Source: a virus (lineage: Duplodnaviria > Caudoviricetes). Taken from it: a DNA stretch of 63,942 nt. The stretch is taken from IMG/VR virus record IMGVR_UViG_3300012663_000802, positions 1 through 63,942 of that record. The stretch is one strand, 5' to 3'. The number at the start of each line of letters is the position of its first letter. Within the stretch, counting starts at the first letter, position 1. A program made the position numbers and the translations under genes. Positions 1 to 63,942 of this stretch are shown here, one piece after another. The notes beneath the pieces were generated by a model. That model was not told the DNA's origin. It searched no databases and saw only the letters and a program-made list of their open reading frames with translations.

Positions 1-259
1 TTCCATCAATGACCACAACGTTTGCAGCGTCATCTGTAAATTTCCTAATCTGTTCGGCCCACTGATACTTCAATGAGGATAGGCAAATAATAATACCGGG
101 CTCAGTTATCTTACCTAAGTCTTTAAGTTCTTCAATAGCAGCGATAGTCAGGACAGTCTTACCTAAGCCAAGGTCGTAGGCTACAAGCATCTTCTTGCGT
201 GCCACCATTGCCTCTACGGCCTCAACTTGATACGGTAAAAGTGTTCCTGTAAAACTCAC
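1..259 (-). CDS. SF2 (SNF2-like) helicase, N-terminal part; runs off the window edge
   Basis: Manual translation from GTG at 259 (GTGA overlap with upstream stop): SFTGTLLPYQVEAV...MLVAYDLGLGKT (Q motif and Walker A), IICLSSLKYQWAEQI (motif Ia). Confidence 0.85.
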   Translation of the reverse strand, partial: MSFTGTLLPYQVEAVEAMVARKKMLVAYDLGLGKTVLTIAAIEELKDLGKITEPGIIICLSSLKYQWAEQIRKFTDDAANVVVIDG

Positions 260-468
260 GCGTCTTGTCTCCAGTGAATAAATGAACGAACGTACACGAT
301 AGCATACGCTATAGCTGACACAATAAAACCATACTGCTGTGTAGATACTGCGTAGACAATCCAAATAACTTCATTTGCTAACAGTACTAACCAACCCCAG
401 ACTGTTTTTCTACCAACAAAGTAGATACCAAATACGCCTATGCAAGCCAGCACCCATGACCACATCAT
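256..468 (-). CDS. small membrane protein, PnuC-like
   Basis: 70 aa with three hydrophobic segments, WGW and W-rich pattern like short phage PnuC-type proteins. Confidence 0.55.
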   Translation of the reverse strand: MMWSWVLACIGVFGIYFVGRKTVWGWLVLLANEVIWIVYAVSTQQYGFIVSAIAYAIVYVRSFIHWRQDA

Positions 469-1022
469 ACTGAAGACATCATTCTTGTCTTAACCATGAG
501 ACTTAAATCTTCTATAGATCCGTTGTTAGTAAAGATTTGATCAACAGGGTAGTCGTCCATCTGTGACTCAGACACGTGAGCGTTGACAGCATCTACTCCA
601 AGGCGTTTGATACGCCAGATCTGTGACTCTGCCCCAGTAAACTGACTAATAAGCTTAATAGCCTCTGCTTCATTGGTAAATCTAACATCAGTAATAACAA
701 TGTTATCTGCCGGGTTAAGTGTCTTAAACACTTCATTTACCCAGAAGTCTTCACCAAACGTTTTGCGTGCGGCAACACCTGCGTTCTGTAGAGTGCGACG
801 AACGTGTGGGTTTTTCTTGGCCACTTCCCAACCGTCGCGGTCTACTCGATCACGTAATAAGATTGGTTCAAACGCTATGTTATCTACCATAGGGTTCATC
901 TCATAAAGAAAGTCCCTGATCTTATCTGCAAAAGCTACGCGAGTATACCCATAGTTTTCTACTAGGATCTTAGCCACTGTGTCTTTGCCTGACTGTGCGT
1001 AACCTGTTAGTCCAATGATCAT
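465..1022 (-). CDS. deoxynucleoside monophosphate kinase
   Basis: MIIGLTGYAQSGKDT P-loop, AFADKIR, VITDVRFTNEAE, HVSE motifs; start moved to 1022 (ATGA overlap). Confidence 0.9.
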   Translation of the reverse strand: MIIGLTGYAQSGKDTVAKILVENYGYTRVAFADKIRDFLYEMNPMVDNIAFEPILLRDRVDRDGWEVAKKNPHVRRTLQNAGVAARKTFGEDFWVNEVFKTLNPADNIVITDVRFTNEAEAIKLISQFTGAESQIWRIKRLGVDAVNAHVSESQMDDYPVDQIFTNNGSIEDLSLMVKTRMMSSV

Positions 1023-1984
1023 AAGAATGCTGCCTCTCCAAATACAGAATGTTTTGAACCTTCTAAGCAATAGTGTACCAAATGTTCTGGCATGTCGCCA
1101 ATGTCCTTATACTCGCTGCCTTGGTAGTTTAAGAACCAGCACTCCATACCTTCTTTACGTGTACGCTCAAGCATATCTGCCGAAGCTTTTCTACCTGCAG
1201 CATCATTGTCCATAGCAAAGATCAGCTTGTCTGCAGCCTTCATAAGCTGTAGTTGATCATCACTAATAGATGCACCAAAAGTGGATACCGCACCAAAAAC
1301 TCCCATTGATGAGAGCTTGACTGCGTCTAGTGGGGACTCTACAACAATCATTGTTCCGGACTTAAACAACTCAAGCCCAAACAATGTCTTTGATTTAGCT
1401 ACGCCTGTAGGTCTATTACGAAAGAAGCGTTCTGTTTGACTCTTCTCTTGCCAACCCATAAGCTTAAAGCCGTTAGGGTTTCTAATAGGCGTGATCCAGG
1501 AGTTCTTGTTAGGGTTCCACTTTACACCGTGAAGCACACAAGCATCCTCTGTCAAACCCCTAGCAGATAAAGCCCAATCAGGTGCTACGCTGTCGAAAAT
1601 TGACAGACGTGCCTCACTCATCCCCACAGGTGCAGGGATAGGGATGTAGCTATTGCGAGCTTCTTCTAACTGGCGTGCAAGATACTCGAAGTTAACCTCG
1701 ACGTTATTGCGTAGCCATTCCTTGGCAGCCTCAAAGTCTACGCGTCCCCATGTTGTGGTGAACTCTTTGATCTCACCGACAAGAGTAAGCAAAGTACCTT
1801 TGTAACCGCAAGAGAAACAATGATGAACACCGCTCTCAGCATTCATAGACCAAGAAGGATTGCTATCTTCTCGTCCGGTACGTTCCAAGTGCATAGGACA
1901 TAGCCCAAGCAACTCATCGCCACGCTGTGTCACCTCAATACCTAGATTGAGAAGCACACCTTCTACTGAACCCTCCGCGTACAT
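1019..1984 (-). CDS. dnaG: DNA primase (CHC2 zinc finger plus TOPRIM)
   Basis: CPMH...HCFSCG zinc finger; VVESPLD and MDNDAAG TOPRIM motifs; KDIGD. Confidence 0.9.
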   Translation of the reverse strand: MYAEGSVEGVLLNLGIEVTQRGDELLGLCPMHLERTGREDSNPSWSMNAESGVHHCFSCGYKGTLLTLVGEIKEFTTTWGRVDFEAAKEWLRNNVEVNFEYLARQLEEARNSYIPIPAPVGMSEARLSIFDSVAPDWALSARGLTEDACVLHGVKWNPNKNSWITPIRNPNGFKLMGWQEKSQTERFFRNRPTGVAKSKTLFGLELFKSGTMIVVESPLDAVKLSSMGVFGAVSTFGASISDDQLQLMKAADKLIFAMDNDAAGRKASADMLERTRKEGMECWFLNYQGSEYKDIGDMPEHLVHYCLEGSKHSVFGEAAFL

Positions 1985-2169
1985 CAGTCCTCCCTCTCCC
2001 ACCCTGGCTTATCTGGAAGCGTAGGCGCAGTAGCTTTAGAGCCACACAACGCACACTCCATCTCTGTAAAGTACATAGACACTTCATAGTCTTCAAACAT
2101 AGCCTGTATATTCCAAAGCTTAGATCCACAGATACATACGTGGATAGGATCTCCTCTTAAGTCCATCAT
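1984..2169 (-). CDS. small zinc-binding protein
   Basis: CICGS...CALCGS motifs; overlaps neighbouring genes. Confidence 0.65.
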   Translation of the reverse strand: MMDLRGDPIHVCICGSKLWNIQAMFEDYEVSMYFTEMECALCGSKATAPTLPDKPGWERED

Positions 2170-2420
2170 CTTTTTACCCTGCGCTTAATACGTCTGCGCT
2201 CTACAGGAGTTGTTCCACCCCATACGCCTTCTTTTTCATTGGTGTTAATAGCAAAAGACAAACACTTGTCTTTGATCCAACAATCATTACAGATTTTCTT
2301 AGCTTGCGCCACGTCCTCGTCACCGTATTCTTCTGGAAAGAAGATATCAGTGTCGTAGTCTGTGCACAGCTGTGTCCCATCAAACGGACTTAATGCCACT
2401 GAAAGCTGCATACTCTTCAA
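2166..2420 (-). CDS. whiB: WhiB family Fe-S transcription factor (start may be GTG at 2399)
   Basis: C...FFP...CxxCx5C and GVWGG, basic C-terminus. Confidence 0.92.
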   Translation of the reverse strand: MKSMQLSVALSPFDGTQLCTDYDTDIFFPEEYGDEDVAQAKKICNDCWIKDKCLSFAINTNEKEGVWGGTTPVERRRIKRRVKR

Positions 2421-3615
2421 AGCGTCCCTCCTCCCAATCCCACATAAGATCTGTTGAACCCATACCTGAAATACGGCTTGCTGCCACTGTTAAAGATCTA
2501 GATGAATCATCTTCTTCATCCTGACGTTGTAACGCTAGAACAATATCTGAGTCCTGTAAGAACGAGGATGTGTAACCAATGGAGTCTGCGGTTACTTTGC
2601 CACCACGCATCTTAGAACGTAAAGCCTGAGTACTAACTACAACAGGCACATCGTAACGCTGAGCTACACGCTTCATGTTACGAGTCAAGCTACGCAGTGA
2701 GCGTTCGCTCTCAGTCTCTCCGGTCTCTTCGTCCATCATAAGATACATACCGTCAACAAATACAATGTCTGGTTTGAACTTCTCGATCTTTGCTGACAGA
2801 CCGGTTATAGTTCTAGCTGCAATGTTGTCTGGCATCCAGAACTCTTGGCGAATTTCGCTTAGATGATCTCGGTAACTCTTTTCTTCTTCTGGTCTAAGAG
2901 CACCGCGGATCAAACGACCGTGGGAGATATGTGCACGCATAGCATCGTAACGCGTTTTCATTTCTCTTGCTGTCATCTCAAATGATTGAAACATAACCTT
3001 AAGGTTTTCATCCTGTGCACGGATAGCCATCTGCATTGCTAGAACAGACTTACCTGTCTTAGGCGGAGCCACTATAGTCCACAGCTGTTGCTTAAGTAAT
3101 CCGGCAGTAATGTCATCAATAGTTTTAAATCCAGTAGAGATACCAAGCAAACCGTTAGGACGTGTCTTAATACTCAAGTACTCATCGTAACGCTCTAAAG
3201 GATTCTCGCTGAGGTTCTCGTCGTTAGACTCTCTAGTGTTGTCGTTAAGAAGTGATTGCACCGCAGAACTCATAGTCTGAATAGCTGCGTTGTGATCGCC
3301 CTGCTGTACAGACTGCTGAGCCTCTAACAAAGTATCAATAGTCTTTTGACGCTTTCGATACTCTATTAACTGATCGATCAGATACTCAACACTGTCCTCT
3401 ACGGCATGCAAAGTGTAGGTAGGAAAGTTCTCTTTAACAGTAACCGAAGTAGGAACTTCCCCATACTTCTCGTTATGTTTTGCTATGAACTTCCACACCT
3501 GTCGGTTCATATCATTAAAGAACCAGTCTTCCTGCACACCAGACTCAACAAGGGGTCTTATATCCCTGTTACGAATGGCTTTGGAAAGCAAGCGCTCTTC
3601 ATTATTTGCTGCCAT
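2380..3615 (-). CDS. dnaB: DnaB-like replicative helicase
   Basis: GISTGFKTID, Walker A APPKTGKS, SFEM, IVFVDGMYLM, STQ, QDSD motifs. Confidence 0.92.
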   Translation of the reverse strand: MAANNEERLLSKAIRNRDIRPLVESGVQEDWFFNDMNRQVWKFIAKHNEKYGEVPTSVTVKENFPTYTLHAVEDSVEYLIDQLIEYRKRQKTIDTLLEAQQSVQQGDHNAAIQTMSSAVQSLLNDNTRESNDENLSENPLERYDEYLSIKTRPNGLLGISTGFKTIDDITAGLLKQQLWTIVAPPKTGKSVLAMQMAIRAQDENLKVMFQSFEMTAREMKTRYDAMRAHISHGRLIRGALRPEEEKSYRDHLSEIRQEFWMPDNIAARTITGLSAKIEKFKPDIVFVDGMYLMMDEETGETESERSLRSLTRNMKRVAQRYDVPVVVSTQALRSKMRGGKVTADSIGYTSSFLQDSDIVLALQRQDEEDDSSRSLTVAASRISGMGSTDLMWDWEEGRFEEYAAFSGIKSV

Positions 3616-4018
3616 GCATCGCTCCCTCATCTAAAAACCAGTGCCCGTAGCGCATGCCACGAGAACTAATATCAATTACATACTTTACTTCTGGCCTGTA
3701 TGGAAGCTCTGCTACAAGATCTGCCACTACAGGATAAGCTTTTGAATAGTTAAACGGATTAGTTCCTAGGTTGTCTAGATCTTCTAACACGTTGTCCATC
3801 TGATCTTGCGAATGTTCAAACCCAACTAGCTCTAAGGTGTAGTCATTCTTTTCTCTAAACCTCCAGAAACTGGAAAGAGCTTGTCGGTCATAGGTAACCT
3901 CTTCGTAAGGCACCTGTATACCAAGCACTCTATTAAACTTTAGTGTTCTAGATAAAATACAATCTAAAGCGACGACAACTCTCATAGGAATCTCGTTAGA
4001 TATATCGCCCCCGCGCAT
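3602..4018 (-). CDS. hypothetical protein in replication block
   Basis: 138-aa ORF in operon context. Confidence 0.7.
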   Translation of the reverse strand: MRGGDISNEIPMRVVVALDCILSRTLKFNRVLGIQVPYEEVTYDRQALSSFWRFREKNDYTLELVGFEHSQDQMDNVLEDLDNLGTNPFNYSKAYPVVADLVAELPYRPEVKYVIDISSRGMRYGHWFLDEGAMHGSK

Positions 4019-4020
4019 AA

Positions 4021-4317
4021 TTACAGAGCTACGATCTTGCCGTAGTTTACCAGCAATTCTCTGAATGCTACAGGATCCTCTGAGGCCATACGGCTTTCGT
4101 AACGATCAACTTTGTTAGAGATCTCAACTGGATAGATTCCGTTGTTCTTCTCCATTTTATCTTTTACAAATCGTGTATGCTTGCAGTTGGTACGGGTGCT
4201 GTACCCAGGACAATTGCATCGCAGCTTATGCGTATTTTGATTAACATGAACCTCGTGCACACCCGTATCAGATAAGAACATCTGTGTGATCATCCAAGAC
4301 ATATCAGGTACTTTCAT
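4021..4317 (-). CDS. SWIM zinc-finger protein
   Basis: CNCPGYSTRTNCKH fits CxCx(n)CxH. Confidence 0.75.
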   Translation of the reverse strand: MKVPDMSWMITQMFLSDTGVHEVHVNQNTHKLRCNCPGYSTRTNCKHTRFVKDKMEKNNGIYPVEISNKVDRYESRMASEDPVAFRELLVNYGKIVAL

Positions 4318-4955
4318 TTGCGTAAATCCCCCTTATCAGATTCTACATCAACCCACATGAATGCTTCATGGGCAAAGCTTGCCATTGCATCACCGTACGT
4401 ACGTCTCCAACTTTCTGTACGAACATTTGTCGTAATGATTGTTGGAAGCCCTGCGTTAAAGCGTGCACGGATCAAAGCGTCAAAAACATTTTCTGACCAA
4501 CCTGCCTGAGTTTTATATTCTTTACCAAGATCATCTAAGATAAACAAAGGTATTGAATGACGATCATCTCCGTAAATCTTTTTTAAGTCATCTTCTAGAC
4601 TGCTGTCGTCGAATGCGCTCTTCTCAAGTCGTAGGAACTTTGGGTAGTCCAAGAATAGACCAGGCTGTTCTAGTTCGAACGGCATTGTCCGAATAAGCTC
4701 TTGGACGGCCACAGAGGCTAGTGTCGTCTTGCCGTGACCTGGTAACCCTACCAGTAGGAGTCCAAGCCCGCTAAAGGGGCTTCCAGGGCTTTTAATGACC
4801 ACTCCAGAGCGGACATGCTCTAACCAGATTTTGACCTTGTCCACAGCAGGGCCGTTGTCGAGGTCTGAGAGCTCCATACCAATAGACTTCATAGGCAGAT
4901 TAGCTCGTAGGATCCGGTGACGGATACTCGGTGCGATCTTGTTCAAGTCGTACAT
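4314..4955 (-). CDS. DnaC/IstB-like AAA+ ATPase (helicase loader)
   Basis: GLPGHGKT Walker A, FILDDLGKE Walker B, PTIITTN sensor; follows the initiator gene. Confidence 0.88.
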   Translation of the reverse strand: MYDLNKIAPSIRHRILRANLPMKSIGMELSDLDNGPAVDKVKIWLEHVRSGVVIKSPGSPFSGLGLLLVGLPGHGKTTLASVAVQELIRTMPFELEQPGLFLDYPKFLRLEKSAFDDSSLEDDLKKIYGDDRHSIPLFILDDLGKEYKTQAGWSENVFDALIRARFNAGLPTIITTNVRTESWRRTYGDAMASFAHEAFMWVDVESDKGDLRK

Positions 4956-5884
4956 TACTTGCCTCCTAGTAGTTTGAGCATCTTCTCTTGCTGAGCCTTG
5001 AACTCTTCATCCACATAGGACGTAGGCAACTCTTCGCGGGTAACCAAGCCGTGTGCGGTTGGGTAGTACGCTATGAACCTGCGCCAGATCTGAACGCCGA
5101 TACCTGGGTCGTTAAGATGACGTGGGTCCTCAAAGAACATTCTAATAGCTAGAAGCATCTGTTGTCTAGTTACGCCTTCTTTAACCATCTTGTTAATCCA
5201 AATAGCAAGGTTCTGAGTGTTAAGCTGCATAGGAACATCACGAGCCGGGCTTAGGTTAAGCAAAGATCCAAACTCTGCGACAAGATCCTTGGTGCTCCAG
5301 TCAGCCTCTGGCTTTTGTGAACGGTTACGCATTGGGTCAGACTCTAGGTCCTTTGCCCCATACTTAGCCTGACGTATAGCCTTCTTGTCTTCTACCTTGC
5401 CGACAGCACCGCTAGCGTCATCGTCTGCCTCAATTCGAAAGCGCTTCTTTGGCGCAGGTTGTTCTCCATCTAAATCCCATCCCATCTCATTACCTCCTTC
5501 ACTCTTCGAGGACGCAGTCCTCGATATAGTAGAACTACGTAGTAGTTCTACTATAGGTTTGTTACTAGTATTAGTATTAGTATTAGTAGTTGTATCACTG
5601 TCAATGTACAAGAGCCCTGAAAAGCCGGTATTCAGACTTAAGAGCTTTTTTGCTGCTTCTGTGAACTTCATTGCGCTAAACCACTTGGTGCCATTCCACT
5701 CTCGGGTGGTCATAATATATTGTCCGCGCTTTAATTCGTTGATCGCACCTTGGATTGAATCCCTGCCTTCGGGCATGACGGCAGAGAGCTCGTCAGCCGA
5801 TACGACTCGTCCAAGCTCTGCGTAGTATGCGAATAAACCTCTTGCCCGCATGGACAAGTAGGGGTTTGAATATGGTGATTGCAT
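4955..5884 (-). CDS. putative replication initiator with N-terminal winged helix
   Basis: LSMRARGLF...ADEL...EGRDSIQGAINELKRGQY helix-turn-helix pattern, low-complexity TNTNT linker, position upstream of the DnaC-like gene. Confidence 0.7.
   Translation of the reverse strand: MQSPYSNPYLSMRARGLFAYYAELGRVVSADELSAVMPEGRDSIQGAINELKRGQYIMTTREWNGTKWFSAMKFTEAAKKLLSLNTGFSGLLYIDSDTTTNTNTNTSNKPIVELLRSSTISRTASSKSEGGNEMGWDLDGEQPAPKKRFRIEADDDASGAVGKVEDKKAIRQAKYGAKDLESDPMRNRSQKPEADWSTKDLVAEFGSLLNLSPARDVPMQLNTQNLAIWINKMVKEGVTRQQMLLAIRMFFEDPRHLNDPGIGVQIWRRFIAYYPTAHGLVTREELPTSYVDEEFKAQQEKMLKLLGGK
5525..5589. repeat. 14-bp perfect inverted repeat plus (TAGTAT)x3 tandem; candidate origin element
   Basis: TATAGTAGAACTAC-gta-GTAGTTCTACTATA at 5525-5555; TAGTAT repeats from 5566. 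Confidence 0.6.
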
Positions 5885-5905
5885 AATGTCTCCTCTATAG
5901 ATATT

Positions 5906-6172
5906 CTATCGCGGAGGTATGCGCTTTGGCAAATTGCCCTTCGGTAATCCTGTAAAGATCTGCTCAACCATTAGGGAGAGAGTAAGACCTGCAAAGGTAG
6001 AGCCAAGTACAAAAGGCACTAGTTCCTTAAGTGAGACTCCAAGTAGTAGACAAAAGATTGTGCTAAAGAAAAGACCTAACAACCCCCGCCACTTGTTTAG
6101 TGAGAATAGAAATGCTTCTACGGCAGACAGGATACACGCTGCAGCCAATGCGGAAATTAATAAAGTGCCCAT
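5906..6172 (-). CDS. small membrane protein (holin-like)
   Basis: 88 aa, about three hydrophobic helices, basic C-terminus. Confidence 0.5.
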   Translation of the reverse strand: MGTLLISALAAACILSAVEAFLFSLNKWRGLLGLFFSTIFCLLLGVSLKELVPFVLGSTFAGLTLSLMVEQIFTGLPKGNLPKRIPPR

Positions 6173-6182
6173 ATAAAACAGT

Positions 6183-9100
6183 CTACTCTCTAAACACTAC
6201 TCTGTCAATGTGGAAGTTCTGACCGGATACATAACCACCTGTTGGGGTAGATGTAACGGTTAGTATAGCGTACGCTGCCCCAGCAATATTAGCAATAGAG
6301 TATGTGTCCGCTAGGTATGCCCAACGTGTGGTAGTAGTAAAGGTCTTAGTGTTTGTCTTACTGTACACAGATACATCTGCTGAGTTAAAGAACTCTACCT
6401 TTAGTGCAAAGGTTCCAGCAGCGTTTGCAGCGTTTGGTCGCAAGGCAACAGATGCATAGTAGCTTGCACTATCAGAGATGTAAACCTTTGATGTCTTTAT
6501 TCCAAAAGGAACGCTTCCTGCAGATCCTGCAGTGGTTACTTTTGCATAAGCTTGTCCGTGAGTAACGTCCTCGTTAAACTCAGAGCCCCTTACAATTACT
6601 CTACTGAGTGTAGAGTTTACTGCTACCCAAGATCCAAGGCTTGATTCAAAAGAGTTATTAGGAATTAATGATTCCGTTAGATCAGGGTAGCCGTAGTTTT
6701 CGTGACCTGTTTTAACAGATATAGTAGTACCGTTAGCAATAAAGTTTGTAAGTGTATTTTGTAGACGAGACAACTTTACTTCGTAGTTGTGTAAGAAGTT
6801 AGACTTACCGGAGTAGGTGCTTTCTCCTTGAATAGCATACATATTTTTAGCGCTGTTTATTGGGTTAAGTAGTGCCGTAGTATTTGTGCCGTCAGCAGCG
6901 TCTACGTAGCGGTGCGGTATACGACCATACTCTGCTTGAGTAGAATCAATGTGAAAGTACGTAGCGCCAGCAACTGTTGCAACAACCGAGATTGTCCAAG
7001 ATAAGCTTGTAGCTCCTGCGGTAAGAGAGTAGACACCAGAAATTCTATGCCACACCGCAGTGTCGGTTGAGGGTACTGTGTACGCTGTTCCATTAATAGT
7101 ATAAGTTGCTGCAGGACCTCTTACATATGCGGATACAATAAAGTCTTCCCCACCTTCAGCAACATATGGAAGATAAGCTACACCTGTAATAGCGGTGGTA
7201 GTTGTGTACGCTACTTTACCAAAGTGTGTTCCAAACAATGGTCCAAGAGAAGCATCTGTTGTTACTCTTGTTAGAGTTCCTGTAGATGACCAATCAGTAG
7301 TGTTTGCGTCAAACCCAGGGTTAGACATGTAGTTAACTATGTTCTTTGTTTCCCACCGAGTATAGTCAGGAGAGTAATATTGTTGTGTAGTAGGATCTGT
7401 AGGAGCGATTCCGCCAATGCCTGAAAAGAATCTGCTGGCAGTATCTTTGTGCTCAATCATCGCACCGTCAACATAATAAACTCTGTTGTTAATAGCTCCA
7501 GGAAAATATATGGTTACCTTAGCTAAAGGGTATCCAGAATCTTTAGTATATGCGGGAGTAGTAGCTGTTACAGATATTTGTTTCTTTTCTGTAAGAGACA
7601 GGGTCATAGCGCTAGACTCAACAGTGTAGTGAGAGGTAGGGTAGTACTGTCCCTCTGTATCTAAAAAGACTCTTGTTTGTTCTTCCTCAGACACATATTG
7701 AGAAAATTCAACTTTTGCTACAGCTGTGTCAGCAAAGGTTCCTAAAATATAAGCACTAAATGTAAGTACCTTGCCTGGGTCTATAGCAATCCAATCAGAA
7801 ACAATTGCAGCATTAGCAGCTGTAGCTGTAAACTTAAGGCACTGTGTTCCGTGCACACCGTAGGTTGTGACTCCGGAGGTTATGCTTTTATCAATAGCTA
7901 GAGATCCGCTAGACGCAGACCACCCAAATAAACCTGACTCAAAGCTACCATTTGACAGATAGTTTTCATTATCTCCTACAGCTTCTACTCTAATAAGCTT
8001 TGCGTCTTGATATTCAAGGCTGCTGTAAGCTTCAGCAAATTGAAATAGGTCAAGTGCGTACCTACTAGATGATGCGGACGAAGGAGTTATTGTAATAGAT
8101 ACTTTAGCAAATCTAGCACCAATAGGAGACACGCGACCGTTTCTTCCAGAGTCAGAAGAGGTTGTAAATTCTTTCCAACTTGTGGTTGTAGTCAGTGCTG
8201 TTGCCGCCGCTGTACTTCCTAAAGATACCCCAAACATGTTGTACCAGGTAATAATAGCGGTAACGTTTGCTGCATTATCTCTATGAAGTACTTGACCGCT
8301 AAATAAATAACGAGTGTTCTCTTTTACAGATATGCCGTATAGAGTTATGTTGTCTCCGCTGTTTGGCAAGCTTAGTGTGACCGCTGTAGTAGCAGCTGTA
8401 GTGAGCTGAGCAAACCCAAGCAGTCTAGGTTTAAAAATAGGGTCAAACAATACCTGTGTCTTAGCAGGAACTGGCACGCCTGTTTCTACGGCGTATGTTT
8501 TTTGTGCCAAGGTACCACTAGATGCTGCCCAACGTCCCAGGCTTTCTTCAAATGAGGAGTCATTGTAATCTAACATTAAGTTGTTACCATCAACAATGTC
8601 GGAACCCCAATGCGTTAACGCGGTAACATATGTTCTTATACCGGACTTAGTTCCCTTAGTAGCATTAATGGTATTTCCTGCCCCATATAAAGAGCGGTGA
8701 TAACTGTCTCCCAAAGAAGGTTCATATGTAAGACCAAGATCTGTAACACCATAACGTAATAAAACAGATGGGGTGTAGATAGGGTTTGACGATTCACCTA
8801 AAAGATAAGCTTGAGAACGCAACTGATCGTATACAAACGCATACATACTCAATACTTTATAAAGAGTATTGTCTTCATTCTCACCTACACCATCACCAAT
8901 ATTTGCGGAGGTAGGGTTAAGCCAAGCTTTTGGTACCCATCTAGTAATTGTATTTATTGTGCTGGTCTGATTAATAACAATCTCGTAATCTTCCCCACAA
9001 TTAATCCAGTTGATACCGTTAAATACCCACAAAGAGTAGTGAATCTCCTGCGTAGGAGTAAAAGCAATAACATCAGTATGAGTGTTTGTAAATAAACTGT

Positions 9101-9344
9101 AAGTTCCACCCGTCACATACGTAGCAGCATCGGGGTTATCTAAACTTCCAACATAACTCTTTACCAGTTTCCAATGAGTAATTGATGGATCCGCAGGGTC
9201 AGGTATAATATTACTCCAGGTAATTTGAATAAGGTCGTAGTCTAAAGACGTAGCAACAAGATTTGACTCATAGTAAACACCTACAGTAGATAACTCACCG
9301 TACTTAAATCCAGACCCATAGCGTCTAGTACCGTACTTTGCCAT
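6183..9344 (-). CDS. baseplate wedge protein (P2 gpI-like region) with carbohydrate-binding-like repeats
   Basis: KGTKSGIRTYVTALTHW tail-I-like segment; repeated NGSFESG/NPGFD/NNSFESS...W module starts; follows baseplate J. Confidence 0.75.
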   Translation of the reverse strand: MAKYGTRRYGSGFKYGELSTVGVYYESNLVATSLDYDLIQITWSNIIPDPADPSITHWKLVKSYVGSLDNPDAATYVTGGTYSLFTNTHTDVIAFTPTQEIHYSLWVFNGINWINCGEDYEIVINQTSTINTITRWVPKAWLNPTSANIGDGVGENEDNTLYKVLSMYAFVYDQLRSQAYLLGESSNPIYTPSVLLRYGVTDLGLTYEPSLGDSYHRSLYGAGNTINATKGTKSGIRTYVTALTHWGSDIVDGNNLMLDYNDSSFEESLGRWAASSGTLAQKTYAVETGVPVPAKTQVLFDPIFKPRLLGFAQLTTAATTAVTLSLPNSGDNITLYGISVKENTRYLFSGQVLHRDNAANVTAIITWYNMFGVSLGSTAAATALTTTTSWKEFTTSSDSGRNGRVSPIGARFAKVSITITPSSASSSRYALDLFQFAEAYSSLEYQDAKLIRVEAVGDNENYLSNGSFESGLFGWSASSGSLAIDKSITSGVTTYGVHGTQCLKFTATAANAAIVSDWIAIDPGKVLTFSAYILGTFADTAVAKVEFSQYVSEEEQTRVFLDTEGQYYPTSHYTVESSAMTLSLTEKKQISVTATTPAYTKDSGYPLAKVTIYFPGAINNRVYYVDGAMIEHKDTASRFFSGIGGIAPTDPTTQQYYSPDYTRWETKNIVNYMSNPGFDANTTDWSSTGTLTRVTTDASLGPLFGTHFGKVAYTTTTAITGVAYLPYVAEGGEDFIVSAYVRGPAATYTINGTAYTVPSTDTAVWHRISGVYSLTAGATSLSWTISVVATVAGATYFHIDSTQAEYGRIPHRYVDAADGTNTTALLNPINSAKNMYAIQGESTYSGKSNFLHNYEVKLSRLQNTLTNFIANGTTISVKTGHENYGYPDLTESLIPNNSFESSLGSWVAVNSTLSRVIVRGSEFNEDVTHGQAYAKVTTAGSAGSVPFGIKTSKVYISDSASYYASVALRPNAANAAGTFALKVEFFNSADVSVYSKTNTKTFTTTTRWAYLADTYSIANIAGAAYAILTVTSTPTGGYVSGQNFHIDRVVFRE

Positions 9345-9355
9345 TTACTTCTCCC

Positions 9356-11125
9356 TTAAGCAATTCCGCCAGTTACAGTACTCACCAAGTTGGATGAAGT
9401 AAGGTATAAAATTTCATTTAAGTTTACAGTAAAGTTAGCAGCGCTTGAGCTGCCGTCTTTATTGTACTTAGTAATTGAGGTAGAGGTCACTCCAGGTATA
9501 GATTGAATAGCTGTAATTACGGAAGAAATAGGAACAGTTCCTCCAAATACATTTTTAGAGTATTGGAACAATCCATCAGTTCCAAGCAATGCTTTATAAA
9601 TTGCTAGTTTAATATCGGATTGCTTATAGGTATCTTGAATAGTAACCGCAGCGTCTACATAGACAGGTACGTATGTAGGAGGCAATATGTTTAGTGTTAC
9701 TCCTGCTGGAATCTTATCTGCCATGTATTGTAATACAGCGGTCTGAATCGCATACCAGTTATTTGTGGGTGTTGTTTTAATAGCGAGTCCGGTACGACCG
9801 TTTGCTGTTGCGGTATTCCATGTTCCTGTAGCAGCATTTGTTACAGTAAAAGATGTAGTAGTAGGAACAGAAGCTATAGTTGCCCCAGAAAGATTATACT
9901 GAGTTAGGTATAGACCTGAAATGTTGACTACGTTTCCTACAGAAAATCCGTGAGCAGAAGATGTGTTGTAAGTAACTACGGACCCTGATCCAGAAGCAGT
10001 AGCAATTGTAGTTTGAGGATAGCCTGGAGCAGCACTATTGTCTTCTTGAGTCTGCAAGTATAGGTTTACAGCTGAATAAACAGTTGACTGTGCTTTTGTT
10101 TTTCCTACTTGACTTACTAGTAATGCTAGATCAGAATAGTCATCTAAAGTAACTGCACGACGTCTTGCTGACACAGACGCTTTAATCTTTGTTCTGAGCT
10201 GACTGGTATTGTCCGCATCTGCTCCTCCATAAGCTGGAGCCACGTTACTTACAGTAAGGTAAGTTAAAGCTTGAGTATCTGTATTACCAGGAATAAAAGT
10301 TAATTCTGAAATGGCGTTAGATTTAATATTTCCTGCGGCACCAACACTGGTTTTATATGTAGCACTGATTAGCTGACTTGCCGGTGGAATTTGTCCATTA
10401 ATTCCGTCACCAAAAATAATATTTAACGTGCCGTTATTATTACGTTCTGTAGTAAACACTGTGTCTGTAGGGCCATACTCTAAAAGAGATTCCACATAGT
10501 TCCATAAACTAAACGCTGCCGATTGTCCTACGTACACGTTAATAGAAGAGTCAATAACATTTGCTTCTACAATTAAAAAACTCTGATTTTCATTTCCGCT
10601 AGATGTTCCTATGTTTGCCGGCAGTGCTTTATTATAAGTACTGTCAATAAGGTCTGGACGATCTGTGTTTACTGTTTTACCTTCTTGAGCTCTTAATGTG
10701 ATTAAGGCACCTGGAGCTAAAGCTGTTGCTGATTCAGTTGTCTCAAAATATACTGCTGAATATGGGCCGTAAGAAAGTGGCGCAAGTACTTGAGTCTTTA
10801 CTGGAATATCAACAGCAGCTGTAGATACGTTTTCAAAGGTTACGTAGAGCTCTGCTGGGGTTGGACCAGACGGCTTATACCCATACAGCTTAGCTAAAGA
10901 CAGCAACGTGCTGCGTTGAATAGCTGTGTCAATAGATGTTTCGTTTGCAATACGGTCTAGGTAGTGAGACATAATGTCGCCCATATAAGCAAATGCTTCT
11001 ACTAAAACAAAGCCAAGATCTGAATAGTCTGTAGGATCCCAGTCACTATTTGTCTTAGTTCTAATTAAGGTTATGAGGTCTTCTTTGATAGACTCAAAGT
11101 CTCTAGATGTATAGTCAATTTGCAT
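9356..11125 (-). CDS. baseplate J-like wedge protein
   Basis: IDYTSRDFESIK, IFGDGINGQIP, GGADAD, RAVTLDDY motifs. Confidence 0.9.
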   Translation of the reverse strand: MQIDYTSRDFESIKEDLITLIRTKTNSDWDPTDYSDLGFVLVEAFAYMGDIMSHYLDRIANETSIDTAIQRSTLLSLAKLYGYKPSGPTPAELYVTFENVSTAAVDIPVKTQVLAPLSYGPYSAVYFETTESATALAPGALITLRAQEGKTVNTDRPDLIDSTYNKALPANIGTSSGNENQSFLIVEANVIDSSINVYVGQSAAFSLWNYVESLLEYGPTDTVFTTERNNNGTLNIIFGDGINGQIPPASQLISATYKTSVGAAGNIKSNAISELTFIPGNTDTQALTYLTVSNVAPAYGGADADNTSQLRTKIKASVSARRRAVTLDDYSDLALLVSQVGKTKAQSTVYSAVNLYLQTQEDNSAAPGYPQTTIATASGSGSVVTYNTSSAHGFSVGNVVNISGLYLTQYNLSGATIASVPTTTSFTVTNAATGTWNTATANGRTGLAIKTTPTNNWYAIQTAVLQYMADKIPAGVTLNILPPTYVPVYVDAAVTIQDTYKQSDIKLAIYKALLGTDGLFQYSKNVFGGTVPISSVITAIQSIPGVTSTSITKYNKDGSSSAANFTVNLNEILYLTSSNLVSTVTGGIA

Positions 11126-11126
11126 T

Positions 11127-11516
11127 TTAGTAGGTAACCGTTCCGTCCATATTAAATGTTGCTGTGCTAATATTAAGTGTTGTTACAGTATCGTCAGGGA
11201 GCAGTAACTCTAAAGTAACGTTTTCAGTACCTTCAAGCTCATCAAAGTTTATATTAACTTTTGATACCTGTACTTCAGGTATCCATTTGGCAACAGCTCC
11301 TCTAATAGCTATAGGTATGGCTACTCTTGCCTCGTTATCGTTTTCAAAAAGAGCTCCAGACCAGTCTACACCATAGTCTGGCATCATAGGACGTTGCCCT
11401 ATGTAAGTGCTGACCAAGGTTAAAACTCTGTCCAAATACAGCTTAGTGCTACTACCTGTTGCAGAAACTAATCCGTTAGGATCAATTGTGTACGGATACG
11501 CAATGCTTGTTGTCAT
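11127..11516 (-). CDS. gp25/gpW-like baseplate wedge subunit
   Basis: TYIGQRPMMPDYG...LFE...IRGAVAKWIPEV pattern. Confidence 0.88.
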   Translation of the reverse strand: MTTSIAYPYTIDPNGLVSATGSSTKLYLDRVLTLVSTYIGQRPMMPDYGVDWSGALFENDNEARVAIPIAIRGAVAKWIPEVQVSKVNINFDELEGTENVTLELLLPDDTVTTLNISTATFNMDGTVTY

Positions 11517-12139
11517 GCTTGTACTCCAATCCATACGGGAAACTCAGGGTCTCCGGCTACGAACATAACCCAAACCTTTTGCCCCACCACAGGAAGGTTT
11601 CTGTGAAACGTGTGCTCAGGAATCTTTATTGATGTGTCTGAGCTGGTAAGACCTGGTGCACTAAGACCACTATCAGCAGTGTACAGACTTTTTTCGTTAA
11701 CGTCAGTCTTTGATGTAGGGGCGTTTTTAACAACATAGCTTTTTCCAACAGCTGCCACCATTTCTTTAGCAGGCTTTGGAGTAGTTGATCTTGTATATGC
11801 GTGGTTTAACTGACCTGCGCCAGGCTTAGCTACAATAGTTAGGGCTGGGATATCGGTGCTTCCATACGCATCTGGTGTAGATGTTGCTTGGGTGGTTAGA
11901 AGCGCTGCAATTTCTGCGGCTGTGTGAGGTAGGTGATCTGGGTGATTTGAGTTTGAGGTGATAGGCAAACAACCCTCAGCCCAGTTAGATACTTCACCAC
12001 CAGTAGGCATGCTTATCTGCAACAGTACGCGGTTTCTTCCTAGAGGGTCTACTCCAGGAGCAACAATAGCAGAGTAGAGTCCAAAAAAACGAAGACGTCC
12101 CTGAGGATCCTCACCATAGTTTGAATATGTATCACTCAT
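11513..12139 (-). CDS. baseplate spike, gpV/gp5-like OB-fold with insertion
   Basis: YSAIV...DPLGRNRVLLQI...SNWA and PVVGQKVWVMFVAGDPEFPVWIG halves of the OB-fold. Confidence 0.8.
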   Translation of the reverse strand: MSDTYSNYGEDPQGRLRFFGLYSAIVAPGVDPLGRNRVLLQISMPTGGEVSNWAEGCLPITSNSNHPDHLPHTAAEIAALLTTQATSTPDAYGSTDIPALTIVAKPGAGQLNHAYTRSTTPKPAKEMVAAVGKSYVVKNAPTSKTDVNEKSLYTADSGLSAPGLTSSDTSIKIPEHTFHRNLPVVGQKVWVMFVAGDPEFPVWIGVQA

Positions 12140-12750
12140 TTAATAACCCTTCCAGAATCTGTAGCTGTCCATTTTAGCACATTTGTTATCTGTGATAGGT
12201 TGGGAGGGGTGTCAGCAAATGGGCTCATACCGCTTACCGGTGGAACCCCGACTGGAGAATCAACCGTAACTTGCGTTAAGGCTGTAGCTCCTCCTAAAGA
12301 ATCTAATGAAGAAGAGTTTGGAGATAGTTTGTATTCAGTAAGAACAGCTTCTGCATTGTTTAAAGATTGACCAGAAAGTTCTGATTGAACATCTCTATAC
12401 GAAGAGTTTTTAGCAGCATCTGGGTTTGTATCGCCTAATACATCTGTTCCAACAATAAGCTCTTGCATATAGTCGGCCGGCCTACCACCAAATATGTGCT
12501 TGACTCTCAGTACTGTCCAATACCCAGACATGCCATTTGGAAGGCCGTCAAGATATATAGGGTCGTACGGACGTAGAGGTGCGTGACCAACAATGCTTAC
12601 TACAGCTCTGTGTTGATATCTATTTGCATTAGAATAGTCAGTAGCAATATGTTGAGCGTCTGCAAAAGACGAAGCCACTTCATATACGTGGTGGGTTTGA
12701 AAAGAAGCTGAAGAGTCCGTAACAGGGTTATCGTTTGAGAAGTTCTTCAT
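12136..12750 (-). CDS. baseplate hub, C-terminal part (gpD/gp27-like)
   Basis: VGHAPLRPYDPIYLDGL...SGYWTVLRVKHIF hub C-terminal motif. Confidence 0.75.
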   Translation of the reverse strand: MKNFSNDNPVTDSSASFQTHHVYEVASSFADAQHIATDYSNANRYQHRAVVSIVGHAPLRPYDPIYLDGLPNGMSGYWTVLRVKHIFGGRPADYMQELIVGTDVLGDTNPDAAKNSSYRDVQSELSGQSLNNAEAVLTEYKLSPNSSSLDSLGGATALTQVTVDSPVGVPPVSGMSPFADTPPNLSQITNVLKWTATDSGRVIK

Positions 12751-13604
12751 TATAAGAAGTACTCCTCGCTAGGCACTACAACGCCTGCGTTTCCTGTAAG
12801 TTTAGATTTGTGCTTATGCTTAGTGCTAAGCACAGACCCGTTTTGTGTATGCATTCCTGTAATTATTCGATCTACACGAACCCCAGTATCTGGTGAGCTA
12901 TCAGAAACTATGGGGTTAAACCCAAAACAAGTTCCAAGCATTCTTACTTCTCTAGTAGTAGCTCCAGAGTTATCGTCGTCTCCAGCGTAATAAAAGTATG
13001 GTGCAGATTGTTTTTTATCTTTGTATATCTTATCTACAGATACAAAAAGAAGCGAAGTGTTTTCACAGCGCAAAACAAACCCTGTTGATTTAGCAAGACG
13101 TCGAAGAAGCTGCCAGTCACTTTGCCCTGCTTGTACAATACTAGCTTTTACTCTAGGATGTCTTTGTGTTACCGCTTGTAAGTTGTGCTTAGTAGCAATA
13201 CGAGATACTACTTGATCTGCCGTTAAATTTTTATATATCTTTTGAGAGGTATCTTTAAGATAAAAAGAGGGGCCTACACAGATAATGTCTGTATTTCCAC
13301 CGTCAACTGTATTAGATTGTTCTATCTGAGTTACGTACCCATTCCAAGTAGACTTTAACTTTTGAGACCTAAAGTTAAAGGTAACAGGGTCTTTAGAAAG
13401 TATGGCGTTCTGTTTAGGGTCTGGGTTACCTTTAAAGTGAAGGATTAGCATATCGTGTTCGCTACCTACTTGATAGAGTTCAGCACCGATAAGCAGAATG
13501 TCTAGGTCTTTAGCTTTTGGAAAGCTGACAGAAAAATCAACTAATGCTCCAGAAGATTGCCAAACAAACGGTATCCAACTAGGGCTGTCTATACTAATTT
13601 CCAT
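12750..13604 (-). CDS. baseplate hub, N-terminal part (gpD/gp27-like)
   Basis: TADQVVSRIA...QAGQSDWQLLRRLA motif. Confidence 0.8.
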   Translation of the reverse strand: MEISIDSPSWIPFVWQSSGALVDFSVSFPKAKDLDILLIGAELYQVGSEHDMLILHFKGNPDPKQNAILSKDPVTFNFRSQKLKSTWNGYVTQIEQSNTVDGGNTDIICVGPSFYLKDTSQKIYKNLTADQVVSRIATKHNLQAVTQRHPRVKASIVQAGQSDWQLLRRLAKSTGFVLRCENTSLLFVSVDKIYKDKKQSAPYFYYAGDDDNSGATTREVRMLGTCFGFNPIVSDSSPDTGVRVDRIITGMHTQNGSVLSTKHKHKSKLTGNAGVVVPSEEYFL

Positions 13605-13878
13605 AAGGAATCCTTATATTTGTTCCCGGCATAATATCAAATGGGTCTAGTATTTCAGGGTTGATATCTAAAATTTCCCACCAGTACTTAGGGCCTAAGT
13701 TAAATGCCTCCGCAAGAGTTGCAAAGTTATCGCCTTCTTCCCACTTATGTTCAATATATTTAATACCTACTTTATCAGAAAACTTTCTGTATACAGATAT
13801 GACATAATCACCTGTGTACTTATGCTGTGTCTGAGACAAGGGTCCGTCGTAGTAACGAGATACGCGTTCTATAGCCAT
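13594..13878 (-). CDS. LysM-like tail X / baseplate protein
   Basis: EGDNFATLA...WWEILDINPEILDPFDIMPGTNIRIP. Confidence 0.85.
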   Translation of the reverse strand: MAIERVSRYYDGPLSQTQHKYTGDYVISVYRKFSDKVGIKYIEHKWEEGDNFATLAEAFNLGPKYWWEILDINPEILDPFDIMPGTNIRIPYGN

Positions 13879-13880
13879 AG

Positions 13881-15890
13881 TTAGGTTCCTGTCGTTGCTT
13901 TGGTAGATTTAGTATCAGTGCTTGACTTATATTCTTTTCCTGTATTAGGAGATTTTCCTTCATACGCAGGGTAACGTTGGAAACCGATAGATAACCGGCT
14001 TAACATAGGTACCATATTTTGATCAAAAATTCTATGAACTACGCTTATTGAAGAAACTGATCCAAATAAACGCATGTTCTCATTCAAAAATAACCATACA
14101 GGTACTTTTGTAGTGTAGCCTATGTCTGCTGTAAGCTGTGTGCTTCCCTTTTCTAATAATAAAGAGTTTGGTAAAGGGTCTCCTGTTAAAACGCGGTATA
14201 GAAACTCAATGTCATACTCTGTTCCACGGGTTAATATTCCTTGTTTTTCGTACTCTTCTAATTCTCTTCCATAAGATGTTTGAATAGACGATTGACGTGT
14301 TGCAGGTGTATTAGACCCGGTCCACGGTGCAGTCATTACTTTTAAATAACTCATATCAGGTATCCTATTAATAAGTAAATCAAAGTTAAAAGTTTGACTT
14401 CCAGCAAGAAGGATGCTTTTATCCTTAGATCCATAGGTCCAGTCAACTCCTGAATTATCAGAGTTTTCATAGCTAATCATCTCTGGGTTGTACATAAACC
14501 TAAAGCCCCATTGCAGAGCATTACCGTTTTGAGTTTTTTTAGATATTTTTTCAATATTCATTACTTTAGCAGTAACAGCGTCTTGAAAAATGCGACCACG
14601 TTCAGGTCTTGTTCCTAGATAAGTATCTAATATGTTTTTAAAAGCACTGGAATCTATTGCTTGACCTTTAGCGCTAAAAAATTGACTGGTATCAATCCCA
14701 GCCCTAGTAGCGTAGCCTACTCCTCTAGCATCTACGTGTGGAGGAGGGTTCCATCTTAGTGCGTCTTTAGGTTGCTCTGGACGAACAAGTATGGCGCTTT
14801 CTTCGTCAGGGTCACCGCTTCCGTCTTCTTCTACTTCCTTACCACAGTTCCCTAGTTTTGCTGAAACGATTTCTTCAAGAATTAATTCTAGGGTGCTGTT
14901 CATGTAAGGACCGTTAGTGCCTGTTCGATCAGTTGTGCCATATTTTGACGCAGATACTACTGAGGATGCGTTTTTTATTATATTGCCATCTTTGTCTGCA
15001 AATATGCGCATGTACTTAATTACTGTTTTACCTTTATAATATCCGGAGGTTGCTTTATAAACAAGCCATTTTACACCTGTCCAAACTCTTTTTGGATCTT
15101 TAGTACAAGCATTATATGCATAGCTGTAATAAAATTGTTCATAGCCACTGACAACTTGAAACTCTCCCGCTCTTTCGGCCAACGCACCCGTAAAGCTGTT
15201 AGCCGGCTTGTTCTGAAGAACAGCGTCGGTACAGTTAATTCCTGGGTTCATACCTGAAATCATTGCGTTAGTAATAGTTACTTGATTTGCTGATGGGTGA
15301 GGGGTAGCTCCGGAAGGTGTTTGATAGTTCTGTGGCATTACCTTTGCTGTAACTGTAAACGCTGGGCCCATTTTAAAACTTTTTTTAATTATAGAATATA
15401 TTGTGCTATAGTTAGTTCCTGCAGATATAGTACTTGCGTTAACGTTTGGGTACGAGGACGGCTGGTAGAACGTCTCTCCCGAGTTATGTGTGGCAGTGCT
15501 TAACTGTTTTGTATTTGTAGCATCCACCGGTGTAAATTTTACATCAGTTATACAATCATCATTTAAAAAGTATATGCCATTAAGGGTAGGTGAATCCGTT
15601 ACCTTTAAATAAAACTTAACTAAGTAGGTTATAGCAAAGTCTTTTTTTACCTTAATTGTTGTAGCATAGGGAGGTGACTCTGTAGCTGGCCCGGTGTATA
15701 CAGCTGGCGGATCTAAAGGTGTTAGCAGAGAACCTTTTGTTTCTTTATGAGACCACTGACCGCTAAGAAAAGAAGGATCCGCATACAGACTGGCGTAAAT
15801 ATCCATAGTAGCTGTACCACCAGTGTCAAGAAGGTATGTCTTATAGTCAGTGTATGCTGAGACTGTGTAAAAGTATTCATATGTTGGCAT
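13881..15890 (-). CDS. tail tube initiator-like protein with large N-terminal extension
   Basis: C-terminal FRFMYNPEMISY...SISVVHRIFDQNMVPM pattern; located between tape measure and LysM gene. Confidence 0.65.
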   Translation of the reverse strand: MPTYEYFYTVSAYTDYKTYLLDTGGTATMDIYASLYADPSFLSGQWSHKETKGSLLTPLDPPAVYTGPATESPPYATTIKVKKDFAITYLVKFYLKVTDSPTLNGIYFLNDDCITDVKFTPVDATNTKQLSTATHNSGETFYQPSSYPNVNASTISAGTNYSTIYSIIKKSFKMGPAFTVTAKVMPQNYQTPSGATPHPSANQVTITNAMISGMNPGINCTDAVLQNKPANSFTGALAERAGEFQVVSGYEQFYYSYAYNACTKDPKRVWTGVKWLVYKATSGYYKGKTVIKYMRIFADKDGNIIKNASSVVSASKYGTTDRTGTNGPYMNSTLELILEEIVSAKLGNCGKEVEEDGSGDPDEESAILVRPEQPKDALRWNPPPHVDARGVGYATRAGIDTSQFFSAKGQAIDSSAFKNILDTYLGTRPERGRIFQDAVTAKVMNIEKISKKTQNGNALQWGFRFMYNPEMISYENSDNSGVDWTYGSKDKSILLAGSQTFNFDLLINRIPDMSYLKVMTAPWTGSNTPATRQSSIQTSYGRELEEYEKQGILTRGTEYDIEFLYRVLTGDPLPNSLLLEKGSTQLTADIGYTTKVPVWLFLNENMRLFGSVSSISVVHRIFDQNMVPMLSRLSIGFQRYPAYEGKSPNTGKEYKSSTDTKSTKATTGT

Positions 15891-18748
15891 TATAGGCTGC
15901 TCGCAATCTTCTTAAACTCTGCATCTTTTTTAAGTCTTTCCCCTACAAGACGAACAAGACGTTCGGCCTCTACTGGGCTAGCACTTGCTATAGATACTTT
16001 CATATCCAGGTTAATTGTAACATTAGAATTGGCTGTCATGGTACTGCCACTAGAACTACGACGGCCCATAGTAGCGTGGCTCGTCGTAGCAACCCCAACG
16101 TTCATAGGATCATTGCCGCCACCTACTCCAACAGCCTTAGCCATAACATCTGCTTCAGGCAGGTGTTTAGCAAACGCTCCATTGGTGTACGCAGACCAAG
16201 GTTTAAAGTTAGTTCCTTGATTACTCTTTTTCCAGGCAGCCTCAATGTTGTAGTTTGGGTCTGTAAGTCTAGAGGCGTCGCGGTAAGGATCGTTATACTT
16301 CTTCCAATCCTTCAGAGAACGAATTTGGAAAAGCCCCACACTTGGGCCCCACTTTTCATTCTGTAAACTTACATCACCCTTTGCATTAGAACGACCACCG
16401 GATTCAGCAATAGCAATAGCATAGGCTGTCTTAAGAGCCTTTCCACTAAAGCCTCCCCTAGCAATCATACTCATTACTTGTTTTTTATTTTTAGTTGGCT
16501 TACCCGTATAATTATCAGGAATAGAACTAAAGGCATTAAGTTCTTCTTTAGAGTAGTGCTTAGTAAGATCGCTATAAGAGATGCCGCCAAAGTCAGCACT
16601 GTTCTGTAAAAAGTTGTCTAAACTGTTTGGTGAGAATACATCGGTTAATGAGTTGTACTCATCAAACAGCATACTTCCTACCTGTGTAGCTTTACCCCTA
16701 GAATTAAGACCTGCAAGAATAGGGATCTTTGCGTTTGCTAACCAAGCTTCAGGATCTACACGAACACCTGTTTTTGTTGCGATTTCAAAGTGAAGATGCG
16801 CAGCTGTTGAGTTTCCACGACCAGGGTCTTTAGGACCACCACCGGATAAACCAATGACGTCTCCCTTTTTAATTTTTTGATTAGTGCTTACACTTATGCG
16901 ACGAAGGTGACAGTATCTTGAGCTGCTGCCGTCAGGGTGTCTGAGAAGAACATAGTTACCCCAACCAGTAGGTTGACTTCCTGTCTTCTCTACAACACCA
17001 TCTGCTACAGCTTTAACAGGTGTTCCTGAAGGAACACCGTAGTCTGTACCTTTATGGTCTACGCTGATCTTTTGTCCAGACTCAGCAGCTTTTCTTGCAG
17101 CTTCCGGTCTAAGACCAAATTTAGATGTAATAGGTGTACCACTAGGTACTGGGCTAGCAGCAGGACTTGGTGCTAAAGATCCTTGATCAGCACCTGTTCC
17201 AACGTTCATAGTTTCGCCGCGCTCACCGCCTTGACCCATGAGTTGACCAACTAGGTTAGAACCACCACCTACAAGAGCTCCAATGATTGCACCAGGAAGT
17301 CCGCCTCCTATAAGAGCACCTGTTCCAGCACCGGCTCCTGTGCTCATCAGCAGTGAACCCCAGTCAAACCCCTTCTTAGCCTTAGCGCTCTTATACCCCA
17401 TATACGCAGACACAGCGGTTCCTACAACAGGCACGCCTTTCATAGCAGAAGTGCCAAACTTTGTAATAGCAGAGGTAGCACCAGATTTTGACATCAAACT
17501 TGCGGCACCAGGAAGTCCACCGCCTCTACGTAACATGGCCGCAGTCATTGCGGCGCTCATACCAGTACTAGCGATCTGACTTACACCGCCAGCTACACCA
17601 CCGGCATTAGGGAAAGTTTGTAGGATAGCTTTAAGATTCATAAGCCCGTCATTAACAGGGCCAAGAGTTTCTGCCATTTTAGTATAACCATCATTAAGAG
17701 ATGAGGCAGCATTCAAGCTGGCGTTGTATCCACCAACTAATCCTTTTTCTGTAGCAAGGAGTTTGTTTGCCTCACTTGTATTCATCTTATAGTTAGAACG
17801 TAAAGGGCTGCTCTTATCTACGCCCATAAGATCCAACATCTTGTTTGGATCTTTGCTGTTCATAGCAGAGCTAAACTTTTTGTCGCTTCCAGCGCTAGCG
17901 CGAGCAACAATACCAGACGCTAAAAAGTTAAATAAATCTGGGTCGCCTTCTGAAATTTGTTGAAGTGTAATGTTAGACTTGCTTCGTGGAGCATAAACCA
18001 TAGCAGCTTCAGCTTTAGTAAGCTTTTGTCCACGGAACATAAACTGATAAACTTTATTAATGAGTTGATCAGTTTTTTTAATTTCACCGTTAGAATCACG
18101 TAGTTGGATTCCCATACGAAGCATAGTCATTCCGTTAAGACCAGCCACTGCTCCAGCAGCCTGTTGATTGCTCATGCCGCTAAACGCGGTCATACCCGCC
18201 ATCTGGCTCATAATGTTATTGGCACCTCGTGTGCCTGCAGCCATACCGCTAGAAAATAGTGCAGCCTGAGCCATGGTAGGGCCCATAGCGCTTGTAGCTC
18301 CGCCACCAACTAACTTGTTAGCTCTACGTATTGCTCCACGAGATCCGCCCTGCACACCGCTAAGCCCAGCAAAGGTATCTGCTGTCATACGTTGTGTAAC
18401 AGCATCCATGGTGTTAGGAGCCATGGCAGTATAGGCAGCGCCTATAGCCATGATTCCCATACCTACTTTACCGGCAGGAGTACTAAACTTTCCAAGGCTC
18501 TTGGACATCTTTCCGCCAGAGCCACCACCAGCGGCATCGCCTACTTCTTTTGCGGTCTCTTTTGTTTCCTCAAGAGTCTTGCCCCAGTCCTTGGCGATCT
18601 TTTCTACAAGTTTTTCAACTTCCTTAAAGACCTTAAGCATCTCTTTAGGCATTGCATCAAAGTCTTTTTCGCCCATGGCTGTTACAGCACCCTCAACTCC
18701 AAGAAAAGGATTACCTCTGTCGTCAGGAGTTACTGAGTGTTGGGACAT
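15890..18748 (-). CDS. tape measure protein with M23 peptidase and lytic transglycosylase domains
   Basis: Ala/Gly/Met-rich helical body; HKGTD...HLHFE (M23); AIAIAESGG...GLFQI (lysozyme-like). Confidence 0.9.
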   Translation of the reverse strand: MSQHSVTPDDRGNPFLGVEGAVTAMGEKDFDAMPKEMLKVFKEVEKLVEKIAKDWGKTLEETKETAKEVGDAAGGGSGGKMSKSLGKFSTPAGKVGMGIMAIGAAYTAMAPNTMDAVTQRMTADTFAGLSGVQGGSRGAIRRANKLVGGGATSAMGPTMAQAALFSSGMAAGTRGANNIMSQMAGMTAFSGMSNQQAAGAVAGLNGMTMLRMGIQLRDSNGEIKKTDQLINKVYQFMFRGQKLTKAEAAMVYAPRSKSNITLQQISEGDPDLFNFLASGIVARASAGSDKKFSSAMNSKDPNKMLDLMGVDKSSPLRSNYKMNTSEANKLLATEKGLVGGYNASLNAASSLNDGYTKMAETLGPVNDGLMNLKAILQTFPNAGGVAGGVSQIASTGMSAAMTAAMLRRGGGLPGAASLMSKSGATSAITKFGTSAMKGVPVVGTAVSAYMGYKSAKAKKGFDWGSLLMSTGAGAGTGALIGGGLPGAIIGALVGGGSNLVGQLMGQGGERGETMNVGTGADQGSLAPSPAASPVPSGTPITSKFGLRPEAARKAAESGQKISVDHKGTDYGVPSGTPVKAVADGVVEKTGSQPTGWGNYVLLRHPDGSSSRYCHLRRISVSTNQKIKKGDVIGLSGGGPKDPGRGNSTAAHLHFEIATKTGVRVDPEAWLANAKIPILAGLNSRGKATQVGSMLFDEYNSLTDVFSPNSLDNFLQNSADFGGISYSDLTKHYSKEELNAFSSIPDNYTGKPTKNKKQVMSMIARGGFSGKALKTAYAIAIAESGGRSNAKGDVSLQNEKWGPSVGLFQIRSLKDWKKYNDPYRDASRLTDPNYNIEAAWKKSNQGTNFKPWSAYTNGAFAKHLPEADVMAKAVGVGGGNDPMNVGVATTSHATMGRRSSSGSTMTANSNVTINLDMKVSIASASPVEAERLVRLVGERLKKDAEFKKIASSL

Positions 18749-18752
18749 TTAA

Positions 18753-18869
18753 TCACCGCCTTAGTTTAGCTGCTACTTTATATAACCAATTAAGTCGTTC
18801 TCTAGGTGATAAAGAACGAATTTCTGTTAACGTCCAACCTGAAAAGTTCTGACTTAATATGTCATACAT
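18753..18869 (-). CDS. tail assembly chaperone, second (T-like) frame; probably reached by frameshift
   Basis: Manual translation MYDILSQNFSGWTLTEIRSLSPRERLNWLYKVAAKLRR; frame is open back across the upstream gene's stop; no Shine-Dalgarno. Confidence 0.75.
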   Translation of the reverse strand: MYDILSQNFSGWTLTEIRSLSPRERLNWLYKVAAKLRR

Positions 18870-18894
18870 TTCAATTAGAAGTTCGTAATCAATC

Positions 18895-19719
18895 TCAGTC
18901 TCGAAATAGATCCGCTAGTGATAGCGGGAGCGGCACCTCCTGGCCGCAAGACTGACATTCTTTCTTTAGTGCTCCTAATTGTGGACCCGGGTTGCGGTCT
19001 GCGATTTCCTTCAAAATAGTTCTGCGGTCAAGCATACCTAAATTTCTAACTACTTCTGGTCCAACTACGGTCATACCATTAACTTCTAGAACACAGTTCT
19101 TTAGCATAATAGTATCTAGTTCTGCAGAGGTTTTATTTGCTGATTCAACAATAGCCTTCTGAGTAGAACCTTTAGGTAGCGTTACCAAAACTTTGCCGAC
19201 TTTACAATCTACTGTAAACTCAGCGTCTCCATCAAGACGTTTAATCTCAATGTCTTTAGAAAGGTCTATATTAAAAGTCTGGGCTTCCTCACAGTGAGGG
19301 CACAGTCCAGGACCTAGCTTAATTTCATTACCAAAAGTAGCGCACCTAATAGCTAGGAGCAACATCTCTCGGTCTCCAGCAAATAAAGAATCAAGTAGTT
19401 CTTTGTTAGCTGTTTCCTCTCCAATTTTAACGGTAGCTCGTTCTAAGATATAAAGTAGACCTTTAGCAGCATCAGGGATTTTAGAGATTGCTTCTTCATC
19501 TACTCCTGTAAGCTCTCTAATTTCTGCTTTAGAAATAAGACCGTTAAACGGATCAAACAAACCGCCAGGAAGATCTACATCTGTAGCAGGAGGCAAGGTT
19601 ACTGGCGGCTTTACCGCTTTCACCATTGCCTCCTGATCAGACAATTCTGTAGCTTTCTTAGCTAACTTGTTTGCTAGTTCAGGGTTTGTATGCGAATTTA
19701 TAACTGTATCAGTGTTCAT
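18895..19719 (-). CDS. tail assembly chaperone / T4 gp26-like protein
   Basis: Between tube and tape measure; RELTGVDEE, GDREMLLLAIR, CPHC and CQSC motifs. Confidence 0.8.
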   Translation of the reverse strand: MNTDTVINSHTNPELANKLAKKATELSDQEAMVKAVKPPVTLPPATDVDLPGGLFDPFNGLISKAEIRELTGVDEEAISKIPDAAKGLLYILERATVKIGEETANKELLDSLFAGDREMLLLAIRCATFGNEIKLGPGLCPHCEEAQTFNIDLSKDIEIKRLDGDAEFTVDCKVGKVLVTLPKGSTQKAIVESANKTSAELDTIMLKNCVLEVNGMTVVGPEVVRNLGMLDRRTILKEIADRNPGPQLGALKKECQSCGQEVPLPLSLADLFRD

Positions 19720-19741
19720 ATTGTTTCCTTATATGTAGTGG

Positions 19742-20374
19742 TTATGGAAGCTTTTTTGCTGTGTTTGCTGCAGTTAGATCAGTAGCGTAGCTTACGTCAA
19801 ATCCTTCGTGTACAAGTTGCATTTCTTCAACCATAAGGCTGTTAGCTCCTGCATCCATGTTACTGTAGGCTAGTGATGTAATCCATGCGTTGTAAACCTT
19901 AAAACGCAAAGATGTGTGCTGCTCGTATGGATTTGCCGCATCTTGAGTAGTTGATCCAGAGCCCTTGTACCCGGCTGGGTTTGGGTGGCTTAGTACCTGG
20001 ATGTCTAGGTTGCAACGGAAGTTTGATCCAATGCCGCTAGTGGCAGAAGGAGTCATTACTGCAAACAAACGCTTCATCCAAAGAGAGTTACCAGTTTGTC
20101 CAAGCATTACGCCCTTTGATAGGCTGATTGGAGTAAAGGATGACTGCCCAGGAATCTGGTGCATGTTTGTATTGTATCCGCCTTCACGGTATGCGATAGA
20201 CTCTGTGTTAACACTTAGTCCAGACAATGATACGAAACCCATTGTTCCAAGACCACCTTTCCAAGTGGTACTGTCACCGTTTGTAGGTGTGAAGGTAACA
20301 AGGAACTTAAAATTACGAACTGGATCCGTAATTATGTTACCATTTTGAATTTCATTACTTAGTGTACTTGTCAT
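19742..20374 (-). CDS. tail tube protein (T4 gp19-like family)
   Basis: DPVRNFKFLV, GFVSLSGL, YREGG, ISLSKG, VYNAW, EEMQLVHEG. Confidence 0.93.
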   Translation of the reverse strand: MTSTLSNEIQNGNIITDPVRNFKFLVTFTPTNGDSTTWKGGLGTMGFVSLSGLSVNTESIAYREGGYNTNMHQIPGQSSFTPISLSKGVMLGQTGNSLWMKRLFAVMTPSATSGIGSNFRCNLDIQVLSHPNPAGYKGSGSTTQDAANPYEQHTSLRFKVYNAWITSLAYSNMDAGANSLMVEEMQLVHEGFDVSYATDLTAANTAKKLP

Positions 20375-20389
20375 TTTTATTTATCTCCT

Positions 20390-22156
20390 TTACGCTGTTG
20401 CGTTTCCTGTTAGTTGTCCAATTCTGATGACAACAAACTCTGCTGGGTATTGTAAGGCTACGCCTATTTCAATATTTACTCGACCATTTTGAATATCTGA
20501 CCAAGTAGTTGTAGTCTCATCAACCTTTACAAAATAAGCTTGGTCTGGAGAGTTGCCTCGAAGACCACCCTGTTGCCAGTAGTTAAGCAGGAAGTTTCCA
20601 ATTCCTGTACTTAGGCTGTCCCATAAACGAGAGTCGTTATTCTCAAATACAGCGAATGCGCTAAGATCTCTAGCTTGCTTTTCGATAAATGTTAAAGAAC
20701 GACGTACGTTGATATAACGGTTACCAGGTGAGTTGTCCATTGTGCGTCCTCCCATAACAACAATTCCAGCGCCAGGGACGTTACGAATTGCGTTGATTGG
20801 GTCGGAGTATGTGTTGATATCATCAAGCTCTGCGTTAGTAAACAAGTGCTCAGTAGAGACTGCAAGAGCAATCTTGTTACCTAGACCTGCTGGAGTCTTG
20901 AATACTCCACGGCTCTTATCTGTAGCTAAGTATTGACCAACCATTGCAGCACCAGGTGCCTGAGCACGAACTGCTCCAGGGATCTTATTGCCGTCTGGGA
21001 TATTAACCCATGGGTAATAAGCAGCTGCAATGTTTCCAGTTGTGGATGCTGCAGCAATTGCCATAGTAGCTGTTACTTGAGCCTTAGCTGCTGTAACAGA
21101 AAGACCTGAAGGAGTATCTACAATAACAAATGAATCATCACGTGACGCCGCATAAACCATAGCATCTCCATGAATTTGAGATGTTAGTGTCGATGTAGCT
21201 GCGTATGGTGCATCAGCTGCGTAGATAACTAGTGGGTTTTGAACTGAATCAAATGATGTCCAAGCAGCAGAGTAATCTGCACGTACAAGAGCGGCACCGT
21301 CAGCACCACCAGAAAACGCAGTAGCTGCAGTAGCTGCAGTGTATGGCGTAGCTGTAGTAGAGATTCCTGATGCAGATACTCGTACAAGACTTGATGTTGT
21401 ATCAATTACGGACTTGAAATAGTACTTATCGGTTGAGGTCATACTTAGATCTGTAAATGATTCTACTAGGTTTGTTGCTGAACCTACTGTGTAGTAGATG
21501 TTTAGACCAAAGCGGCCTGCAACACCTGCTGGTACTACCTGTGCTGAGTATGCAGTGGACCATGTTCCAGCGTTGATAGCGTTAAGTGTAAATACAGGTG
21601 TAGCAGTGATTGTAACTGTAGCTGAAGCTGTAGCACCTGTTACGGCTGTACCGGTTGCAGCATTTGTTACTGTGAACTGTGTTGCTGATGCAGATGCAAT
21701 AGTTACACCTGTTAGGTTAAATGCAGCTGTGCTAAGACCTGTAATAGTTACTGTCTGTCCAGAAGCAAATGTGTTTGCAGCTGTGTATGTAACTGTACCT
21801 GATGCTGCAGATGCTGCAGTAACAGTAGCTGTAAGTGTCTGAGTTGATGCAGCTTGGTTAATAAATGTGATGGTTCCTGGAAGTGCTCCAGCACCAGTGA
21901 TACGACGTACGACCAATGATCCTCCGCCATTTGCGAAGAAATTGTATGCAGCCCATGTTAATGGGTAGGTGTCATTTAATCCGCCAAATGTCTTCACAAA
22001 GTCTCCCCAAGATTGAATCAACTGAGGATCAGTTGCATCACCCTTGGAAAGAGCACCTGCCATTGCGCCTACTGAGGCGCTAGTATCTGGCAAGCCAACT
22101 TGCTGTGGAAGAGACACTTCTTGGACATAGACGCCTGGGCGACTGAATGTTGCCAT
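20390..22156 (-). CDS. tail sheath protein
   Basis: RPGVYVQE, AYYPW, RGVFKTPAG, RYINVRR, FENND, PAEFVVIRI. Confidence 0.95.
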   Translation of the reverse strand: MATFSRPGVYVQEVSLPQQVGLPDTSASVGAMAGALSKGDATDPQLIQSWGDFVKTFGGLNDTYPLTWAAYNFFANGGGSLVVRRITGAGALPGTITFINQAASTQTLTATVTAASAASGTVTYTAANTFASGQTVTITGLSTAAFNLTGVTIASASATQFTVTNAATGTAVTGATASATVTITATPVFTLNAINAGTWSTAYSAQVVPAGVAGRFGLNIYYTVGSATNLVESFTDLSMTSTDKYYFKSVIDTTSSLVRVSASGISTTATPYTAATAATAFSGGADGAALVRADYSAAWTSFDSVQNPLVIYAADAPYAATSTLTSQIHGDAMVYAASRDDSFVIVDTPSGLSVTAAKAQVTATMAIAAASTTGNIAAAYYPWVNIPDGNKIPGAVRAQAPGAAMVGQYLATDKSRGVFKTPAGLGNKIALAVSTEHLFTNAELDDINTYSDPINAIRNVPGAGIVVMGGRTMDNSPGNRYINVRRSLTFIEKQARDLSAFAVFENNDSRLWDSLSTGIGNFLLNYWQQGGLRGNSPDQAYFVKVDETTTTWSDIQNGRVNIEIGVALQYPAEFVVIRIGQLTGNATA

Positions 22157-22208
22157 TTAGTTTTACTCCTTTAGGTTAGGTTATTTTCTTAAAGTAACGG
22201 GATTGTAG

Positions 22209-22820
22209 TTAGTTTGTGGGGGTAGTAAACGAGGTTGTTTGCCACGTTAGTTCGATATTAGGGTCTGTTAGTACTTGGTAAGCTGGGACGAACTCATCGG
22301 TAAATACTTCTGCACTTACACGAAGATTGTAGACATTGCTAAAAAGGCGCTTACCGCCCTCATTAGTATCTCTTTTTGAAAACCCTAGGAGATCCATACG
22401 ACGCCATGTGCTATCTTCTGGGATCCAGAGTTGTCCAAATCTGTACGGTATTCTTACTGGGCTTAGCATAGCAGATAATATCTGTCTATCGTGCCGTGGT
22501 TGACGAGACCAAGTAGATACTTGATAATATAAATCTAAAGGTATAGGCATGTTTACCATCTTTTTAGCGTCGCCAGTTTGGGTTGTGTTAATGCCTTCAG
22601 GCGTATAGGTAAGTGGCACGTAACCTCTGTGGGCACGCTCACGGTCCTCTGACACACCAATCAAATCAATGGTGATATATGGGTAGGTCTGGCTACGGAT
22701 ATCTTTATCAGGGTGTCCGTAGAACACAGGAACAGGACGCGTAGGGTTTCCGCTATCTGATACAGTCAATCCACTAAGGCGACCTTTTAATGCGGCGTCT
22801 TCATTTATAAAAATAGACAT
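22209..22820 (-). CDS. tail terminator / completion protein
   Basis: Directly upstream of sheath; YPYITIDLI, PLDLYYQVSTW pattern. Confidence 0.65.
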   Translation of the reverse strand: MSIFINEDAALKGRLSGLTVSDSGNPTRPVPVFYGHPDKDIRSQTYPYITIDLIGVSEDRERAHRGYVPLTYTPEGINTTQTGDAKKMVNMPIPLDLYYQVSTWSRQPRHDRQILSAMLSPVRIPYRFGQLWIPEDSTWRRMDLLGFSKRDTNEGGKRLFSNVYNLRVSAEVFTDEFVPAYQVLTDPNIELTWQTTSFTTPTN

Positions 22821-22822
22821 GG

Positions 22823-23098
22823 TTACTTACCGTTCCTATCTATCATAAAGGAACGAATAGCTGGAGATAGGGGTGTGTCTGGAGTGCCATTCTCAATATC
22901 CATAACACGGTCATCAGAATAGGTGATTATATGTCCGCCATCTTTATAGCGCATGTTAACACTGTTTACAGCTTCTGGTGTCCAGTTAGGCATAGATGCG
23001 ATACGTGAACGCATTATCTGCTCATAGGCAGCGGTGAGCTTCTCTTCTTGCTGACGTATAGGTTGCAGCAGCATTGCTTTCCATGAGGCCTTACCCAT
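22823..23098 (-). CDS. putative neck/virion protein
   Basis: Operon context; IENGT motif seen in neck proteins. Confidence 0.5.
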   Translation of the reverse strand: MGKASWKAMLLQPIRQQEEKLTAAYEQIMRSRIASMPNWTPEAVNSVNMRYKDGGHIITYSDDRVMDIENGTPDTPLSPAIRSFMIDRNGK

Positions 23099-23252
23099 TT
23101 TTTGTGAGCCACTTCGCAATGATATATCCTGCCACTAAACTTCCAACGACTTTCTTACCGCCGTTTTTATTTAGGTTGGAAACACCACGAACGAACTCAA
23201 CTTTGTCGGCATCCGTTTCTTCACGCAGGATGCGATTAGTAAGGTTAATCAT
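23091..23252 (-). CDS. small hypothetical protein
   Basis: GGAGG Shine-Dalgarno before ATG at 23252. Confidence 0.6.
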   Translation of the reverse strand: MINLTNRILREETDADKVEFVRGVSNLNKNGGKKVVGSLVAGYIIAKWLTKNG

Positions 23253-23328
23253 AAATCCTCCAATAGAGGTGCAAGGGTGTAGCTGCAGGGTTCCAGATTT
23301 CTCTGGCGTCATAGGATATCATAAACGA

Positions 23329-23352
23329 AAAAGCCCCCTTGCGGGGGCTAAC
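23329..23352 (-). terminator. intrinsic terminator
   Basis: AGCCCCC-GCAA-GGGGGCT followed by a T run on the minus strand. Confidence 0.8.
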
Positions 23353-23355
23353 TCG

Positions 23356-23496
23356 TTACTTCTTTTTCTTTGCTTTACACGACTTGCACGTACCGCAGGT
23401 ACAAGGCTTTTTCTTATCAAACTTTTTATTAGCCTTAGCTAATGTCTTCTGGCCATGCTTATTCTTAGGCATTCCGCAGCCACAGGTAGCGCACAT
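23356..23496 (-). CDS. 46-aa Cys/Lys-rich protein (not in ORF track)
   Basis: MCATCGCGMPKNKHG...KPCTCGTCKSCKAKKKK; TAATG coupling upstream and terminator downstream. Confidence 0.75.
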   Translation of the reverse strand: MCATCGCGMPKNKHGQKTLAKANKKFDKKKPCTCGTCKSCKAKKKK

Positions 23497-23705
23497 TATT
23501 TCTTACCTTTCGTATGAGGGTTCTTTTTATGCCAATCCTTGGTTGCCTTTTCGCCTTCTTTGACGGTCTTGGCCCCAGCTTTCTTGGTCAGATTAATCTT
23601 ATCATACTTGCCGGCCTTAGCGCTGGCAGCATGATCCACAATTACTTCGCCTTTTCTGTTCTTCCTTACAACGTGGTCTGCCCCACCGGCTTTAATCTTA
23701 GCCAT
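23496..23705 (-). CDS. small basic protein
   Basis: Lys-rich 69 aa, TAATG coupling at both ends. Confidence 0.7.
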   Translation of the reverse strand: MAKIKAGGADHVVRKNRKGEVIVDHAASAKAGKYDKINLTKKAGAKTVKEGEKATKDWHKKNPHTKGKK

Positions 23706-23947
23706 TATGCAGGACAAATTGTAGTAACAGTGCCTGAAGAACCCCTGTACTTTAGAGCCCCAGCCTCTACGTAGAGGATTCCCCCACCTGTCATATTGAC
23801 GGTAGGTGCAGTGGTGTTTGTCAGACGTACTGTTCCAGTAAATGTTGGACTAGCCTTGGGGGCTTTTTCTGTGTCTAACGTTTCAAGAGCAGCGTTAAGA
23901 CTTACGTCCCAATTTAACTCACCTTTAGTTGGTTTAATTAATGGCAT
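23705..23947 (-). CDS. small fibre-like protein
   Basis: [12 protein letters not shown] fibre motif; [21 protein letters not shown]. Confidence 0.7.
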
Positions 23948-24579
23948 TAGTAGCCGTATCCTTCCGTGCCGTAGTATCCATCTCCGTAACCTTCATGTAC
24001 GAATGGAGCCCAATTTTGAGAATTAAGTAGTGCATAGTATTGGAACTGAGTGTCGTTAACCATCTCTTCAGGGTTAACCTGAACACATTGAACGTTAACT
24101 ACAGTATATTTATCGCCCAAAAGACCGTCTAACCCAATACGTATAGGAGAAAATACTCCATCTCTAAAGACAATTCTATCTCTTAAGTATAGGTCTGGGT
24201 TGGTAGTTATTGTAGACAAGCGTCTAATATTTTCTGCCACAGTACCGTATAAGCTTACAGCGTTTTCTATAACGTCCATATTAAAAATAATGTTCAGCGT
24301 ATCTGTGTTATAGAAACCTCGTTGGTCATAAACAGATGTGCCTTGATCTAGGTTTGCACTGATTGCGGGAACGCTAACTTTTGGTTTCCACATGCGCCCG
24401 CCACCAATACCATCAGCGCCTACATCATATATAGGGTCAATAATACTGTTGACGTTGTCATAGATATACCAATCAATAGATGTACCTACGGTGTGTACTA
24501 GATCTTTAGTTACTCCAGAGATGCTGGAGGTACGCTCAAAGTCAATACTAAATCGACCCTCACGCTTGTCTCCACGCAT
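23947..24579 (-). CDS. putative head closure / neck protein
   Basis: Structural operon context; beta-rich, [10 protein letters not shown]. Confidence 0.55.
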
Positions 24580-24588
24580 TTTATCTCC

Positions 24589-24804
24589 TTATTCAGTAGG
24601 ACGGCTAAACGTTCCTGTTTCTGGATCATAGATGTCACCTTGTAAAACTGTGTTTATTCCACGATCTGTAATATTAAGCACCAATGGTTCGCTTAAAACA
24701 ATTGCGGCCATGCGATCATCTACAAAAATTGTTTGTACAACTTTGTTATCAATAACATATGCCACAATATTAGGTGGCAATACTCTGGTAGGTTCTGTTG
24801 TCAT
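24589..24804 (-). CDS. small fibre-associated protein
   Basis: AYVIDNKVV...GDIYDPETGTFSRP resembles small fibre-chaperone proteins. Confidence 0.6.
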   Translation of the reverse strand: MTTEPTRVLPPNIVAYVIDNKVVQTIFVDDRMAAIVLSEPLVLNITDRGINTVLQGDIYDPETGTFSRPTE

Positions 24805-24807
24805 GTG

Positions 24808-25056
24808 CTATTCCTCTATCTCTTCTTTGTATGAAATTCGTATTGACTCCCACTTGTGTAGTGGGCAAGACGCGTTTGGTAACTTTACTTTTTGAGACAT
24901 AAAGCAGCCACACTCTTTACAGTTTCCCGTAGGAAGTAAAGATGGACACGCCTTGCAGATAGCAAGACGCGCCTCAGCGTCTAAAGTATCTACTCGTCCC
25001 AGGTTTTTATTATACAGGTCCCAAGGCCTAGCTGGACGGTCATAGGGTGTGCTCAT
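24808..25056 (-). CDS. Cys-rich small protein (DUF6171-like)
   Basis: RLAICKACP...CKECGCFM..K...CPLHKW. Confidence 0.7.
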   Translation of the reverse strand: MSTPYDRPARPWDLYNKNLGRVDTLDAEARLAICKACPSLLPTGNCKECGCFMSQKVKLPNASCPLHKWESIRISYKEEIEE

Positions 25057-25066
25057 ATTATGCCCC

Positions 25067-26071
25067 TTAGTTTGGTGATGCCGAAAAGTTATCGACTGAA
25101 TGTACGCCGGTATTTGTAGCAGGTACTTTAATAATACCAGGTTTTGTGCCAGTATTAGGCGTTGTTTGGGCAGCAGAGTATGTTGCAACTACTACGGTTC
25201 CGTTGCGAGCCGTATAGCTCAAAGTGTTGCCTGATGTAGTAACAGATATTTTATTTGCCGGGGAATCTGTATTTGTAGCGTTGATCTCTGTTATTGTTCC
25301 TGCAACAGACCTTAAAACTTTTATTTGATGCTGGGTAGCTGTGCCGGTTTGAGTACAAGAATAATCACTACAGCATGTGTATGCGGTTGAGCAGCAGCCG
25401 CAGTTATTAGTGTCAGCTACGGCGTTACCACATGGATAGGTATCTCCGACGCAAAAAGTCTCGTAATAACAATTATATTGCCAATCTACACAACTACCAT
25501 ATGAGTCATAACTTGCGCAGTAGCCGTCGCAAACATATATAGTTACATTTGTACAGCAGTTATTTGTATCTGCTACGGCATTACCACAGGCACCGGCGCA
25601 AGTATAGCTACTGCAGTAGTAGCAGGTGTCACAGGAGGTACAGGTACCAATATATTGAAAGTTATAATTATAGTTTGTCGTTACTACAGCCCACCAGTTA
25701 TTAGCATCAACACCCCAAACTACTACGCCAGTATTGTACAAAATGTCGGCTGATACAACCATATTTGATGAACCAAGCTCAACTACAGCAAGAGGGTAAG
25801 ATGAACCAGCTGTATTGTCTGTAGCATAGCCGGTGGCCACATACCAAGCACCTCTTAATATAGACCAGGTGTTTCCGGTATCTGTGTTTCCTAAATTACC
25901 GGCAGATGTAGTTCTAGTAAATGAGTCAGTAATAGATGCTAAAAACCACAGCTTCCAAACACCGCCTACCTTAACATAAGCGCTTTTTACCGTACGCCAA
26001 CTTCCAGATACCTTAGTGTATACCGCAGGTACAGATTTCCAGGTACCCGCTACTTTAACACGGCCCGCCAT
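25067..26071 (-). CDS. tail-associated beta-rich protein with a 20-Cys insertion
   Basis: N-terminal KVAGTWK/KVSGSWR/KVGGVWK repeats, DSFTR...DNFS beta-sandwich-like ends, central Cys-rich block. Confidence 0.7.
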   Translation of the reverse strand: MAGRVKVAGTWKSVPAVYTKVSGSWRTVKSAYVKVGGVWKLWFLASITDSFTRTTSAGNLGNTDTGNTWSILRGAWYVATGYATDNTAGSSYPLAVVELGSSNMVVSADILYNTGVVVWGVDANNWWAVVTTNYNYNFQYIGTCTSCDTCYYCSSYTCAGACGNAVADTNNCCTNVTIYVCDGYCASYDSYGSCVDWQYNCYYETFCVGDTYPCGNAVADTNNCGCCSTAYTCCSDYSCTQTGTATQHQIKVLRSVAGTITEINATNTDSPANKISVTTSGNTLSYTARNGTVVVATYSAAQTTPNTGTKPGIIKVPATNTGVHSVDNFSASPN

Positions 26072-27363
26072 TATGCGTACACAAGCCAGACATCCCCATC
26101 TATACCATTACCAGATACTGGAGTAGTCGTAGATGTGTGGATATTACGAACTACAGCTGACGATGTTGACGCTGTTGTTACTGTGCCGTTTGTTTGATTT
26201 ACATATGGTGTCGACAGTGTTGCCCAAGTAGCGGTAGTTCCGTTACTTGTTAGTATCTGGCCGTTAGATCCAATACCAATACGACCTACTGTAGCGCTTC
26301 CAGTTCCCACAATTAAATCACCGGCTGTGGTTACAGTTGAAAGTGGAATTTTAGTGGCATCTACTGGGGCACCCCATACAACAGATGTTCCACTCATAAC
26401 CAAAGCTTGTCCGGATGATCCACGAGCTAGTCGAGCAACAGTAGCGTTTCCAGTACCGAGGATTAAATCGCCAGCTGTTGTTACTGTTGATTTAGGGACT
26501 GCTGCATCAGCTGTTGCTTGTGCTGTTGTAACGTTTGAGTTGGTTGTGGTAAGTTGAGCTGCTGTTACAGCAGGAGCTGCCCAGGCAGCTGTTGTTCCGT
26601 TAGAGGTAAGTATGTGACCATTAGTACCAATACTTAAACGTCCTACAGTTGAAGAAGCTGTACCTAGGATTAGGTCTCCAGCCGCTGCAACTGTAGATAG
26701 AGGAATCTTTGTAGCGTCTACCGGAGAACCCCACACAACAGATGTGCCGCTCATAATTAACGCTTGACCAGTTGTTCCACGAGCAAGACGTACTACAGTA
26801 GCGTTTCCTGATCCAAGGATAAGATCCCCTGCTGTTGTGACTGTAGATAGAGGGATTCTTGCCTCAGCTGCTGTTTGAGCTGTTGAAGTTGCAGTAGTTA
26901 AAGCTACATACTCTGTGCTTCCCACGTATAGAACATTGTTAGTTCCTACTTTAGGAATACCTGAGGAGTCTAGGTTGAACCCTAGTACTGCTCCAGATGA
27001 GTATGATTCAAGAAGGTTTAGACTTCCTGTTCCTGTTTGAAGCACAAGAGCTTTATTAGAGGTGGTGGTAATAGTGCTTCCACCAGTTTTTAAAACGTAA
27101 GGTACGTTAGGAACGCCATTAACAAGACCAGCTTCAATATTAAGAAGGCGAGCACCTACTGTGCCCCAAGTTGTTGTTGCTGTGCTCCATGTACCTGAGA
27201 AGGTAGATACCAGTGGGTTGGTGCTATTTGCTGAGCTACCCAGTACTGTTTGAACAGCTGCCACTTCATACTGTAGAGCGTTTACGTTATCAGCAATAAC
27301 AGTATCTACTAGATCCTGTCGAGGGCTAAATGAGTGAACTAATAACGGATAGTCTGCTGGCAT
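26071..27363 (-). CDS. tail fibre protein with four ~50-aa repeats
   Basis: PxSTVxxAGDLIxG...GxxL...W repeated four times; C-terminal GIDGDVWL. Confidence 0.8.
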   Translation of the reverse strand: MPADYPLLVHSFSPRQDLVDTVIADNVNALQYEVAAVQTVLGSSANSTNPLVSTFSGTWSTATTTWGTVGARLLNIEAGLVNGVPNVPYVLKTGGSTITTTSNKALVLQTGTGSLNLLESYSSGAVLGFNLDSSGIPKVGTNNVLYVGSTEYVALTTATSTAQTAAEARIPLSTVTTAGDLILGSGNATVVRLARGTTGQALIMSGTSVVWGSPVDATKIPLSTVAAAGDLILGTASSTVGRLSIGTNGHILTSNGTTAAWAAPAVTAAQLTTTNSNVTTAQATADAAVPKSTVTTAGDLILGTGNATVARLARGSSGQALVMSGTSVVWGAPVDATKIPLSTVTTAGDLIVGTGSATVGRIGIGSNGQILTSNGTTATWATLSTPYVNQTNGTVTTASTSSAVVRNIHTSTTTPVSGNGIDGDVWLVYA

Positions 27364-27435
27364 GTGTGCTCCTTAAGATTAGGGTCTTACTATACTATAA
27401 AAATCAATGTATTGCCTCTGGATACCTAGCTAAGC

Positions 27436-28206
27436 TTACAGGTCAGAGTCGTAGTTTGTCAGGTCTTCCCGCCTCATTTGCCAATGAAAGGTGGATCCTA
27501 CCTCTTGACTGTTGTAGCACAGGTGGGTACTTTGCGGGGTTATGGTGTAGCAGCCAAAATCAAATTCAGCCGATTCCTTAAACCAGAGCCAATCTAAGGG
27601 CAACTTGATGCTTCTTTTTTTCACATCATCTAAAAGCTTTTGGGCACCGGTGCGGCTTAACATGTATCCAGTATTAGACCAGTTCTGATAAGCCTTGGAT
27701 ACGTACATGTTGCCTATGCCATGCTTGTTTGGATCATATAGTGATAGGTCTCCGGTAGGTGCCCATAGGTGAAATTGATCCCAGCCTTCAGGCAGCTGCT
27801 CCATGTACATCTCAAGCAACTTCTTACAATCCTCTATTAATACTATGTCATCCTCAGCAAGAATAAGGTAGTCTGCGTCGGTCTTTAAAAAGTTTTTCCA
27901 AGCAACCCAATTGCTAGCCCACACACCCAGCTCACCATATCTCCAACCCACCCTACAAACTGCACCTACAAACTGAGACCTATGGTCCATATACTTAGCT
28001 GGGCTGTACCCCTTAAGATCAACAATCTCTTTGAACTCAGGGTTCTCATCAAAGAACTTTTTAAGTGCTCTTGGTCCTGAGATTAATACTGTAGGGGTAT
28101 CAAGCTCATCCCCAATATATTGAAGCTTGTGGTTTGCCTCACGCCACAGCTGTTCTCTATCAACGTCCTTGTCTGAGTGAAAGACCTTATATACAATATT
28201 AGTCAT
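27436..28206 (-). CDS. glycosyltransferase family 25-like
   Basis: GELGVWASN..AW, LILAEDD, GYMLSRTGAQKLL, LPLDW. Confidence 0.85.
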   Translation of the reverse strand: MTNIVYKVFHSDKDVDREQLWREANHKLQYIGDELDTPTVLISGPRALKKFFDENPEFKEIVDLKGYSPAKYMDHRSQFVGAVCRVGWRYGELGVWASNWVAWKNFLKTDADYLILAEDDIVLIEDCKKLLEMYMEQLPEGWDQFHLWAPTGDLSLYDPNKHGIGNMYVSKAYQNWSNTGYMLSRTGAQKLLDDVKKRSIKLPLDWLWFKESAEFDFGCYTITPQSTHLCYNSQEVGSTFHWQMRREDLTNYDSDL

Positions 28207-29039
28207 TTTTTTTCATACTCTTTTTCTAACAGATTAACAAATGCCAACGGGTTACGCAGACTTTCCCCAACATCTACTCCCCACTCACTGTAGGGTCCGC
28301 TTAGGTCCCATCTTTTCTGTGAGCTTTGAAAGCTAGATTTGATATGCGGCACAAGACTGCACGGCATATAGGCTGTAGGTAGGACAGTGTAAACTTTAAA
28401 TACATCCAGTCTTTTTAAGATGTGCCAATCTACAGGTAGATCAATAGGGTTGACTTGTATCTCTGAGTATAGTTTGGATGCAGCTTTCTTGTTTATCACA
28501 TAGCAGGCATTAGACCAGTCTTGGTACACCTTAGATACATGCTCTTTGTTAATGTGATGCTCGTTTGGTTTGTAAAACACGTGGGTTGAGGGGTCTACAA
28601 AAAAGTAGAATACTTCCCAGTCTTCTGGAAGCTCATCCATGTAGGTATGCAGGGTCTGCATAAAGTCATCTTGTATAATAAGATCGTCTTCAAATAGGAT
28701 AAGGCAATCCTGTGGGGCGTTTACAAATGCTTTCCAAGCAAGAAAGTTACTAGCCCATACTCCAATCTCTCCATACTTCCAGCCATCTCTTTTAGAGAAC
28801 TTTTTAATAACTTGAGATTTAGAATAGTGCCCAGGGTTGTACCCTACAAGATCTATATTGAAATCCGGGTTTGCTTCTAACCACTCCCAACATTCTTTTT
28901 TATTAGTAAGAGAGATAGTGGGGGTCCCCAAAGGGGTAGTGATCTTACCCATATAGTCATGTATCTTTTGAGCATGTTGTTCACGCTCAGGGTTTCCCTT
29001 TACACTGTTTACTGTGTAGGTAAAAGAATAGAACGCCAT
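28203..29039 (-). CDS. glycosyltransferase family 25-like (paralog)
   Basis: GEIGVWASNFLAW, LILFEDD, CYVINKKAASKL, LPVDW. Confidence 0.85.
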   Translation of the reverse strand: MAFYSFTYTVNSVKGNPEREQHAQKIHDYMGKITTPLGTPTISLTNKKECWEWLEANPDFNIDLVGYNPGHYSKSQVIKKFSKRDGWKYGEIGVWASNFLAWKAFVNAPQDCLILFEDDLIIQDDFMQTLHTYMDELPEDWEVFYFFVDPSTHVFYKPNEHHINKEHVSKVYQDWSNACYVINKKAASKLYSEIQVNPIDLPVDWHILKRLDVFKVYTVLPTAYMPCSLVPHIKSSFQSSQKRWDLSGPYSEWGVDVGESLRNPLAFVNLLEKEYEKK

Positions 29040-29040
29040 T

Positions 29041-29472
29041 TTAAATAGGGCTTACTGGCCAGTTAATCTCCTGAGGAAAGCCCTCTTGGTCTGTAATGTC
29101 TAGTAAATCTTGACGGTACTTTGCAATAACTGCTTGTTGTTCAGTGCTGTAGCTAGCCCAACGAAGTGGGTTAGACACCACAACATCTACCTCTTGAAGC
29201 AAAAGGACTCTACGATTCCTTGCAAACTCGGCTAATTCTTCATTGGTTGGAGGAGGTGGAGGTGTGAACTCAGCAATAGGCCCAGCTGCACCACTCATGA
29301 TTTGCTCATAGACCCATTGGCCTGTGGCTGCAACATCACCATTAACCGCTACATAGCCTACGGCTTCTGTCTTTCCATCCAATGTTAGGTCTACAATGCA
29401 CTGAAAGCGCTCATCAGATCCTTCAATCAAACGCATTACGTCTCTTACATTACTTAGTGGATTATTTTCCAT
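29041..29472 (-). CDS. tail fibre assembly chaperone (Tfa-like)
   Basis: ARNRRVLLL...YRQDLLDITDQEGFPQEINWP. Confidence 0.88.
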   Translation of the reverse strand: MENNPLSNVRDVMRLIEGSDERFQCIVDLTLDGKTEAVGYVAVNGDVAATGQWVYEQIMSGAAGPIAEFTPPPPPTNEELAEFARNRRVLLLQEVDVVVSNPLRWASYSTEQQAVIAKYRQDLLDITDQEGFPQEINWPVSPI

Positions 29473-29481
29473 TTTATTCTC

Positions 29482-29844
29482 CTATGCTACTCGTACTACA
29501 AAAGCTTGCGATAAACCTGATCCTCTAGAAACCCAAGTACCTGCGTATATAACATCATACCCTGTGGCAGAGGTCTGTAGAAATGGTTGGATATACCCAA
29601 CGTTACCATTGTAAAGACTGCTATGCCCATTAAGACATGGCCCTGAATATGTTCGCCCCCAGCCATCTAAAGGAATAGGATTTGTTCTTGAACTATAAAT
29701 TTGAGTGTCTACCAAAAAGTATGTCCCAATATTAAAAGCAGAGGCGTTGGTAGCGCCATTCCCGTCTATAACTCTATAAAGGCCAGATTGTTGTGTAGTT
29801 CCATCATTATAGGTAATAAAATTACCATTTACTGTCATAGTCAT
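29482..29844 (-). CDS. stand-alone fibre-tip protein, paralog 3
   Basis: N-terminal TVNGNFITYNDGT, C-terminal GTWVSRG...VRVA. Confidence 0.7.
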   Translation of the reverse strand: MTMTVNGNFITYNDGTTQQSGLYRVIDGNGATNASAFNIGTYFLVDTQIYSSRTNPIPLDGWGRTYSGPCLNGHSSLYNGNVGYIQPFLQTSATGYDVIYAGTWVSRGSGLSQAFVVRVA

Positions 29845-30266
29845 GCGACTCTCCTAAACACCTGATAGAAGTACTGCTCGTCAATATAAGAGGCGTCTCC
29901 TGTCCAACCAGATGCTCTCCATGTCCCTGGGATAGCATAGTAGTTGGTATTAGTTTGCGGAAAATTAACAACGCTAGATACAGAGGTAATAAACCCAGTA
30001 ACTCCATAATTATTAAAAGGACCACCGCCTTGAGCGTAAGGCCAGTAACAAGTAGGCCAGGGCACTAAATAACCCGCTGTACCGTTTACAGCTACTATAT
30101 CGTTGATGTATGACTGCGGGGTTTTAGGGTTTACTTGAATAGACATAACATACGCGCCTAAAGCATACCCAATAGAGTAGTTACCACCAATAGCTGCGTA
30201 GTAAGGGCGAGATGTCCAACTACCAGAAGGAGCTGTAAGAGTTGTTCCAGTAAGCGTTATAGGCAT
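29841..30266 (-). CDS. stand-alone fibre-tip protein, paralog 2
   Basis: N-terminal TLTGTTLTAPSGSW, C-terminal GTWRASG...RRVA. Confidence 0.7.
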   Translation of the reverse strand: MPITLTGTTLTAPSGSWTSRPYYAAIGGNYSIGYALGAYVMSIQVNPKTPQSYINDIVAVNGTAGYLVPWPTCYWPYAQGGGPFNNYGVTGFITSVSSVVNFPQTNTNYYAIPGTWRASGWTGDASYIDEQYFYQVFRRVA

Positions 30267-30718
30267 TATGCAACCCTCTCAGCTAAAGCAAAATTTCCTT
30301 TATCTTGATTTATACCTTTAGCCACAGCTTGTCCTCTAAATTTCCATGTTCCAGCGGTTGCGTATGTTGCATCAACATTACCTGCCATGTAAAAGCACTG
30401 AGAGCCGTAATCTTGAGTGTTTGCTCCGTACACGTAATTTACACCTATGCCGTTATTACCAGTTGAAGTTACAACCCCAGTATTACTTTTCCAAAAACTT
30501 GAGGTATTTAATCCAAAGTAAATATTTCCAGGAACATAATAAGTGCCGTAATTTCCTTGGTTTGCTAAAAATACTGTGTTACCAAATGCTAAATAGCCTA
30601 CTTGATAGGAGACAGCTTGCCTAGAACTATTGTTGTCTACAGGGACTGAGGGCGTAGCCCCACCCCAAGTAGAACCATCAGTAAAGGTAACAGTTGTGCC
30701 CGAAATAGTAGTCGCCAT
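30266..30718 (-). CDS. stand-alone fibre-tip protein, paralog 1
   Basis: N-terminal TISGTTVTFTDGSTW, C-terminal GTWKFRG...ERVA. Confidence 0.7.
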   Translation of the reverse strand: MATTISGTTVTFTDGSTWGGATPSVPVDNNSSRQAVSYQVGYLAFGNTVFLANQGNYGTYYVPGNIYFGLNTSSFWKSNTGVVTSTGNNGIGVNYVYGANTQDYGSQCFYMAGNVDATYATAGTWKFRGQAVAKGINQDKGNFALAERVA

Positions 30719-30720
30719 TA

Positions 30721-32535
30721 TTAGCCCCTAAGTTCTTTTACTTGCTCCTCAAGAGAAGCGATCTTAATAGATTGTTCTTTAATTGCCTCAATGAGCAATG
30801 CTACCATATTTTGGTATGACACAGACAGGGTTCCTTCTGAATCTTCTAGTACTAGCTCAGGTGCAACCTTCTGTACCTCTTGAGCAACAACACCCATCTC
30901 AAGTGTCTCAGAACCAATACGGTTGTAGTTATAACCTGTAAGTGCTTTGACCTTATCAAGGGCGCCTGTAAGAGGAGTTAGGTTCTCCTTAAGACGAGCA
31001 TCAGAGTTGATAGTGAGCGTTCCACCAAGGGTTAAGTTACCGCTAATGGTCTGCCCACCAATGCTTGTAATCAAAGATAGCCAAGCGGTTGTGCCAGAGT
31101 TGTTTGTAGAGCGGATGTAGAAGTTGCTGTTATCAAAGAATGAACCAGCAATCTGCATAGAATAATAGTTAGCAGCGTTAGAGTGTGTAGACGCAATCAA
31201 GTGATACCAAGAAGAAGACACAGGCCAACCATTTGCGGTAGTCGTAGCGCTCTGCTCATAAAATCCAGAGTTAACACGAGTATTAAGGTTTGCGGTTGTA
31301 GAGCTTGCTGCGCTGTTTAAGTATGTAGCGGTAGTAGCAGAGGTAGCAGTAGCGGCGTTACCTGAAGTTGTAGTCGCTGTAGTGGCGGTAGCTGCGTTAC
31401 CGTCAATGTTTACGCCAGTAAGAGTCTGAGAGGCAGATGCACGGTTGTTTGCAATGGATGTTGTTCCAACAAAGAAGGTATTTCCATTTAGAGTAACTGT
31501 GCCTGTTGCTGCTGGAAGAGTGATGGTGTTAGTGCCAGCAGCTGCCGCAGGTTGTAAGGTAAGCGTTCCTGATGTAGAGCCAGGCATTGCAACGCTTGAG
31601 ATACCTGTTAGCGCTTGGTTAGCAGAGGTTCGGTTAAGAGTTACTGCTGTAGTTCCTACGTAGGTAGTGTCTCCTTGGAGAGCTGCAGTACCTGTAGTTG
31701 CTGGAAGAGTAAAGGTAGTTGTACCTGCTGCTGCAGATGCTTGAACAGTTGTAGTACCAGAGGTTGATCCTGGGAACGCTACGCTTGAGATTCCGGTAAG
31801 GGCAAGGTTTGCTGTTGTTCGGTTTAACGCTACAGAGGTGGTACCAATAAACAAAGCGGAGTTGCCTAAAATGGCAGAGGAAAGAGTTCCACCAGTTAAG
31901 TTAGAAGCGGTAAGTGTTCCCCAAGATGCTGTTGTTCCATCAGTAGTCAGATACTTACCGCTGTTACCTGTTTGAGTTGGAAGAGCGTTTAGAGTTGTCC
32001 AAGAAGCACTAGTTCCATCAGTAGTTAAGAACTTACCTGAGTTAGATGTTTGACTTGGAAGGCTTACAGGAGCTGCTGCCCACTTAAGGCCTGTTGCTTG
32101 AGCGCTGTCTGCGGTAAGCAAGTAGCCGTCAGTCCCAACAGTAACGTTAGTAAAGGAGGTTGTAGAGTTACCTACAAAGATCCCTCCCTTGGTAGTAGCG
32201 CTAAGTCCTGTTCCACCATTGGCAATAGTTAAGTCATTGGTAAGAGTTAAATCAGTAGCAGAGATTGCACCGGTAAAGGTAGCACCCGCTAGAGGGGCGT
32301 AGACCGCTGCAACTTGAGCGGCTGTAACTTTCCCATTAAGTTGGGTCTGAACGTCGCTTGTAAGGCCTGCTAGGTACTGTATTTGGGCATTTGTGACTGC
32401 GCCAATAGATGCAGAGGCAAGAGTAGTGGATCCTAGGACTCGTAAAGAGCCGGATACTACGGTGTCACCCGTGGTGTTTAGCGAGCTAACAACAAGAGGT
32501 TCTCCGTAGATATGGTTAAGCTTATTTAAAGCCAC
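30721..32535 (-). CDS. tail fibre with C-terminal Peptidase S74 intramolecular chaperone
   Basis: SDARLKEN...GVVAQEV...SVSYQNMVALLIEAIKE; LPxQT..SGK.LTTDGT repeats. Confidence 0.9.
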   Translation of the reverse strand: MALNKLNHIYGEPLVVSSLNTTGDTVVSGSLRVLGSTTLASASIGAVTNAQIQYLAGLTSDVQTQLNGKVTAAQVAAVYAPLAGATFTGAISATDLTLTNDLTIANGGTGLSATTKGGIFVGNSTTSFTNVTVGTDGYLLTADSAQATGLKWAAAPVSLPSQTSNSGKFLTTDGTSASWTTLNALPTQTGNSGKYLTTDGTTASWGTLTASNLTGGTLSSAILGNSALFIGTTSVALNRTTANLALTGISSVAFPGSTSGTTTVQASAAAGTTTFTLPATTGTAALQGDTTYVGTTAVTLNRTSANQALTGISSVAMPGSTSGTLTLQPAAAAGTNTITLPAATGTVTLNGNTFFVGTTSIANNRASASQTLTGVNIDGNAATATTATTTSGNAATATSATTATYLNSAASSTTANLNTRVNSGFYEQSATTTANGWPVSSSWYHLIASTHSNAANYYSMQIAGSFFDNSNFYIRSTNNSGTTAWLSLITSIGGQTISGNLTLGGTLTINSDARLKENLTPLTGALDKVKALTGYNYNRIGSETLEMGVVAQEVQKVAPELVLEDSEGTLSVSYQNMVALLIEAIKEQSIKIASLEEQVKELRG

Positions 32536-32547
32536 CTTGAAGCCTCC

Positions 32548-35487
32548 TTATGCTTGTGCTTCAGTCCAGGATAGACGTCCGTTAACAGTTGATGTAGTTA
32601 CGTTTGCTGCGCTGAGGTTACGTACAGTGATAGTTACAATATCTGGACCATCAGGGAAGACGTTAGAGCCATCTGTAGAGCCAGTAGTTGTAGTACCTCC
32701 AGCAAGAACAGAGTTACCAAGTTCACGGACAGTTGACAGGTCTTGAGCAACCACAGAAGCTTCGTTAGTGACTGTGCTTACGAAGTAGGAAAGGATTGGC
32801 TCTCCACCTGTAATAACTGTGTTAGCTGCGTGGTATTGAACCTGTGCAAGGCTTGAACCGCCAACGTTTTGCCAGTTATTTCCTGTAGCGGTGTTTACTC
32901 TACCGTTCAAGATAACTTCAATAAGATAGATACCTGGAGCAGCTGCACCAGAAGCTACGGACTGTGCAAGCACGTCCATCTGCTTAAGAGTCAATTGCAT
33001 ACGGTTAACCAGTTCACGCTGACCAAATGTACCGACCATTCCGTTATCTACAGATGGTGCTACACGAAGGCTTAGAAGACCGTAACGGGTAGTTGTGCTA
33101 CCGCGAGGGACTGTAAGTGCTGTAGCCATACCTGTCTGGAAAATGTAGGCCTTATCTTCATCAAAGCGACCATCCATAATTACTGAAGAACCCCAGTGGC
33201 TAGTTCCTGTTGCTACATGGCGTGAGTAAAGACGTACTGGGATAGGCGCAGTTGCAGAGTATGTAAATGTTGTTGCTGCAGAAGCTCCACCTGTTGCACC
33301 TGTAGTTGGGTTAATAACTACGTTAGTAAGTCCACGAGTTAAACCTGTAAAGGTTGTTGCAGTCTTACCTGTGTAAGATACGTATTCAACTGCGCCCGAT
33401 GCACCTGCGGCTGCTAGGAATAGTGTTCCAGCTGATGGAAAGTCAGCGGTACTTGCAACTGAGATAGATGATGCAGAGCTAGCGGCAGTTGCAGATAGAA
33501 CTGTGCGTGGTGTGTCGTTAGAGGCCTCGTAACGTGCAGGCAAGTTACCTGAGCGCATGTATGCAGATGTCTTAACGTTAGCGTGTGTCATACGGTGTAC
33601 GTAAATGACTTCACCATACTCGTCCTTAACACCAAAGCGAATTGCTCCAGCTCCGTACCAAGCGTAGTCAATGTAGAACATCTGCATCTTGGAAAGGTTA
33701 AGGACCATACCTGATGGGCCAGTACCGTCAAGACGGTCAATGTTGAACTGGCTCTGAGGTACTTTGAAATCAACTACCTTGCTTACAACTCCTCCACCAA
33801 CAATAGATGGACCACGGTACTCAGGGAAGATAAACATAGATGTGTTGCTAGCAATAGATTCAACTGAATAAGTTGTCCCACGAATAACAATCTTATCTCC
33901 AGGAGTTAGCTGAGTAGAGAAAGAGGTATTTGTTCCTGTAACAGACTGTGAGCCTTGAGTAGTTGCTACCTCTCCAGAGAGTTGCTCTGTAGCATCACGA
34001 CGTACAACGTTAAAGTTTTGACCGTCGTACTCAAAGAACATACCGTTCTGGTCATCAAACATTCCAAGACGTACTTGAGCACCGTACCAGTTAGTTGGGG
34101 CGATGTTGATAGGCCATCCTGGAGCAGGTGTTGCTGCAGGTACAGAAGAGGCTACATAAGTAAAGGACAAAGGAGTTGGAACAGATGCGACTGTCCAAGT
34201 ACCGTTGTAAGCAGTATCTGTTGAGCCTGTAACTTCAATCGTTGCGCCTACGCCAAGGAAGTGCTCGTAGTGTGTATTAACGGTTACTACGTTAGAAGAT
34301 GAGGTTACGTTGTCAACAGCAAACACTGGCTTCAGCATAGAACCAGTAGAGAACTGAATACCCTTACCTGACTGGTAACGGAAGTACTTACGTGTTTGAC
34401 GAACAACGCGAGAACCAGGTGCGGAAGTACCTGTTGTAAACTTTACACCACCATCAAAAGGACGGTGAATAGATTGAGAACCTGTACGTGGGGTAAGAGA
34501 AGTTGCTAACGCTGTGATTGCCCCTGACGGTGCGTCCACTACCTCAAAAGTAAAGGTGTTAGCAGTAGGTGTTGTTTTAACTTCCCAAGCACCGTTAGGT
34601 GGGTTAGATGTGGCTGCTGTAGTCCCCTTGATAAATACTAGACATCCAGGAACAAGACCGTGAGCGTTAGTTGTTGTTGCAGTTACTGTTGTTCCAGAGG
34701 CTGTAAATGCAGCACCTGCTGTAGCAGAAACTGGGATTGTTGAAGATGAGTAATCCAAAGCCTTGTAGATAAAGGTCTTAGTAGCATCTAGGATAGAGCC
34801 GTTTGTAAGGATGTTAGCTCGAGAATAGTATGTAAATGTGTCGTTAGAAACTGTGGTTGTCGCTACAGAGCGAACCATAAACCAACCGTTTGCGTATGGG
34901 TCATTTGTATCTTGGATAAAGAACTTATCGCCCACTACAAGCCCGTGAGCTGAGGATGTAACAACAGTTACAAGGCGAGAAGAGCCTGTTCCTGTGAGCG
35001 CTGTAATTGTGCGAGCACCGCCTGAAGGCTGAGCAACAGGGTCCTGAATATCGTAGTACTGGCAAGGCTTGTTGTTTACAAGAGAAAGTACTTCCCACTT
35101 AGTAGGCTGTGTACCGTACTCAAAGTCAGTATCAATAAGTGACTGAGGTTCTGAAACACGCATCTTCTGTACAGGGTCCATTAAGGCCTCTGCTGGAAGA
35201 ATACGTTCTGCAAACTCATCAACTGTGAATTGAAGCTTGTCAGAAAGCGTCATTGCTGTTGTGTTGTAATTCAATACAAGAGTAGTTGTTCCGTTGTTGC
35301 TTGCGTCAATAACGGCTGTGTAGCTGGTTGCCTTAAGGCTAGGGTCTGAAAAGTTATAGATGACCTGGTTAGTGGTCACGTTGGTAATAAGCAGCAGACG
35401 CTCTCTAGGGATGTAGCGCGGAATTACAACTGTCTTTGTGGATGGCGTAAAAGTATAGTGCGTTTCCAACAAGATTTTTCTAGCCAT
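32548..35487 (-). CDS. large virion structural / receptor-binding protein
   Basis: 979 aa, beta-rich, three small FCCH-like inserts, lectin-like core; fibre locus. Confidence 0.75.
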   Translation of the reverse strand: MARKILLETHYTFTPSTKTVVIPRYIPRERLLLITNVTTNQVIYNFSDPSLKATSYTAVIDASNNGTTTLVLNYNTTAMTLSDKLQFTVDEFAERILPAEALMDPVQKMRVSEPQSLIDTDFEYGTQPTKWEVLSLVNNKPCQYYDIQDPVAQPSGGARTITALTGTGSSRLVTVVTSSAHGLVVGDKFFIQDTNDPYANGWFMVRSVATTTVSNDTFTYYSRANILTNGSILDATKTFIYKALDYSSSTIPVSATAGAAFTASGTTVTATTTNAHGLVPGCLVFIKGTTAATSNPPNGAWEVKTTPTANTFTFEVVDAPSGAITALATSLTPRTGSQSIHRPFDGGVKFTTGTSAPGSRVVRQTRKYFRYQSGKGIQFSTGSMLKPVFAVDNVTSSSNVVTVNTHYEHFLGVGATIEVTGSTDTAYNGTWTVASVPTPLSFTYVASSVPAATPAPGWPINIAPTNWYGAQVRLGMFDDQNGMFFEYDGQNFNVVRRDATEQLSGEVATTQGSQSVTGTNTSFSTQLTPGDKIVIRGTTYSVESIASNTSMFIFPEYRGPSIVGGGVVSKVVDFKVPQSQFNIDRLDGTGPSGMVLNLSKMQMFYIDYAWYGAGAIRFGVKDEYGEVIYVHRMTHANVKTSAYMRSGNLPARYEASNDTPRTVLSATAASSASSISVASTADFPSAGTLFLAAAGASGAVEYVSYTGKTATTFTGLTRGLTNVVINPTTGATGGASAATTFTYSATAPIPVRLYSRHVATGTSHWGSSVIMDGRFDEDKAYIFQTGMATALTVPRGSTTTRYGLLSLRVAPSVDNGMVGTFGQRELVNRMQLTLKQMDVLAQSVASGAAAPGIYLIEVILNGRVNTATGNNWQNVGGSSLAQVQYHAANTVITGGEPILSYFVSTVTNEASVVAQDLSTVRELGNSVLAGGTTTTGSTDGSNVFPDGPDIVTITVRNLSAANVTTSTVNGRLSWTEAQA

Positions 35488-35513
35488 TAATTAGCCTCTT
35501 CCATTATCATTAC

Positions 35514-38417
35514 TTAGCTTCCTAATAAGATATCCATTGCACGGAATGGATACGCCTTTCCAACAGTATTTACGTTAGGTCCTAGCATAACTCTACCATC
35601 AAAAGTAGATCCTGCTGGAGGAACCTCGTTAAAGGCAATCCAACCATCACTATCCAACATAAATCCGTCTAATGGTAGCATAGATTGCCAAACATAGTCG
35701 GGATAACTTGGGGTCTGCATTACTCCGTTTAGGGTAATCATTAAACGTAATGGGTTGTAAAGAGGAACTTTGGTGCCCTGGAACCTAGGCTCAAACCTGC
35801 TTGTAACCCCATCAAAGGTATACCGTAGGTCGTCCAAGGGAGTAATGTCAGGTAGGTAAGGAAGGCTGGCAAAAATAAGATCGTCAACGTATTTCTTGCT
35901 AGTAGCATCTGCGTTGTCCACAGGAGTTAGTGGGACGTGTACGTGCCCCGTGAATGTAGGGCTTTCTGTACGAGCAACAGCTGTAGAGATATATGGCTCA
36001 CCTATCGGGGTAGCTGCCCAAGTACCGATAGTTACGTATCCAAGAGTTGCAATATTTAAAGGGACACCTGAGTACTGAGCTAGGTTGACTACGTCTGTTC
36101 CAACTTTAATAGCGCCGCTAGTTACGCTAGAAGTACCAGAGTTAGAGATAATCCAAGAAGAGTTAGCAAGATAGGTACCAGAGGTAACAAATATATAGTT
36201 ACCTGGCTTAATGGTTCCAGCTAGAAGGTTGCCGTTAAAGTCAGTGGCACGGGTAAGAATCCACTTTGTAACCGCGTCACCTGGGTTGGTAGTGACATAG
36301 ATACCGTTTTGCTTGGCATCAGTCTGGTCTTTTACAAGAACTCGCTGGTTAATAGTAACGCCTACCCCATCAAGGATAAGAGCTCCGTTTACCGCAGCTG
36401 TGAGAGTTGCCCCTACGCCAAGACCGCCAGTAGAGTCAGAGGTTCCGTTTACATATACTGAAGATAGATTGGCGCTGGTTGTGTAAATAACCTGGTTCTT
36501 AATAGTAAGTCCAGAAGCAATATTGTCTACGTACTCTTTGTTAGCAGCCTGACCACCAGCTGTTGGGTAGGGCACAAGGGTAGTTGTACTAAAGGTTGTA
36601 GGTAGGTTTACGCTAAGAGAGCCTGTGGCCCCACTTGTAGATGAGCCAATATTTACGTTAGTAATTGAACCAAATGCCCCACCAGTTCCAAGATTTATTG
36701 TCTTGGTTATACCACTTGTAGTTTGGTTAGCGGAGTAGTTGTGAGTTACGGCCCCGGTAGGTGTTCCACCAATGTTTAATGATGTAGCAGCTCCAGCAAA
36801 ACTTACTGTTGTAGCACCTGTGTTATATAGGTCTACGTAGGTTAGGTTGCCTTTAACTGTAGGGGCATTAAGAGTTGTAATAGCGGTTGAATCGTTAGAT
36901 CCAATACCTAAAGTCGTAGCTGCTCCAGCAAAGTTAACCGTAGTTGCTACCGCATTAATTAAGTTAAATGAGGTTGTTCCAGAGACAATAGATGTGTTAA
37001 GTGTTGGAGATGTGGCTGCTGCGTAGGAGTTTGTATCAATTGCGTAGGTATTTGTACCTGTGCGCTTTACAAAACCTACGCCTGTTAAACCAGCAAGTGC
37101 TGTAAGTTCATTGCTTGCTGCTTGATATGCGTGTGAGTGACCTGTATCGGCTTTTCCACCAAGCTGTGTTTGAATAGAGGATGTGACGCCTGTTACGTAA
37201 TTTAACTGAGTAGTGGTTACTGTTGCACCAGCAAGCTTATTTAACTCTGCAGTTGTAGCGGTTAACCCTGTTAGCTTATTAATTTCTGTAGATGTAGCTG
37301 TAACAACTACAGTATCGTTAATATAAGGGTTAGTTAATGTCTTATTAGTAAGTGTTTGAGTACCTGTAAGTGTGGCCACTGCTGAGCCAATAGCAAGTGT
37401 GTAGGTTCCTGCAGAATCATTGTATGTTCCAGTAAGACCAGTGCTAGCAACAATTGTGTTGTTGATCTCATCTTGGACACGCTCTTGTGTGTAATATAGG
37501 TTTGTACCCTCAGGAACTGCTGAGCTAGTAAGGGCTGTAAATTTACCATCTGTATATGTGTTGGCACTAGAAAGGGTAGTAGAGTCCCCAGTAATTCTAA
37601 GAGATGCTTCAGCAGCGATAGCAGTATTTCTATTAGTTACTTCAGTAGCAATAGCGTTTGTAATTGCTGTACCGCGATTTGAAGTTTCAGTAGCAATAGC
37701 TGCGTTTCTATCTGTAACCTCTGTTGCAATCTTAGTGTCTGTGTAAGCCTGGTCAGTAACAGAGGCTGCGGATATAGCAGAGTTGCGATTAGTTACCTCA
37801 GTACCAATAGCTGTGGTAATAGCTGCGTCACGAGCAGTAATCTCTGTGTTAATGGCGTTTGTAATTGCTGTACCACGGGCGGTAGTTTCAACGCCAATGG
37901 CTGTATTACGAGCAGCAATCTCAGCAGTTTCTCTTGCATCTGTGTAAGTCTGCGAAATACCAACAGCTTCATTCTTAGCATTAGCGATGTTGACGTTACG
38001 GTCAAGTACTTCTTGAGCAATTGCAGTAGCAACTTTTGTATCTGTATATGCTTGAGCAACGCCAATACCGTAACCCACACCACCGTTAATAGAATCATAT
38101 ATGTCTTGTGGAAGAAGCCCTGCTTTTATCCAAGCAGTTCCGTTGTCAAGGTATAAAAACCCTACGTTACCATTAAGACTGTAAGTATCTGTTGCCACAT
38201 ATACACGACCCGCACTACCAGCAGTTGGGCGAGCTGCAAAAGTTCCGTATAAAACTGTAGTGCTAGATCCTCCAGCAGCAACCCAGCCAGAACCCGAATA
38301 GCTATATAGGGTGTTGTCAGTAGTATTAAAGTAAACATCACCAGCAACAAGGGTCGGGATTGTTGGTACTGTTGCTGAGGCTAGTACGTTTAACGGAACA
38401 AGGCTTTTTCTGCTCAT
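35514..38417 (-). CDS. long fibre protein with coiled-coil repeats
   Basis: (A)I.TEVT.RN.AI repeats; RVLVKDQT...NGIYV...TRATDF domain. Confidence 0.8.
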   Translation of the reverse strand: MSRKSLVPLNVLASATVPTIPTLVAGDVYFNTTDNTLYSYSGSGWVAAGGSSTTVLYGTFAARPTAGSAGRVYVATDTYSLNGNVGFLYLDNGTAWIKAGLLPQDIYDSINGGVGYGIGVAQAYTDTKVATAIAQEVLDRNVNIANAKNEAVGISQTYTDARETAEIAARNTAIGVETTARGTAITNAINTEITARDAAITTAIGTEVTNRNSAISAASVTDQAYTDTKIATEVTDRNAAIATETSNRGTAITNAIATEVTNRNTAIAAEASLRITGDSTTLSSANTYTDGKFTALTSSAVPEGTNLYYTQERVQDEINNTIVASTGLTGTYNDSAGTYTLAIGSAVATLTGTQTLTNKTLTNPYINDTVVVTATSTEINKLTGLTATTAELNKLAGATVTTTQLNYVTGVTSSIQTQLGGKADTGHSHAYQAASNELTALAGLTGVGFVKRTGTNTYAIDTNSYAAATSPTLNTSIVSGTTSFNLINAVATTVNFAGAATTLGIGSNDSTAITTLNAPTVKGNLTYVDLYNTGATTVSFAGAATSLNIGGTPTGAVTHNYSANQTTSGITKTINLGTGGAFGSITNVNIGSSTSGATGSLSVNLPTTFSTTTLVPYPTAGGQAANKEYVDNIASGLTIKNQVIYTTSANLSSVYVNGTSDSTGGLGVGATLTAAVNGALILDGVGVTINQRVLVKDQTDAKQNGIYVTTNPGDAVTKWILTRATDFNGNLLAGTIKPGNYIFVTSGTYLANSSWIISNSGTSSVTSGAIKVGTDVVNLAQYSGVPLNIATLGYVTIGTWAATPIGEPYISTAVARTESPTFTGHVHVPLTPVDNADATSKKYVDDLIFASLPYLPDITPLDDLRYTFDGVTSRFEPRFQGTKVPLYNPLRLMITLNGVMQTPSYPDYVWQSMLPLDGFMLDSDGWIAFNEVPPAGSTFDGRVMLGPNVNTVGKAYPFRAMDILLGS

Positions 38418-38420
38418 GTG

Positions 38421-39929
38421 TTATCCGTGGACTACTGCGCGATACTGTCCTGCTGTAGGGGCAACTGAAAACAGAAGAGTAACTGTGTTGACTGTGGCGT
38501 GTTGTACATCACACATTACTTCATCATACGTAGAAGTAGCTGAGTATACTGCAACAGTTACATCACGAGTGTTTAGGTTGTGAGTAACGGTGATTGAAGT
38601 AGCAGATCCATCACCAATAGCTGTTGCATACTTGCGAACAACTACTGCAGTATCAACTGCAACATCATTAGCGTTAGACACAATACCCAAGCCAGCAACA
38701 ACATCAAGTGTGTTACCTGTCTTAGTTAAACCGTTACCTGCTGTAATCTGACCAAGGCCAGTAAACTGTGTGAAAACTAACGCTGTTGTTCCTACTGTTA
38801 CTGTACCGTTGTTTGTAAGAGTCCAACCAGAGTCTGCATTTGCAGTTCCTTCTTCCACAAATACTGCAAAGGAAGATGTAATCTCAGCTGAGGTGTCTGC
38901 GTCAGTTGCTCGTGTAGGTGCTCCTGTTGCGTTTACAACGTAGATGCCGTTTTCTGCGCCATCTGCTTGGTCCTTAACAAGGATACGGTTACCCGTAGCA
39001 AGAGTTACTCCATCAAGAACATCGCCGTTTTCAAAAGCTGTTGCTAAAGTTACAGCAGTTGTAGTAGCTGCACGAACAGAAGCCTTCCAATCAATACCTA
39101 CAACTGCTGCATCAACGTAACCTTTGTTAGCGGCATCTGTTGCCACTGTAGGTGTAGCAAGGTTAGTAATCTTTTGGCTGTTAAGATCTACTGAAGCTGT
39201 GGCCACAGCAAAATCATGAAGTTTATTTTGTACAAGGGCCACGGTACCTGTAGCATCTGGTAAAGATACTGTTCGGTCGGCTGTTGGGTCTACAACAGCA
39301 AAGGTAGTTTCAAACTCGTTTGCTGTTCCGCCTTCAAAAATAATATTGTGTGTATCTGGAAGATAGATACCATGAATTGTTGGTGTCTGCCCAATAGCAG
39401 TAATTGTTGGGCCATTTATTGTTGGTGTTGTAAGAGTTTTGTTACTGAGTGTGTCTGTTGTATCTGTACCAACAAGGGTAGTTGTGGCATTTGGCAAAGA
39501 GATTGTACGGTCTGCAGTTGGGTCAACTACAGTAAGAGTAGTTTCATACGCATCAGCGGTAGCGCCTTCAAAGACGATAGCTACGCCTGTATCAAGAGAT
39601 ACTGTTCCAGTAAAGGTTGGAGAGGCAAGAGGTGCCTTTAGGTTTAACTGACCTTGAATACCGGAGGTAACTCCGTCTACATAGTTAAGTTCTGTGGCGC
39701 TTACAAGGGTTCCAGCAAGGATATTGATTTCAGCCGCGGTAGCAGTAACACCGTTAAGACCAATGGCTTCAAATGCAACACCATTGTAAATGCGCATTTC
39801 ATTGGCCACTGTGTTGTAATAAACTTGACCGGCAACAGGGGTTGATGGATCAGCAGCTAGGTTTTGAATAACCGCATTTTGAAGTTCATTTTTGGTTAAA
39901 TCAATCGGGGTTAAAAATTTACGTGCCAT
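38421..39929 (-). CDS. fibre / decoration protein
   Basis: FEG.TA...ETT..VVDPTADRT.SLP twice; RILVKDQ...NGIYVV...TRATDAD; ITVTHNLNT C-terminal domain. Confidence 0.8.
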   Translation of the reverse strand: MARKFLTPIDLTKNELQNAVIQNLAADPSTPVAGQVYYNTVANEMRIYNGVAFEAIGLNGVTATAAEINILAGTLVSATELNYVDGVTSGIQGQLNLKAPLASPTFTGTVSLDTGVAIVFEGATADAYETTLTVVDPTADRTISLPNATTTLVGTDTTDTLSNKTLTTPTINGPTITAIGQTPTIHGIYLPDTHNIIFEGGTANEFETTFAVVDPTADRTVSLPDATGTVALVQNKLHDFAVATASVDLNSQKITNLATPTVATDAANKGYVDAAVVGIDWKASVRAATTTAVTLATAFENGDVLDGVTLATGNRILVKDQADGAENGIYVVNATGAPTRATDADTSAEITSSFAVFVEEGTANADSGWTLTNNGTVTVGTTALVFTQFTGLGQITAGNGLTKTGNTLDVVAGLGIVSNANDVAVDTAVVVRKYATAIGDGSATSITVTHNLNTRDVTVAVYSATSTYDEVMCDVQHATVNTVTLLFSVAPTAGQYRAVVHG

Positions 39930-39940
39930 TCACTATCTCC

Positions 39941-40246
39941 TTATGATAGGTAAGCTGATCCGCTAAAGGCTGACCTAAACGTTAGCAGTACTGTAGCAGG
40001 GTTCGGGTAAGAAATCTCTCCTTCAACAACACTACCCCCAGAGTCTACTACAGTAACATTAGGGTGAAAGGCCAAATTATGAGAAATGGTCCATGTAGCA
40101 GAAGGTGTGTTCTGAGTATAGACGTACCCCAGCTGTGGAAGCTCTGTACTAGGATCTGAAAGAACAATGTCAGGGGATTCTATTATGGTAGTGATATCGG
40201 GAATCTCTACTCCATAGGCCGGGTTGGGTTGCCAAATCGGGGTCAA
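39941..40246 (-). CDS. small virion protein
   Basis: YTQNTPSATWTISHNL..PNVTVVDS domain related to the C-terminus of the next gene. Confidence 0.7.
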   Translation of the reverse strand: MTPIWQPNPAYGVEIPDITTIIESPDIVLSDPSTELPQLGYVYTQNTPSATWTISHNLAFHPNVTVVDSGGSVVEGEISYPNPATVLLTFRSAFSGSAYLS

Positions 40247-41328
40247 ATTGTCACCTGCTTCTGAGTAAAGACTTTTCCTGTGGCATACGTTTTAACCTTG
40301 CCATCAGCACCAGTCATTTGAATATCATAATAGCATGTCTTTGGTAGATCCTCTGTAGTTGTTGCAGGGAGAGAAATTATCAGACCGTCTAGAACACTGT
40401 TGTTGTTTACAGAGTACTTTGTAATAGTAAAGTCTGCAAGCAGAACTGGACCAACCTGTGCGAAGTCTCCTTGGGTATACAGACGAATCTGTCCCTTAGG
40501 AGTAAAGGTAGTAAGGTCAAACCCAAACTGATACCTCATAGTGAAGTCGTCTCCAGAGTACATTGATATATCTCTTGTAAGCACTTGAGTAGGAGGAGTG
40601 ATGTCCCCGTAGTCCGGCATAGGTAAGGTAACTCTGTCTGGCAAAGACCAATCGTCGATTTCTTGTGGACGATAGATTGGTACGTACTTGTTTGTACGAC
40701 GGCTAATGCGACGTAGGCTTGCAACCTCAATACGATACATACCAACACCCAGCATAGTACAAAGCTCTTTGTATTGATTCTTACGAATCTCTACCATCTC
40801 ATTGACTTGACGGAAACGCTCTGAACGTGGGATAGAAACACCGTCAGGTGAGATAATATCAATATCAAAAGCTGAGTCTGTAGCTAGGGTATAAAGGGCC
40901 ATAGTTGAGGCCAAAAGAACTAGAGGGTACTCATCAATAATTGGAAGCAGAGCTACTTGGCTTACTCGTGAACCGTTAGGATCTGTAGTGTGAGCTGCGT
41001 GTTGAAAAAAAGCTGTGTTGATATAGTATGAGATCTCTGAATCTGTGAAATATCTATATGACTGACCTACTACGCTGATAATAGATGCGTTAGCTGGAAC
41101 CTGGGTAGAAGCAAAGGTAATTACCCCTGTGCCTTCTTCCACGGTTACAAATGAGGACTTGTCCACACCGTTTACTTTTATAACAAGTGTGTACCCTTGA
41201 ACAGGGTAAGTTGTAAGCTGAAAACGTACAGTTGTTCCATCACCAGTAAAGGAGTCAGTAAACGCTCTGGCTGTGTCGCCAATTTCTGCTCTTAGTCTTT
41301 CTGAGAGCTGTTGTACTGAGGCAGTCAT
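40243..41328 (-). CDS. head-tail adaptor with additional Ig-like domains
   Basis: LRAEIGD...FTDSEI adaptor motif interrupted by an FTGDG..F domain; C-terminal GDDF...YYDIQ domain. Confidence 0.65.
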   Translation of the reverse strand: MTASVQQLSERLRAEIGDTARAFTDSFTGDGTTVRFQLTTYPVQGYTLVIKVNGVDKSSFVTVEEGTGVITFASTQVPANASIISVVGQSYRYFTDSEISYYINTAFFQHAAHTTDPNGSRVSQVALLPIIDEYPLVLLASTMALYTLATDSAFDIDIISPDGVSIPRSERFRQVNEMVEIRKNQYKELCTMLGVGMYRIEVASLRRISRRTNKYVPIYRPQEIDDWSLPDRVTLPMPDYGDITPPTQVLTRDISMYSGDDFTMRYQFGFDLTTFTPKGQIRLYTQGDFAQVGPVLLADFTITKYSVNNNSVLDGLIISLPATTTEDLPKTCYYDIQMTGADGKVKTYATGKVFTQKQVTI

Positions 41329-41386
41329 TTATCCTCCATATAGGTAATGTGCTAATCATCTAATAGAATATGAAATTAGTCAGGTT

Positions 41387-41429
41387 AAAAGGCTCAACTC
41401 CGACAGGAGGGCGGTTGTCGGAGTTGAGC
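41387..41429 (-). terminator. intrinsic terminator, 14-bp stem
   Basis: GCTCAACTCCGACA / TGTCGGAGTTGAGC followed by CTTTT on the minus strand. Confidence 0.8.
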
Positions 41430-41455
41430 GGTCTTTAGAGGAAAACTAGGTCCTC

Positions 41456-41824
41456 TTACAATCTATTTGACAAGTAACCTTTTTCTTCAAGGTGGCGAGC
41501 AAGATCTTTAGAAACCTTGTACTTCTTACCAGCTTGGAATGAATAGTAATTACCTGCGCCAAATGCCATCATCTCTAGTGTTTCCGCAACACGGATAACA
41601 ACCTGGTCATCTGCCAGAGAAACCCCTACGCTTTCAACTTCGTCAATGATAGTTGGGTTTCCTGGGTTTTCTGTGAGGTCTGTAACTTCTACCTCATCTT
41701 TATATTCTTGCACTCTTGTTGCCATTGAAATTTCATTTGCCCGCGCAGCTTGCTGCTCAGCCACTGCCTTAAGTTGTTCTTCTCTTTGACGTCCTGTGAC
41801 ATCTGATACTTTTGCTTTTGACAC
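41456..41824 (-). CDS. hypothetical head-associated protein
   Basis: AGGAG Shine-Dalgarno, GTG start, directly after the capsid gene. Confidence 0.7.
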   Translation of the reverse strand: MSKAKVSDVTGRQREEQLKAVAEQQAARANEISMATRVQEYKDEVEVTDLTENPGNPTIIDEVESVGVSLADDQVVIRVAETLEMMAFGAGNYYSFQAGKKYKVSKDLARHLEEKGYLSNRL

Positions 41825-41898
41825 GATTTGTGTTCTCCTTGTAGTTTAGTTTGAAAGTAGCTGGGGGAGCTTGCGCCCCCCCAGGCCACTGTGTTGAA

Positions 41899-42993
41899 TT
41901 AGTTGGTTTCTGCGATAACTACAGACTGATCTGTGATCAGACCTAGACCGTAGATTGCGTACCAAGCAAGTGCGTGCTCACGACCGAAGTCTAGAATACC
42001 GCCATCGCGGAGTTCTACTGGAAGAGAGATTGCGTGACCGAATGCGTTATCTCCAATGAAGATAGCTGAGTAGCGGTCTGCGTTACCGTTACCTGTCTTG
42101 CGAACAGGAGTTGTGTATCCACCACCAGTTGGGTAGACGATTGACTCTGGAGCAACTGCAGTATCAGTGGTGTAGTTAGTACCTGCACCGTTTGTTACCT
42201 TGTCGATCTGAGTTGTTTCGATGAATACTGTGTCGTATAGACGACCAATTTCACCTAGCATGAAGTTACCTGGAGCTGCGTACTTTGTTACTTCAATGAA
42301 CTCTGAGTTGTCACGAAGCTTACGGCTCTGGTGTGGGTGAACGAACGCAACGTAAGTCTCACCAAGGCGAGGAATGTTACGTGTTGCAAGTGTCTCAACT
42401 GCGTCCTTAACAGTACGTGTTGAAAGGTTGAAGTTACCTGTCATTGAAGCACGTGATGTACCGTTTGTACCGTATGCGTAAAGGTTGTTACCAGCAGCGT
42501 TTGAAGATGTTGAGTATAGACCTGAGCGATCTTCACCGTAGATTACAGATGAAGCGGCCATTAGTGTGTCACGAGCCTGACCATCAAGGTATAGGGCCAT
42601 GTTACGTCCTAGAAGACGTGAAGCTGATGCCATAACGTCATCGAATGATGCGTTAAGTAGTAGCTCTGATACAGCAATTGCAAAGCCGTGCTCTGCTACT
42701 GTGATTGAGAACTGCTGTGCTGTTAGTGCGTTTGTTGACATACGGACACCTTCAACTAGTGAAGATGCTGATCCGAGGTTGTTATAACGCATGAAGTTGA
42801 TCTGGAGACCAGGTGCAACTCCTAATTCTGTCTTCTTAACAGCGAACTGCTCGAAGCGTAGAATTGGCATTGACTGGAAAAGGATTTCCTTTGACCAGAT
42901 TGTCTGAATTGCTTGTGTTAGCTGGCTGTTAGAGCCAGAGTATGCTGTAGGTGCTGCGGCTAGATTGCCGGTACCTGTTACGGCTGATGCCAT
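41899..42993 (-). CDS. major capsid protein (N4-gp56-like family)
   Basis: YVAFVHPHQ, GEIGRL, ELRDGGILDFGREHALAWY; follows scaffold; biased codon use. Confidence 0.93.
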   Translation of the reverse strand: MASAVTGTGNLAAAPTAYSGSNSQLTQAIQTIWSKEILFQSMPILRFEQFAVKKTELGVAPGLQINFMRYNNLGSASSLVEGVRMSTNALTAQQFSITVAEHGFAIAVSELLLNASFDDVMASASRLLGRNMALYLDGQARDTLMAASSVIYGEDRSGLYSTSSNAAGNNLYAYGTNGTSRASMTGNFNLSTRTVKDAVETLATRNIPRLGETYVAFVHPHQSRKLRDNSEFIEVTKYAAPGNFMLGEIGRLYDTVFIETTQIDKVTNGAGTNYTTDTAVAPESIVYPTGGGYTTPVRKTGNGNADRYSAIFIGDNAFGHAISLPVELRDGGILDFGREHALAWYAIYGLGLITDQSVVIAETN

Positions 42994-43049
42994 GTCGGTG
43001 TTACTCCTTGTTCATATATGTTTGAGGGGGTGTAATTGCTATTTAGTTT

Positions 43050-43823
43050 TTAACCAAAGATTCCTTTGTCCGTGCCACGTCCCATTCCGAGACGATCACG
43101 AACCTTTGCGTATTCAGTAACCGACATAGCGGCAATTTGTTCCGCTGAGAACTGTTGTTGGTCCGAATTATTTTCCATGGTTGGAGGCAATGTTGGACGA
43201 GTACCTGTCATTTCACGACGTGCACTCTGCATAGCCTGTGATGCTGAATCTAGGATCTTAGAGGATCGGTCTCTAAGTCCAGTAATACTTTGTTCAATCT
43301 CTTCAGGAGTATTTCCTGAGATTAGATCTACAAGCTCAGGGATAATATTATCCTGTTCTTCCTGAACGCGACGTGTACGATACTCTGTAAGAGCTGCATA
43401 CTGACGTTCACGCTCTACTAACGCGAGATTGCGTGCGTTTTCTTTACGTACTTCTTCAAGCTGATCTTGCCACTCTTTTTCTTTGAGTGATAGAAGCTCA
43501 CGTGTATCCATTTCAGACTCGGCCTTCTTACGGGCTTCTTCCTCTGCTTCTTTGCGGAGGCGTTCTGCTTCAGCTAAACGTTCTTCACGATCTTTAGCGA
43601 GAAGATTTACTTCTCCCTTAAGAGATTCAATTGTGTCGTAGAGCTTTCCTTTTTCCTGCTCACGTACACGCTTTAAATCATCTTCTGTGTAGCTCTTCTG
43701 TTCTACGAACTGTGAAGAGGCCACTGCTTCATTTGTTGTAGGAGCTGGGGTTCCTTTAGCTTCCATGTGAAAAGCTTCTTGAGCCACTGCATCAGTTACA
43801 ACTGGAGATGCTTGTTCTGACAT
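43050..43823 (-). CDS. capsid scaffolding protein
   Basis: Glu/Arg coiled coil between portal and capsid; C-terminal AMSVTEYAKVR. Confidence 0.85.
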   Translation of the reverse strand: MSEQASPVVTDAVAQEAFHMEAKGTPAPTTNEAVASSQFVEQKSYTEDDLKRVREQEKGKLYDTIESLKGEVNLLAKDREERLAEAERLRKEAEEEARKKAESEMDTRELLSLKEKEWQDQLEEVRKENARNLALVERERQYAALTEYRTRRVQEEQDNIIPELVDLISGNTPEEIEQSITGLRDRSSKILDSASQAMQSARREMTGTRPTLPPTMENNSDQQQFSAEQIAAMSVTEYAKVRDRLGMGRGTDKGIFG

Positions 43824-43933
43824 AATTGTTCCTTTAGGTTTAAGAGGTCGTTGTCCGAATAAGTGCCACGATGACCTGAGGTTTAGTTTGGTATATAGTC
43901 TGTCAAATATTTATAGTATTTACAGCCTAAAAG

Positions 43934-45655
43934 TTAAGAAGTTGAGCCTTTGAACGGATCTGCTCCACCGGACTCATCACTTGAACGCCACTGCGGAATC
44001 TTAGTTCCGTAGGCATCTGTAACAAGGTCAGTTTGCATCTGCGCCAAAGTTTGTTCTTCAAATGGAGTTACTACTCCTGGTTGTCCAAGAGGTCCTGGAC
44101 CCGTTCCATCGCCTGGAGCAGCCCCTGGAGGAAGTGTACCATCTGGCATCATGCCTGTTAACGATGTAATTGCTGAGTTAATTTGCTGCTTAATTAAAGC
44201 AACAGCTCCATCAGCCTTAGCATCTTGAATAAGCTCTGCACGAATTTCTTCTAGCTTCTCTGTTGGGAATTCCTCACCAAGCTGTCGCAAAGCACCTTCG
44301 CGGCTTTCTAGGTTAAGCTGCATCTTCATCTGAATCTCATTCAAAACAATCAGCTTATCTAGAGGCAAAGGTTGTGGGAAATGGACCATGGTCTTGTATG
44401 TTAGTGGGCTAGCTAAGTCTAACTGAGGCATTTGATTTGGCTTAATTGGCCCGTTAAACTGTGGGTTATAAATAAACATCTCTGGCTCTTTAAATGCAAG
44501 AGTTCTTAACACCAGCTCATTAATACGCTCTAGGCCCTCTCCATACTGAACAAGCTTCTGTTGGTAGCGATTCATCAGAGGTTGGTACTGAATGGCTAGA
44601 GCAACACCAGATGTATTAGAGATAGGTTGTACTTGACCAAGTGCTGTTTCAGGAACACCGATCATCTCATGCATGGCTGTCTTAAGTACCTTTAGGTACT
44701 CCATAGCGCCCTGTAAGCCCTGTCCACCGCCTTCTAGGTTAAATACCTGGGCGTCCTTAGGAAGACCGCCCCAGACCTTCTTAGGGCCCTTCTCAAGGCT
44801 AGATGCTTTAGCTCCTGTAATAACAGTAACTGGCGCAGCGTGGTAGTTAATGATGTCAGCAATATCTGTTGCTGTTTCATTGTAGGCACGGTTTAGCGTA
44901 ATAACGTCGTGGCAATCAGCTAGTCCCCATGGGGATCCAGAGACGCGTACGTTAGGAATATGAATGACTGGAACAACGCCAATTGGATTTGGACGAGAGT
45001 CAATAAGCTCGTCGTTAATGTATTCTTCAATGCGATCATCAGTCAAGATTTCGGTGTAAGTATATACCTGGCGTGTTCCCTCAACAGAAGTACCCCAAAA
45101 GCGATACTTAAGTTTAAAACGAATTAGACGGGAACGATCATGTGGGTGGAATTCTGGGAAGCAGAATGAGGCGTTAAGTGGAAGGATTCTAACTCGTCCA
45201 GGGTGAACCTGACCGATAGAGTCAGCGTATGCTTCTTCGTAAGCTACTTTAACAAATGAGTCACCAGACACTCCGCCTTGCTGACCAATTTCCCAAAGTA
45301 CGCCTTTTTTATCGTTATCGATTTCCCAAACTCTCTTTAGAATATCTGGGATGATCGCCTCAGTTGCTACTGGGCTACGGAATTGAACTCCGCGACTAAA
45401 TGTAAAGTTAATAACAAAATCTGTAAATGCGCGGTAATAGTTATACACCATCTGTGATTCGCCAATTTCACGGCGATAAGACCAGTGATGGCCTAGATAC
45501 ATTGCCCAGTTAAGTGAGTAACGGTTTAAGCGTGGACCGTGTACTTCAAACTCTTCATCAGCTAGTTCTACAAGACCTAGTGGAGAAATTGAGATAGTTA
45601 AATCACTCGACGCCGCTCTATACGACGGAGGACTGAAATCAATACCACCGGCCAT
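43934..45655 (-). CDS. portal protein (SPP1 gp6-like)
   Basis: NPIGVVPVIHIPN, SGVALAIQYQPL; size and position. Confidence 0.9.
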   Translation of the reverse strand: MAGGIDFSPPSYRAASSDLTISISPLGLVELADEEFEVHGPRLNRYSLNWAMYLGHHWSYRREIGESQMVYNYYRAFTDFVINFTFSRGVQFRSPVATEAIIPDILKRVWEIDNDKKGVLWEIGQQGGVSGDSFVKVAYEEAYADSIGQVHPGRVRILPLNASFCFPEFHPHDRSRLIRFKLKYRFWGTSVEGTRQVYTYTEILTDDRIEEYINDELIDSRPNPIGVVPVIHIPNVRVSGSPWGLADCHDVITLNRAYNETATDIADIINYHAAPVTVITGAKASSLEKGPKKVWGGLPKDAQVFNLEGGGQGLQGAMEYLKVLKTAMHEMIGVPETALGQVQPISNTSGVALAIQYQPLMNRYQQKLVQYGEGLERINELVLRTLAFKEPEMFIYNPQFNGPIKPNQMPQLDLASPLTYKTMVHFPQPLPLDKLIVLNEIQMKMQLNLESREGALRQLGEEFPTEKLEEIRAELIQDAKADGAVALIKQQINSAITSLTGMMPDGTLPPGAAPGDGTGPGPLGQPGVVTPFEEQTLAQMQTDLVTDAYGTKIPQWRSSDESGGADPFKGSTS

Positions 45656-45680
45656 TAATTATTTCCTATCATGTTTGCCC

Positions 45681-45953
45681 TCAAACTACGAATCCTTTTT
45701 TCTTCGTCTCACGCTTTTTGCGTGCTACTTTTTCTTTTTGTCGATCTTCTTTTACTTTTTTCCAATCAACATCTTTTGGATCAGCTTCTCTTAAACTTTG
45801 TGGTGCGTTACCGCCAACAAGAGCCCACTGTTGACTAATATATTTATTAGCTTCCGGTGATGTTCCTTTTCCTCTTTTGTTTGAACCCTTTAATGCTTTA
45901 GCTTGATTCACAATTGCTTCGTGTTGCAAAAGATACTTATCAACATTAGCCAT
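45681..45953 (-). CDS. small basic hypothetical protein
   Basis: GGAG Shine-Dalgarno; Lys-rich. Confidence 0.65.
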   Translation of the reverse strand: MANVDKYLLQHEAIVNQAKALKGSNKRGKGTSPEANKYISQQWALVGGNAPQSLREADPKDVDWKKVKEDRQKEKVARKKRETKKKGFVV

Positions 45954-46011
45954 GGTTCTCCCCTATATTATCCCCGGCCTTGCGACCGGGGACAACATTA
46001 GTATACAGTAA

Positions 46012-46419
46012 TTAGTCGTTGACTGAAGCAGGGTTCATGCGACCATAGCGGCCACCTGAGCGCACAACTTCTTCGATAACAATCTGAGAGTGATCACCAA
46101 AGTTACCCTGTGCGAATTCGCCAAGGTATGTTGGTGCTTCTACCCATGAAGCAGAACCAACGTGAGCACGTTGCTTCATTGTTTCTTCTGCGTACTTTTC
46201 CATTACGTTTAGGTTGTGGTTAGGACGACCGTTTGGTGTGTCGTAACCCTGATCTAAACCAACTTGGAAATCATTTGGAACGTCTGTATCTGTTGCGATA
46301 CCTTCTTCGAAACGAAGTGGTCCACGAAGACCAGCTGTTGCTGGGCTGAACTTGCGCTCATAAGATGAGCCTTCACGCTCAGGGAACTGAGGTGTTGGTG
46401 CAATATTTTCCATTGCCAT
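46012..46419 (-). CDS. hypothetical protein between terminase and portal
   Basis: AGGAG Shine-Dalgarno, codon bias like the capsid gene. Confidence 0.75.
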   Translation of the reverse strand: MAMENIAPTPQFPEREGSSYERKFSPATAGLRGPLRFEEGIATDTDVPNDFQVGLDQGYDTPNGRPNHNLNVMEKYAEETMKQRAHVGSASWVEAPTYLGEFAQGNFGDHSQIVIEEVVRSGGRYGRMNPASVND

Positions 46420-46505
46420 TGTTTATTCTCCTATAGGGTTGGGATTGAGGTCCTCAGGCTTAATTCTGTCGCCTGTAGGGCGTTTTGTCACCTTAAATAC
46501 AATAA

Positions 46506-48086
46506 TTAAAAGAAAGGGCTGGCGCTTACTTCAATAGTAGGCATAACCATTTCTTGGGTCAAAGAACAAGCTAAAGCTAAAGAATCCACAAAATCGTCGT
46601 GTGCGTGCGCCTCATCAGGAGCAGCCACTAGAAAGTTAGGGCCTTTGTACTGAACCTCGGCATCAGTCATCTGCTGATAGAACTTCTTCCAAATTCGTAG
46701 GCGCCTTGTCTTAGCATGTGCGGGCCAGGAAACCATTTGACGTTGGATTAGTGCTTGAAGGTGCTTCCATCGTCTAGATTGTTCAGATGGGCTAGAAGTA
46801 ACAGATATAACTTCAGCTCTTGGCATAAGGATCTTTAGTCGCTGTGCAACAGCATCTCCGACACCGTTAGCGTCTACACCAATAGCTAGCACGTCGTAGT
46901 TAGATAAAAATTGTTGAATCTGAAAATACTGCTCTTCCCAGTCATCGCCTTGAATCTCTAACCAGTTTAGAACTCTATGATCGTAATAGCCAAACTCATC
47001 CGGCCTATCCCAGTCAACCCACACAACAGTTACAACTGTTGAGTCCATCTTACGAGCCGGGTCAATTCCTACAACAACAGGCGATCTGAAATGGCTCTTA
47101 ACAAGTTCTTGTGAGGTATCACCAAGGTCATCCATAATTGAGGATGTAATGAACATACCGCGTTCTAGCAACCACTTACAGTTATATGAGAGCTGGAACT
47201 CGTCTGAGTCCTCTCCGATACGTAGCATTTCTTTTCTAATAAACTTCTCGTAGTTAGTTTGCACTTTTGCTACATCTCTCCAGTCCCACTGAAAATGATT
47301 TTGCTTAGCTCGTGCACCCATCTGTCTACGCTTATTTAATTGAATAGCTCGATAAAAGTTGTTCTTGTGTGTAGTAGGTGTGCCTGTTTTAACAATAGTA
47401 GCGTTATAGTACGCACCCATAGGGGCAATAGACTTTGACACTACAAAGTCGTCTGCTTCTTGACACTCATCAATGATAATTAAATGGAAAGACTTAGATT
47501 CAATCTTAGCTCGTGGGTTAGCTGTCATCATCATAAGAGTAGAGCCAGACTTCTTAAGTTTAATATTCTTAGTTACTCCAGGAGTCTTTGTTGGAATATC
47601 GTCTATCTCAGGATCTCCAAAGACCTCCATAGCACGCTCACTAGTAAGTCGTGATACTGTACGCCCGTATAGGGTTTCTACCTGGTTTTGTACGGGGGCA
47701 AACATTCCCACCCAGATACCATCACCAAATTTACCTAGCAAATCTGGGTACATTATAGCTAGACGTGGAAGAATAACCATAAGAGTTGCCACCGTGTTAG
47801 CAATAGTTTCAGACTTACCTGACTGACGAGAAGCAAGAGCTGTAACTTCTTCTCCATCATTAATAATTACTGACTCAATAACACGACGTGCAAGAGGCTT
47901 CTGATAGTTATGAAGCTCATGTCCGACCAACAGCTCCATAAACTGCATAATTTTGTCTACAAGTACTTTTACAAATTCTTTTGATAGTTCGGACAGCTCT
48001 TCTTCAGGCTCGTCTAAACCTATCTCTTCAGCATCAATATCGTCTTCGGCATCAAATTCTTCTAGATCTTCATCTAAATCGCTCAC
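46506..48086 (-). CDS. terL: terminase large subunit
   Basis: ASRQSGKS Walker A, IIIDE Walker B, GTP coupling motif, VGIDPA and HDDFVDS nuclease motifs. Confidence 0.95.
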   Translation of the reverse strand: MSDLDEDLEEFDAEDDIDAEEIGLDEPEEELSELSKEFVKVLVDKIMQFMELLVGHELHNYQKPLARRVIESVIINDGEEVTALASRQSGKSETIANTVATLMVILPRLAIMYPDLLGKFGDGIWVGMFAPVQNQVETLYGRTVSRLTSERAMEVFGDPEIDDIPTKTPGVTKNIKLKKSGSTLMMMTANPRAKIESKSFHLIIIDECQEADDFVVSKSIAPMGAYYNATIVKTGTPTTHKNNFYRAIQLNKRRQMGARAKQNHFQWDWRDVAKVQTNYEKFIRKEMLRIGEDSDEFQLSYNCKWLLERGMFITSSIMDDLGDTSQELVKSHFRSPVVVGIDPARKMDSTVVTVVWVDWDRPDEFGYYDHRVLNWLEIQGDDWEEQYFQIQQFLSNYDVLAIGVDANGVGDAVAQRLKILMPRAEVISVTSSPSEQSRRWKHLQALIQRQMVSWPAHAKTRRLRIWKKFYQQMTDAEVQYKGPNFLVAAPDEAHAHDDFVDSLALACSLTQEMVMPTIEVSASPFF

Positions 48087-48316
48087 TTAACCGCTCTCTT
48101 ACTTAAAGTCTCCAGAATAGCGTGAAGCGCTTCAGCTCCAACACGGGCTTCTTCTAGGGTGTATTCGTTTCCACTCTTAGCCCAAGCCGATAAGTTTCGA
48201 CCTAGTGTGAACATAATTTGATCTGTCCAACCGAGAAGCTCGGAGTTAGATAAACTACTTACTCTTCGTTCAATTTTTGTTAGCTCACGAACTTTTTTAC
48301 TTTTAAAGATCTTCAT
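48083..48316 (-). CDS. hypothetical helical protein
   Basis: Coupled to terL. Confidence 0.65.
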   Translation of the reverse strand: MKIFKSKKVRELTKIERRVSSLSNSELLGWTDQIMFTLGRNLSAWAKSGNEYTLEEARVGAEALHAILETLSKRAVK

Positions 48317-48596
48317 ATTCTGCCCCGTATCTTACTGTATCCCAATCAAACGAGTTCTCTTCTATAGCTCGTCCATTGATAGCTCTTGTTAAAGCCATGC
48401 TTTCACTAAAAGTGGCTGTCCACTTTCCTACAACAATTGATAGTCTTGTAAATGGAAGTCGTATTGCCCAACCATGTCCGCCTCTATATTTTCCGTCTAT
48501 TTCTTGAGTCTCTGCTTTATCGAGTATAACAGGTGGTTTTACTGGATACACCATAGTATGCCAATAAAAGTTACCTACATCATGAGTTTTCGCCAT
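48303..48596 (-). CDS. hypothetical protein
   Basis: Operon context. Confidence 0.6.
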   Translation of the reverse strand: MAKTHDVGNFYWHTMVYPVKPPVILDKAETQEIDGKYRGGHGWAIRLPFTRLSIVVGKWTATFSESMALTRAINGRAIEENSFDWDTVRYGAEYEDL

Positions 48597-48852
48597 TAAC
48601 AATACCCTCGCATATGTGGTCCGCCGTTTTGTGCTCAAACATAATCTCAGTACATATTTTACACCTAAATTGACGAGGCTCTACAAAATTATTCTGAGCG
48701 GTGGCACCTACAGGAGTGTCCTGATCTAAAGGTATGTAATCAACGATTATTTCAGTAGGCATGTAAATCTCCGCTGGAAACGGACCTTTTGCATATCCAG
48801 CAGTTTTTGGTACTGGATGTCCTTGCTTTGTTATTACCCTCTCAATGCGCAT
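48580..48852 (-). CDS. C2HC zinc-finger-like protein
   Basis: CKIC...HIC. Confidence 0.6.
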   Translation of the reverse strand: MRIERVITKQGHPVPKTAGYAKGPFPAEIYMPTEIIVDYIPLDQDTPVGATAQNNFVEPRQFRCKICTEIMFEHKTADHICEGIVNGENS

Positions 48853-49178
48853 TAAAGCCACTCAGCCGTTTCAGCAATTGCGGCTTCTAGCCCAGGATTT
48901 GCCTCTTTACTTTGTTCAGCTAATTTTGCTGCTTTAGCTAAATCTTCTTCTCCCAGAGTGATGTTCTTAGTACGGTGCTTTTTAGGCAGCGCCTTGTGCT
49001 TCATCTCTTCATCATCAGTGTCGTGAAGATGATTTAAAGGAATCTCCGTAATATGAGCAGGTAAGTTAGCTTTATTAAAGAAAGAAGGGAGATCTTTATC
49101 ACAGTACACCTGAGGCATTGCGCCAGGATTCTCTACTAAATATCCGCCATCTCGCTCACAGTTTACACATTTTGCCAT
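48852..49178 (-). CDS. hypothetical protein
   Basis: AAGGAG Shine-Dalgarno; CVNC...YC. Confidence 0.6.
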   Translation of the reverse strand: MAKCVNCERDGGYLVENPGAMPQVYCDKDLPSFFNKANLPAHITEIPLNHLHDTDDEEMKHKALPKKHRTKNITLGEEDLAKAAKLAEQSKEANPGLEAAIAETAEWL

Positions 49179-49218
49179 TTTTAGCTCCTTTATGCATATT
49201 TTAATAAGATAAGTACAC

Positions 49219-49227
49219 ATCATACCA
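49219..49227 (-). promoter_or_regulatory. extended -10 promoter for the terminase operon
   Basis: TGGTATGAT on the minus strand. Confidence 0.5.
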
Positions 49228-49236
49228 GACTCTATG

Positions 49237-49266
49237 TTGCTAGGTGCCTGTATTTACTGGTAGAAT
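49237..49266 (+). promoter_or_regulatory. sigma70/SigA-type promoter
   Basis: TTGCTA-18 nt-TAGAAT with TGn extension. Confidence 0.65.
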
Positions 49267-49271
49267 ATTGA

Positions 49272-49407
49272 ATAGGGGAGTAAAACCCCCAACACTAACT
49301 ACGTAACAAAAGGGTTGCAACTAGCTTGGCAGACAGACGCTGAGCTATTTTTTATCTAGTGACAGTAGATAAGAGATTCGGGTTGGCCTTCTAGCCTAGG
49401 AGATAGT
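49272..49407 (+). promoter_or_regulatory. structured 5' leader (candidate cis-regulatory RNA)
   Basis: Four hairpins; two tandem stems with GACAG-containing loops; last stem abuts the AGGAG Shine-Dalgarno. Confidence 0.5.
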
Positions 49408-49959
49408 GTGATTATTAATGAAGAGATCCTTTTAAAAGCAAAAGCAATCTTGATGGCGGTTATGTTAAGCATAGTTACCACAAATGAAGCCTATGCGGTA
49501 TATAATCGGGCTGATACGCCCACTGTGATCACTACCCCAGTGGAGGTAGTTGATCCTCTAGATAAGTATCGGGAAATGACTAAGTTTAGTCCTACGGACC
49601 TTGCAGACATGCTTGAACTAGTTGGCTTCGAGGGATATTCCCTAAAGCTAGCTTGGGCAGTAGTTATGCGAGAATCCAGAGGAAACGCAGGTTCCCACAA
49701 TAAAACGTCCTCAACCGGAGACAACTCCTATGGGCTATTCCAGATTAATATGCTGGGAAGCCTTGGGGAAGACCGAAGAGAAAAATTTGGTATTAAATCT
49801 AATGCTGAACTCTTAGACCCAGTAACCAACGCCCAAGCCGCTTTCTACATGACTAGTCGTGGAGAAAACTTTGGGTCCTGGGGATTAGGTCCAGACGCAT
49901 ACGATGGAACAGCTTCTGAAACAGCGGTAACGGTGTGGCTAAAAGACTTTCCTAAGTAA
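49408..49959 (+). CDS. lytic transglycosylase (lysozyme-like) with signal-peptide-like N-terminus
   Basis: AVVMRESRG...SYGLFQINM...DPVTNAQAA; hydrophobic N-terminus ending AYA. Confidence 0.85.
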   Translation: MIINEEILLKAKAILMAVMLSIVTTNEAYAVYNRADTPTVITTPVEVVDPLDKYREMTKFSPTDLADMLELVGFEGYSLKLAWAVVMRESRGNAGSHNKTSSTGDNSYGLFQINMLGSLGEDRREKFGIKSNAELLDPVTNAQAAFYMTSRGENFGSWGLGPDAYDGTASETAVTVWLKDFPK

Positions 49960-49962
49960 ATA

Positions 49963-49992
49963 GAAAAGGCCCCGTAACTGGGGCCTTTTTTA
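49963..49992. terminator. bidirectional terminator
   Basis: AAAAGGCCC-gtaactg-GGGCCTTTT between convergent genes. Confidence 0.85.
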
Positions 49993-50295
49993 TTACTTCT
50001 TATAAGTTGCTTTAATGGAACCGTCTTCGTTTACGCTAACTTCAGCGTTCTTTAACATATTAAGAGTTAGATGATCACTTCCTGCCCTACATTGTGGGCA
50101 ATCACCATGTCCTAGATCTCTAGGAACATTCTTACCTTCTTTGTGATCAAACTCTAAAAACTCGTGCTCCCTATTTGCCCCATACTTACCGGTTACTACG
50201 TCACATCTAAGGCAATCTTCGTGGCCCATATCAGTTTCAAAACGGTTTCCATTTTTAAAAGCATCTATATGTTCTAGTTCATTCTTATCGAACAT
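49993..50295 (-). CDS. hypothetical protein with duplicated D(M/L)GHxDCxxC motif
   Basis: DMGHEDCLRC and DLGHGDCPQC. Confidence 0.65.
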   Translation of the reverse strand: MFDKNELEHIDAFKNGNRFETDMGHEDCLRCDVVTGKYGANREHEFLEFDHKEGKNVPRDLGHGDCPQCRAGSDHLTLNMLKNAEVSVNEDGSIKATYKK

Positions 50296-50555
50296 TACTT
50301 CTTACCTTTATCTAAATATCCGTTCTTTTTAGGGTTCTTATTATTATCTTTATCTTTAGGGCCCTTTGGTGGATTTTTTGGTGGGTTCTTTGGAGGTGGA
50401 GAACCGGCAGCTGCAGTTTTAGGCTTATTTTTTTTCTTGTTTTCCACGTACATTGGTTCTGTACGCTCAGGTAAACCTACTCCTCGGTCGCTATTACTTA
50501 GTCCTATTCTACCTACAGGTTGTAATCCTACGCTTTGGCTATCAAATTGTCCCAT
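50295..50555 (-). CDS. Lys/Pro-rich disordered protein
   Basis: PPKN repeats; TAATG coupling. Confidence 0.6.
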   Translation of the reverse strand: MGQFDSQSVGLQPVGRIGLSNSDRGVGLPERTEPMYVENKKKNKPKTAAAGSPPPKNPPKNPPKGPKDKDNNKNPKKNGYLDKGKK

Positions 50556-50557
50556 GA

Positions 50558-50851
50558 TTACTTCTTTCCAGCTCTGCGCTTATTCTCTTTGGCAGTATTC
50601 TTGCCATGCTTTAATGGTCTAAGGTTACTAGCAGAATCATCATCGTGGTCATTGTTCTTGTGATCTACGTCTGTACCCCTAGCTAGCTTTCCGTGCGTCT
50701 TTTCGTACTTAGCACGAGCAGCATTCTTAGAGGTAGTATGCCACTTACCTGACTTATCTTTATAGTGTTCAACAATAATTTTACGGCCGCCATTAGCAGC
50801 AGAGCCTTTGTACTCTTTACCGCCAGCTACTTCTTTTTTCTTAGTCGCCAT
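50558..50851 (-). CDS. HNH-motif protein
   Basis: DVDHKNNDHDDDSASNL...H..N. Confidence 0.75.
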   Translation of the reverse strand: MATKKKEVAGGKEYKGSAANGGRKIIVEHYKDKSGKWHTTSKNAARAKYEKTHGKLARGTDVDHKNNDHDDDSASNLRPLKHGKNTAKENKRRAGKK

Positions 50852-50991
50852 TACTTTTTAGCTTTCTTAGTCGGCTTCTTAACTTTATCTTTGCCTGAAC
50901 CTTCTGGTACACAGTTAGGGACTTTTTTGCCGCCCTTCATCTTCATACCAACCTGTACATAACCATCCCAGCACGGACCCTTTGTAGCCAT
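50851..50991 (-). CDS. 46-aa basic protein (not in ORF track)
   Basis: MATKGPCWDGYVQVGMKMKGGKKVPNCVP...; coupled at both ends. Confidence 0.75.
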   Translation of the reverse strand: MATKGPCWDGYVQVGMKMKGGKKVPNCVPEGSGKDKVKKPTKKAKK

Positions 50992-51254
50992 TAGCAGTCC
51001 CATGCCCTTCTTGCTTTATTTAAACGACTATCTGGATCTTTAGCTGCCTTAGGAAACTTCTTTGCTTGTCCAGCAGAACGTGCACAGTAAGACTTACGAC
51101 GTGCAGCAGACTTCTCAGACTTAGCAGCCTCTTCCTTTTTTACAGGAGGCTTAAGATTATGCCCTTCTTTTTTAGCAGAAGCTCTACCCTTAGCGTTTAG
51201 TCCTCCATTAGGGTTCTGACCTTCTTTACGTTGCCACGCAGCTGTTTTAGGCAT
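50991..51254 (-). CDS. basic protein, DUF6321-like
   Basis: GGLNAKGRAS...RRKSYCARS...SRLNKARRAWDC. Confidence 0.75.
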   Translation of the reverse strand: MPKTAAWQRKEGQNPNGGLNAKGRASAKKEGHNLKPPVKKEEAAKSEKSAARRKSYCARSAGQAKKFPKAAKDPDSRLNKARRAWDC

Positions 51255-51355
51255 TATGCTTCCCCATTCGTTGTACAAACGCAACGGCACAAGTTAGATA
51301 CACACACTGTCATATCCATTTCATGGTTGCAGTTCTTGCAGTATTTTGTACTCAT
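51254..51355 (-). CDS. 33-aa Cys-rich protein (not in ORF track)
   Basis: MSTKYCKNCNHEMDMTVCVSNLCRCVC; exactly fills the gap with TAATG coupling. Confidence 0.65.
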   Translation of the reverse strand: MSTKYCKNCNHEMDMTVCVSNLCRCVCTTNGEA

Positions 51356-51639
51356 TAATTATCCAAGTCTTTACGTTCAGGCAGCTTTTTATCATCTGCT
51401 GCACACCCATTAGCTAAGTGTAGCTGAGCTTTGTGACTAATTCCACGGGTATTGTTTTCCATAGAGAACTGAGAAAGCCCTACACGCCCACTGTTATTGG
51501 AGTTAAATATCTTTTCTCCGCAGGTTGTACAATCCCAGGTATGCCCTAGGCGATACTGATCCCATACAAAAGGGGATTCAGAAACAAGCTTTTGCAACCC
51601 TGTTGCTGGTGTACGAGGTTTTGATTTTCTGCGCCCCAT
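51355..51639 (-). CDS. hypothetical zinc-finger-like protein
   Basis: CTTC...H...C; coupled. Confidence 0.6.
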   Translation of the reverse strand: MGRRKSKPRTPATGLQKLVSESPFVWDQYRLGHTWDCTTCGEKIFNSNNSGRVGLSQFSMENNTRGISHKAQLHLANGCAADDKKLPERKDLDN

Positions 51640-51824
51640 TAGTTGTTGCTCCCTGAAGATCGTCCATGTCGCTGATTAGTAATCGCATGGTCTCCACCTT
51701 GATCAGGCTCTAAACCGTGTGCAAAATCAGCGTACTCATGTGCGTTTAAGCGCAAGTTTTTAGGCAAGCGCCCCTCTACTAAGCACTCAGCAACCACAGA
51801 ATAAAACGTCTCGTTAATAGACAT
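51639..51824 (-). CDS. hypothetical protein
   Basis: Operon context. Confidence 0.6.
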   Translation of the reverse strand: MSINETFYSVVAECLVEGRLPKNLRLNAHEYADFAHGLEPDQGGDHAITNQRHGRSSGSNN

Positions 51825-51826
51825 TT

Positions 51827-54757
51827 TTATTTCCCAGCGTTAAACTCGCGGGCTTTTGCTGCTGCTTCCATGATTTGCTGGCTTCCAGCCATATCACCTA
51901 GAATACGTGTGGCAGCAGGACCTGCACCATCAGTATCAATTGGTGCAGACTTAGGAGATCTAGGACCTGCCTTAGGAAGACCACCTGGAGCAGGAACTAC
52001 TGCACGAGGATGTTCGCTACCTTTAGCGCGATTCTCTTGTGAAACGTTGTTTGCTAGATCTGCGTCGGTACTACCAATGTTTCCAATCCAACGTTGATCT
52101 AAGAATCCCCATTGTTGTCCGCTACGCTTAAACTTCTTACCAGTAGTAACATCTACGCCAAAATTAGCTTTAGAAGCCTCAGCACGTGCGTTTTCTTCTT
52201 CACGCTCTAGTTGACCAAAATCAAGCATAGGTTGAACAGCAGTACTAGGCTTCTTTTCCAAATTGATGCGGCTGTACTTGCTAGCTTCAGTAGATGTCAT
52301 TGTTGGCTTGCTTAGAGCAGGAGCTTCACCTGTAGGCATAGCTGCTTGAATCCACTCTTGGCGCTCTGTCAAAGGAGCCTGTGTTGGACTAAAAGGAGTA
52401 GCGTATGCTGTATGACCGGGAATTAAAGGCAATTCTTCCGTAATAATCGCATTAGTTCTTTTATTTCTTCGTGCAGGTCTTGCTTGAGATCCTGTAGTTG
52501 GTTGTGGACCTTCTGCACCATCTGCTGGGGCACTTACAGGTTCAAAGAACTTTTGAAGAGGCTTTGGCATCATATTACCTGTAGCGGTACGACTTCTAAC
52601 AAATAAACGCTTAGCACCCTTAACACCCACTGTGGGTGGGTTAGGGATAGGGTTGCCTACATGATCTACACGATATGATGGCATTTCTGTAGGTTTAGTA
52701 TTATCAACTGAACCAAATCCACGTCCACCAGCTGAACCGGTGTTTTCATCTTGATCACGAAGTTTTTCGCTAAGAGCTGTATTTTCTGCCGCTGTGCCAG
52801 CAACTACTTTCTTTCCAGGTTGAAATGCTGATGCGCCATCTGTAGCTGTAGATTGTAAAGTAGCCGTTTCTGTAGGAATTGCTACATCCTCATCAGCTCT
52901 ACCCAAATATGCTGGGTCTACTCGTTGTCCAGGAGTACGAGGAGCCGCACCAAATCTAACATCTCTTGCAGCTTCTCCAACACCACTTACTGGTCCGCTA
53001 CCAACTGTAGCGGCCAGCTGCTGAGAAACTAGGTGGCTAACATCTTTAATTACGTTTTTACCGCGACCACTACGCTTGTAGACTGTTGTGTCTTCTGCAG
53101 GTGTGTCTGTAGTCTTGAAAGTATCTTGTGGTTCTGTAGTTACTTTTTTAGGCTCATCAAGTGCACGACCTGTAGTTGGATCAGTTATTTGAGTACTACT
53201 TATTCTACCTTTTGTAGAAACACCGCTTGCAGCTGCAATCTGTGCCATAGCTCGAGCAGCTTCTCCAATTTCTGCACGACTCTGCTTAGATCCCATAGGA
53301 AGAGCTTCACGTGTCTGTTGAAGAGTATAGTCATAAGCAGGCATAGGAGCAGTTTGTGGGTTAGCGTCTAAAGGTAGAACGCTAGATCGATAGCTCCAAT
53401 TACCTGGTCGTTGAGCTAAATTTTCACGTCCTGAATTTCCATCAGTTGGGGTTTTCCACCAACCAATATGTGTAGGAACAGTAGTTTGCAGGTTACCACG
53501 ACTATCTTTATAAACAGATGTGTTGGTTCCTTTTGTTGCAGTAAGGTCTGGTAACCCCTCGCCTGTTATAGGCATGTTGTGAACAGTAGACCACTCACTA
53601 ATAGGATGAGTTGCTCCTGTTTCAGGATGTGTAAAAGTATCGTTTTCATGCAGATGTTGCATGCCGTAGTTGACAGGTGTAGCTGAATCTTTTTTATCTT
53701 GCAAAAGAGCGTGACGACTTTCTACAACATCATACTCAGTCATCTTCATTTTACGAGCATAGGTAGAAATATCATCTGGGTTTTCTCCTGCGGCCTGTAA
53801 ACGACCTAGGCGTTCGTAGTGACCGCCTTTGTGAGCAAAAGGAGATGCGTAATCTTCAGAACCTTGTAGTCCTGCAAGACGATTAGCCCTACCTGAGTTC
53901 TTTTGCCAATCTAAATCATAGAGGCGATGTGCACGTGCAATATCTGCAGGTACTTCCATCTCTCCGTGTACAGGGTGGTTAATGATTTCTGAAGGTGTGC
54001 CTTCTTGCATACCTGGCAAACCCATGCCTGAAGCAAGACGTCCTTCAGTATTTTCTTGAACTGCAGGTGATGCAGGTTGAGCACGGTTACCACGAACCGC
54101 TCCTGTTGGAGCAGGAGTAAAGATTCCAGTACTTGTGCTTGGTGACCAACTGCCCTTAGGTTGATCCATGTCAGCAACTGGTATGTTAACTGGTTCAAAT
54201 TTAGATTCTTGTTCTGGTTTTTGATTAACAAAGCTTGCGTTACCAGCACGAATTGCTACAAGCTCTTCTACAGTAACACCTGCTGCTGCTGCATCTACTG
54301 CTGCTTGTTCTGAAGGTGTCTTCTCACGACGAGCTTCTGCAATATCTTTTTCATCAAGTCTTGCGATAGAGTTCTTAACTCCTCGACTAACTCTTCCTTG
54401 CCCACTCTTACCAAGATCTTCAGCTGTATTTAGTGTGTAGGCTTGAGTATCTTGCTTAATGTCACCTGTAGCAGGATCAAAGCTAACCTCTGTACCTTTA
54501 TTTGGACCAGACTGAACTGTATGCTTTTTTGCATCGTGTTTTGTATCTGGACCTTTAAGATCTACATCACAAGTTGCGCACTTCTTTGTTACATTGCCTC
54601 CACCTAAAGTAACTTCAATTGGCGTACGTGGGGCAATACCCTCTGTTGCTTTAACAACTTTTTCTACCTTAGTTGCTTTAGCAGCTTTCTTTGAATCTCT
54701 GCGAGCAGCACGATTAGCAGGATTGTTCTTATTTACTTTTTTACCACGCTCAGCCAT
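51827..54757 (-). CDS. large, mostly disordered hypothetical protein
   Basis: 976-aa ORF rich in Pro/Ala/Gly/Thr. Confidence 0.8.
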   Translation of the reverse strand: MAERGKKVNKNNPANRAARRDSKKAAKATKVEKVVKATEGIAPRTPIEVTLGGGNVTKKCATCDVDLKGPDTKHDAKKHTVQSGPNKGTEVSFDPATGDIKQDTQAYTLNTAEDLGKSGQGRVSRGVKNSIARLDEKDIAEARREKTPSEQAAVDAAAAGVTVEELVAIRAGNASFVNQKPEQESKFEPVNIPVADMDQPKGSWSPSTSTGIFTPAPTGAVRGNRAQPASPAVQENTEGRLASGMGLPGMQEGTPSEIINHPVHGEMEVPADIARAHRLYDLDWQKNSGRANRLAGLQGSEDYASPFAHKGGHYERLGRLQAAGENPDDISTYARKMKMTEYDVVESRHALLQDKKDSATPVNYGMQHLHENDTFTHPETGATHPISEWSTVHNMPITGEGLPDLTATKGTNTSVYKDSRGNLQTTVPTHIGWWKTPTDGNSGRENLAQRPGNWSYRSSVLPLDANPQTAPMPAYDYTLQQTREALPMGSKQSRAEIGEAARAMAQIAAASGVSTKGRISSTQITDPTTGRALDEPKKVTTEPQDTFKTTDTPAEDTTVYKRSGRGKNVIKDVSHLVSQQLAATVGSGPVSGVGEAARDVRFGAAPRTPGQRVDPAYLGRADEDVAIPTETATLQSTATDGASAFQPGKKVVAGTAAENTALSEKLRDQDENTGSAGGRGFGSVDNTKPTEMPSYRVDHVGNPIPNPPTVGVKGAKRLFVRSRTATGNMMPKPLQKFFEPVSAPADGAEGPQPTTGSQARPARRNKRTNAIITEELPLIPGHTAYATPFSPTQAPLTERQEWIQAAMPTGEAPALSKPTMTSTEASKYSRINLEKKPSTAVQPMLDFGQLEREEENARAEASKANFGVDVTTGKKFKRSGQQWGFLDQRWIGNIGSTDADLANNVSQENRAKGSEHPRAVVPAPGGLPKAGPRSPKSAPIDTDGAGPAATRILGDMAGSQQIMEAAAKAREFNAGK

Positions 54758-55491
54758 TATACTCCACCATCTGTTCCTGTTTTTTTAACTCTAGGGGCCC
54801 TAGCTTTTTTAATTTTTGGTGCAGTAACTTCTGGTGAACCAGTGCTTGGTCCAGTTGGATTATCACCAAAAGGTAACTCTGGTTGTTGCCACCCTCCTTT
54901 ATCAGGTGTAGCATCTGTTCCTACCTGCGGTGCAATAGGTGCAACCTTAGTTTTGCGTCCTCGTTTTTTACCGCCATCAGCAGCAGGAGTTTCTGTCTTA
55001 GTACCTGCATTACCTCCGCTAACTCCTAATAGTGGGTTGCCTTTTAGTAGAGGACCAATATTTTGCAATCTTCCGGGTGCAGACATTAATGGGGAAATAC
55101 CTGTAGAAGGATCTTGAGAGTTAGCGTACAGTCCTGCGGTTTGTGTCTCTAGATCTTTAGTAGCACGTTTGCCTTTATGTGTTGTAGTGATACGCTCTTG
55201 ACGACCAGCTTCTTTTGTTTGCTTAATCTTGTTTCCGCTTTTAGTGTTTTCAAGAGTAGTATCAAAATAATTGCTTATAGCTTTAGATGAACCCTCTGCT
55301 ATTACGTTTGTCATAGCTCTATGAGTATCGCGTTCTTTAGCAAGCTCGTGCCCCTGCAGCATCAACTCGCCTTCTTTTCCAAAACGGTAGTCGATTTCTT
55401 TTTTGCGCTGCCAACTTCGCAGCACCATGCCTAGTGGGTTAAACCCAGCACCTGACCCTGCTTGAGTAACGTTCTGATTCATATTTCTCAT
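54757..55491 (-). CDS. hypothetical disordered protein
   Basis: 244-aa ORF, coupled at both ends. Confidence 0.7.
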   Translation of the reverse strand: MRNMNQNVTQAGSGAGFNPLGMVLRSWQRKKEIDYRFGKEGELMLQGHELAKERDTHRAMTNVIAEGSSKAISNYFDTTLENTKSGNKIKQTKEAGRQERITTTHKGKRATKDLETQTAGLYANSQDPSTGISPLMSAPGRLQNIGPLLKGNPLLGVSGGNAGTKTETPAADGGKKRGRKTKVAPIAPQVGTDATPDKGGWQQPELPFGDNPTGPSTGSPEVTAPKIKKARAPRVKKTGTDGGV

Positions 55492-55700
55492 ACGGATCCC
55501 ATTTCTTTTTCGTATATGCCCAGAATTCTAGCAACTCCACCCTGGTTTGTAAGCGCTTGGGCGTTCTTATTATAGTGATGTTGGCAGAAAGATAGGTACC
55601 CATACGGCAGATCTACCCCGCACACTGCCCTAGCCGAGCACTGGTCACACTGAACTCGTCCTTCTTCCACCTGCTTTGAAGCCTCTATTACCTGAGTCAT
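55488..55700 (-). CDS. small zinc-binding protein
   Basis: CDQC...LSFCQHH. Confidence 0.7.
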   Translation of the reverse strand: MTQVIEASKQVEEGRVQCDQCSARAVCGVDLPYGYLSFCQHHYNKNAQALTNQGGVARILGIYEKEMGSV

Positions 55701-55722
55701 AGAATTATTGTCTCACTAAAGC

Positions 55723-55755
55723 AAAAAGCCGGGAGCGTGAACTCCCGGCTCTTTT
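55723..55755. terminator. intrinsic terminator
   Basis: AAAAAGCCGGGAG-cgtgaa-CTCCCGGCTCTTTT. Confidence 0.8.
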
Positions 55756-55768
55756 ATTTGCTTTAAGC

Positions 55769-56740
55769 TTATGAAGCTGTTGCAAACGGTGTAATTGTGA
55801 TTGTTGCTGTTGTTGCCACTGAACCTGTACCAGCTGCAACTGACTGTGTCTTGATTGTTCCAGCAACACCTGTGAGACCAGCAACAGAAAGACCTGTTGT
55901 TGAAAGTGCTCCAGAAGTTGTTGTTGTAAATGACACTGTGTTTGTAGCGACTGCTGTAACTGTCCAAGTACCGTTGAGAGCTGTATCTGGTGATACAAGG
56001 CTTGCAACTGTAATCTTTGTTCCAACTGGGTACTTTGCACCAGCACCTGTTGAGGTGATTGTTGCTGTTGTACCTGTGCGTGAAACTGCTGTGATTGTTG
56101 AAGCTGCGTTTGTAGCTGCTGTTGCTGTTGTAATGCTAGCTGCTTCGTAACCTGCATCCTTAAGCTCATCAAGAGCATTAGCTAGTGTTTCACCAACTAC
56201 TGAAGGTACGTTGATGTAAGCAATTCCTGCGCCATCAGCTGCTGAAAGAGCAGTTGTTGACTGAACCTTACCGTACTGTCCTGTAATCAAACCAACGTTA
56301 GCTGAGTTAGTTACTGTGAAGCCAAGCTTGTTAGCTGTAGCGACTGTAGCTGAAGATAGGTTGTAAGCTGAAGCTGTAAGTCCTGTAATATTTACAACGT
56401 CTCCTGCTGCAAGCTGGTTTTGTGATGTGTATGAAACTGTTGTGCCGTCACCTGAAACTGCTGTAACAATATAGTTACCTGCTGCAGCTACGAATGCTGG
56501 ATATCCAGCCCAGTCTGCTTCTGCAATTGCGTGGCTGTCAAGAGCTGCGTTAAGACGTGCACTTGGGTAAACTGAGTGTCCAGTCCATTGCTTGTTGTAA
56601 GTTGCGTTGTTTGCTACAACCTCAACAGCTGTTCCGTCTGTACGGTCATCATTTGGTTGCATAGGGAAGTTTCCCCATACGAAGTCTACGAATACGTTGC
56701 CGGATGAATCCAACAAGTTTCCATTGTTATTTGTTGCCAT
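55769..56740 (-). CDS. Thr/Ala-rich protein with FCCH-like inserts and a split PASTA-like domain
   Basis: VPSVVGETLANALDELKDAGY...GTIKTQSVAAGT...ITIT; strong codon bias; own terminator. Confidence 0.7.
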   Translation of the reverse strand: MATNNNGNLLDSSGNVFVDFVWGNFPMQPNDDRTDGTAVEVVANNATYNKQWTGHSVYPSARLNAALDSHAIAEADWAGYPAFVAAAGNYIVTAVSGDGTTVSYTSQNQLAAGDVVNITGLTASAYNLSSATVATANKLGFTVTNSANVGLITGQYGKVQSTTALSAADGAGIAYINVPSVVGETLANALDELKDAGYEAASITTATAATNAASTITAVSRTGTTATITSTGAGAKYPVGTKITVASLVSPDTALNGTWTVTAVATNTVSFTTTTSGALSTTGLSVAGLTGVAGTIKTQSVAAGTGSVATTATITITPFATAS

Positions 56741-56802
56741 TTGTATTCCTTCACTTGATCAATGTGAGTGTCCGGGATTGGACTGACCAATAATGACAGA
56801 AA

Positions 56803-57369
56803 TTAAGCTTCTTGTACCTGTGTAATGATCTTACCACCAGAATATATATCGTGCTTTATAGCAGCCTCTATAGCTTTTCGCAGAATTTTTTCTGCGGCCT
56901 CTGGAGTAGTTGCCTTTTCATAGTTAAGAGCCTCTAAAGCGCCCAAAGCAATATCTCCACCGCTACCTGCGTAATAAACGCGGCGGGCTTCTCTATCCCA
57001 AGAGTAGTCATTAAAAATCGGGTAGATAACACCACGAACCGAAACTAGAAGGTTAGAGTCGTGAAATGCTGCGTCTCCATCTTCCTTACCTTCAAAGCCG
57101 GCATCTTGAAATGCTTTACGCATCGAAGGAATAAAAGTTTTAGTCATAAAGGTATCTAAGTTATCTGTAGCACGTGGCTTTGGTGGTTTCCAACCAAACT
57201 GTGTAATATTTCCACCACGAGATGCACCAGAGACAGCTATCAGTACACCGTTGTTATTAATAATTTTTGGTGTTGCTAAATCCATGTAGCGACCATCTTC
57301 ATCAGATGCACGACTATCGCATCCGATTACGGTCCAGCCATCACCCTGTATAGCAGCAAGCGTAGTCAT
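56803..57369 (-). CDS. Ntn-hydrolase protease, HslV/proteasome beta-like
   Basis: N-terminal (M)TT, DSR, K at position ~33, AGSGG..ALG, DIYSGG. Confidence 0.88.
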   Translation of the reverse strand: MTTLAAIQGDGWTVIGCDSRASDEDGRYMDLATPKIINNNGVLIAVSGASRGGNITQFGWKPPKPRATDNLDTFMTKTFIPSMRKAFQDAGFEGKEDGDAAFHDSNLLVSVRGVIYPIFNDYSWDREARRVYYAGSGGDIALGALEALNYEKATTPEAAEKILRKAIEAAIKHDIYSGGKIITQVQEA

Positions 57370-57404
57370 TAGAACCCTCTCTTGTATAGCTATAGGATAG
57401 CAGA

Positions 57405-57869
57405 CTAATCTATGGTACCTTGCCCAAAGCTCTGCTCGTTACTTTGCGGAGGGGTTCCTGTAACAGTATCCCACATACCACCTGTATACCTAGCTAGCAC
57501 GTTGTCAATATAGTCAGTTGTAGAGCCGTAGTTTCCTAGCTGATCCCATTCGCCCTGAGATACTCCAGGGTAGCCTACAACTGTATCGTCACGCATTAGG
57601 ATTACTAAATACTCTTGCTCTTTGTTGTAACCTAGCTTTTGAGCTCTAGAACGCCCACTGTTCCTTGATGGGGCTGGATCGACTACTTCATAGCCAACAC
57701 CAAATTGAGGGTCCACAATAGAGGTGTTACCAACAAGTTGGTTCATTCCGTCGTTACGTCCACCAAAGTAACCTGGAGGAGGATCTATTCCATACTTAGA
57801 CTTATAGGCAGCAGTCATTGCTGCTTTGTACTCAGGTGTATCTGAGAAGAATCTATGTGCTCTTGCCAT
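57405..57869 (-). CDS. KTSC-like domain protein
   Basis: RAQKLGYNKEQEYLVILMRD...YPGVSQGEWDQL. Confidence 0.55.
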   Translation of the reverse strand: MARAHRFFSDTPEYKAAMTAAYKSKYGIDPPPGYFGGRNDGMNQLVGNTSIVDPQFGVGYEVVDPAPSRNSGRSRAQKLGYNKEQEYLVILMRDDTVVGYPGVSQGEWDQLGNYGSTTDYIDNVLARYTGGMWDTVTGTPPQSNEQSFGQGTID

Positions 57870-57878
57870 AAGAGTATG

Positions 57879-58049
57879 CTACTCCTTACCGGCCCAACCG
57901 CCACCTTTAAAGTGAGCGGGTGTGGCTGACCAGACGCGGGACATATTTGTGCTACACCCAGAACACATAGGCAGGGTATCCTCATGGAAAGAGCGTTCAA
58001 ACTCTACAGTGATTCCACACTTGTCACATTTAAAATCATACTTTGGCAT
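57879..58049 (-). CDS. FmdB-family zinc ribbon protein
   Basis: MPKYDFKCDKCG...CSGC...FKGGGW. Confidence 0.85.
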   Translation of the reverse strand: MPKYDFKCDKCGITVEFERSFHEDTLPMCSGCSTNMSRVWSATPAHFKGGGWAGKE

Positions 58050-58144
58050 TAGTCTTGGCACTCCTTGCATCTAGCAGTCGGGTTCTTAGTTCCTACTTCT
58101 ACTTTGAACATAACTCCACAATTGAAGCAGAGCACATTCAACAT
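58049..58144 (-). CDS. small zinc ribbon protein
   Basis: MLNVLCFNCG...RCKECQD with GAAGGA Shine-Dalgarno. Confidence 0.55.
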   Translation of the reverse strand: MLNVLCFNCGVMFKVEVGTKNPTARCKECQD

Positions 58145-58206
58145 CAATCCTTCTTGTTCCATAATTTCCAAACTTTCGGCGGGCAACTTTTGGTGTGTGT
58201 ACAGCG

Positions 58207-58278
58207 CTGATCTTCCTGGATTCGAACCAGGGACAACTCGATTAACAGTCGAGGGCTCTGCCGCTGAGCTAAAGATCA
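58207..58278 (-). tRNA. trnN: tRNA-Asn(GTT), CCA not encoded
   Basis: Cloverleaf: acceptor TGATCTT/AAGATCA, D arm GCTC/GAGC, anticodon arm CTCGA-CTGTTAA-TCGAG, T arm CCTGG-TTCGAAT-CCAGG, discriminator G. Confidence 0.96.
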
Positions 58279-58283
58279 ATAAA

Positions 58284-58379
58284 GGACCTGTAAGCCCAGT
58301 GCGCCTTAGAGTGCTACGGCGTATCCGTTAACTTTCGCTAACTCACCAGCTTTTACTAGATTGCGGTACTTACAGGTCC
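58284..58379 (-). ncRNA. unidentified 96-nt multi-stem RNA
   Basis: 11-bp closing stem GGACCTGTAAG/CTTACAGGTCC enclosing three hairpins, one with a GAAA tetraloop; promoter directly upstream. Confidence 0.65.
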
Positions 58380-58389
58380 GTTAATTAAT

Positions 58390-58398
58390 ATTCTACCA
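58390..58398 (-). promoter_or_regulatory. extended -10 promoter of the ncRNA-tRNA transcript
   Basis: TGGTAGAAT, same as the motif at 49258-49266. Confidence 0.65.
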
Positions 58399-58402
58399 CA
58401 AG

Positions 58403-58936
58403 TTACTTGATTTCAATAACCTTTGCCTTCTTCTCCTCGGGTAGCTCTTGCTCCAAAGTAATTCGTAGCAATCCATCCTTAAGCTCTGCACCCTTGACGA
58501 CGATATACTCAGCTAGAGCGAACTCTTGCTTGAAGTCACGGGTAGCGATTCCCTTATGGATAGCTTCTTCCTGAGGTGCCCCTAATTCGCCTTCTACGGT
58601 CAACTGGAGCTCTTTGACACTGATCTTGATATCTTCCTTAGCAAAACCAGCTACAGCCAGCTCTAGGACGTATGTGTCCTTGTTTTTGTAGATGTTGTAT
58701 GGAGGATACCCGCCAGTTTTTACCTCAGCACTGATGTGCTTGAAGGTGTCAAATAGAGGATCGAAACCAATTGCCCAGCGATTGAACTGAGGAAAGAGCG
58801 AATTGATTGTAATTACCTCTGGTTTTGTGATTTTAGGGTAATGACCCCACTCTTTTGGATTCTTTGGTCCAAATGGATCAGTGTAACGATCCATGTGATT
58901 GTCTTTATTGTTTCCTTGCATAGGCATATTAGCCAT
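58403..58936 (-). CDS. Hsp20 small heat-shock protein (IbpA-like)
   Basis: YPPYNI, LAVAGF, HKGIATRDF, AELKDGLLRI.L, IEI. Confidence 0.93.
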   Translation of the reverse strand: MANMPMQGNNKDNHMDRYTDPFGPKNPKEWGHYPKITKPEVITINSLFPQFNRWAIGFDPLFDTFKHISAEVKTGGYPPYNIYKNKDTYVLELAVAGFAKEDIKISVKELQLTVEGELGAPQEEAIHKGIATRDFKQEFALAEYIVVKGAELKDGLLRITLEQELPEEKKAKVIEIK

Positions 58937-58997
58937 TTTTATCTCCTTAGACGATAAATTAGTTAAAAGAGGACTCATTTGAGCTCCTCTAATCAAT

Positions 58998-59006
58998 ATT
59001 ATAGCA
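58998..59006 (-). promoter_or_regulatory. extended -10 promoter for hsp20
   Basis: TGCTATAAT. Confidence 0.65.
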
Positions 59007-59299
59007 CATTTAGCCACTGTATCGCATTAAATACACCTCTAAAAATATTTTACCTCCTCTCTATGATCATAGTTCCCCCGATTCCCGCATAAATTTCCCC
59101 AAACTATGATCCTAGTCACACATGATGGGATAAATCGGACATAGGTGGGCCACTGTGTAGCTCAAAATACACTCAACCACTCGCGTTACCTGGTGGACAT
59201 TTGGGTTAAAAGGGATTTAAGGGTGGCAGGGGGTAAAAGCCACAACTAAAATAGTCGCGTACAGCACAAAGGAGAGGGGAGAGAACCTACCCGCATTAC

Positions 59300-59425
59300 T
59301 GGTAGTAGTATCGCCCCAAAAGGATACCTAGACTACTCCGTGTAGCCCGTAGCCCTAGCCCTTCAGGGGTAGTGCGTCATAGCACACTAGGGCACGGGGA
59401 GACCCCCGATACTATCTGTATCGGT
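59300..59425 (+). ncRNA. structured leader or ncRNA ahead of the first plus-strand gene
   Basis: CCCGT-a-GCCCTAG/CTAGGGC-ACGGG three-way junction; CCGATAC-tatct-GTATCGG hairpin. Confidence 0.45.
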
Positions 59426-59440
59426 AGCGAAAGGCGTCAA

Positions 59441-59971
59441 ATGTCAAAGACATTGACTCTCGCGGTTGCTAAGGCAATCATCTCACACTCAGAGGACACC
59501 TCTCACTCCATCACAGAGTTTATCAAACTCTTTAATGGTAAGACAGAGTTGTCTGACATCTACACAGGTGGCAAGTACAAGCGTGCCATCAACGCCTCCC
59601 GCGTATTCGGTGGCTATCTGTCTGGCAAGTTGCAGATAGAGCCTACCAAGTGGGAGGACTTGACTCAGACATTTTACAAGATGCCTGAGGAGTGCGCTGC
59701 TGTTATCGCTATGGGCGGTGATGTCCTTGCAGGGCTTAACACTCTCAAGGGCAAGGTTGATGCAGCCTCAGCAGAGGCAGTAGCAACACGCCGTGCCAAT
59801 GGCAAGGCACACGCCACATCTATCACGACCATCACCAAGGGTCGTGAGGCTTTCATCAAGGCAGGCTTGCCTGCTAGTGAAGCCATCAAACTCCTTGAGG
59901 CAGAGGTCAGCGCATTGACCCTGCTCCTTGAGGAGACACGGGCGAACGCGGAGAAGGCTTTGGTAGCCTAG
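59441..59971 (+). CDS. hypothetical 176-aa protein, first gene of the plus arm
   Basis: GAAAGG Shine-Dalgarno before ATG 59441; followed by terminator. Confidence 0.85.
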   Translation: MSKTLTLAVAKAIISHSEDTSHSITEFIKLFNGKTELSDIYTGGKYKRAINASRVFGGYLSGKLQIEPTKWEDLTQTFYKMPEECAAVIAMGGDVLAGLNTLKGKVDAASAEAVATRRANGKAHATSITTITKGREAFIKAGLPASEAIKLLEAEVSALTLLLEETRANAEKALVA

Positions 59972-59987
59972 TCTTTGCTCGTAGTGG

Positions 59988-60017
59988 AAGGGCGGGGGAT
60001 AATACTCCCGCCCTTTT
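59988..60017 (+). terminator. intrinsic terminator
   Basis: AAGGGCGGGGG-ataata-CTCCCGCCCTTTT. Confidence 0.75.
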
Positions 60018-60054
60018 GCTATGCGCATAGTAACTATGAGCATAATCGGGCTGG

Positions 60055-60470
60055 GGAATCTAGATTAACCTAGGTGACATATGTCTGCCGCACAGTGCTA
60101 TGGAACTGCTAGCACGCCCAAGAGTAGTCTTGGTATCCATTTTCGGTGTCCTGCTAACGAATAGGCTCCTAACTCTCATCATTGGGAGTTGGGAGTCTAT
60201 TCAGGCTACTACCCACCCACAACTCTTATCATTGAGAGTACGACCAGGCTATGGACTAGGGGTGGGGTCTGTTATCAGGTAGTTAGCGATGGATACATAG
60301 GTCGTGCATAGCACTAACAGCAGAGCACATAAAAGTATTCCTATGTATCTCTCACTACCTATCAGGTAGCAAGTGATGGAGACACAAGACTTATGACTGA
60401 GGCTTCTTAGTGAGCGTGTATGGTCTCTGCTCCTTGTGTCTCTCTCACTCTCTATCTGAGAGTGCTCAAC
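60055..60470 (+). ncRNA. candidate large structured ncRNA
   Basis: No credible ORF; 19-bp hairpin with G-U pairs, repeated ATCA/TATC loops, two covarying stem-loop units. Confidence 0.6.
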
Positions 60471-60488
60471 ACAAACATTGGAGGCTGT

Positions 60489-60617
60489 ATGTCTGTACAA
60501 GCAAGGCTGTGCTGTTCTGTCTGTAAGGAGTATTCCTATCCTTCACAGGCTATCTTCCTCTTCTCTCTATCTACAGGTGCTTATGTGTGTAAGCCTTGTA
60601 AGATGAGTAACAAATAG
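60489..60617 (+). CDS. small zinc-finger protein
   Basis: GGAGG Shine-Dalgarno; CSVC...CKPC. Confidence 0.55.
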   Translation: MSVQARLCCSVCKEYSYPSQAIFLFSLSTGAYVCKPCKMSNK

Positions 60618-60660
60618 GTTTCCCCGCCTATTTTCTGCCGTTGCCCTGTTTTATGGGACG

Positions 60661-60690
60661 CCTCCTGAGTATGAGGAATACAAACTGCTC
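60661..60690 (+). promoter_or_regulatory. H-type pseudoknot in a 5' UTR
   Basis: CCTC/GAGG stem, loop GAGTA pairs with downstream TGCTC across an A-rich linker. Confidence 0.5.
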
Positions 60691-60718
60691 ACCCAACCAA
60701 CTACCGAAAGGAAATAAA

Positions 60719-60901
60719 ATGGCAACAAAATGTGCAGTTAAGTTTTGTAACAACACTGATTTAGTCTATAGCGGTGTTGACGCATTTATGCTTGGCGGTA
60801 TCCCTACCGAGAAGATTTGCTACACCTGTGGCAATAGTTATGCCCAAAAAGGCGCAATCTACGAAGAAGTTAAAGAAGCAATAGAAAGGCTAACGCTATG
60901 A
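60719..60901 (+). CDS. small zinc-binding protein
   Basis: GAAAGGA Shine-Dalgarno; CAVKFC...CYTC. Confidence 0.7.
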   Translation: MATKCAVKFCNNTDLVYSGVDAFMLGGIPTEKICYTCGNSYAQKGAIYEEVKEAIERLTL

Positions 60902-61089
60902 AGTGTTATGACTGTAAGGCACAGATAGATGATGCTATTGCCTATGAGGCACACATCTTGTGCTATCCCTGCTATCACATCTGGTCTAAAGCAGATACAG
61001 ATGCAAGACTAACCCTATCTATGAAAGGAGAGAGTAATGAACGAAATAGAGTTATCACCGACAACCGAGAAACTATTGTGGTTGCTTAA
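60898..61089 (+). CDS. small zinc-binding protein
   Basis: CYDC...CYPC; ATGA coupling. Confidence 0.65.
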   Translation: MKCYDCKAQIDDAIAYEAHILCYPCYHIWSKADTDARLTLSMKGESNERNRVITDNRETIVVA

Positions 61090-61121
61090 TGCAATCCTAT
61101 CTATGAAAGAAGAGAGTAATG
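61014..61121 (+). repeat. 26-bp direct repeat carrying Shine-Dalgarno and ATG
   Basis: CCTATCTATGAAAG(G/A)AGAGAGTAATG at 61014-61039 and 61096-61121 (25/26 identical). Confidence 0.85.
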
Positions 61122-61373
61122 TGTAATCCCTTTGATGGCACTCAGTTATGTGCCAAAGTTGACCCCGACCTTTTCTTCCCTGAAGATCGGAAAGACTATA
61201 AACCTAGCATCGCACAGGCAAAAGCCCTGTGTGCTCAATGCCCTATGCTTGCTGCTTGCAGTAAGTATGTAAATGAAACCCCCGGCCTTTATGGCGTGTG
61301 GGCTGGCAAATGGTTAGACGGAAGCGGCTATACAAGCCCAGCCTCTTCCTTAGTTACTAGAAAGGTAGCATAA
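61119..61373 (+). CDS. whiB: WhiB family transcription factor (second copy)
   Basis: C...DPDLFFP...CAQCPMLAAC...GVWAG. Confidence 0.9.
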   Translation: MCNPFDGTQLCAKVDPDLFFPEDRKDYKPSIAQAKALCAQCPMLAACSKYVNETPGLYGVWAGKWLDGSGYTSPASSLVTRKVA

Positions 61374-61534
61374 TGGTACTAGATAATGGAACAACGCTTG
61401 GCATAATGATTGCATTGCTCGGTGCAATGACAGTTATGTGTCTATTTTGGCGTGAGAACATACGCCTAACCAAAGAGGTTAGACGCCTACGGGTAGCACT
61501 ACGAGATGAAAGGATGACCCGCGTCAATGGATGA
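61373..61534 (+). CDS. 53-aa single-pass membrane protein (not in ORF track)
   Basis: Shine-Dalgarno and TAATG coupling; hydrophobic helix then basic coiled coil. Confidence 0.65.
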   Translation: MVLDNGTTLGIMIALLGAMTVMCLFWRENIRLTKEVRRLRVALRDERMTRVNG

Positions 61535-61652
61535 AGTAATGAAAGCACTTGATGAACTCGAAGAGTTCTGTATCAAGACACTAGCAGAGATTGGTGTGCT
61601 ACGCATACAGGTAGCACTTATTCACCAGACCCTCAAGAGCATTGAGGATTAG
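61527..61652 (+). CDS. 41-aa helical protein (not in ORF track)
   Basis: MDEVMKALDELEEFCIKTLAEIG...; fills the gap before a terminator. Confidence 0.5.
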   Translation: MDEVMKALDELEEFCIKTLAEIGVLRIQVALIHQTLKSIED

Positions 61653-61687
61653 TTTTATCTGAGGGGTCTGCAAGATACGCAGACACA

Positions 61688-61728
61688 GGCGGGTGGAGGT
61701 TTGAGGGAGCCTTCACCCGCCCATTTTT
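61688..61728 (+). terminator. intrinsic terminator
   Basis: GGCGGGTGGAGGTTT-gagg-GAGCCTTCACCCGCC then ATTTTT. Confidence 0.75.
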
Positions 61729-61750
61729 ATCCCTACACGAAAGGATTACA

Positions 61751-62485
61751 ATGGCTGATGTAGCATCGATGTGGTATGGCTCTGAGATAAATCAGATTGG
61801 CCGGCTTACCATCGCATCGTTCCTCCAACACAAACATACCTTCACGCTATACACCTACGACACCAGCGTCACAGTGCCAAAAGGAACTATCGTAATAGAT
61901 GCTAACGAAGTACTAGATGCTTCTCATATATTCGGTAAGAACAACATATGGCAACCATTTTCTGACCTATTCAGGTACAAGTTGTTGATGGAGACTGACC
62001 ACATCTGGGTTGATATGGATATGGTGTGCCTGAAAGACGATTGGCATTTCCAGCACGACTATGTGTTCTCATTGGAAAACACAGTTGAATATGGCTTGCG
62101 CTATAACAATGCTGTATTAAAAATGCCACGAGACAGCGAAGCGCTTCAATATATGTATGAGACTACCTCGTCAGGTATGCATAATGATTTACTTTGGTTT
62201 GAGCCTAAAGGGATCCCAATTAATTACGGACCTGTTTTACTCACTGATGTGGTTTATCAGTACGACCTATCTAAGTATGCTCTTCCTAAGTACGCGTTCT
62301 ATCCGGTGCTTACTGAAGAATCCTACAAGTTTTTACTACCTCAGCACACATCATCAATAATAAAACAATCTGAGGACAGTCACGCTGTACATATGTACGG
62401 CTCATTGATGGACAAGAAACGCCTTGAAAATGTAGACAAGTACAGTTTCGTGGGTGTTATGCAACAAAAATATAATTGCCTATAA
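61751..62485 (+). CDS. DXD glycosyltransferase (GT32-like)
   Basis: SMWYG, FSDLFRYKLL, IWVDMDMVCLK, NNAVLK, YGPVLLT, AVHMY. Confidence 0.85.
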   Translation: MADVASMWYGSEINQIGRLTIASFLQHKHTFTLYTYDTSVTVPKGTIVIDANEVLDASHIFGKNNIWQPFSDLFRYKLLMETDHIWVDMDMVCLKDDWHFQHDYVFSLENTVEYGLRYNNAVLKMPRDSEALQYMYETTSSGMHNDLLWFEPKGIPINYGPVLLTDVVYQYDLSKYALPKYAFYPVLTEESYKFLLPQHTSSIIKQSEDSHAVHMYGSLMDKKRLENVDKYSFVGVMQQKYNCL

Positions 62486-62505
62486 TCTCTATGAAAGGAG
62501 ACAAG

Positions 62506-62730
62506 ATGCAAACGCTATCAATACAGGCAAAGATAACCAAGCAAGAGATAACACAGCAAGATAGATACAACCTATGTATGCACATTATCAAACAGATAAT
62601 GTTTCCAACACAAACAATCGAGGCGCCCTATGTTCCGCAAGTCACCCAACAAAGACAGAGTCAAGCGAGTACAGCAGTTACGACGCTCCAACGCAGCGGG
62701 TTCCTTACCCAACAAGAAACGCTGGTCTAA
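62506..62730 (+). CDS. hypothetical Gln-rich protein
   Basis: Start-associated motif TCTATGAAAGGAGA before ATG 62506. Confidence 0.5.
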   Translation: MQTLSIQAKITKQEITQQDRYNLCMHIIKQIMFPTQTIEAPYVPQVTQQRQSQASTAVTTLQRSGFLTQQETLV

Positions 62731-62765
62731 GCGTATGCGCAATCTATGGAAAAAGGAGATACAAA

Positions 62766-63020
62766 ATGAGCAGTAATGTAACAACACTCAAGGTAGGTAT
62801 CGTATTACAAGGCGATGGTGGTGCCTCATCAGGTGCCATGATACTTGCACATAAACCATCTGATGAGTTCACAGATATTATTCTGTGTTATTCAGCAGCC
62901 AGTCCTTACGACCCATTTGTTGTATGGACATACGAACACGCAACAGGTATTTGCCGTAGAGGTGAGTACTTCAACAACATCTTACACGCAGGGTTTGCCT
63001 ATGATGAAAGGGAATGGTAA
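62766..63020 (+). CDS. hypothetical protein
   Basis: AAGGAG Shine-Dalgarno before ATG 62766. Confidence 0.65.
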   Translation: MSSNVTTLKVGIVLQGDGGASSGAMILAHKPSDEFTDIILCYSAASPYDPFVVWTYEHATGICRRGEYFNNILHAGFAYDEREW

Positions 63021-63274
63021 TGGGTAAAAGAAACAAGCGTCCAAAAGATTGGACAGATGAAGACAGAAGAGAACACGGATATATGACTATTGACGAGTTC
63101 GTTGATAAGTTTGCCTTTGGTCTCAAAGAGTCTCTACATACTAATTGGAAAGGTGCCAGCAAAGATGATGTGTTTCATCCTGAAGACTTGACATCTAATA
63201 TGCTTTCTTATGCAGAATCAGTGTACATAGTTACTGGAATCTTTGGAGTAGGGAGCACAAATGTCAAAGAGTGA
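63020..63274 (+). CDS. hypothetical protein
   Basis: TAATG coupling. Confidence 0.65.
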   Translation: MGKRNKRPKDWTDEDRREHGYMTIDEFVDKFAFGLKESLHTNWKGASKDDVFHPEDLTSNMLSYAESVYIVTGIFGVGSTNVKE

Positions 63275-63491
63275 TAATCCACCTGTGTATTTAGCAACAA
63301 GTGAGTTTCTTGCAGAGATACGAGAGTTAGGTTATCGCGACAACATAGGGTTAGATGACCTGCTTGATTTACTAGAGGAAGACCCATCATACATATTCCA
63401 GATGCGTGCAACTGTTCTGTGTATAGATGAGATGAACTTTGTCAGTCGTAATGTTGCACAGTGGTATTACAACAGACGCTTCCCAACATAA
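63261..63491 (+). CDS. hypothetical acidic protein
   Basis: GGAG Shine-Dalgarno; overlaps previous stop. Confidence 0.6.
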   Translation: MSKSDNPPVYLATSEFLAEIRELGYRDNIGLDDLLDLLEEDPSYIFQMRATVLCIDEMNFVSRNVAQWYYNRRFPT

Positions 63492-63514
63492 ACATTCCCC
63501 GCCCGCCTATACCG

Positions 63515-63830
63515 CTTGTATCTTAACCACAGATTGTGGCTAAGGTGCTGGTTGTATAGACAACCAATGAAAGGACTATCAAGCACCTAAACGTTGAGTA
63601 GTTAGGAAAGGCAAGCTGCTAAGGCTTCGAACGCTAACCCTATGAGAATAGGTGTCGCTAATAGATCGCTAACCCCCTTGTTCTGAGTACCTCTCCTGTT
63701 TCCCATAGACTTCGTGGGCTATGGAATAGATTGGCTAAACCAACACTTGCATAGACCTGGATATAAACGACAGCGTGGGGGTTGCCTAGCAGCCCCCACC
63801 TGTATTAGTATTCCCACACCGAGTGGGATG
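63515..63830 (+). ncRNA. candidate structured ncRNA
   Basis: About 350 nt without a long ORF, containing at least six hairpins. Confidence 0.4.
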
Positions 63831-63854
63831 TACCTACTAAAAGGAGGTACGTGC

Positions 63855-63942
63855 ATGGCTCCCAAAGCCCTGCATTACTGCGGCAATTGCGGCAGACGCA
63901 TACAAGATAACCAACCCAAATTAGAAATCAGTGTCAAACGTG
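63855..63942 (+). CDS. partial CDS at the window edge
   Basis: AAGGAGGT Shine-Dalgarno; MAPKALHYCGNCG... Confidence 0.55.
   Translation, partial: MAPKALHYCGNCGRRIQDNQPKLEISVKR

Follow-up and report, generated by a model that had tools for sequence, protein, structure and literature searches.

Restriction is already known to hit first-entering DNA hardest in T5-like and T7-like phages, as established experimentally with single motifs. Passages of one report (PMC10644984) describe T5-like phages as being restricted only through sites in the first-transferred DNA. For T7-like phages, passages of another report (PMC12455610) describe selection against restriction motifs as concentrated on the first-entering DNA, which is variable and carries early anti-defense genes, and describe a motif in the leading region as deciding Type I restriction of Murciavirus phages. 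The same passages state that the first-entering DNA of conjugative plasmids is poor in restriction targets and rich in anti-defense genes, although these plasmids enter as single-stranded DNA via conjugation and not by phage injection. What is new here is the same logic as a sequence signature that is visible without experiments, consisting of a step at a conserved box, the complete absence of most short palindromes over about 2 kb and a gradual return. It was found in freshwater actinobacterial myoviruses of an uncultured family, represented by the window, i.e., the whole stretch of 63,942 nucleotides that was analyzed (IMGVR_UViG_3300012663_000802), and its relatives.

Like the first-step-transfer region of T5-like phages, the depleted zone is a few-kb segment that heads a block of small, functionally uncharacterized genes and ends beside a repeat-bearing non-coding stretch. 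However, T5 belongs to the siphoviruses, its terminal repeat is 10.2 kb long and its segment has no general deficit of four-base palindromes, whereas the window phage has a near-total deficit and a contractile tail. The preliminary description had taken the first-step-transfer DNA of T5 to be depleted of restriction sites, which was overstated, as the T5 region holds 627 four-base palindromes compared with 750 expected from a Markov model or 588 from the rate in the rest of the genome. Its assignment of the window phage to the myoviruses agreed with the presence of a tail sheath and baseplate. The T7-like systems (Murciavirus, T7 gene 0.3) share a short terminal repeat with the nearest cultured terminase relatives of the window phage (344 bp), but they involve one Type I motif in podoviruses, while the purge in this myovirus of about 100 kb extends to many Type II-type palindromes at once, and its first gene does not encode an acidic Ocr-like protein. 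The Streptomyces phages BRock, LuckySocke, Alone3, GiJojo and pSt2308 have the closest large terminase subunit (TerL) and two further neighboring genes in common with the window phage, and they also have one long block and one opposite block of about 10-13 kb that diverge at a single point. They differ in host and habitat, and the ends of LuckySocke are without a palindrome desert. A comparison with 84.6 kb of LuckySocke (all but 40001-70000) gave no homologue of any zone gene.

With moderate confidence, we propose that the zone is the leading part of the phage early module, where selection keeps restriction-type palindromes out. The genome would have fixed ends near the box, in line with the cultured phages that are closest in terminase, and the desert end would go into the cell first, with an entry that is polar and either slow or paused. 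Host RNA polymerase would read the first gene and its neighbors (an orphan protein, a structured RNA, CxxC proteins and WhiB), and these early products would neutralize restriction or bring the host under control while the site-rich remainder is still unexposed. A Type II site in the leading segment would lead to cleavage before protection, so that sites would be purged here and only here. Since the T5 region and the LuckySocke ends are undepleted, the model phages are without this signature. We know of no host restriction enzymes for the window phage.

Palindrome depletion in the window

The preliminary description had listed eight palindromes, GATC, AGCT, TCGA, AATT, CCGG, GGCC, CATG and ACGT, as absent between 59163 and 61184 with about 8 of each expected by chance, and only 3 GATC and 1 AGCT from 59163 to the window end. 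On recount, each of the eight was at zero in this core and the tally to the window end was identical, while the expectation was fair, with order-0 values of 6.5-9.4 per word. The site-free gap is 2026 bp, from the last AGCT at 59159 to the next GATC at 61185; the mean gap across all 1427 sites in the window is 45 bp, and the largest one elsewhere than the zone is 369 bp. Observed and expected counts were also computed with a Markov background, and the depletion was borne out and stronger than first noted. About 44 sites were expected in the core from a second-order Markov model of its own composition, or about 48 from the rate in the rest of the window. Since TCGA and CCGG are scarce throughout the genome (2.7-2.9 expected in the core), their absence alone is not significant.

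ATAT and TATA, which were not in the earlier list, occur once each compared with 9-10 expected, so that 10 of the 16 four-base palindromes are avoided. CTAG, TGCA, GTAC, TTAA, CGCG and GCGC are present despite being palindromes. When the 136 strand-symmetrised four-base words were ranked by their observed/expected ratios over 59163-63942, the bottom eight were exactly the eight named palindromes. The depletion is graded, being total to 61184 and partial to about 63590, and normal density is back at 63591. Genome-wide avoidance was not seen, as the counts at 1-59162 relative to the second-order Markov expectation were 412/412 for AGCT, 207/207 for GATC and 88/97 for GGCC.

The effect was then measured relative to the encoded proteins. 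The 11 zone genes (3060 bases) carry 14 sites, compared with 69.3 ± 6.3 after permutation of synonymous codons (minimum 50 in 500 permutations), whereas the five genes immediately left of the boundary, used as a control, carry 86 sites compared with 87.6 ± 7.1. The four core genes have no sites, with 24.3 ± 4.1 expected from synonymous permutation, and the 795 non-coding bases of the core have none either. Single-gene tests on 8 zone genes gave negative z in all of them, from −1.6 to −4.8, and the mean z of the 47 genes left of the boundary was −0.61. The depletion is palindrome-specific, local, and exerted at the level of the DNA.

As a separate observation, two tail-fiber genes outside the zone showed a milder deficit (z −3.5 and −3.7).

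Interrupted palindromes were also affected. GGNCC occurs at 0.23 per kb in the zone of the window compared with 2.35, and pooling the window with 22 relatives gave 0.29 for GGNCC, 0.49 for CCNGG and 0.62 for GCNGC, with non-palindromic controls at 1.01 ± 0.11. The depletion of these three motifs suggests that the selection was exerted by Type II restriction. It is improbable, in our judgment, that the avoided words are targets of methylation or Type IV restriction, or matter for early transcription, instead of being subject to Type II cleavage. In that case the leading DNA would be avoiding all words open to marking by host or phage methylases. The loss of so many palindromes at once, four-base and interrupted ones together, would suit such an explanation, and methyl-dependent restriction is common in actinomycetes. 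However, no phage DNA methyltransferase of PF00145, PF01555 or PF02086 was matched in any of five genomes (the window and four near-complete relatives), so that no pre-modification route was found as far as these three families go. Targets of this kind would still require DNA that is exposed first, which makes the explanation a variant of the proposed leading early module and not a replacement for it.

Boundary region and genes of the zone

The zone heads the sole minor-strand gene block, with the orphan first gene, structured non-coding DNA, genes for small CxxC proteins and the WhiB gene (Table 1). The onset of depletion falls in the intergenic region at the strand switch, where the preliminary description had placed it. 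On its left, the hsp20 gene was correctly named, matching Hsp20/alpha-crystallin (PF00011) with 57.2 bits (cut-off 20.8, E 2e-15), and as read from the sequence it starts with an ATG preceded by an AAGGAG site. The left part of the divergent region holds two CTATGATC(A/C) boxes, at 59061-59074 and 59102-59115. GGCCACTG, at 59148, is found at the same position in 13 of 13 aligned sequences.

Table 1. Features of the boundary region and the zone, in window coordinates.
Feature	Position	Strand	Basis or remark
hsp20 gene, first of the main (minus-strand) block	58403..58936	-	Pfam HSP20; normal palindrome density
Left part of the divergent intergenic region	58937..59147	.	Site-rich; inverted repeat; CGGACA repeats; 13-sequence alignment
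Conserved box GGCCACTGTGTAGCTC	59148..59163	+	Landmark of the step; carries the final GGCC and AGCT before the desert
Core desert	59163..61184	.	Eight palindromes at zero, in coding and non-coding DNA alike
Promoter-like site, putative (GTGGCA, 18 nt, TAAAAT)	59223..59252	+	Consensus scan; 5' of the first gene
First gene (176 aa, all-helical orphan protein, pI 8.6)	59441..59971	+	Composition; AlphaFold mean pLDDT 86.7
Terminator-like G+C-rich stem-loop and T run	59990..60019	+	After the first gene; sequence reading, inverted repeat
Structured non-coding region, several long hairpins	60026..60490	+	Kept in distant relatives (BLAST)
Three small genes	60489-60617, 60719-60901, 60898-61089	+	ORFs; two of three with two CxxC pairs
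WhiB-like regulator	61119..61373	+	Pfam Whib; PHROG WhiB families
Outer zone, partial depletion	61185..63590	.	15 sites in 2.4 kb, about 6 per kb compared with about 25
Weak glycosyltransferase-like gene	61751-62485		Pfam matches below cut-offs
Inner end of the zone	63591..63700	.	Sites resume; adjoins a conserved element with three CGCTAA repeats (63631-63671)

The alignment suggests that a TAnnnT hexamer is kept at the promoter-like position in close and mid relatives. Since this putative promoter is only about 75 bp right of the box and one site is expected per 45 bp, the onset by itself cannot separate a genome end from the start of an early transcription unit. It would suit equally an avoidance that is confined to the early operon, with no terminus nearby, if the whole genome entered rapidly or were circularly permuted. 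It would then suffice for the first transcription units to survive uncut until their expression, and the remainder would be shielded by co-injected proteins or a compartment, or rescued later by phage recombination and ligation. We regard this as rather unlikely; on its hsp20 side, the divergent region shows no depletion at all, which argues against it.

The metagenomic origin of the contig, together with its sharp change of composition and strand at about 59.1 kb, might raise the question of an assembly chimera or a sequencing artefact. At least six independent contigs are continuous over the junction (e.g., 58416-60310 at 90% identity), and a single 8305-base contig from an independent run spans 56846-63942. 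A chimera was rejected because it is contradicted by these contigs, and we consider an artefact next to impossible.

The first gene has 20 homologues, all with at least 55% identity. It matched no Pfam or PHROG family, fold searches of PDB and BFVD gave no hit at E ≤ 0.001, and the best Atlas score, 0.88, was to unnamed clusters and of no use as a lead. For seven positional counterparts in relatives, no Pfam or PHROG family was matched either. The first genes of the relatives form four BLAST clusters, two of which gave a probability of 47% (E 2e-4 over 64 columns) in a profile comparison, a value too low to establish that the positional counterparts share an ancestor. An acidic DNA mimic like Ocr was considered for the first gene and rejected, since the protein has a pI of 8.6 with 20 acidic and 22 basic residues, and no known anti-restriction protein was matched.

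Contigs from two RNA libraries of two studies begin at 59309 and 59312, and one of them stops at 59978, at the terminator-like hairpin of the first gene. This signal is contig coverage, which carries no timing, and uncovered parts are not evidence. The zone spans the first transcription units, with a first gene that has its own terminator and RNA-library contigs, and this would also suit avoidance within the early operon.

The preliminary description had also proposed structured RNAs, small zinc proteins and WhiB in this segment. The folding of 60026-60490 supported the first, with a minimum free energy of −177.3 compared with −139.8 ± 6.2 kcal/mol (z −6.0). In a 10-sequence alignment of this region, 6 of the 39 predicted pairs were changed on both sides, and invariant G-U pairs were compatible with the plus strand only. 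No Rfam family was above threshold for it, and in 58000-63942 only a tRNA was; ARAGORN found only tRNA-Asn. As for the small zinc proteins, the paired CxxC motifs are present, but no Pfam or PHROG match was found. One close relative has 170 other bases instead of 60636-61119. The WhiB assignment held (PF02467, 50 bits with a cut-off of 23.6, E 4.4e-13). Small acidic genes are also located within the outer zone. The zone genes may have an anti-defense role.

At the inner end, 63604-63666 shows 90-92% identity to distant relatives, and 63574-63726 is covered by contigs of two RNA libraries. The element at 63591-63700 was not structured by RNA folding (z +1.2 and +0.7).

Conservation in relatives

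In most of 36 loci the depletion adjoins hsp20. The minimum 2-kb site count was 4-28 in 23 of 25 loci, compared with about 50, and in the two complete relatives the zone is the sole strong minimum. In 31 sequences (30 related contigs and the window), the density of sites is 25-39 per kb before the GGCCACTG box and 2-10 per kb after it, with the drop at most 50 bp from the box, irrespective of the genes downstream; it recovers gradually with distance and reaches the baseline after about 5 kb. As a natural control, two relatives without the plus-strand block beside hsp20 are without the zone. These data supported the conservation of the depletion in the family, with its step at the conserved box, at the head of the minor-strand block. 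A search of a phage collection for DNA nearly identical to 58000-63942 gave no match.

If the block had recently been acquired from a donor lineage that avoids palindromes genome-wide, the depletion would be a legacy of composition. The small genes are mosaic between close relatives, the first genes split into four BLAST clusters, and the deficit in the two tail-fiber genes would also fit a legacy. However, the depletion is positional, starting at the same box in all 31 sequences whatever genes follow, and it includes conserved non-coding DNA and decays gradually with distance. Such a legacy is therefore highly improbable.

Genome ends and DNA delivery

The TerL of the window phage is 50-52% identical to those of the five Streptomyces phages, which were the closest terminases found (LuckySocke, 51%). 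In LuckySocke, the main and minor blocks diverge at a single point, where an exact terminal repeat of 344 bp is located, and the relatives of the window phage have the same two-block layout. The preliminary description had placed a defined terminus near 59.1-59.2 kb; the 23 listed sequencing runs were examined as contigs, which show neither read starts nor local depth, so that the support for such a terminus is indirect. By this analogy, fixed ends at the divergent point beside the box are plausible. The fixed ends of the closest cultured terminase relatives argue against avoidance in the early operon without a nearby terminus. Both complete relatives assemble as circles, which would favor that explanation; their 123-bp end repeats, located elsewhere than the zone, are probably assembler overlaps. 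Contractile-tailed phages are usually thought to deliver their DNA fast, and this counts on the same side. On the other hand, an unprotected genome normally does not survive a cut at any position, so that purely local avoidance would be of small benefit if the remainder were neither absent nor shielded. The same argument is made for headful phages in the passages of PMC12455610, which hold such avoidance to be irrelevant under headful packaging.

Contig ends cluster on the zone side, with 16 of 36 within 3.4 kb upstream compared with 2-3 downstream. Their positions scatter across the zone without base precision, as mosaicism would give. Ends near the box are located 77, 97, 173 and 368 bases right of it, with no exact agreement in position, and they fit graph branching where the conserved sequence stops. 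The ends of LuckySocke show no local palindrome depletion (649 compared with 671), so the signature could not be linked to any mapped end.

The first eight bases of LuckySocke, GGGTGGCA, recur at 59220-59227, and this match was dropped as chance. GGGTGGC occurs 3 times in the window (4.5 expected) with no partner nearby, and the last four bases of the GGGTGGCA match are unconserved in relatives.

If the desert marks the entering end, as in the proposed leading early module, uncultured phage genomes could be oriented and their first-expressed anti-defense genes located by sequence only. The desert would also give a measure, in base pairs, of the DNA exposed before protection, and the 176-aa orphan family, the structured RNA and the CxxC proteins would become anti-restriction candidates. 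The proposal, if true, would suggest that freshwater Actinobacteria press hard on their phages with Type II enzymes that recognize four and five bases.

A more specific form of the proposal is possible, and we hold it only tentatively. This actinophage family with a contractile tail would deliver its DNA in a polar and staged manner, starting at a fixed end adjacent to the GGCCACTG box. The desert would be the pre-early segment, its inner bound a repeat or hairpin stop element, and the orphan first-gene family a new broad restriction inhibitor. Under staged delivery, step-like deserts would reveal both the entering end and the anti-defense island of a phage. Candidate non-coding repeat elements for such an entry stop are 60026-60490 and the CGCTAA repeats at 63631-63671.

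The palindrome-poor zone

According to the preliminary description, the palindromes GATC, AGCT, TCGA, AATT, CCGG, GGCC, CATG and ACGT were all absent between 59163 and 61184. Counting gave zero for each of the eight in this core, and the observation of a site-free zone as a whole was confirmed. The site-free gap extended from 59159 to 61185 (2026 bp), with a mean gap of 45 bp and a longest gap elsewhere of 369 bp. The depletion was also seen against a Markov background, since about 44 sites were expected in the core from a second-order model of its own composition, or about 48 at the rate of the rest of the window. Among the 136 strand-symmetrised four-base words in 59163-63942, the eight lowest observed/expected ratios belonged to exactly these eight palindromes. 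TCGA and CCGG were scarce genome-wide, and the absence of either alone from the core was not significant. ATAT and TATA were likewise almost missing from the core (1 each versus 9-10), and no avoidance of CTAG, TGCA, GTAC, TTAA, CGCG or GCGC was found in the window. Past 61185 the site density was about 6 per kb, and it was normal from 63591 on.

An assembly artefact at the junction was rejected, because at least six independent contigs aligned unbroken across it (e.g., 58416-60310 at 90% identity) and a single 8305-base contig from an independent run covered 56846-63942. The intergenic piece at 63574-63726, where the palindromes resume, is the exact extent of contigs from two RNA libraries. 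It shares 90-92% identity with distant relatives, contains three CGCTAA repeats and gave no sign of RNA structure (z +1.2 and +0.7).

Conservation in relatives and the boundary box

Extending the counts to relatives, as the preliminary description had suggested, gave the same depletion. In most of 36 related loci collected via hsp20, the gene left of the boundary, the hsp20-upstream side was palindrome-poor, and the remaining eight four-base palindromes were barely altered. Where at least 2.5 kb of that side was available (25 loci), the minimum count per 2-kb window was 4-28 sites in 23 loci, versus some 50 sites in an equal length of the opposite side; such window minima are biased low, and two of the loci (L009 and L010) are near-duplicates. 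The two exceptions, L028 and L029 (minima 38 and 40), have hsp20 with no adjoining plus-strand block; their genome plan differs, and no palindrome-poor zone was found within 10 kb of hsp20. In two complete relatives, the zone was the sole strong minimum in about 100 kb. Aligned on hsp20 (34 loci), the pooled density was 24-30 per kb on the left, fell to 8-12 per kb between +750 and +3250, and regained baseline by about +5250.

Nearly all genes from 59017 to 1 are on the minus strand, and the plus strand is used from about 59.2 kb to the window end, so the boundary does coincide with the coding-strand switch, as had been claimed. In this intergenic region a conserved box, GGCCACTG, was found at the same position in 13 of 13 aligned sequences, followed by TNTAGCTC in most. 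Upstream of it lie CTATGATC boxes and CGGACA repeats, and about 90 bp downstream are conserved. When the window and 30 relatives (31 sequences) were anchored on the box, all 50-bp bins to its left had 25-39 sites per kb versus 2-10 in all bins to its right, and the step stayed at the box even with an extra gene between box and hsp20.

The window holds five copies of GGCCACTG, all on the plus strand (37374, 39804, 41884, 43719 and 59148), versus 1.7 expected; five were reached in 4 of 100 shuffles. A second or third copy lies past the first gene in many relatives, about 950 bp onward, and the complete relative G005 has eight clustered within 2.1 kb at about 32-34 kb. The site-rich half (58937-59147) contains CTATGATC(A/C) as two palindromic boxes, as well as CGGACA repeats numbering one to five. 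Both elements are conserved in relatives and resemble binding sites of a regulator, terminase or initiator.

Target of selection and content of the zone

The 11 zone genes contained 14 sites, versus 69.3 ± 6.3 after synonymous-codon permutation (minimum 50 of 500). The other eight palindromes showed a weaker deficit in the same test (79 versus 104.6 ± 7.9), and the five genes immediately left of the boundary showed none (86 versus 87.6 ± 7.1). Each of eight zone genes tested singly had a z between -1.6 and -4.8, and the mean of 47 left-side genes was -0.61. The 795 bases of non-coding DNA in the core had no site. Hence, selection acts on double-stranded DNA words rather than on proteins.

Word counts in the zones of the window and 22 relatives, pooled to 69.8 kb, were also compared with a maximal-order Markov expectation. 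The classic Type II targets GGNCC (32 versus 112), CCNGG (74 versus 151) and GCNGC (141 versus 226) were depleted, and six-base palindromes whose cores are not avoided were also reduced (305 versus 379). As a control, 240 same-shape non-palindromic words gave 1.01 ± 0.11. The three main DNA methyltransferase families were each found in 0 of 5 genomes (the window and four relatives at least 90% complete), giving no sign that the phage pre-methylates its site-rich remainder. In two tail-fibre or virion genes, synonymous permutation showed the eight palindromes missing from the core to be depleted too, though less strongly: 30721-35487 (22 versus 38.9, z -3.5) and 35514-39929 (49 versus 73.3, z -3.7). 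This could be due to recent exchange or repeats; the next two genes had z -2.2.

Positions of virion genes and of elements at the start of the zone
Feature	Position	Remark
Tail sheath	20390-22156	
Major head protein	41899-42993	
Large terminase	46506-48086	
Promoter-like site	59223-59252	
First gene	59441-59971	176-aa helical protein
Terminator-like stem	59990-60019	after first gene

The first-gene protein has 20 homologues, each with at least 55% identity, and a confident structure model (pLDDT 86.7); the protein had no match in fold or family searches. In relatives the gene heading the block always encodes 170-200 aa; these fall into four BLAST clusters (7, 3, 14 and 1 members), which may share a common descent. 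Contigs of two RNA libraries from two studies begin at 59309 and 59312, and one stops at 59978 where a DNA contig continues, which hints weakly at a transcript.

Of the elements that had been placed in this segment, WhiB is present and structured RNA is supported. The following 465 non-coding nt (60026-60490) form several long hairpins and fold well beyond shuffles (z -6.0), with no Rfam family match. A hairpin with about 27 pairs and the loop AUCAUU is conserved in 10 sequences, and its G-U pairs suit the plus strand alone; a second shares the loop motif. Parts of this stretch are 80-91% identical in relatives with different flanking genes. Three small genes come next, two with paired CxxC motifs; beyond them are WhiB, a gene weakly similar to glycosyltransferases and small acidic proteins. 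A close relative from an independent DNA run differs over 60281-60441 and carries 170 different bases where the window has 60636-61119, indicating that the small CxxC genes are swapped between near-identical phages.

Genome plan and a possible genome end

The IMG/VR record is covered entirely and is linear, with a CheckV completeness of 65%. Baseplate wedge, tail fibre and portal genes accompany those in the table, and sheath and wedge bear out the designation as a myovirus. A WhiB gene and occurrence in freshwater metagenomes fit an actinobacterial host; the COBRA preprint (10.1101/2023.05.30.542503) uses whiB for host assignment and mentions multiple copies in some actinophage clades. Five near-complete relatives carry two to three WhiB-like matches apiece, and in every one the plus-strand block holds only a single match.

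Leading-region restriction avoidance is already known as a concept from two reports. T5-like phages are affected by Type I and II systems only via sites in first-transferred DNA (PMC10644984). For Murciavirus, a Type I motif has an effect only where it lies in the leading region; the authors of that study regard selection as concentrated there and irrelevant under headful packaging (PMC12455610). The T5 first-transferred region has 627 four-base palindromes versus 750 or 588 expected, whereas the desert of this contractile-tailed phage is near-total, multi-word and stepped at a conserved box, and is thus a different, much stronger manifestation. No such desert was found described in literature on palindrome or restriction avoidance, leading regions and first-step transfer, which does not disprove that one exists. 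Local restriction-site avoidance in a leading early module is well supported.

The preliminary description explained the zone as a probable first-injected genome end. Indirect support comes from the nearest cultured terminases (50-52% identity), those of Streptomyces phages BRock, LuckySocke, Alone3, GiJojo and pSt2308. LuckySocke has an exact terminal repeat of 344 bp, and a long block and an opposite block of about 10 kb are each read inward from its ends, which places the physical ends at a single divergent point. This plan recurs in complete relatives of the window, where a plus-strand block of about 13 kb begins at the desert. Contig ends of 36 related contigs were in excess on the zone side (16 within 3.4 kb upstream of hsp20, versus 2-3 downstream); they were scattered rather than base-precise, and can be attributed to mosaicism, given the segments exchanged at this place in a close relative. 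LuckySocke has no desert, which counts against a terminus. A first-injected end would be the most economical reason for the avoidance and is slightly more likely than not; the main alternative, avoidance limited to an early operon with no end nearby, is less likely.

The "terminal repeats" of two relatives are both exactly 123 bp, at unrelated places, and are probably assembler overlaps. The window itself ends 350 bp beyond the zone. In the closest relative with flanking sequence (L002, 1200-2603, locus minus strand), small unknown genes extend the block beyond the zone, together with genes for an AAA_5 ATPase (467 aa, E 2e-18) and an unknown protein of 396 aa. Near the boundary, the main block carries a tRNA-Asn (58206-58278) and a Zn_ribbon_8 protein (57879-58070, E 1.8e-9), with an HslV-like peptidase next (56803-57369).

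What the first reader, a model, noticed from the sequence alone, without database searches (positions are those of the whole stretch)
60055..60470. Candidate large ncRNA with two covarying stem-loop units and a possible kissing loop
Seen: two units 87 nt apart, each TATCAGGTAG-NN-AG(C/T)GA-T-[11-bp stem]-loop-[stem']-C-TCACT. The stems differ but both pair (GGATACATAGG/CCTATGTATCT; GGAGACACAAG/CTTGTGTCTCT), which is covariation. The loops (38 and 44 nt) are unrelated, each holds a small hairpin, and AGCAGAG (60319-25) in loop A is complementary to CTCTGCT (60425-31) in loop B. AGTGCTATG (60094-102) can also pair with CATAGCACT (60307-15). Upstream is a 19-bp hairpin (60159-60202) whose imperfections are all G-U on the plus strand, which favours an RNA-level structure. 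I do not recognise the family. Inference: an early phage RNA acting as scaffold, oligomer, decoy or guide carrier, possibly with the 176-aa protein upstream.
Basis: partly seen in the sequence, partly recalled or inferred. Interest (0 to 1): 0.85.

Follow-up and report, generated by a model that had tools for sequence, protein, structure and literature searches.

The report
Structured leader RNA of freshwater phages
The two repeated stem-loops are real and belong to a previously undescribed, roughly 415-base folded RNA region at the head of an early gene cluster in a group of uncultured freshwater phages; what it does is not yet known.

Summary
The two units (60276-60365, 60363-60458) and the upstream hairpin (60160-60201) are real. 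Relatives conserve them with compensatory base changes. All wobble pairs read as G-U only on the plus strand.

They are parts of one non-coding region, about 60047-60464. It has:
- a 5' three-way-junction domain;
- a 141-nt core (60142-60282), 140-142 nt long in 15 distinct variants;
- terminal hairpins with a constant 23-bp stem and interchangeable tips.

The region follows a terminator and a dyad motif. It precedes the ribosome-binding site of small Cys-rich early ORFs. It is found only in uncultured freshwater viral and metagenome contigs. In five complete ~100-kb relatives all unit and core matches lie at one locus. Rfam 15 and cultured phages gave no match.

- **Kissing loop:** at chance level (469 of 2000 shuffles), and the two tip types occur without each other.
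- **176-aa protein:** no link is supported.
- **Most likely role:** a cis-acting early-operon leader with hairpins that process or stabilise the mRNA just before the ribosome-binding site. This mechanism is inferred, not shown.
- **Not excluded:** a processed, free-standing modular RNA.

The parts
59985..60019 (+). GC-rich hairpin plus T-run, probably the terminator of the upstream 176-aa gene (59441-59971)
   Evidence: Inverted repeat I3. Terminator-like alignments. An equivalent hairpin precedes the element in every relative. The terminator scan does not list it; its loop appears to exceed that scan's 8-nt limit.
60019..60045 (.). Two dyad elements, CTATGCGCATAG and CTATGAGCATAA. Putative promoter or operator, with CATAGT or CATAAT as a possible -10.
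   Evidence: One search gives the positions. The motif is conserved in 20 of 24 loci examined. It was found at the RNA locus in 4 of 5 complete relatives, as an inverted pair in three of them, with three further one-mismatch hits elsewhere and none in G005. The promoter role is inferred: the sigma-70 scan found no site here.
60048..60119 (+). Domain I, a 5' three-way junction. Closing helix GGGC/GCCC, hairpin 60059-60074, small hairpin 60077-60086, hairpin 60095-60115.
   Evidence: Per-sequence folds of 19 leaders show the same layout with different sequences: GCCGA/UCGGC against UCUAG/CUAG; GUGCUA/UAGCAC against GGUGUA/UACACC, CUGGUA/UGCCAG and CUAUC/GAUAG. One search counts 3 compensatory pairs in the first hairpin. 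The alignment is out of register for the second hairpin, so that one was judged by eye.
60142..60282 (+). Conserved 141-nt core, ending in TATCAGGTAG
   Evidence: 15 distinct full-length variants are 140-142 nt long. There is one full plus-strand CM hit per locus, 110-169 bits in 20 loci and 31-50 bits in 6 distant ones.
60145..60210 (+). Domain II. Helix P0 pairs 60145-60153 with 60202-60210 and is invariant.
   Evidence: RNAalifold. Pair counts: P1 is 98.6% paired with 6 compensatory pairs; P0 is 100% paired but does not vary.
60204..60282 (+). Domain III, a conserved block with invariant ATCATTGAGAGT, GACCAGG and TATCAGGTA. Its fold is unresolved.
   Evidence: It is 79-80 nt long in 21 distinct variants. 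RNAalifold finds no consensus. Hairpin 60222-60239 is 76.9% paired, no better than shuffles. An alternative helix shows no covariation.
60276..60365 (+). Unit A. Stem CAGGTAG / AGCGA / GGATACATAGG (60291-60301) pairs with CCTATGTATCT (60340-60350) / TCACT / CTACCTATCAG. Tip 60302-60339 is type alpha.
   Evidence: CM R2 scores 47.3 bits on the plus strand and 32.2 on the minus strand.
60363..60458 (+). Unit B. Upper stem 60378-60388 pairs with 60433-60443. Tip 60389-60432 is type beta.
   Evidence: CM R2 scores 67.9 bits on the plus strand and 41.3 on the minus strand. The unit is identical in L006 and L039.
60446..60464 (+). Alternative local hairpin CACTCTC-TATCT-GAGAGTG, which competes with the base of unit B
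   Evidence: Read from the sequence. A (G)AGAGT follows the last unit in relatives. L030 has ACTATC...GATAGT at the same place, which is a single compensatory case.
60480..60606 (+). GGAGG ribosome-binding site (60480-60484) and a 38-aa Cys-rich ORF (60490-60606), the first cistron after the RNA
   Evidence: No Pfam or PHROG hit. The same ORF follows the element in L002, L003 and L006.

Best explanation
Region 60047-60464 encodes one plus-strand, multi-domain structured RNA. It forms the 5' leader of an early operon of small Cys-rich proteins, with WhiB further downstream. The virus is an uncultured ~100-kb freshwater phage, probably of Actinobacteria.

Its 23-bp stem (CAGGUAG / RGUGR / 11 bp) is constant and covaries. 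Its tip is an exchangeable expansion of about 24 to about 155 nt.

Shown:
- The structure is conserved, strand-specific and non-coding.
- All unit and core matches in complete relatives lie at one locus.
- It always lies between a terminator plus dyad motif and a ribosome-binding site.
- Units are gained, lost and swapped between relatives at the repeated TATCAGGTAG.

Inferred:
- Transcription starts at the dyad motif.
- The conserved domains I-III bind a host or phage factor that sets expression of the operon.
- The long hairpins next to the Shine-Dalgarno sequence are cut or used as end-protecting structures by a double-strand RNase (RNase III type). This would separate the leader from the mRNA and give the first cistron a defined, stable, accessible 5' context.
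For: - **Covariation.** Unit stem: 96.7% paired, 9 of 23 pairs compensatory, 0 of 500 shuffles. Core P1: 6 compensatory pairs, 0 of 500 shuffles.
- **Strand.** G-U pairs lie with G on the 5' arm. Every place scores higher on the plus sense, for example 88.8 against 47.2 bits. The plus-strand fold is stronger.
- **Not coding.** The frame ending at the TAG of CAGGTAG has internal stops in 9 of 16 variants, and 1-nt length changes shift it.
- **Context.** The order terminator, dyad, leader, core, units or ribosome-binding site holds in all 16 close and 12 distant loci read.
- **Spacing.** A Shine-Dalgarno sequence plus start codon lies 20-26 nt after the last unit in 10 of 19 loci scanned, and 31 nt after it in the window.
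- **Units between ORFs.** This is seen in L002, L006, L007, L004, L010, L030 and L043, which argues for an mRNA-level role.
- **One locus.** In five CheckV-complete relatives units occur 1-2 times and the core 0-1 times, plus one weak second core hit about 11 kb away in G004.
- **RNA libraries.** Contigs from four metatranscriptome studies cover 59308-60284 and 60372-60458. One piece ends at 60458, the last base of unit B, and another starts at 60473. The tool rates this as a weak hint only.
Against: - No transcript start, end or cleavage site is shown. The RNA-library data are contigs and may include DNA.
- The sigma-70 consensus scan found no promoter at 60016-60046. One RNA-library contig bridges the terminator (59958-60123).
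- RNase III cleavage is inferred only from stem length and position.
- Units occur only once or twice per genome, so they are not a general intercistronic signal.
- Domain III has no supported fold.
- Same-type units are more alike than the neighbouring domain III in 17 of 19 pairs. This suggests the tips have functions of their own, which a mere processing site does not explain.
Confidence: 0.45

Rival explanations
1. A free-standing or processed large non-coding RNA acts in trans. The ~230-nt body (domains I-III) carries exchangeable tip modules that work as decoys, aptamers, guides or assembly contacts against host factors or defences.
For: - The region is large and multi-domain, with strict length conservation: the core is 140-142 nt and domain III is 79-80 nt.
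- Tip types are shared between phages with diverged cores. They are more conserved than domain III in 17 of 19 pairs, for example 96.7% against 70.4%.
- Unit and core matches sit at one locus per genome.
- RNA-library contigs stop at 60458 and restart at 60473 (weak).
Against: - No terminator lies between the last unit and the ribosome-binding site.
- Units also lie between ORFs, away from the core.
- Loop-loop complementarity is at chance level, and the alpha and beta tips occur singly.
- No motif is common to all tips.
Confidence: 0.25
2. A processive antitermination leader, working like HK022 put RNA. The nascent core would bind the transcribing RNA polymerase and let it read through downstream terminator-like sites of the early operon.
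For: - The element lies promoter-proximally, once per genome, at the head of a multi-gene operon.
- The core holds two similar elements, AACTCTCATCATTGGGAGT and AACTCTTATCATTGAGAGT, 50 nt apart (repeat D3).
- Terminator-like sequences follow: 60609-60636 after the first ORF and a strong hairpin at about 61683-61730.
- The features of put RNA are recalled, not taken from a call.
Against: - The second element's hairpin is not supported by covariation.
- The core is about twice the size I recall for put RNA.
- There is no sequence or model comparison with put RNA, and no functional data.
Confidence: 0.15
3. A DNA-level element: a MITE-like or cassette-type mobile palindrome, recombination site or replication origin. 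The hairpins would matter as DNA, not RNA.
For: - Units and a small-ORF cassette are present or absent between close relatives, bounded by direct copies of TATCAGGTA(G).
- Terminal inverted arms enclose a variable interior.
- Unit types are distributed out of step with core similarity.
Against: - Wobble pairs are one-sided: G-U on the plus strand would be C-A on the other.
- Minus-strand scores are lower at every place.
- Compensatory changes maintain pairing.
- Units occur only 1-2 times per genome, all in one orientation next to a ribosome-binding site.
- Single-strand DNA folding of the plus strand is not excluded by these data.
Confidence: 0.08
4. Protein-coding: the 60-aa ORF 60100-60282, or small ORFs within the units.
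For: An ORF spans the core and ends exactly at the TAG of CAGGTAG. The frame is open in 7 of 16 variants.
Against: - Internal stops occur in 9 of 16 variants, and frame-shifting length changes are present.
- No conserved start codon or ribosome-binding site is seen.
- Variation follows base pairing, not codons.
Confidence: 0.02

Closest known systems
RNase III processing hairpins of the phage T7 early region (recalled knowledge; no call)
   Same: Both are long, imperfect hairpins with internal loops at fixed places. They lie in the leader and between early cistrons, just upstream of ribosome-binding sites, and are similar to one another within a phage.
   Different: There is no sequence relation and cleavage is untested. 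Here there are only 1-2 per genome. The tips are large (about 24 to about 155 nt), of several conserved types, and exchanged between phages. They are attached to a 230-nt conserved multi-domain body.
Extended start-associated sequences (ESAS) of Cluster K mycobacteriophages (PMC3203893, passages read)
   Same: Both are actinophage repeats made of imperfect inverted repeats around a variable spacer. They sit immediately upstream of translation starts in one orientation, and their function is unknown.
   Different: ESAS have 17-bp arms and a 4-13-bp spacer. They are tied to a 13-bp SAS and occur at roughly half of the 11-19 SAS sites per genome. Here the stems are 23 bp with 24-155-nt tips, occur 1-2 times per genome, have no SAS-like motif and show RNA-level covariation. 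ESAS consensus sequences were not compared.
PeSL promoter-early stem-loops of T4-like phages (PMC4122927 abstract read; PMC2839356 seen in a listing only)
   Same: Both are repeated short regulatory sequences that bound small-ORF cassettes. They appear to serve as points of recombination that shuffle early genes.
   Different: PeSLs are composite terminator/promoter motifs. Here no promoter-like site lies in the units, no U-tract follows the stems, and there are very few copies.
Large ornate RNAs GOLLD, ROOL and OLE (PMC12286853, abstract seen in the listing)
   Same: All are large, multi-helix RNAs of unknown function. Some are phage-associated and were first seen in lake metagenomes.
   Different: There is no Rfam match. 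This RNA is smaller (about 415 nt) and continuous with a coding operon. No evidence for self-assembly was found, since the loop complementarity is at chance level.
HK022 put antiterminator RNA (recalled knowledge; no call)
   Same: Both are promoter-proximal, cis-encoded, conserved structured RNA at the head of an early phage operon.
   Different: Size and architecture differ. The second hairpin is not supported here. Nothing was tested.

Membership tests
Any Rfam 15 family | Covariance-model score at or above the family's gathering threshold | tested here: not met
   searched 59000-61500 on both strands with permissive filters. It returned 8 matches at E up to 10, all below gathering. None lies on the plus strand within 60040-60470.
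T7-type RNase III processing site | About two turns of double-stranded RNA with internal loops, located in a leader or intercistronic position | tested here: met
   The stem has 23 pairs with two fixed internal loops. It lies 20-31 nt before start codons.
T7-type RNase III processing site | Cleavage by RNase III at a defined position | not testable with these tools
   Only contig ends at 60458 and 60473 in RNA libraries are available, which is a weak hint.
ESAS of Cluster K mycobacteriophages | 17-bp imperfect inverted repeats with a 4-13-bp spacer, immediately upstream of a 13-bp SAS (GGGATAGGAGCCC) and the start codon, at many sites per genome | tested here: not met
   Arms of 26 columns (23 pairs) and tips of about 24 to about 155 nt. 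Copy number is 1-2 per genome. No SAS-like motif was seen in the sequences printed. Definition from PMC3203893.
PeSL (T4-like phages) | Composite early promoter plus terminator stem-loop | tested here: not met
   The promoter and terminator scan found no promoter-like site in 60273-60470 and no U-tract terminator after either unit.
PeSL (T4-like phages) | Marks the boundaries of indels or cassette swaps between related phages | tested here: met
   A small-ORF cassette and units are inserted or absent between copies of TATCAGGTA(G) in L002, L006, L007, L039 and the window.
CRISPR array or phage repeat mimic | Short identical direct repeats separated by unrelated spacers whose ends do not pair | tested here: not met
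   The sequences between the conserved junctions pair with each other, forming an 11-bp covarying upper stem. There are only two copies. The only CRISPR-DR hit lies elsewhere (61158-61194, 17.2 bits against 39).
Protein-coding gene | Open frame conserved among relatives | tested here: not met
   Stops occur in 9 of 16 variants.
HK022 put RNA | Two adjacent conserved stem-loops that act in cis on RNA polymerase | tested here: inconclusive
   The first hairpin is strongly supported. The second is not. Activity is not testable here, and no put model was at hand.

The most novel reading that the evidence does not exclude
This would be a new class of large modular phage RNA. A conserved ~230-nt, three-domain body is expressed first in infection. 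It carries one or two plug-in hairpins whose tips (at least five recurrent types) are themselves conserved functional RNA modules. The modules are exchanged horizontally among phages, for example as decoys or aptamers for host proteins or defence systems. The body would then be a display scaffold, and the tip repertoire would adapt to the host.
Probability: 0.2. Interest if true: 0.85.

Novelty: new variant of a known kind. Interest (0 to 1): 0.62.

Why it matters
If real as described, this is an undescribed structured RNA family of unusual size, with several helices supported by covariation and strict length conservation. It occupies a single locus at the start of the early programme in a widespread group of freshwater phages, whose hosts are among the most abundant lake bacteria.

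Early-operon leaders decide host takeover, and almost nothing is known about RNA-level control in actinophages. The exchangeable, separately conserved hairpin tips are not explained by known leader or processing-site models. They could point to a modular RNA strategy.

The covariance models and alignments made here would let the family be collected and tested directly.

Tried and rejected
**Searches that found nothing**
- Rfam search: nothing.
- blastn of 59900-60750 against 50,697 phage records: no match.
- Genome-contig scan: 4 hits, all chance, so no cultured or MAG genome was found to hold the core by this exact pattern.
- Literature search for three motif strings: 23 papers, 10 listed, none of those about phage RNA. 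A broader search gave nothing on this element. Supplements are closed and were not seen.

**False positives that I dropped**
- L017-L020 (tandem repeats in coding DNA).
- L026, L028, L033, L040, L041 and L044.
- L047-L050.
- L054 and L057.

**Ideas tested and rejected**
- Kissing loop and the 9-mer long-range pairing: chance level.
- Spliced RNA: the 87-nt skip in an RNA contig carries the L039-type core differences, and L039 DNA lacks unit A. It is a relative, not splicing.
- 60-aa ORF: rejected.

**Attempts that gave nothing usable**
- Structure of the 176-aa protein: AlphaFold model pLDDT 44.8, unusable, so no fold search was made.
- Homology among upstream ORFs: none across five groups.
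- Streptomyces phages BRock and LuckySocke (major capsid protein 70-72% identical): no unit hit. Core hits were only 17.5-17.6 bits, E about 0.04-0.05, taken as noise.
- Domain III secondary structure: three attempts failed.
- Formal pair counts for domain I beyond its first hairpin: the alignment was out of register.
- RNA-library parts without cover (60459-60472 and 60626-61272) are not evidence of absence.

**Considered from memory only and set aside**
- Integron attC, Correia or MITE elements, type III toxin-antitoxin RNA repeats, Y RNA, 6S RNA, known self-cleaving ribozymes, and a 9-nt match of one tip to a conserved 16S region (expected by chance among roughly ten tips).

Full report
**What the window is.** The window is a 63,942-base IMG/VR virus record, estimated 65% complete.
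- The minus strand up to about 59,017 carries late genes: terminase 46506-48083, portal, major head protein 41899-42990.
- It also carries an Hsp20 gene, an HslV-like peptidase and tRNA-Asn.
- From 59,372 onward the genes run on the plus strand and are small. One is a WhiB regulator at 61119-61370. From my own knowledge, WhiB is typical of phages of Actinobacteria.
- The major head protein is 70-72% identical to those of ~113-116-kb Streptomyces phages such as BRock and LuckySocke.
- The stretch, or part of it, is held by 20 of 24 listed runs from 14 studies. Nearly all are labelled freshwater, lake or estuary.

**The observation.** The finding lies in a non-coding gap. This gap separates a 176-aa ORF (59441-59971, no Pfam or PHROG hit) from a 38-aa Cys-rich ORF (60490-60606) with a GGAGG ribosome-binding site at 60480.
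- The plus strand of 60040-60480 folds far better than shuffles (z = -6.43) and better than the minus strand.
- No Rfam family matches.

**Relatives.** I collected relatives with the upstream protein and with short exact DNA patterns.

| Scan | Stretches found | True members |
|---|---|---|
| IMG/VR, first core pattern | 11 | 11 |
| IMG/VR, second core pattern | 13 | 9 |
| JGI metagenome contigs | 26 | 20 |
| One genome per prokaryote species | 4 | 0 |
| IMG/VR, unit 3' arm | 18 | 16 |

True and false members were sorted. The alignment changed the picture. The best conserved part is not the units but a 141-nt core, 60142-60282. It is 140-142 nt long in 15 distinct full-length variants and always ends in TATCAGGTA(G/A).

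**Layout of the locus.** The same order holds in every locus read:
1. An upstream ORF of about 165-205 aa.
2. A GC-rich terminator hairpin.
3. Two dyad elements of the form CTATGnnCATAG.
4. A structured leader of about 70-150 nt.
5. The core.
6. Either hairpin units or a ribosome-binding site with a small Cys-rich ORF.

The upstream ORFs fall into at least five groups with no detectable homology. The RNA is therefore not tied to the 176-aa protein.

**Structure of the core and leader.**
Six of its pairs are compensatory, and 0 of 500 shuffles reach this.
- An invariant helix (60145-60153 with 60202-60210) encloses that hairpin.
- The 5' leader folds in each relative into the same three-way junction with different stem sequences and conserved loops. 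This part rests mainly on inspection.
- The 3' part of the core (60204-60282) is 79-80 nt long in 21 variants and has invariant blocks. I could not establish its fold.
- The 60-aa ORF over the core is not conserved: 9 of 16 variants have internal stops.

**Structure of the units.** Sixteen distinct units share a 23-pair stem.
- The stem has a 7-bp base (CAGGUAG / CUAUCUG), a 2x2 internal loop, a 5-bp helix, a 1x1 internal loop and an 11-bp upper helix.
- 96.7% of cells are paired and 9 pairs are compensatory; 0 of 500 shuffles reach this.
- Wobble pairs are one-sided, with G on the 5' arm.
- Covariance models score every place higher on the plus sense.
- The structure therefore belongs to plus-strand RNA, or less likely to plus-strand single-stranded DNA.

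**Tips and modularity.**
- The tips range from about 24 to about 155 nt and fall into recurrent types.
- Unit A's type (alpha) and unit B's type (beta) occur alone in relatives.
- The 7-nt loop-loop match is at chance level.
- Same-type units are more alike than the adjacent conserved domain in 17 of 19 pairs, and close relatives carry different sets of units.
- Units and a small-ORF cassette come and go between direct copies of TATCAGGTA(G).
- Relatives without a unit still close a short hairpin, CAGGTAG...CTACCTG, just before the ribosome-binding site (L010).
- The unit therefore looks like an expansion of a conserved terminal helix.

**Copy number and place.**
- In five CheckV-complete ~100-kb relatives the unit occurs once or twice and the core 0-1 times, apart from one weak second core hit in G004. 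All these matches lie at one locus.
- The dyad motif was found at that locus in four of the five, with three further one-mismatch hits elsewhere.
- The window has exactly two units.
- In several relatives a unit lies after the first or second small ORF rather than next to the core.
- The last unit is followed by a Shine-Dalgarno sequence and start codon after 20-26 nt in 10 of 19 loci scanned. My pattern mislocated four of these loci, and five gave no ORF by my criteria. In the window the spacing is 31 nt.

**Expression.** Only assembled contigs of four metatranscriptome runs could be laid.
- They cover the upstream gene, the leader, the core and unit B.
- One piece ends at 60458, the last base of unit B, and another begins at 60473.
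- By the tool's own warning, this shows presence in RNA libraries but not transcription, ends or strand.

**Interpretation.** The evidence establishes a new, conserved, strand-specific structured RNA region at the head of an early operon. It does not establish a function.
- Position next to ribosome-binding sites, occurrence between cistrons and continuity with the ORFs favour a cis-acting leader.
- The long hairpins would then be cut by, or protect against, RNases. This resembles what I recall of the T7 early RNase III sites. The conserved body would be a binding platform.
- The strict length conservation, the single locus and the separately conserved, exchangeable tips keep open a processed trans-acting modular RNA.
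- An antitermination role is possible and untested.
- DNA-level and coding readings are unlikely.

**Comparison with known systems.** The element resembles T7 RNase III sites and the ESAS repeats of Cluster K mycobacteriophages in position. It resembles PeSLs of T4-like phages in marking cassette boundaries. It fails the defining features of each that I could test. It is best filed as a new variant of phage early-leader and intercistronic RNA structure, with about a one-in-five chance of being something more unusual.

Noticed in passing
window 60019-60045: Two adjacent dyad elements, CTATGCGCATAG and CTATGAGCATAA, lie directly after a terminator. The motif is conserved in relatives although the upstream proteins differ. 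It was found at the RNA locus in 4 of 5 complete genomes. It looks like an operator or promoter for an unknown conserved DNA-binding factor.
   Followed up: partly
window 60619-60636; also L005, L006, L009, L010, L038, L043 downstream of the first ORFs: A conserved linear motif TTCCCCGCCnnTTTTC follows the first small ORF(s). It forms a terminator-like hairpin in the window (AAATAGG/CCTATTT) and in L009, but has no conserved 5' partner in other loci. It resembles the descending arm of the terminator at 60005-60019.
   Followed up: no
window 59441-59971 and the equivalent ORFs in relatives: The gene just upstream of the element is always about 165-205 aa long with its own terminator. It falls into at least five groups without detectable homology. 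This suggests a positionally conserved, very fast-evolving or replaceable first early gene. The AlphaFold model was all-helical but of low confidence.
   Followed up: partly
window 60563-60581: Inside the 38-aa ORF, the sequence CTCTCTATCTACAGGTGCT repeats the 3' end of unit B (60448-60466, 79% alike, repeat D5).
   Followed up: no
window 60490-61089 and relatives: A run of very small Cys-rich (CxxC...CxxC) ORFs of 21-67 aa follows the RNA. They are present, absent or reordered between relatives.
   Followed up: no
window 51827-54754 (-): A 975-aa ORF, with its 243-aa and 322-aa neighbours, has no PHROG match.
   Followed up: no
window 56803-59014 (-): An HslV/proteasome-like peptidase (56803-57366), tRNA-Asn (58206-58278) and an Hsp20 chaperone gene (58403-59014) sit next to the divergent early/late junction.
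   Followed up: no
window 59062-59071: A further palindrome of the same half-site type, CTATGATCATAG, lies in the divergent intergenic region upstream of the Hsp20 gene.
   Followed up: no
L051, L053, L055, L063, L052, L064: Distant relatives keep the end of the core (GACCAGG...TATCAGGTA) and the units but lack hairpin P1. Instead they have a 12-bp long-range helix, GCCACTGGCCTC / GAGGCTAGTGGC.
   Followed up: partly
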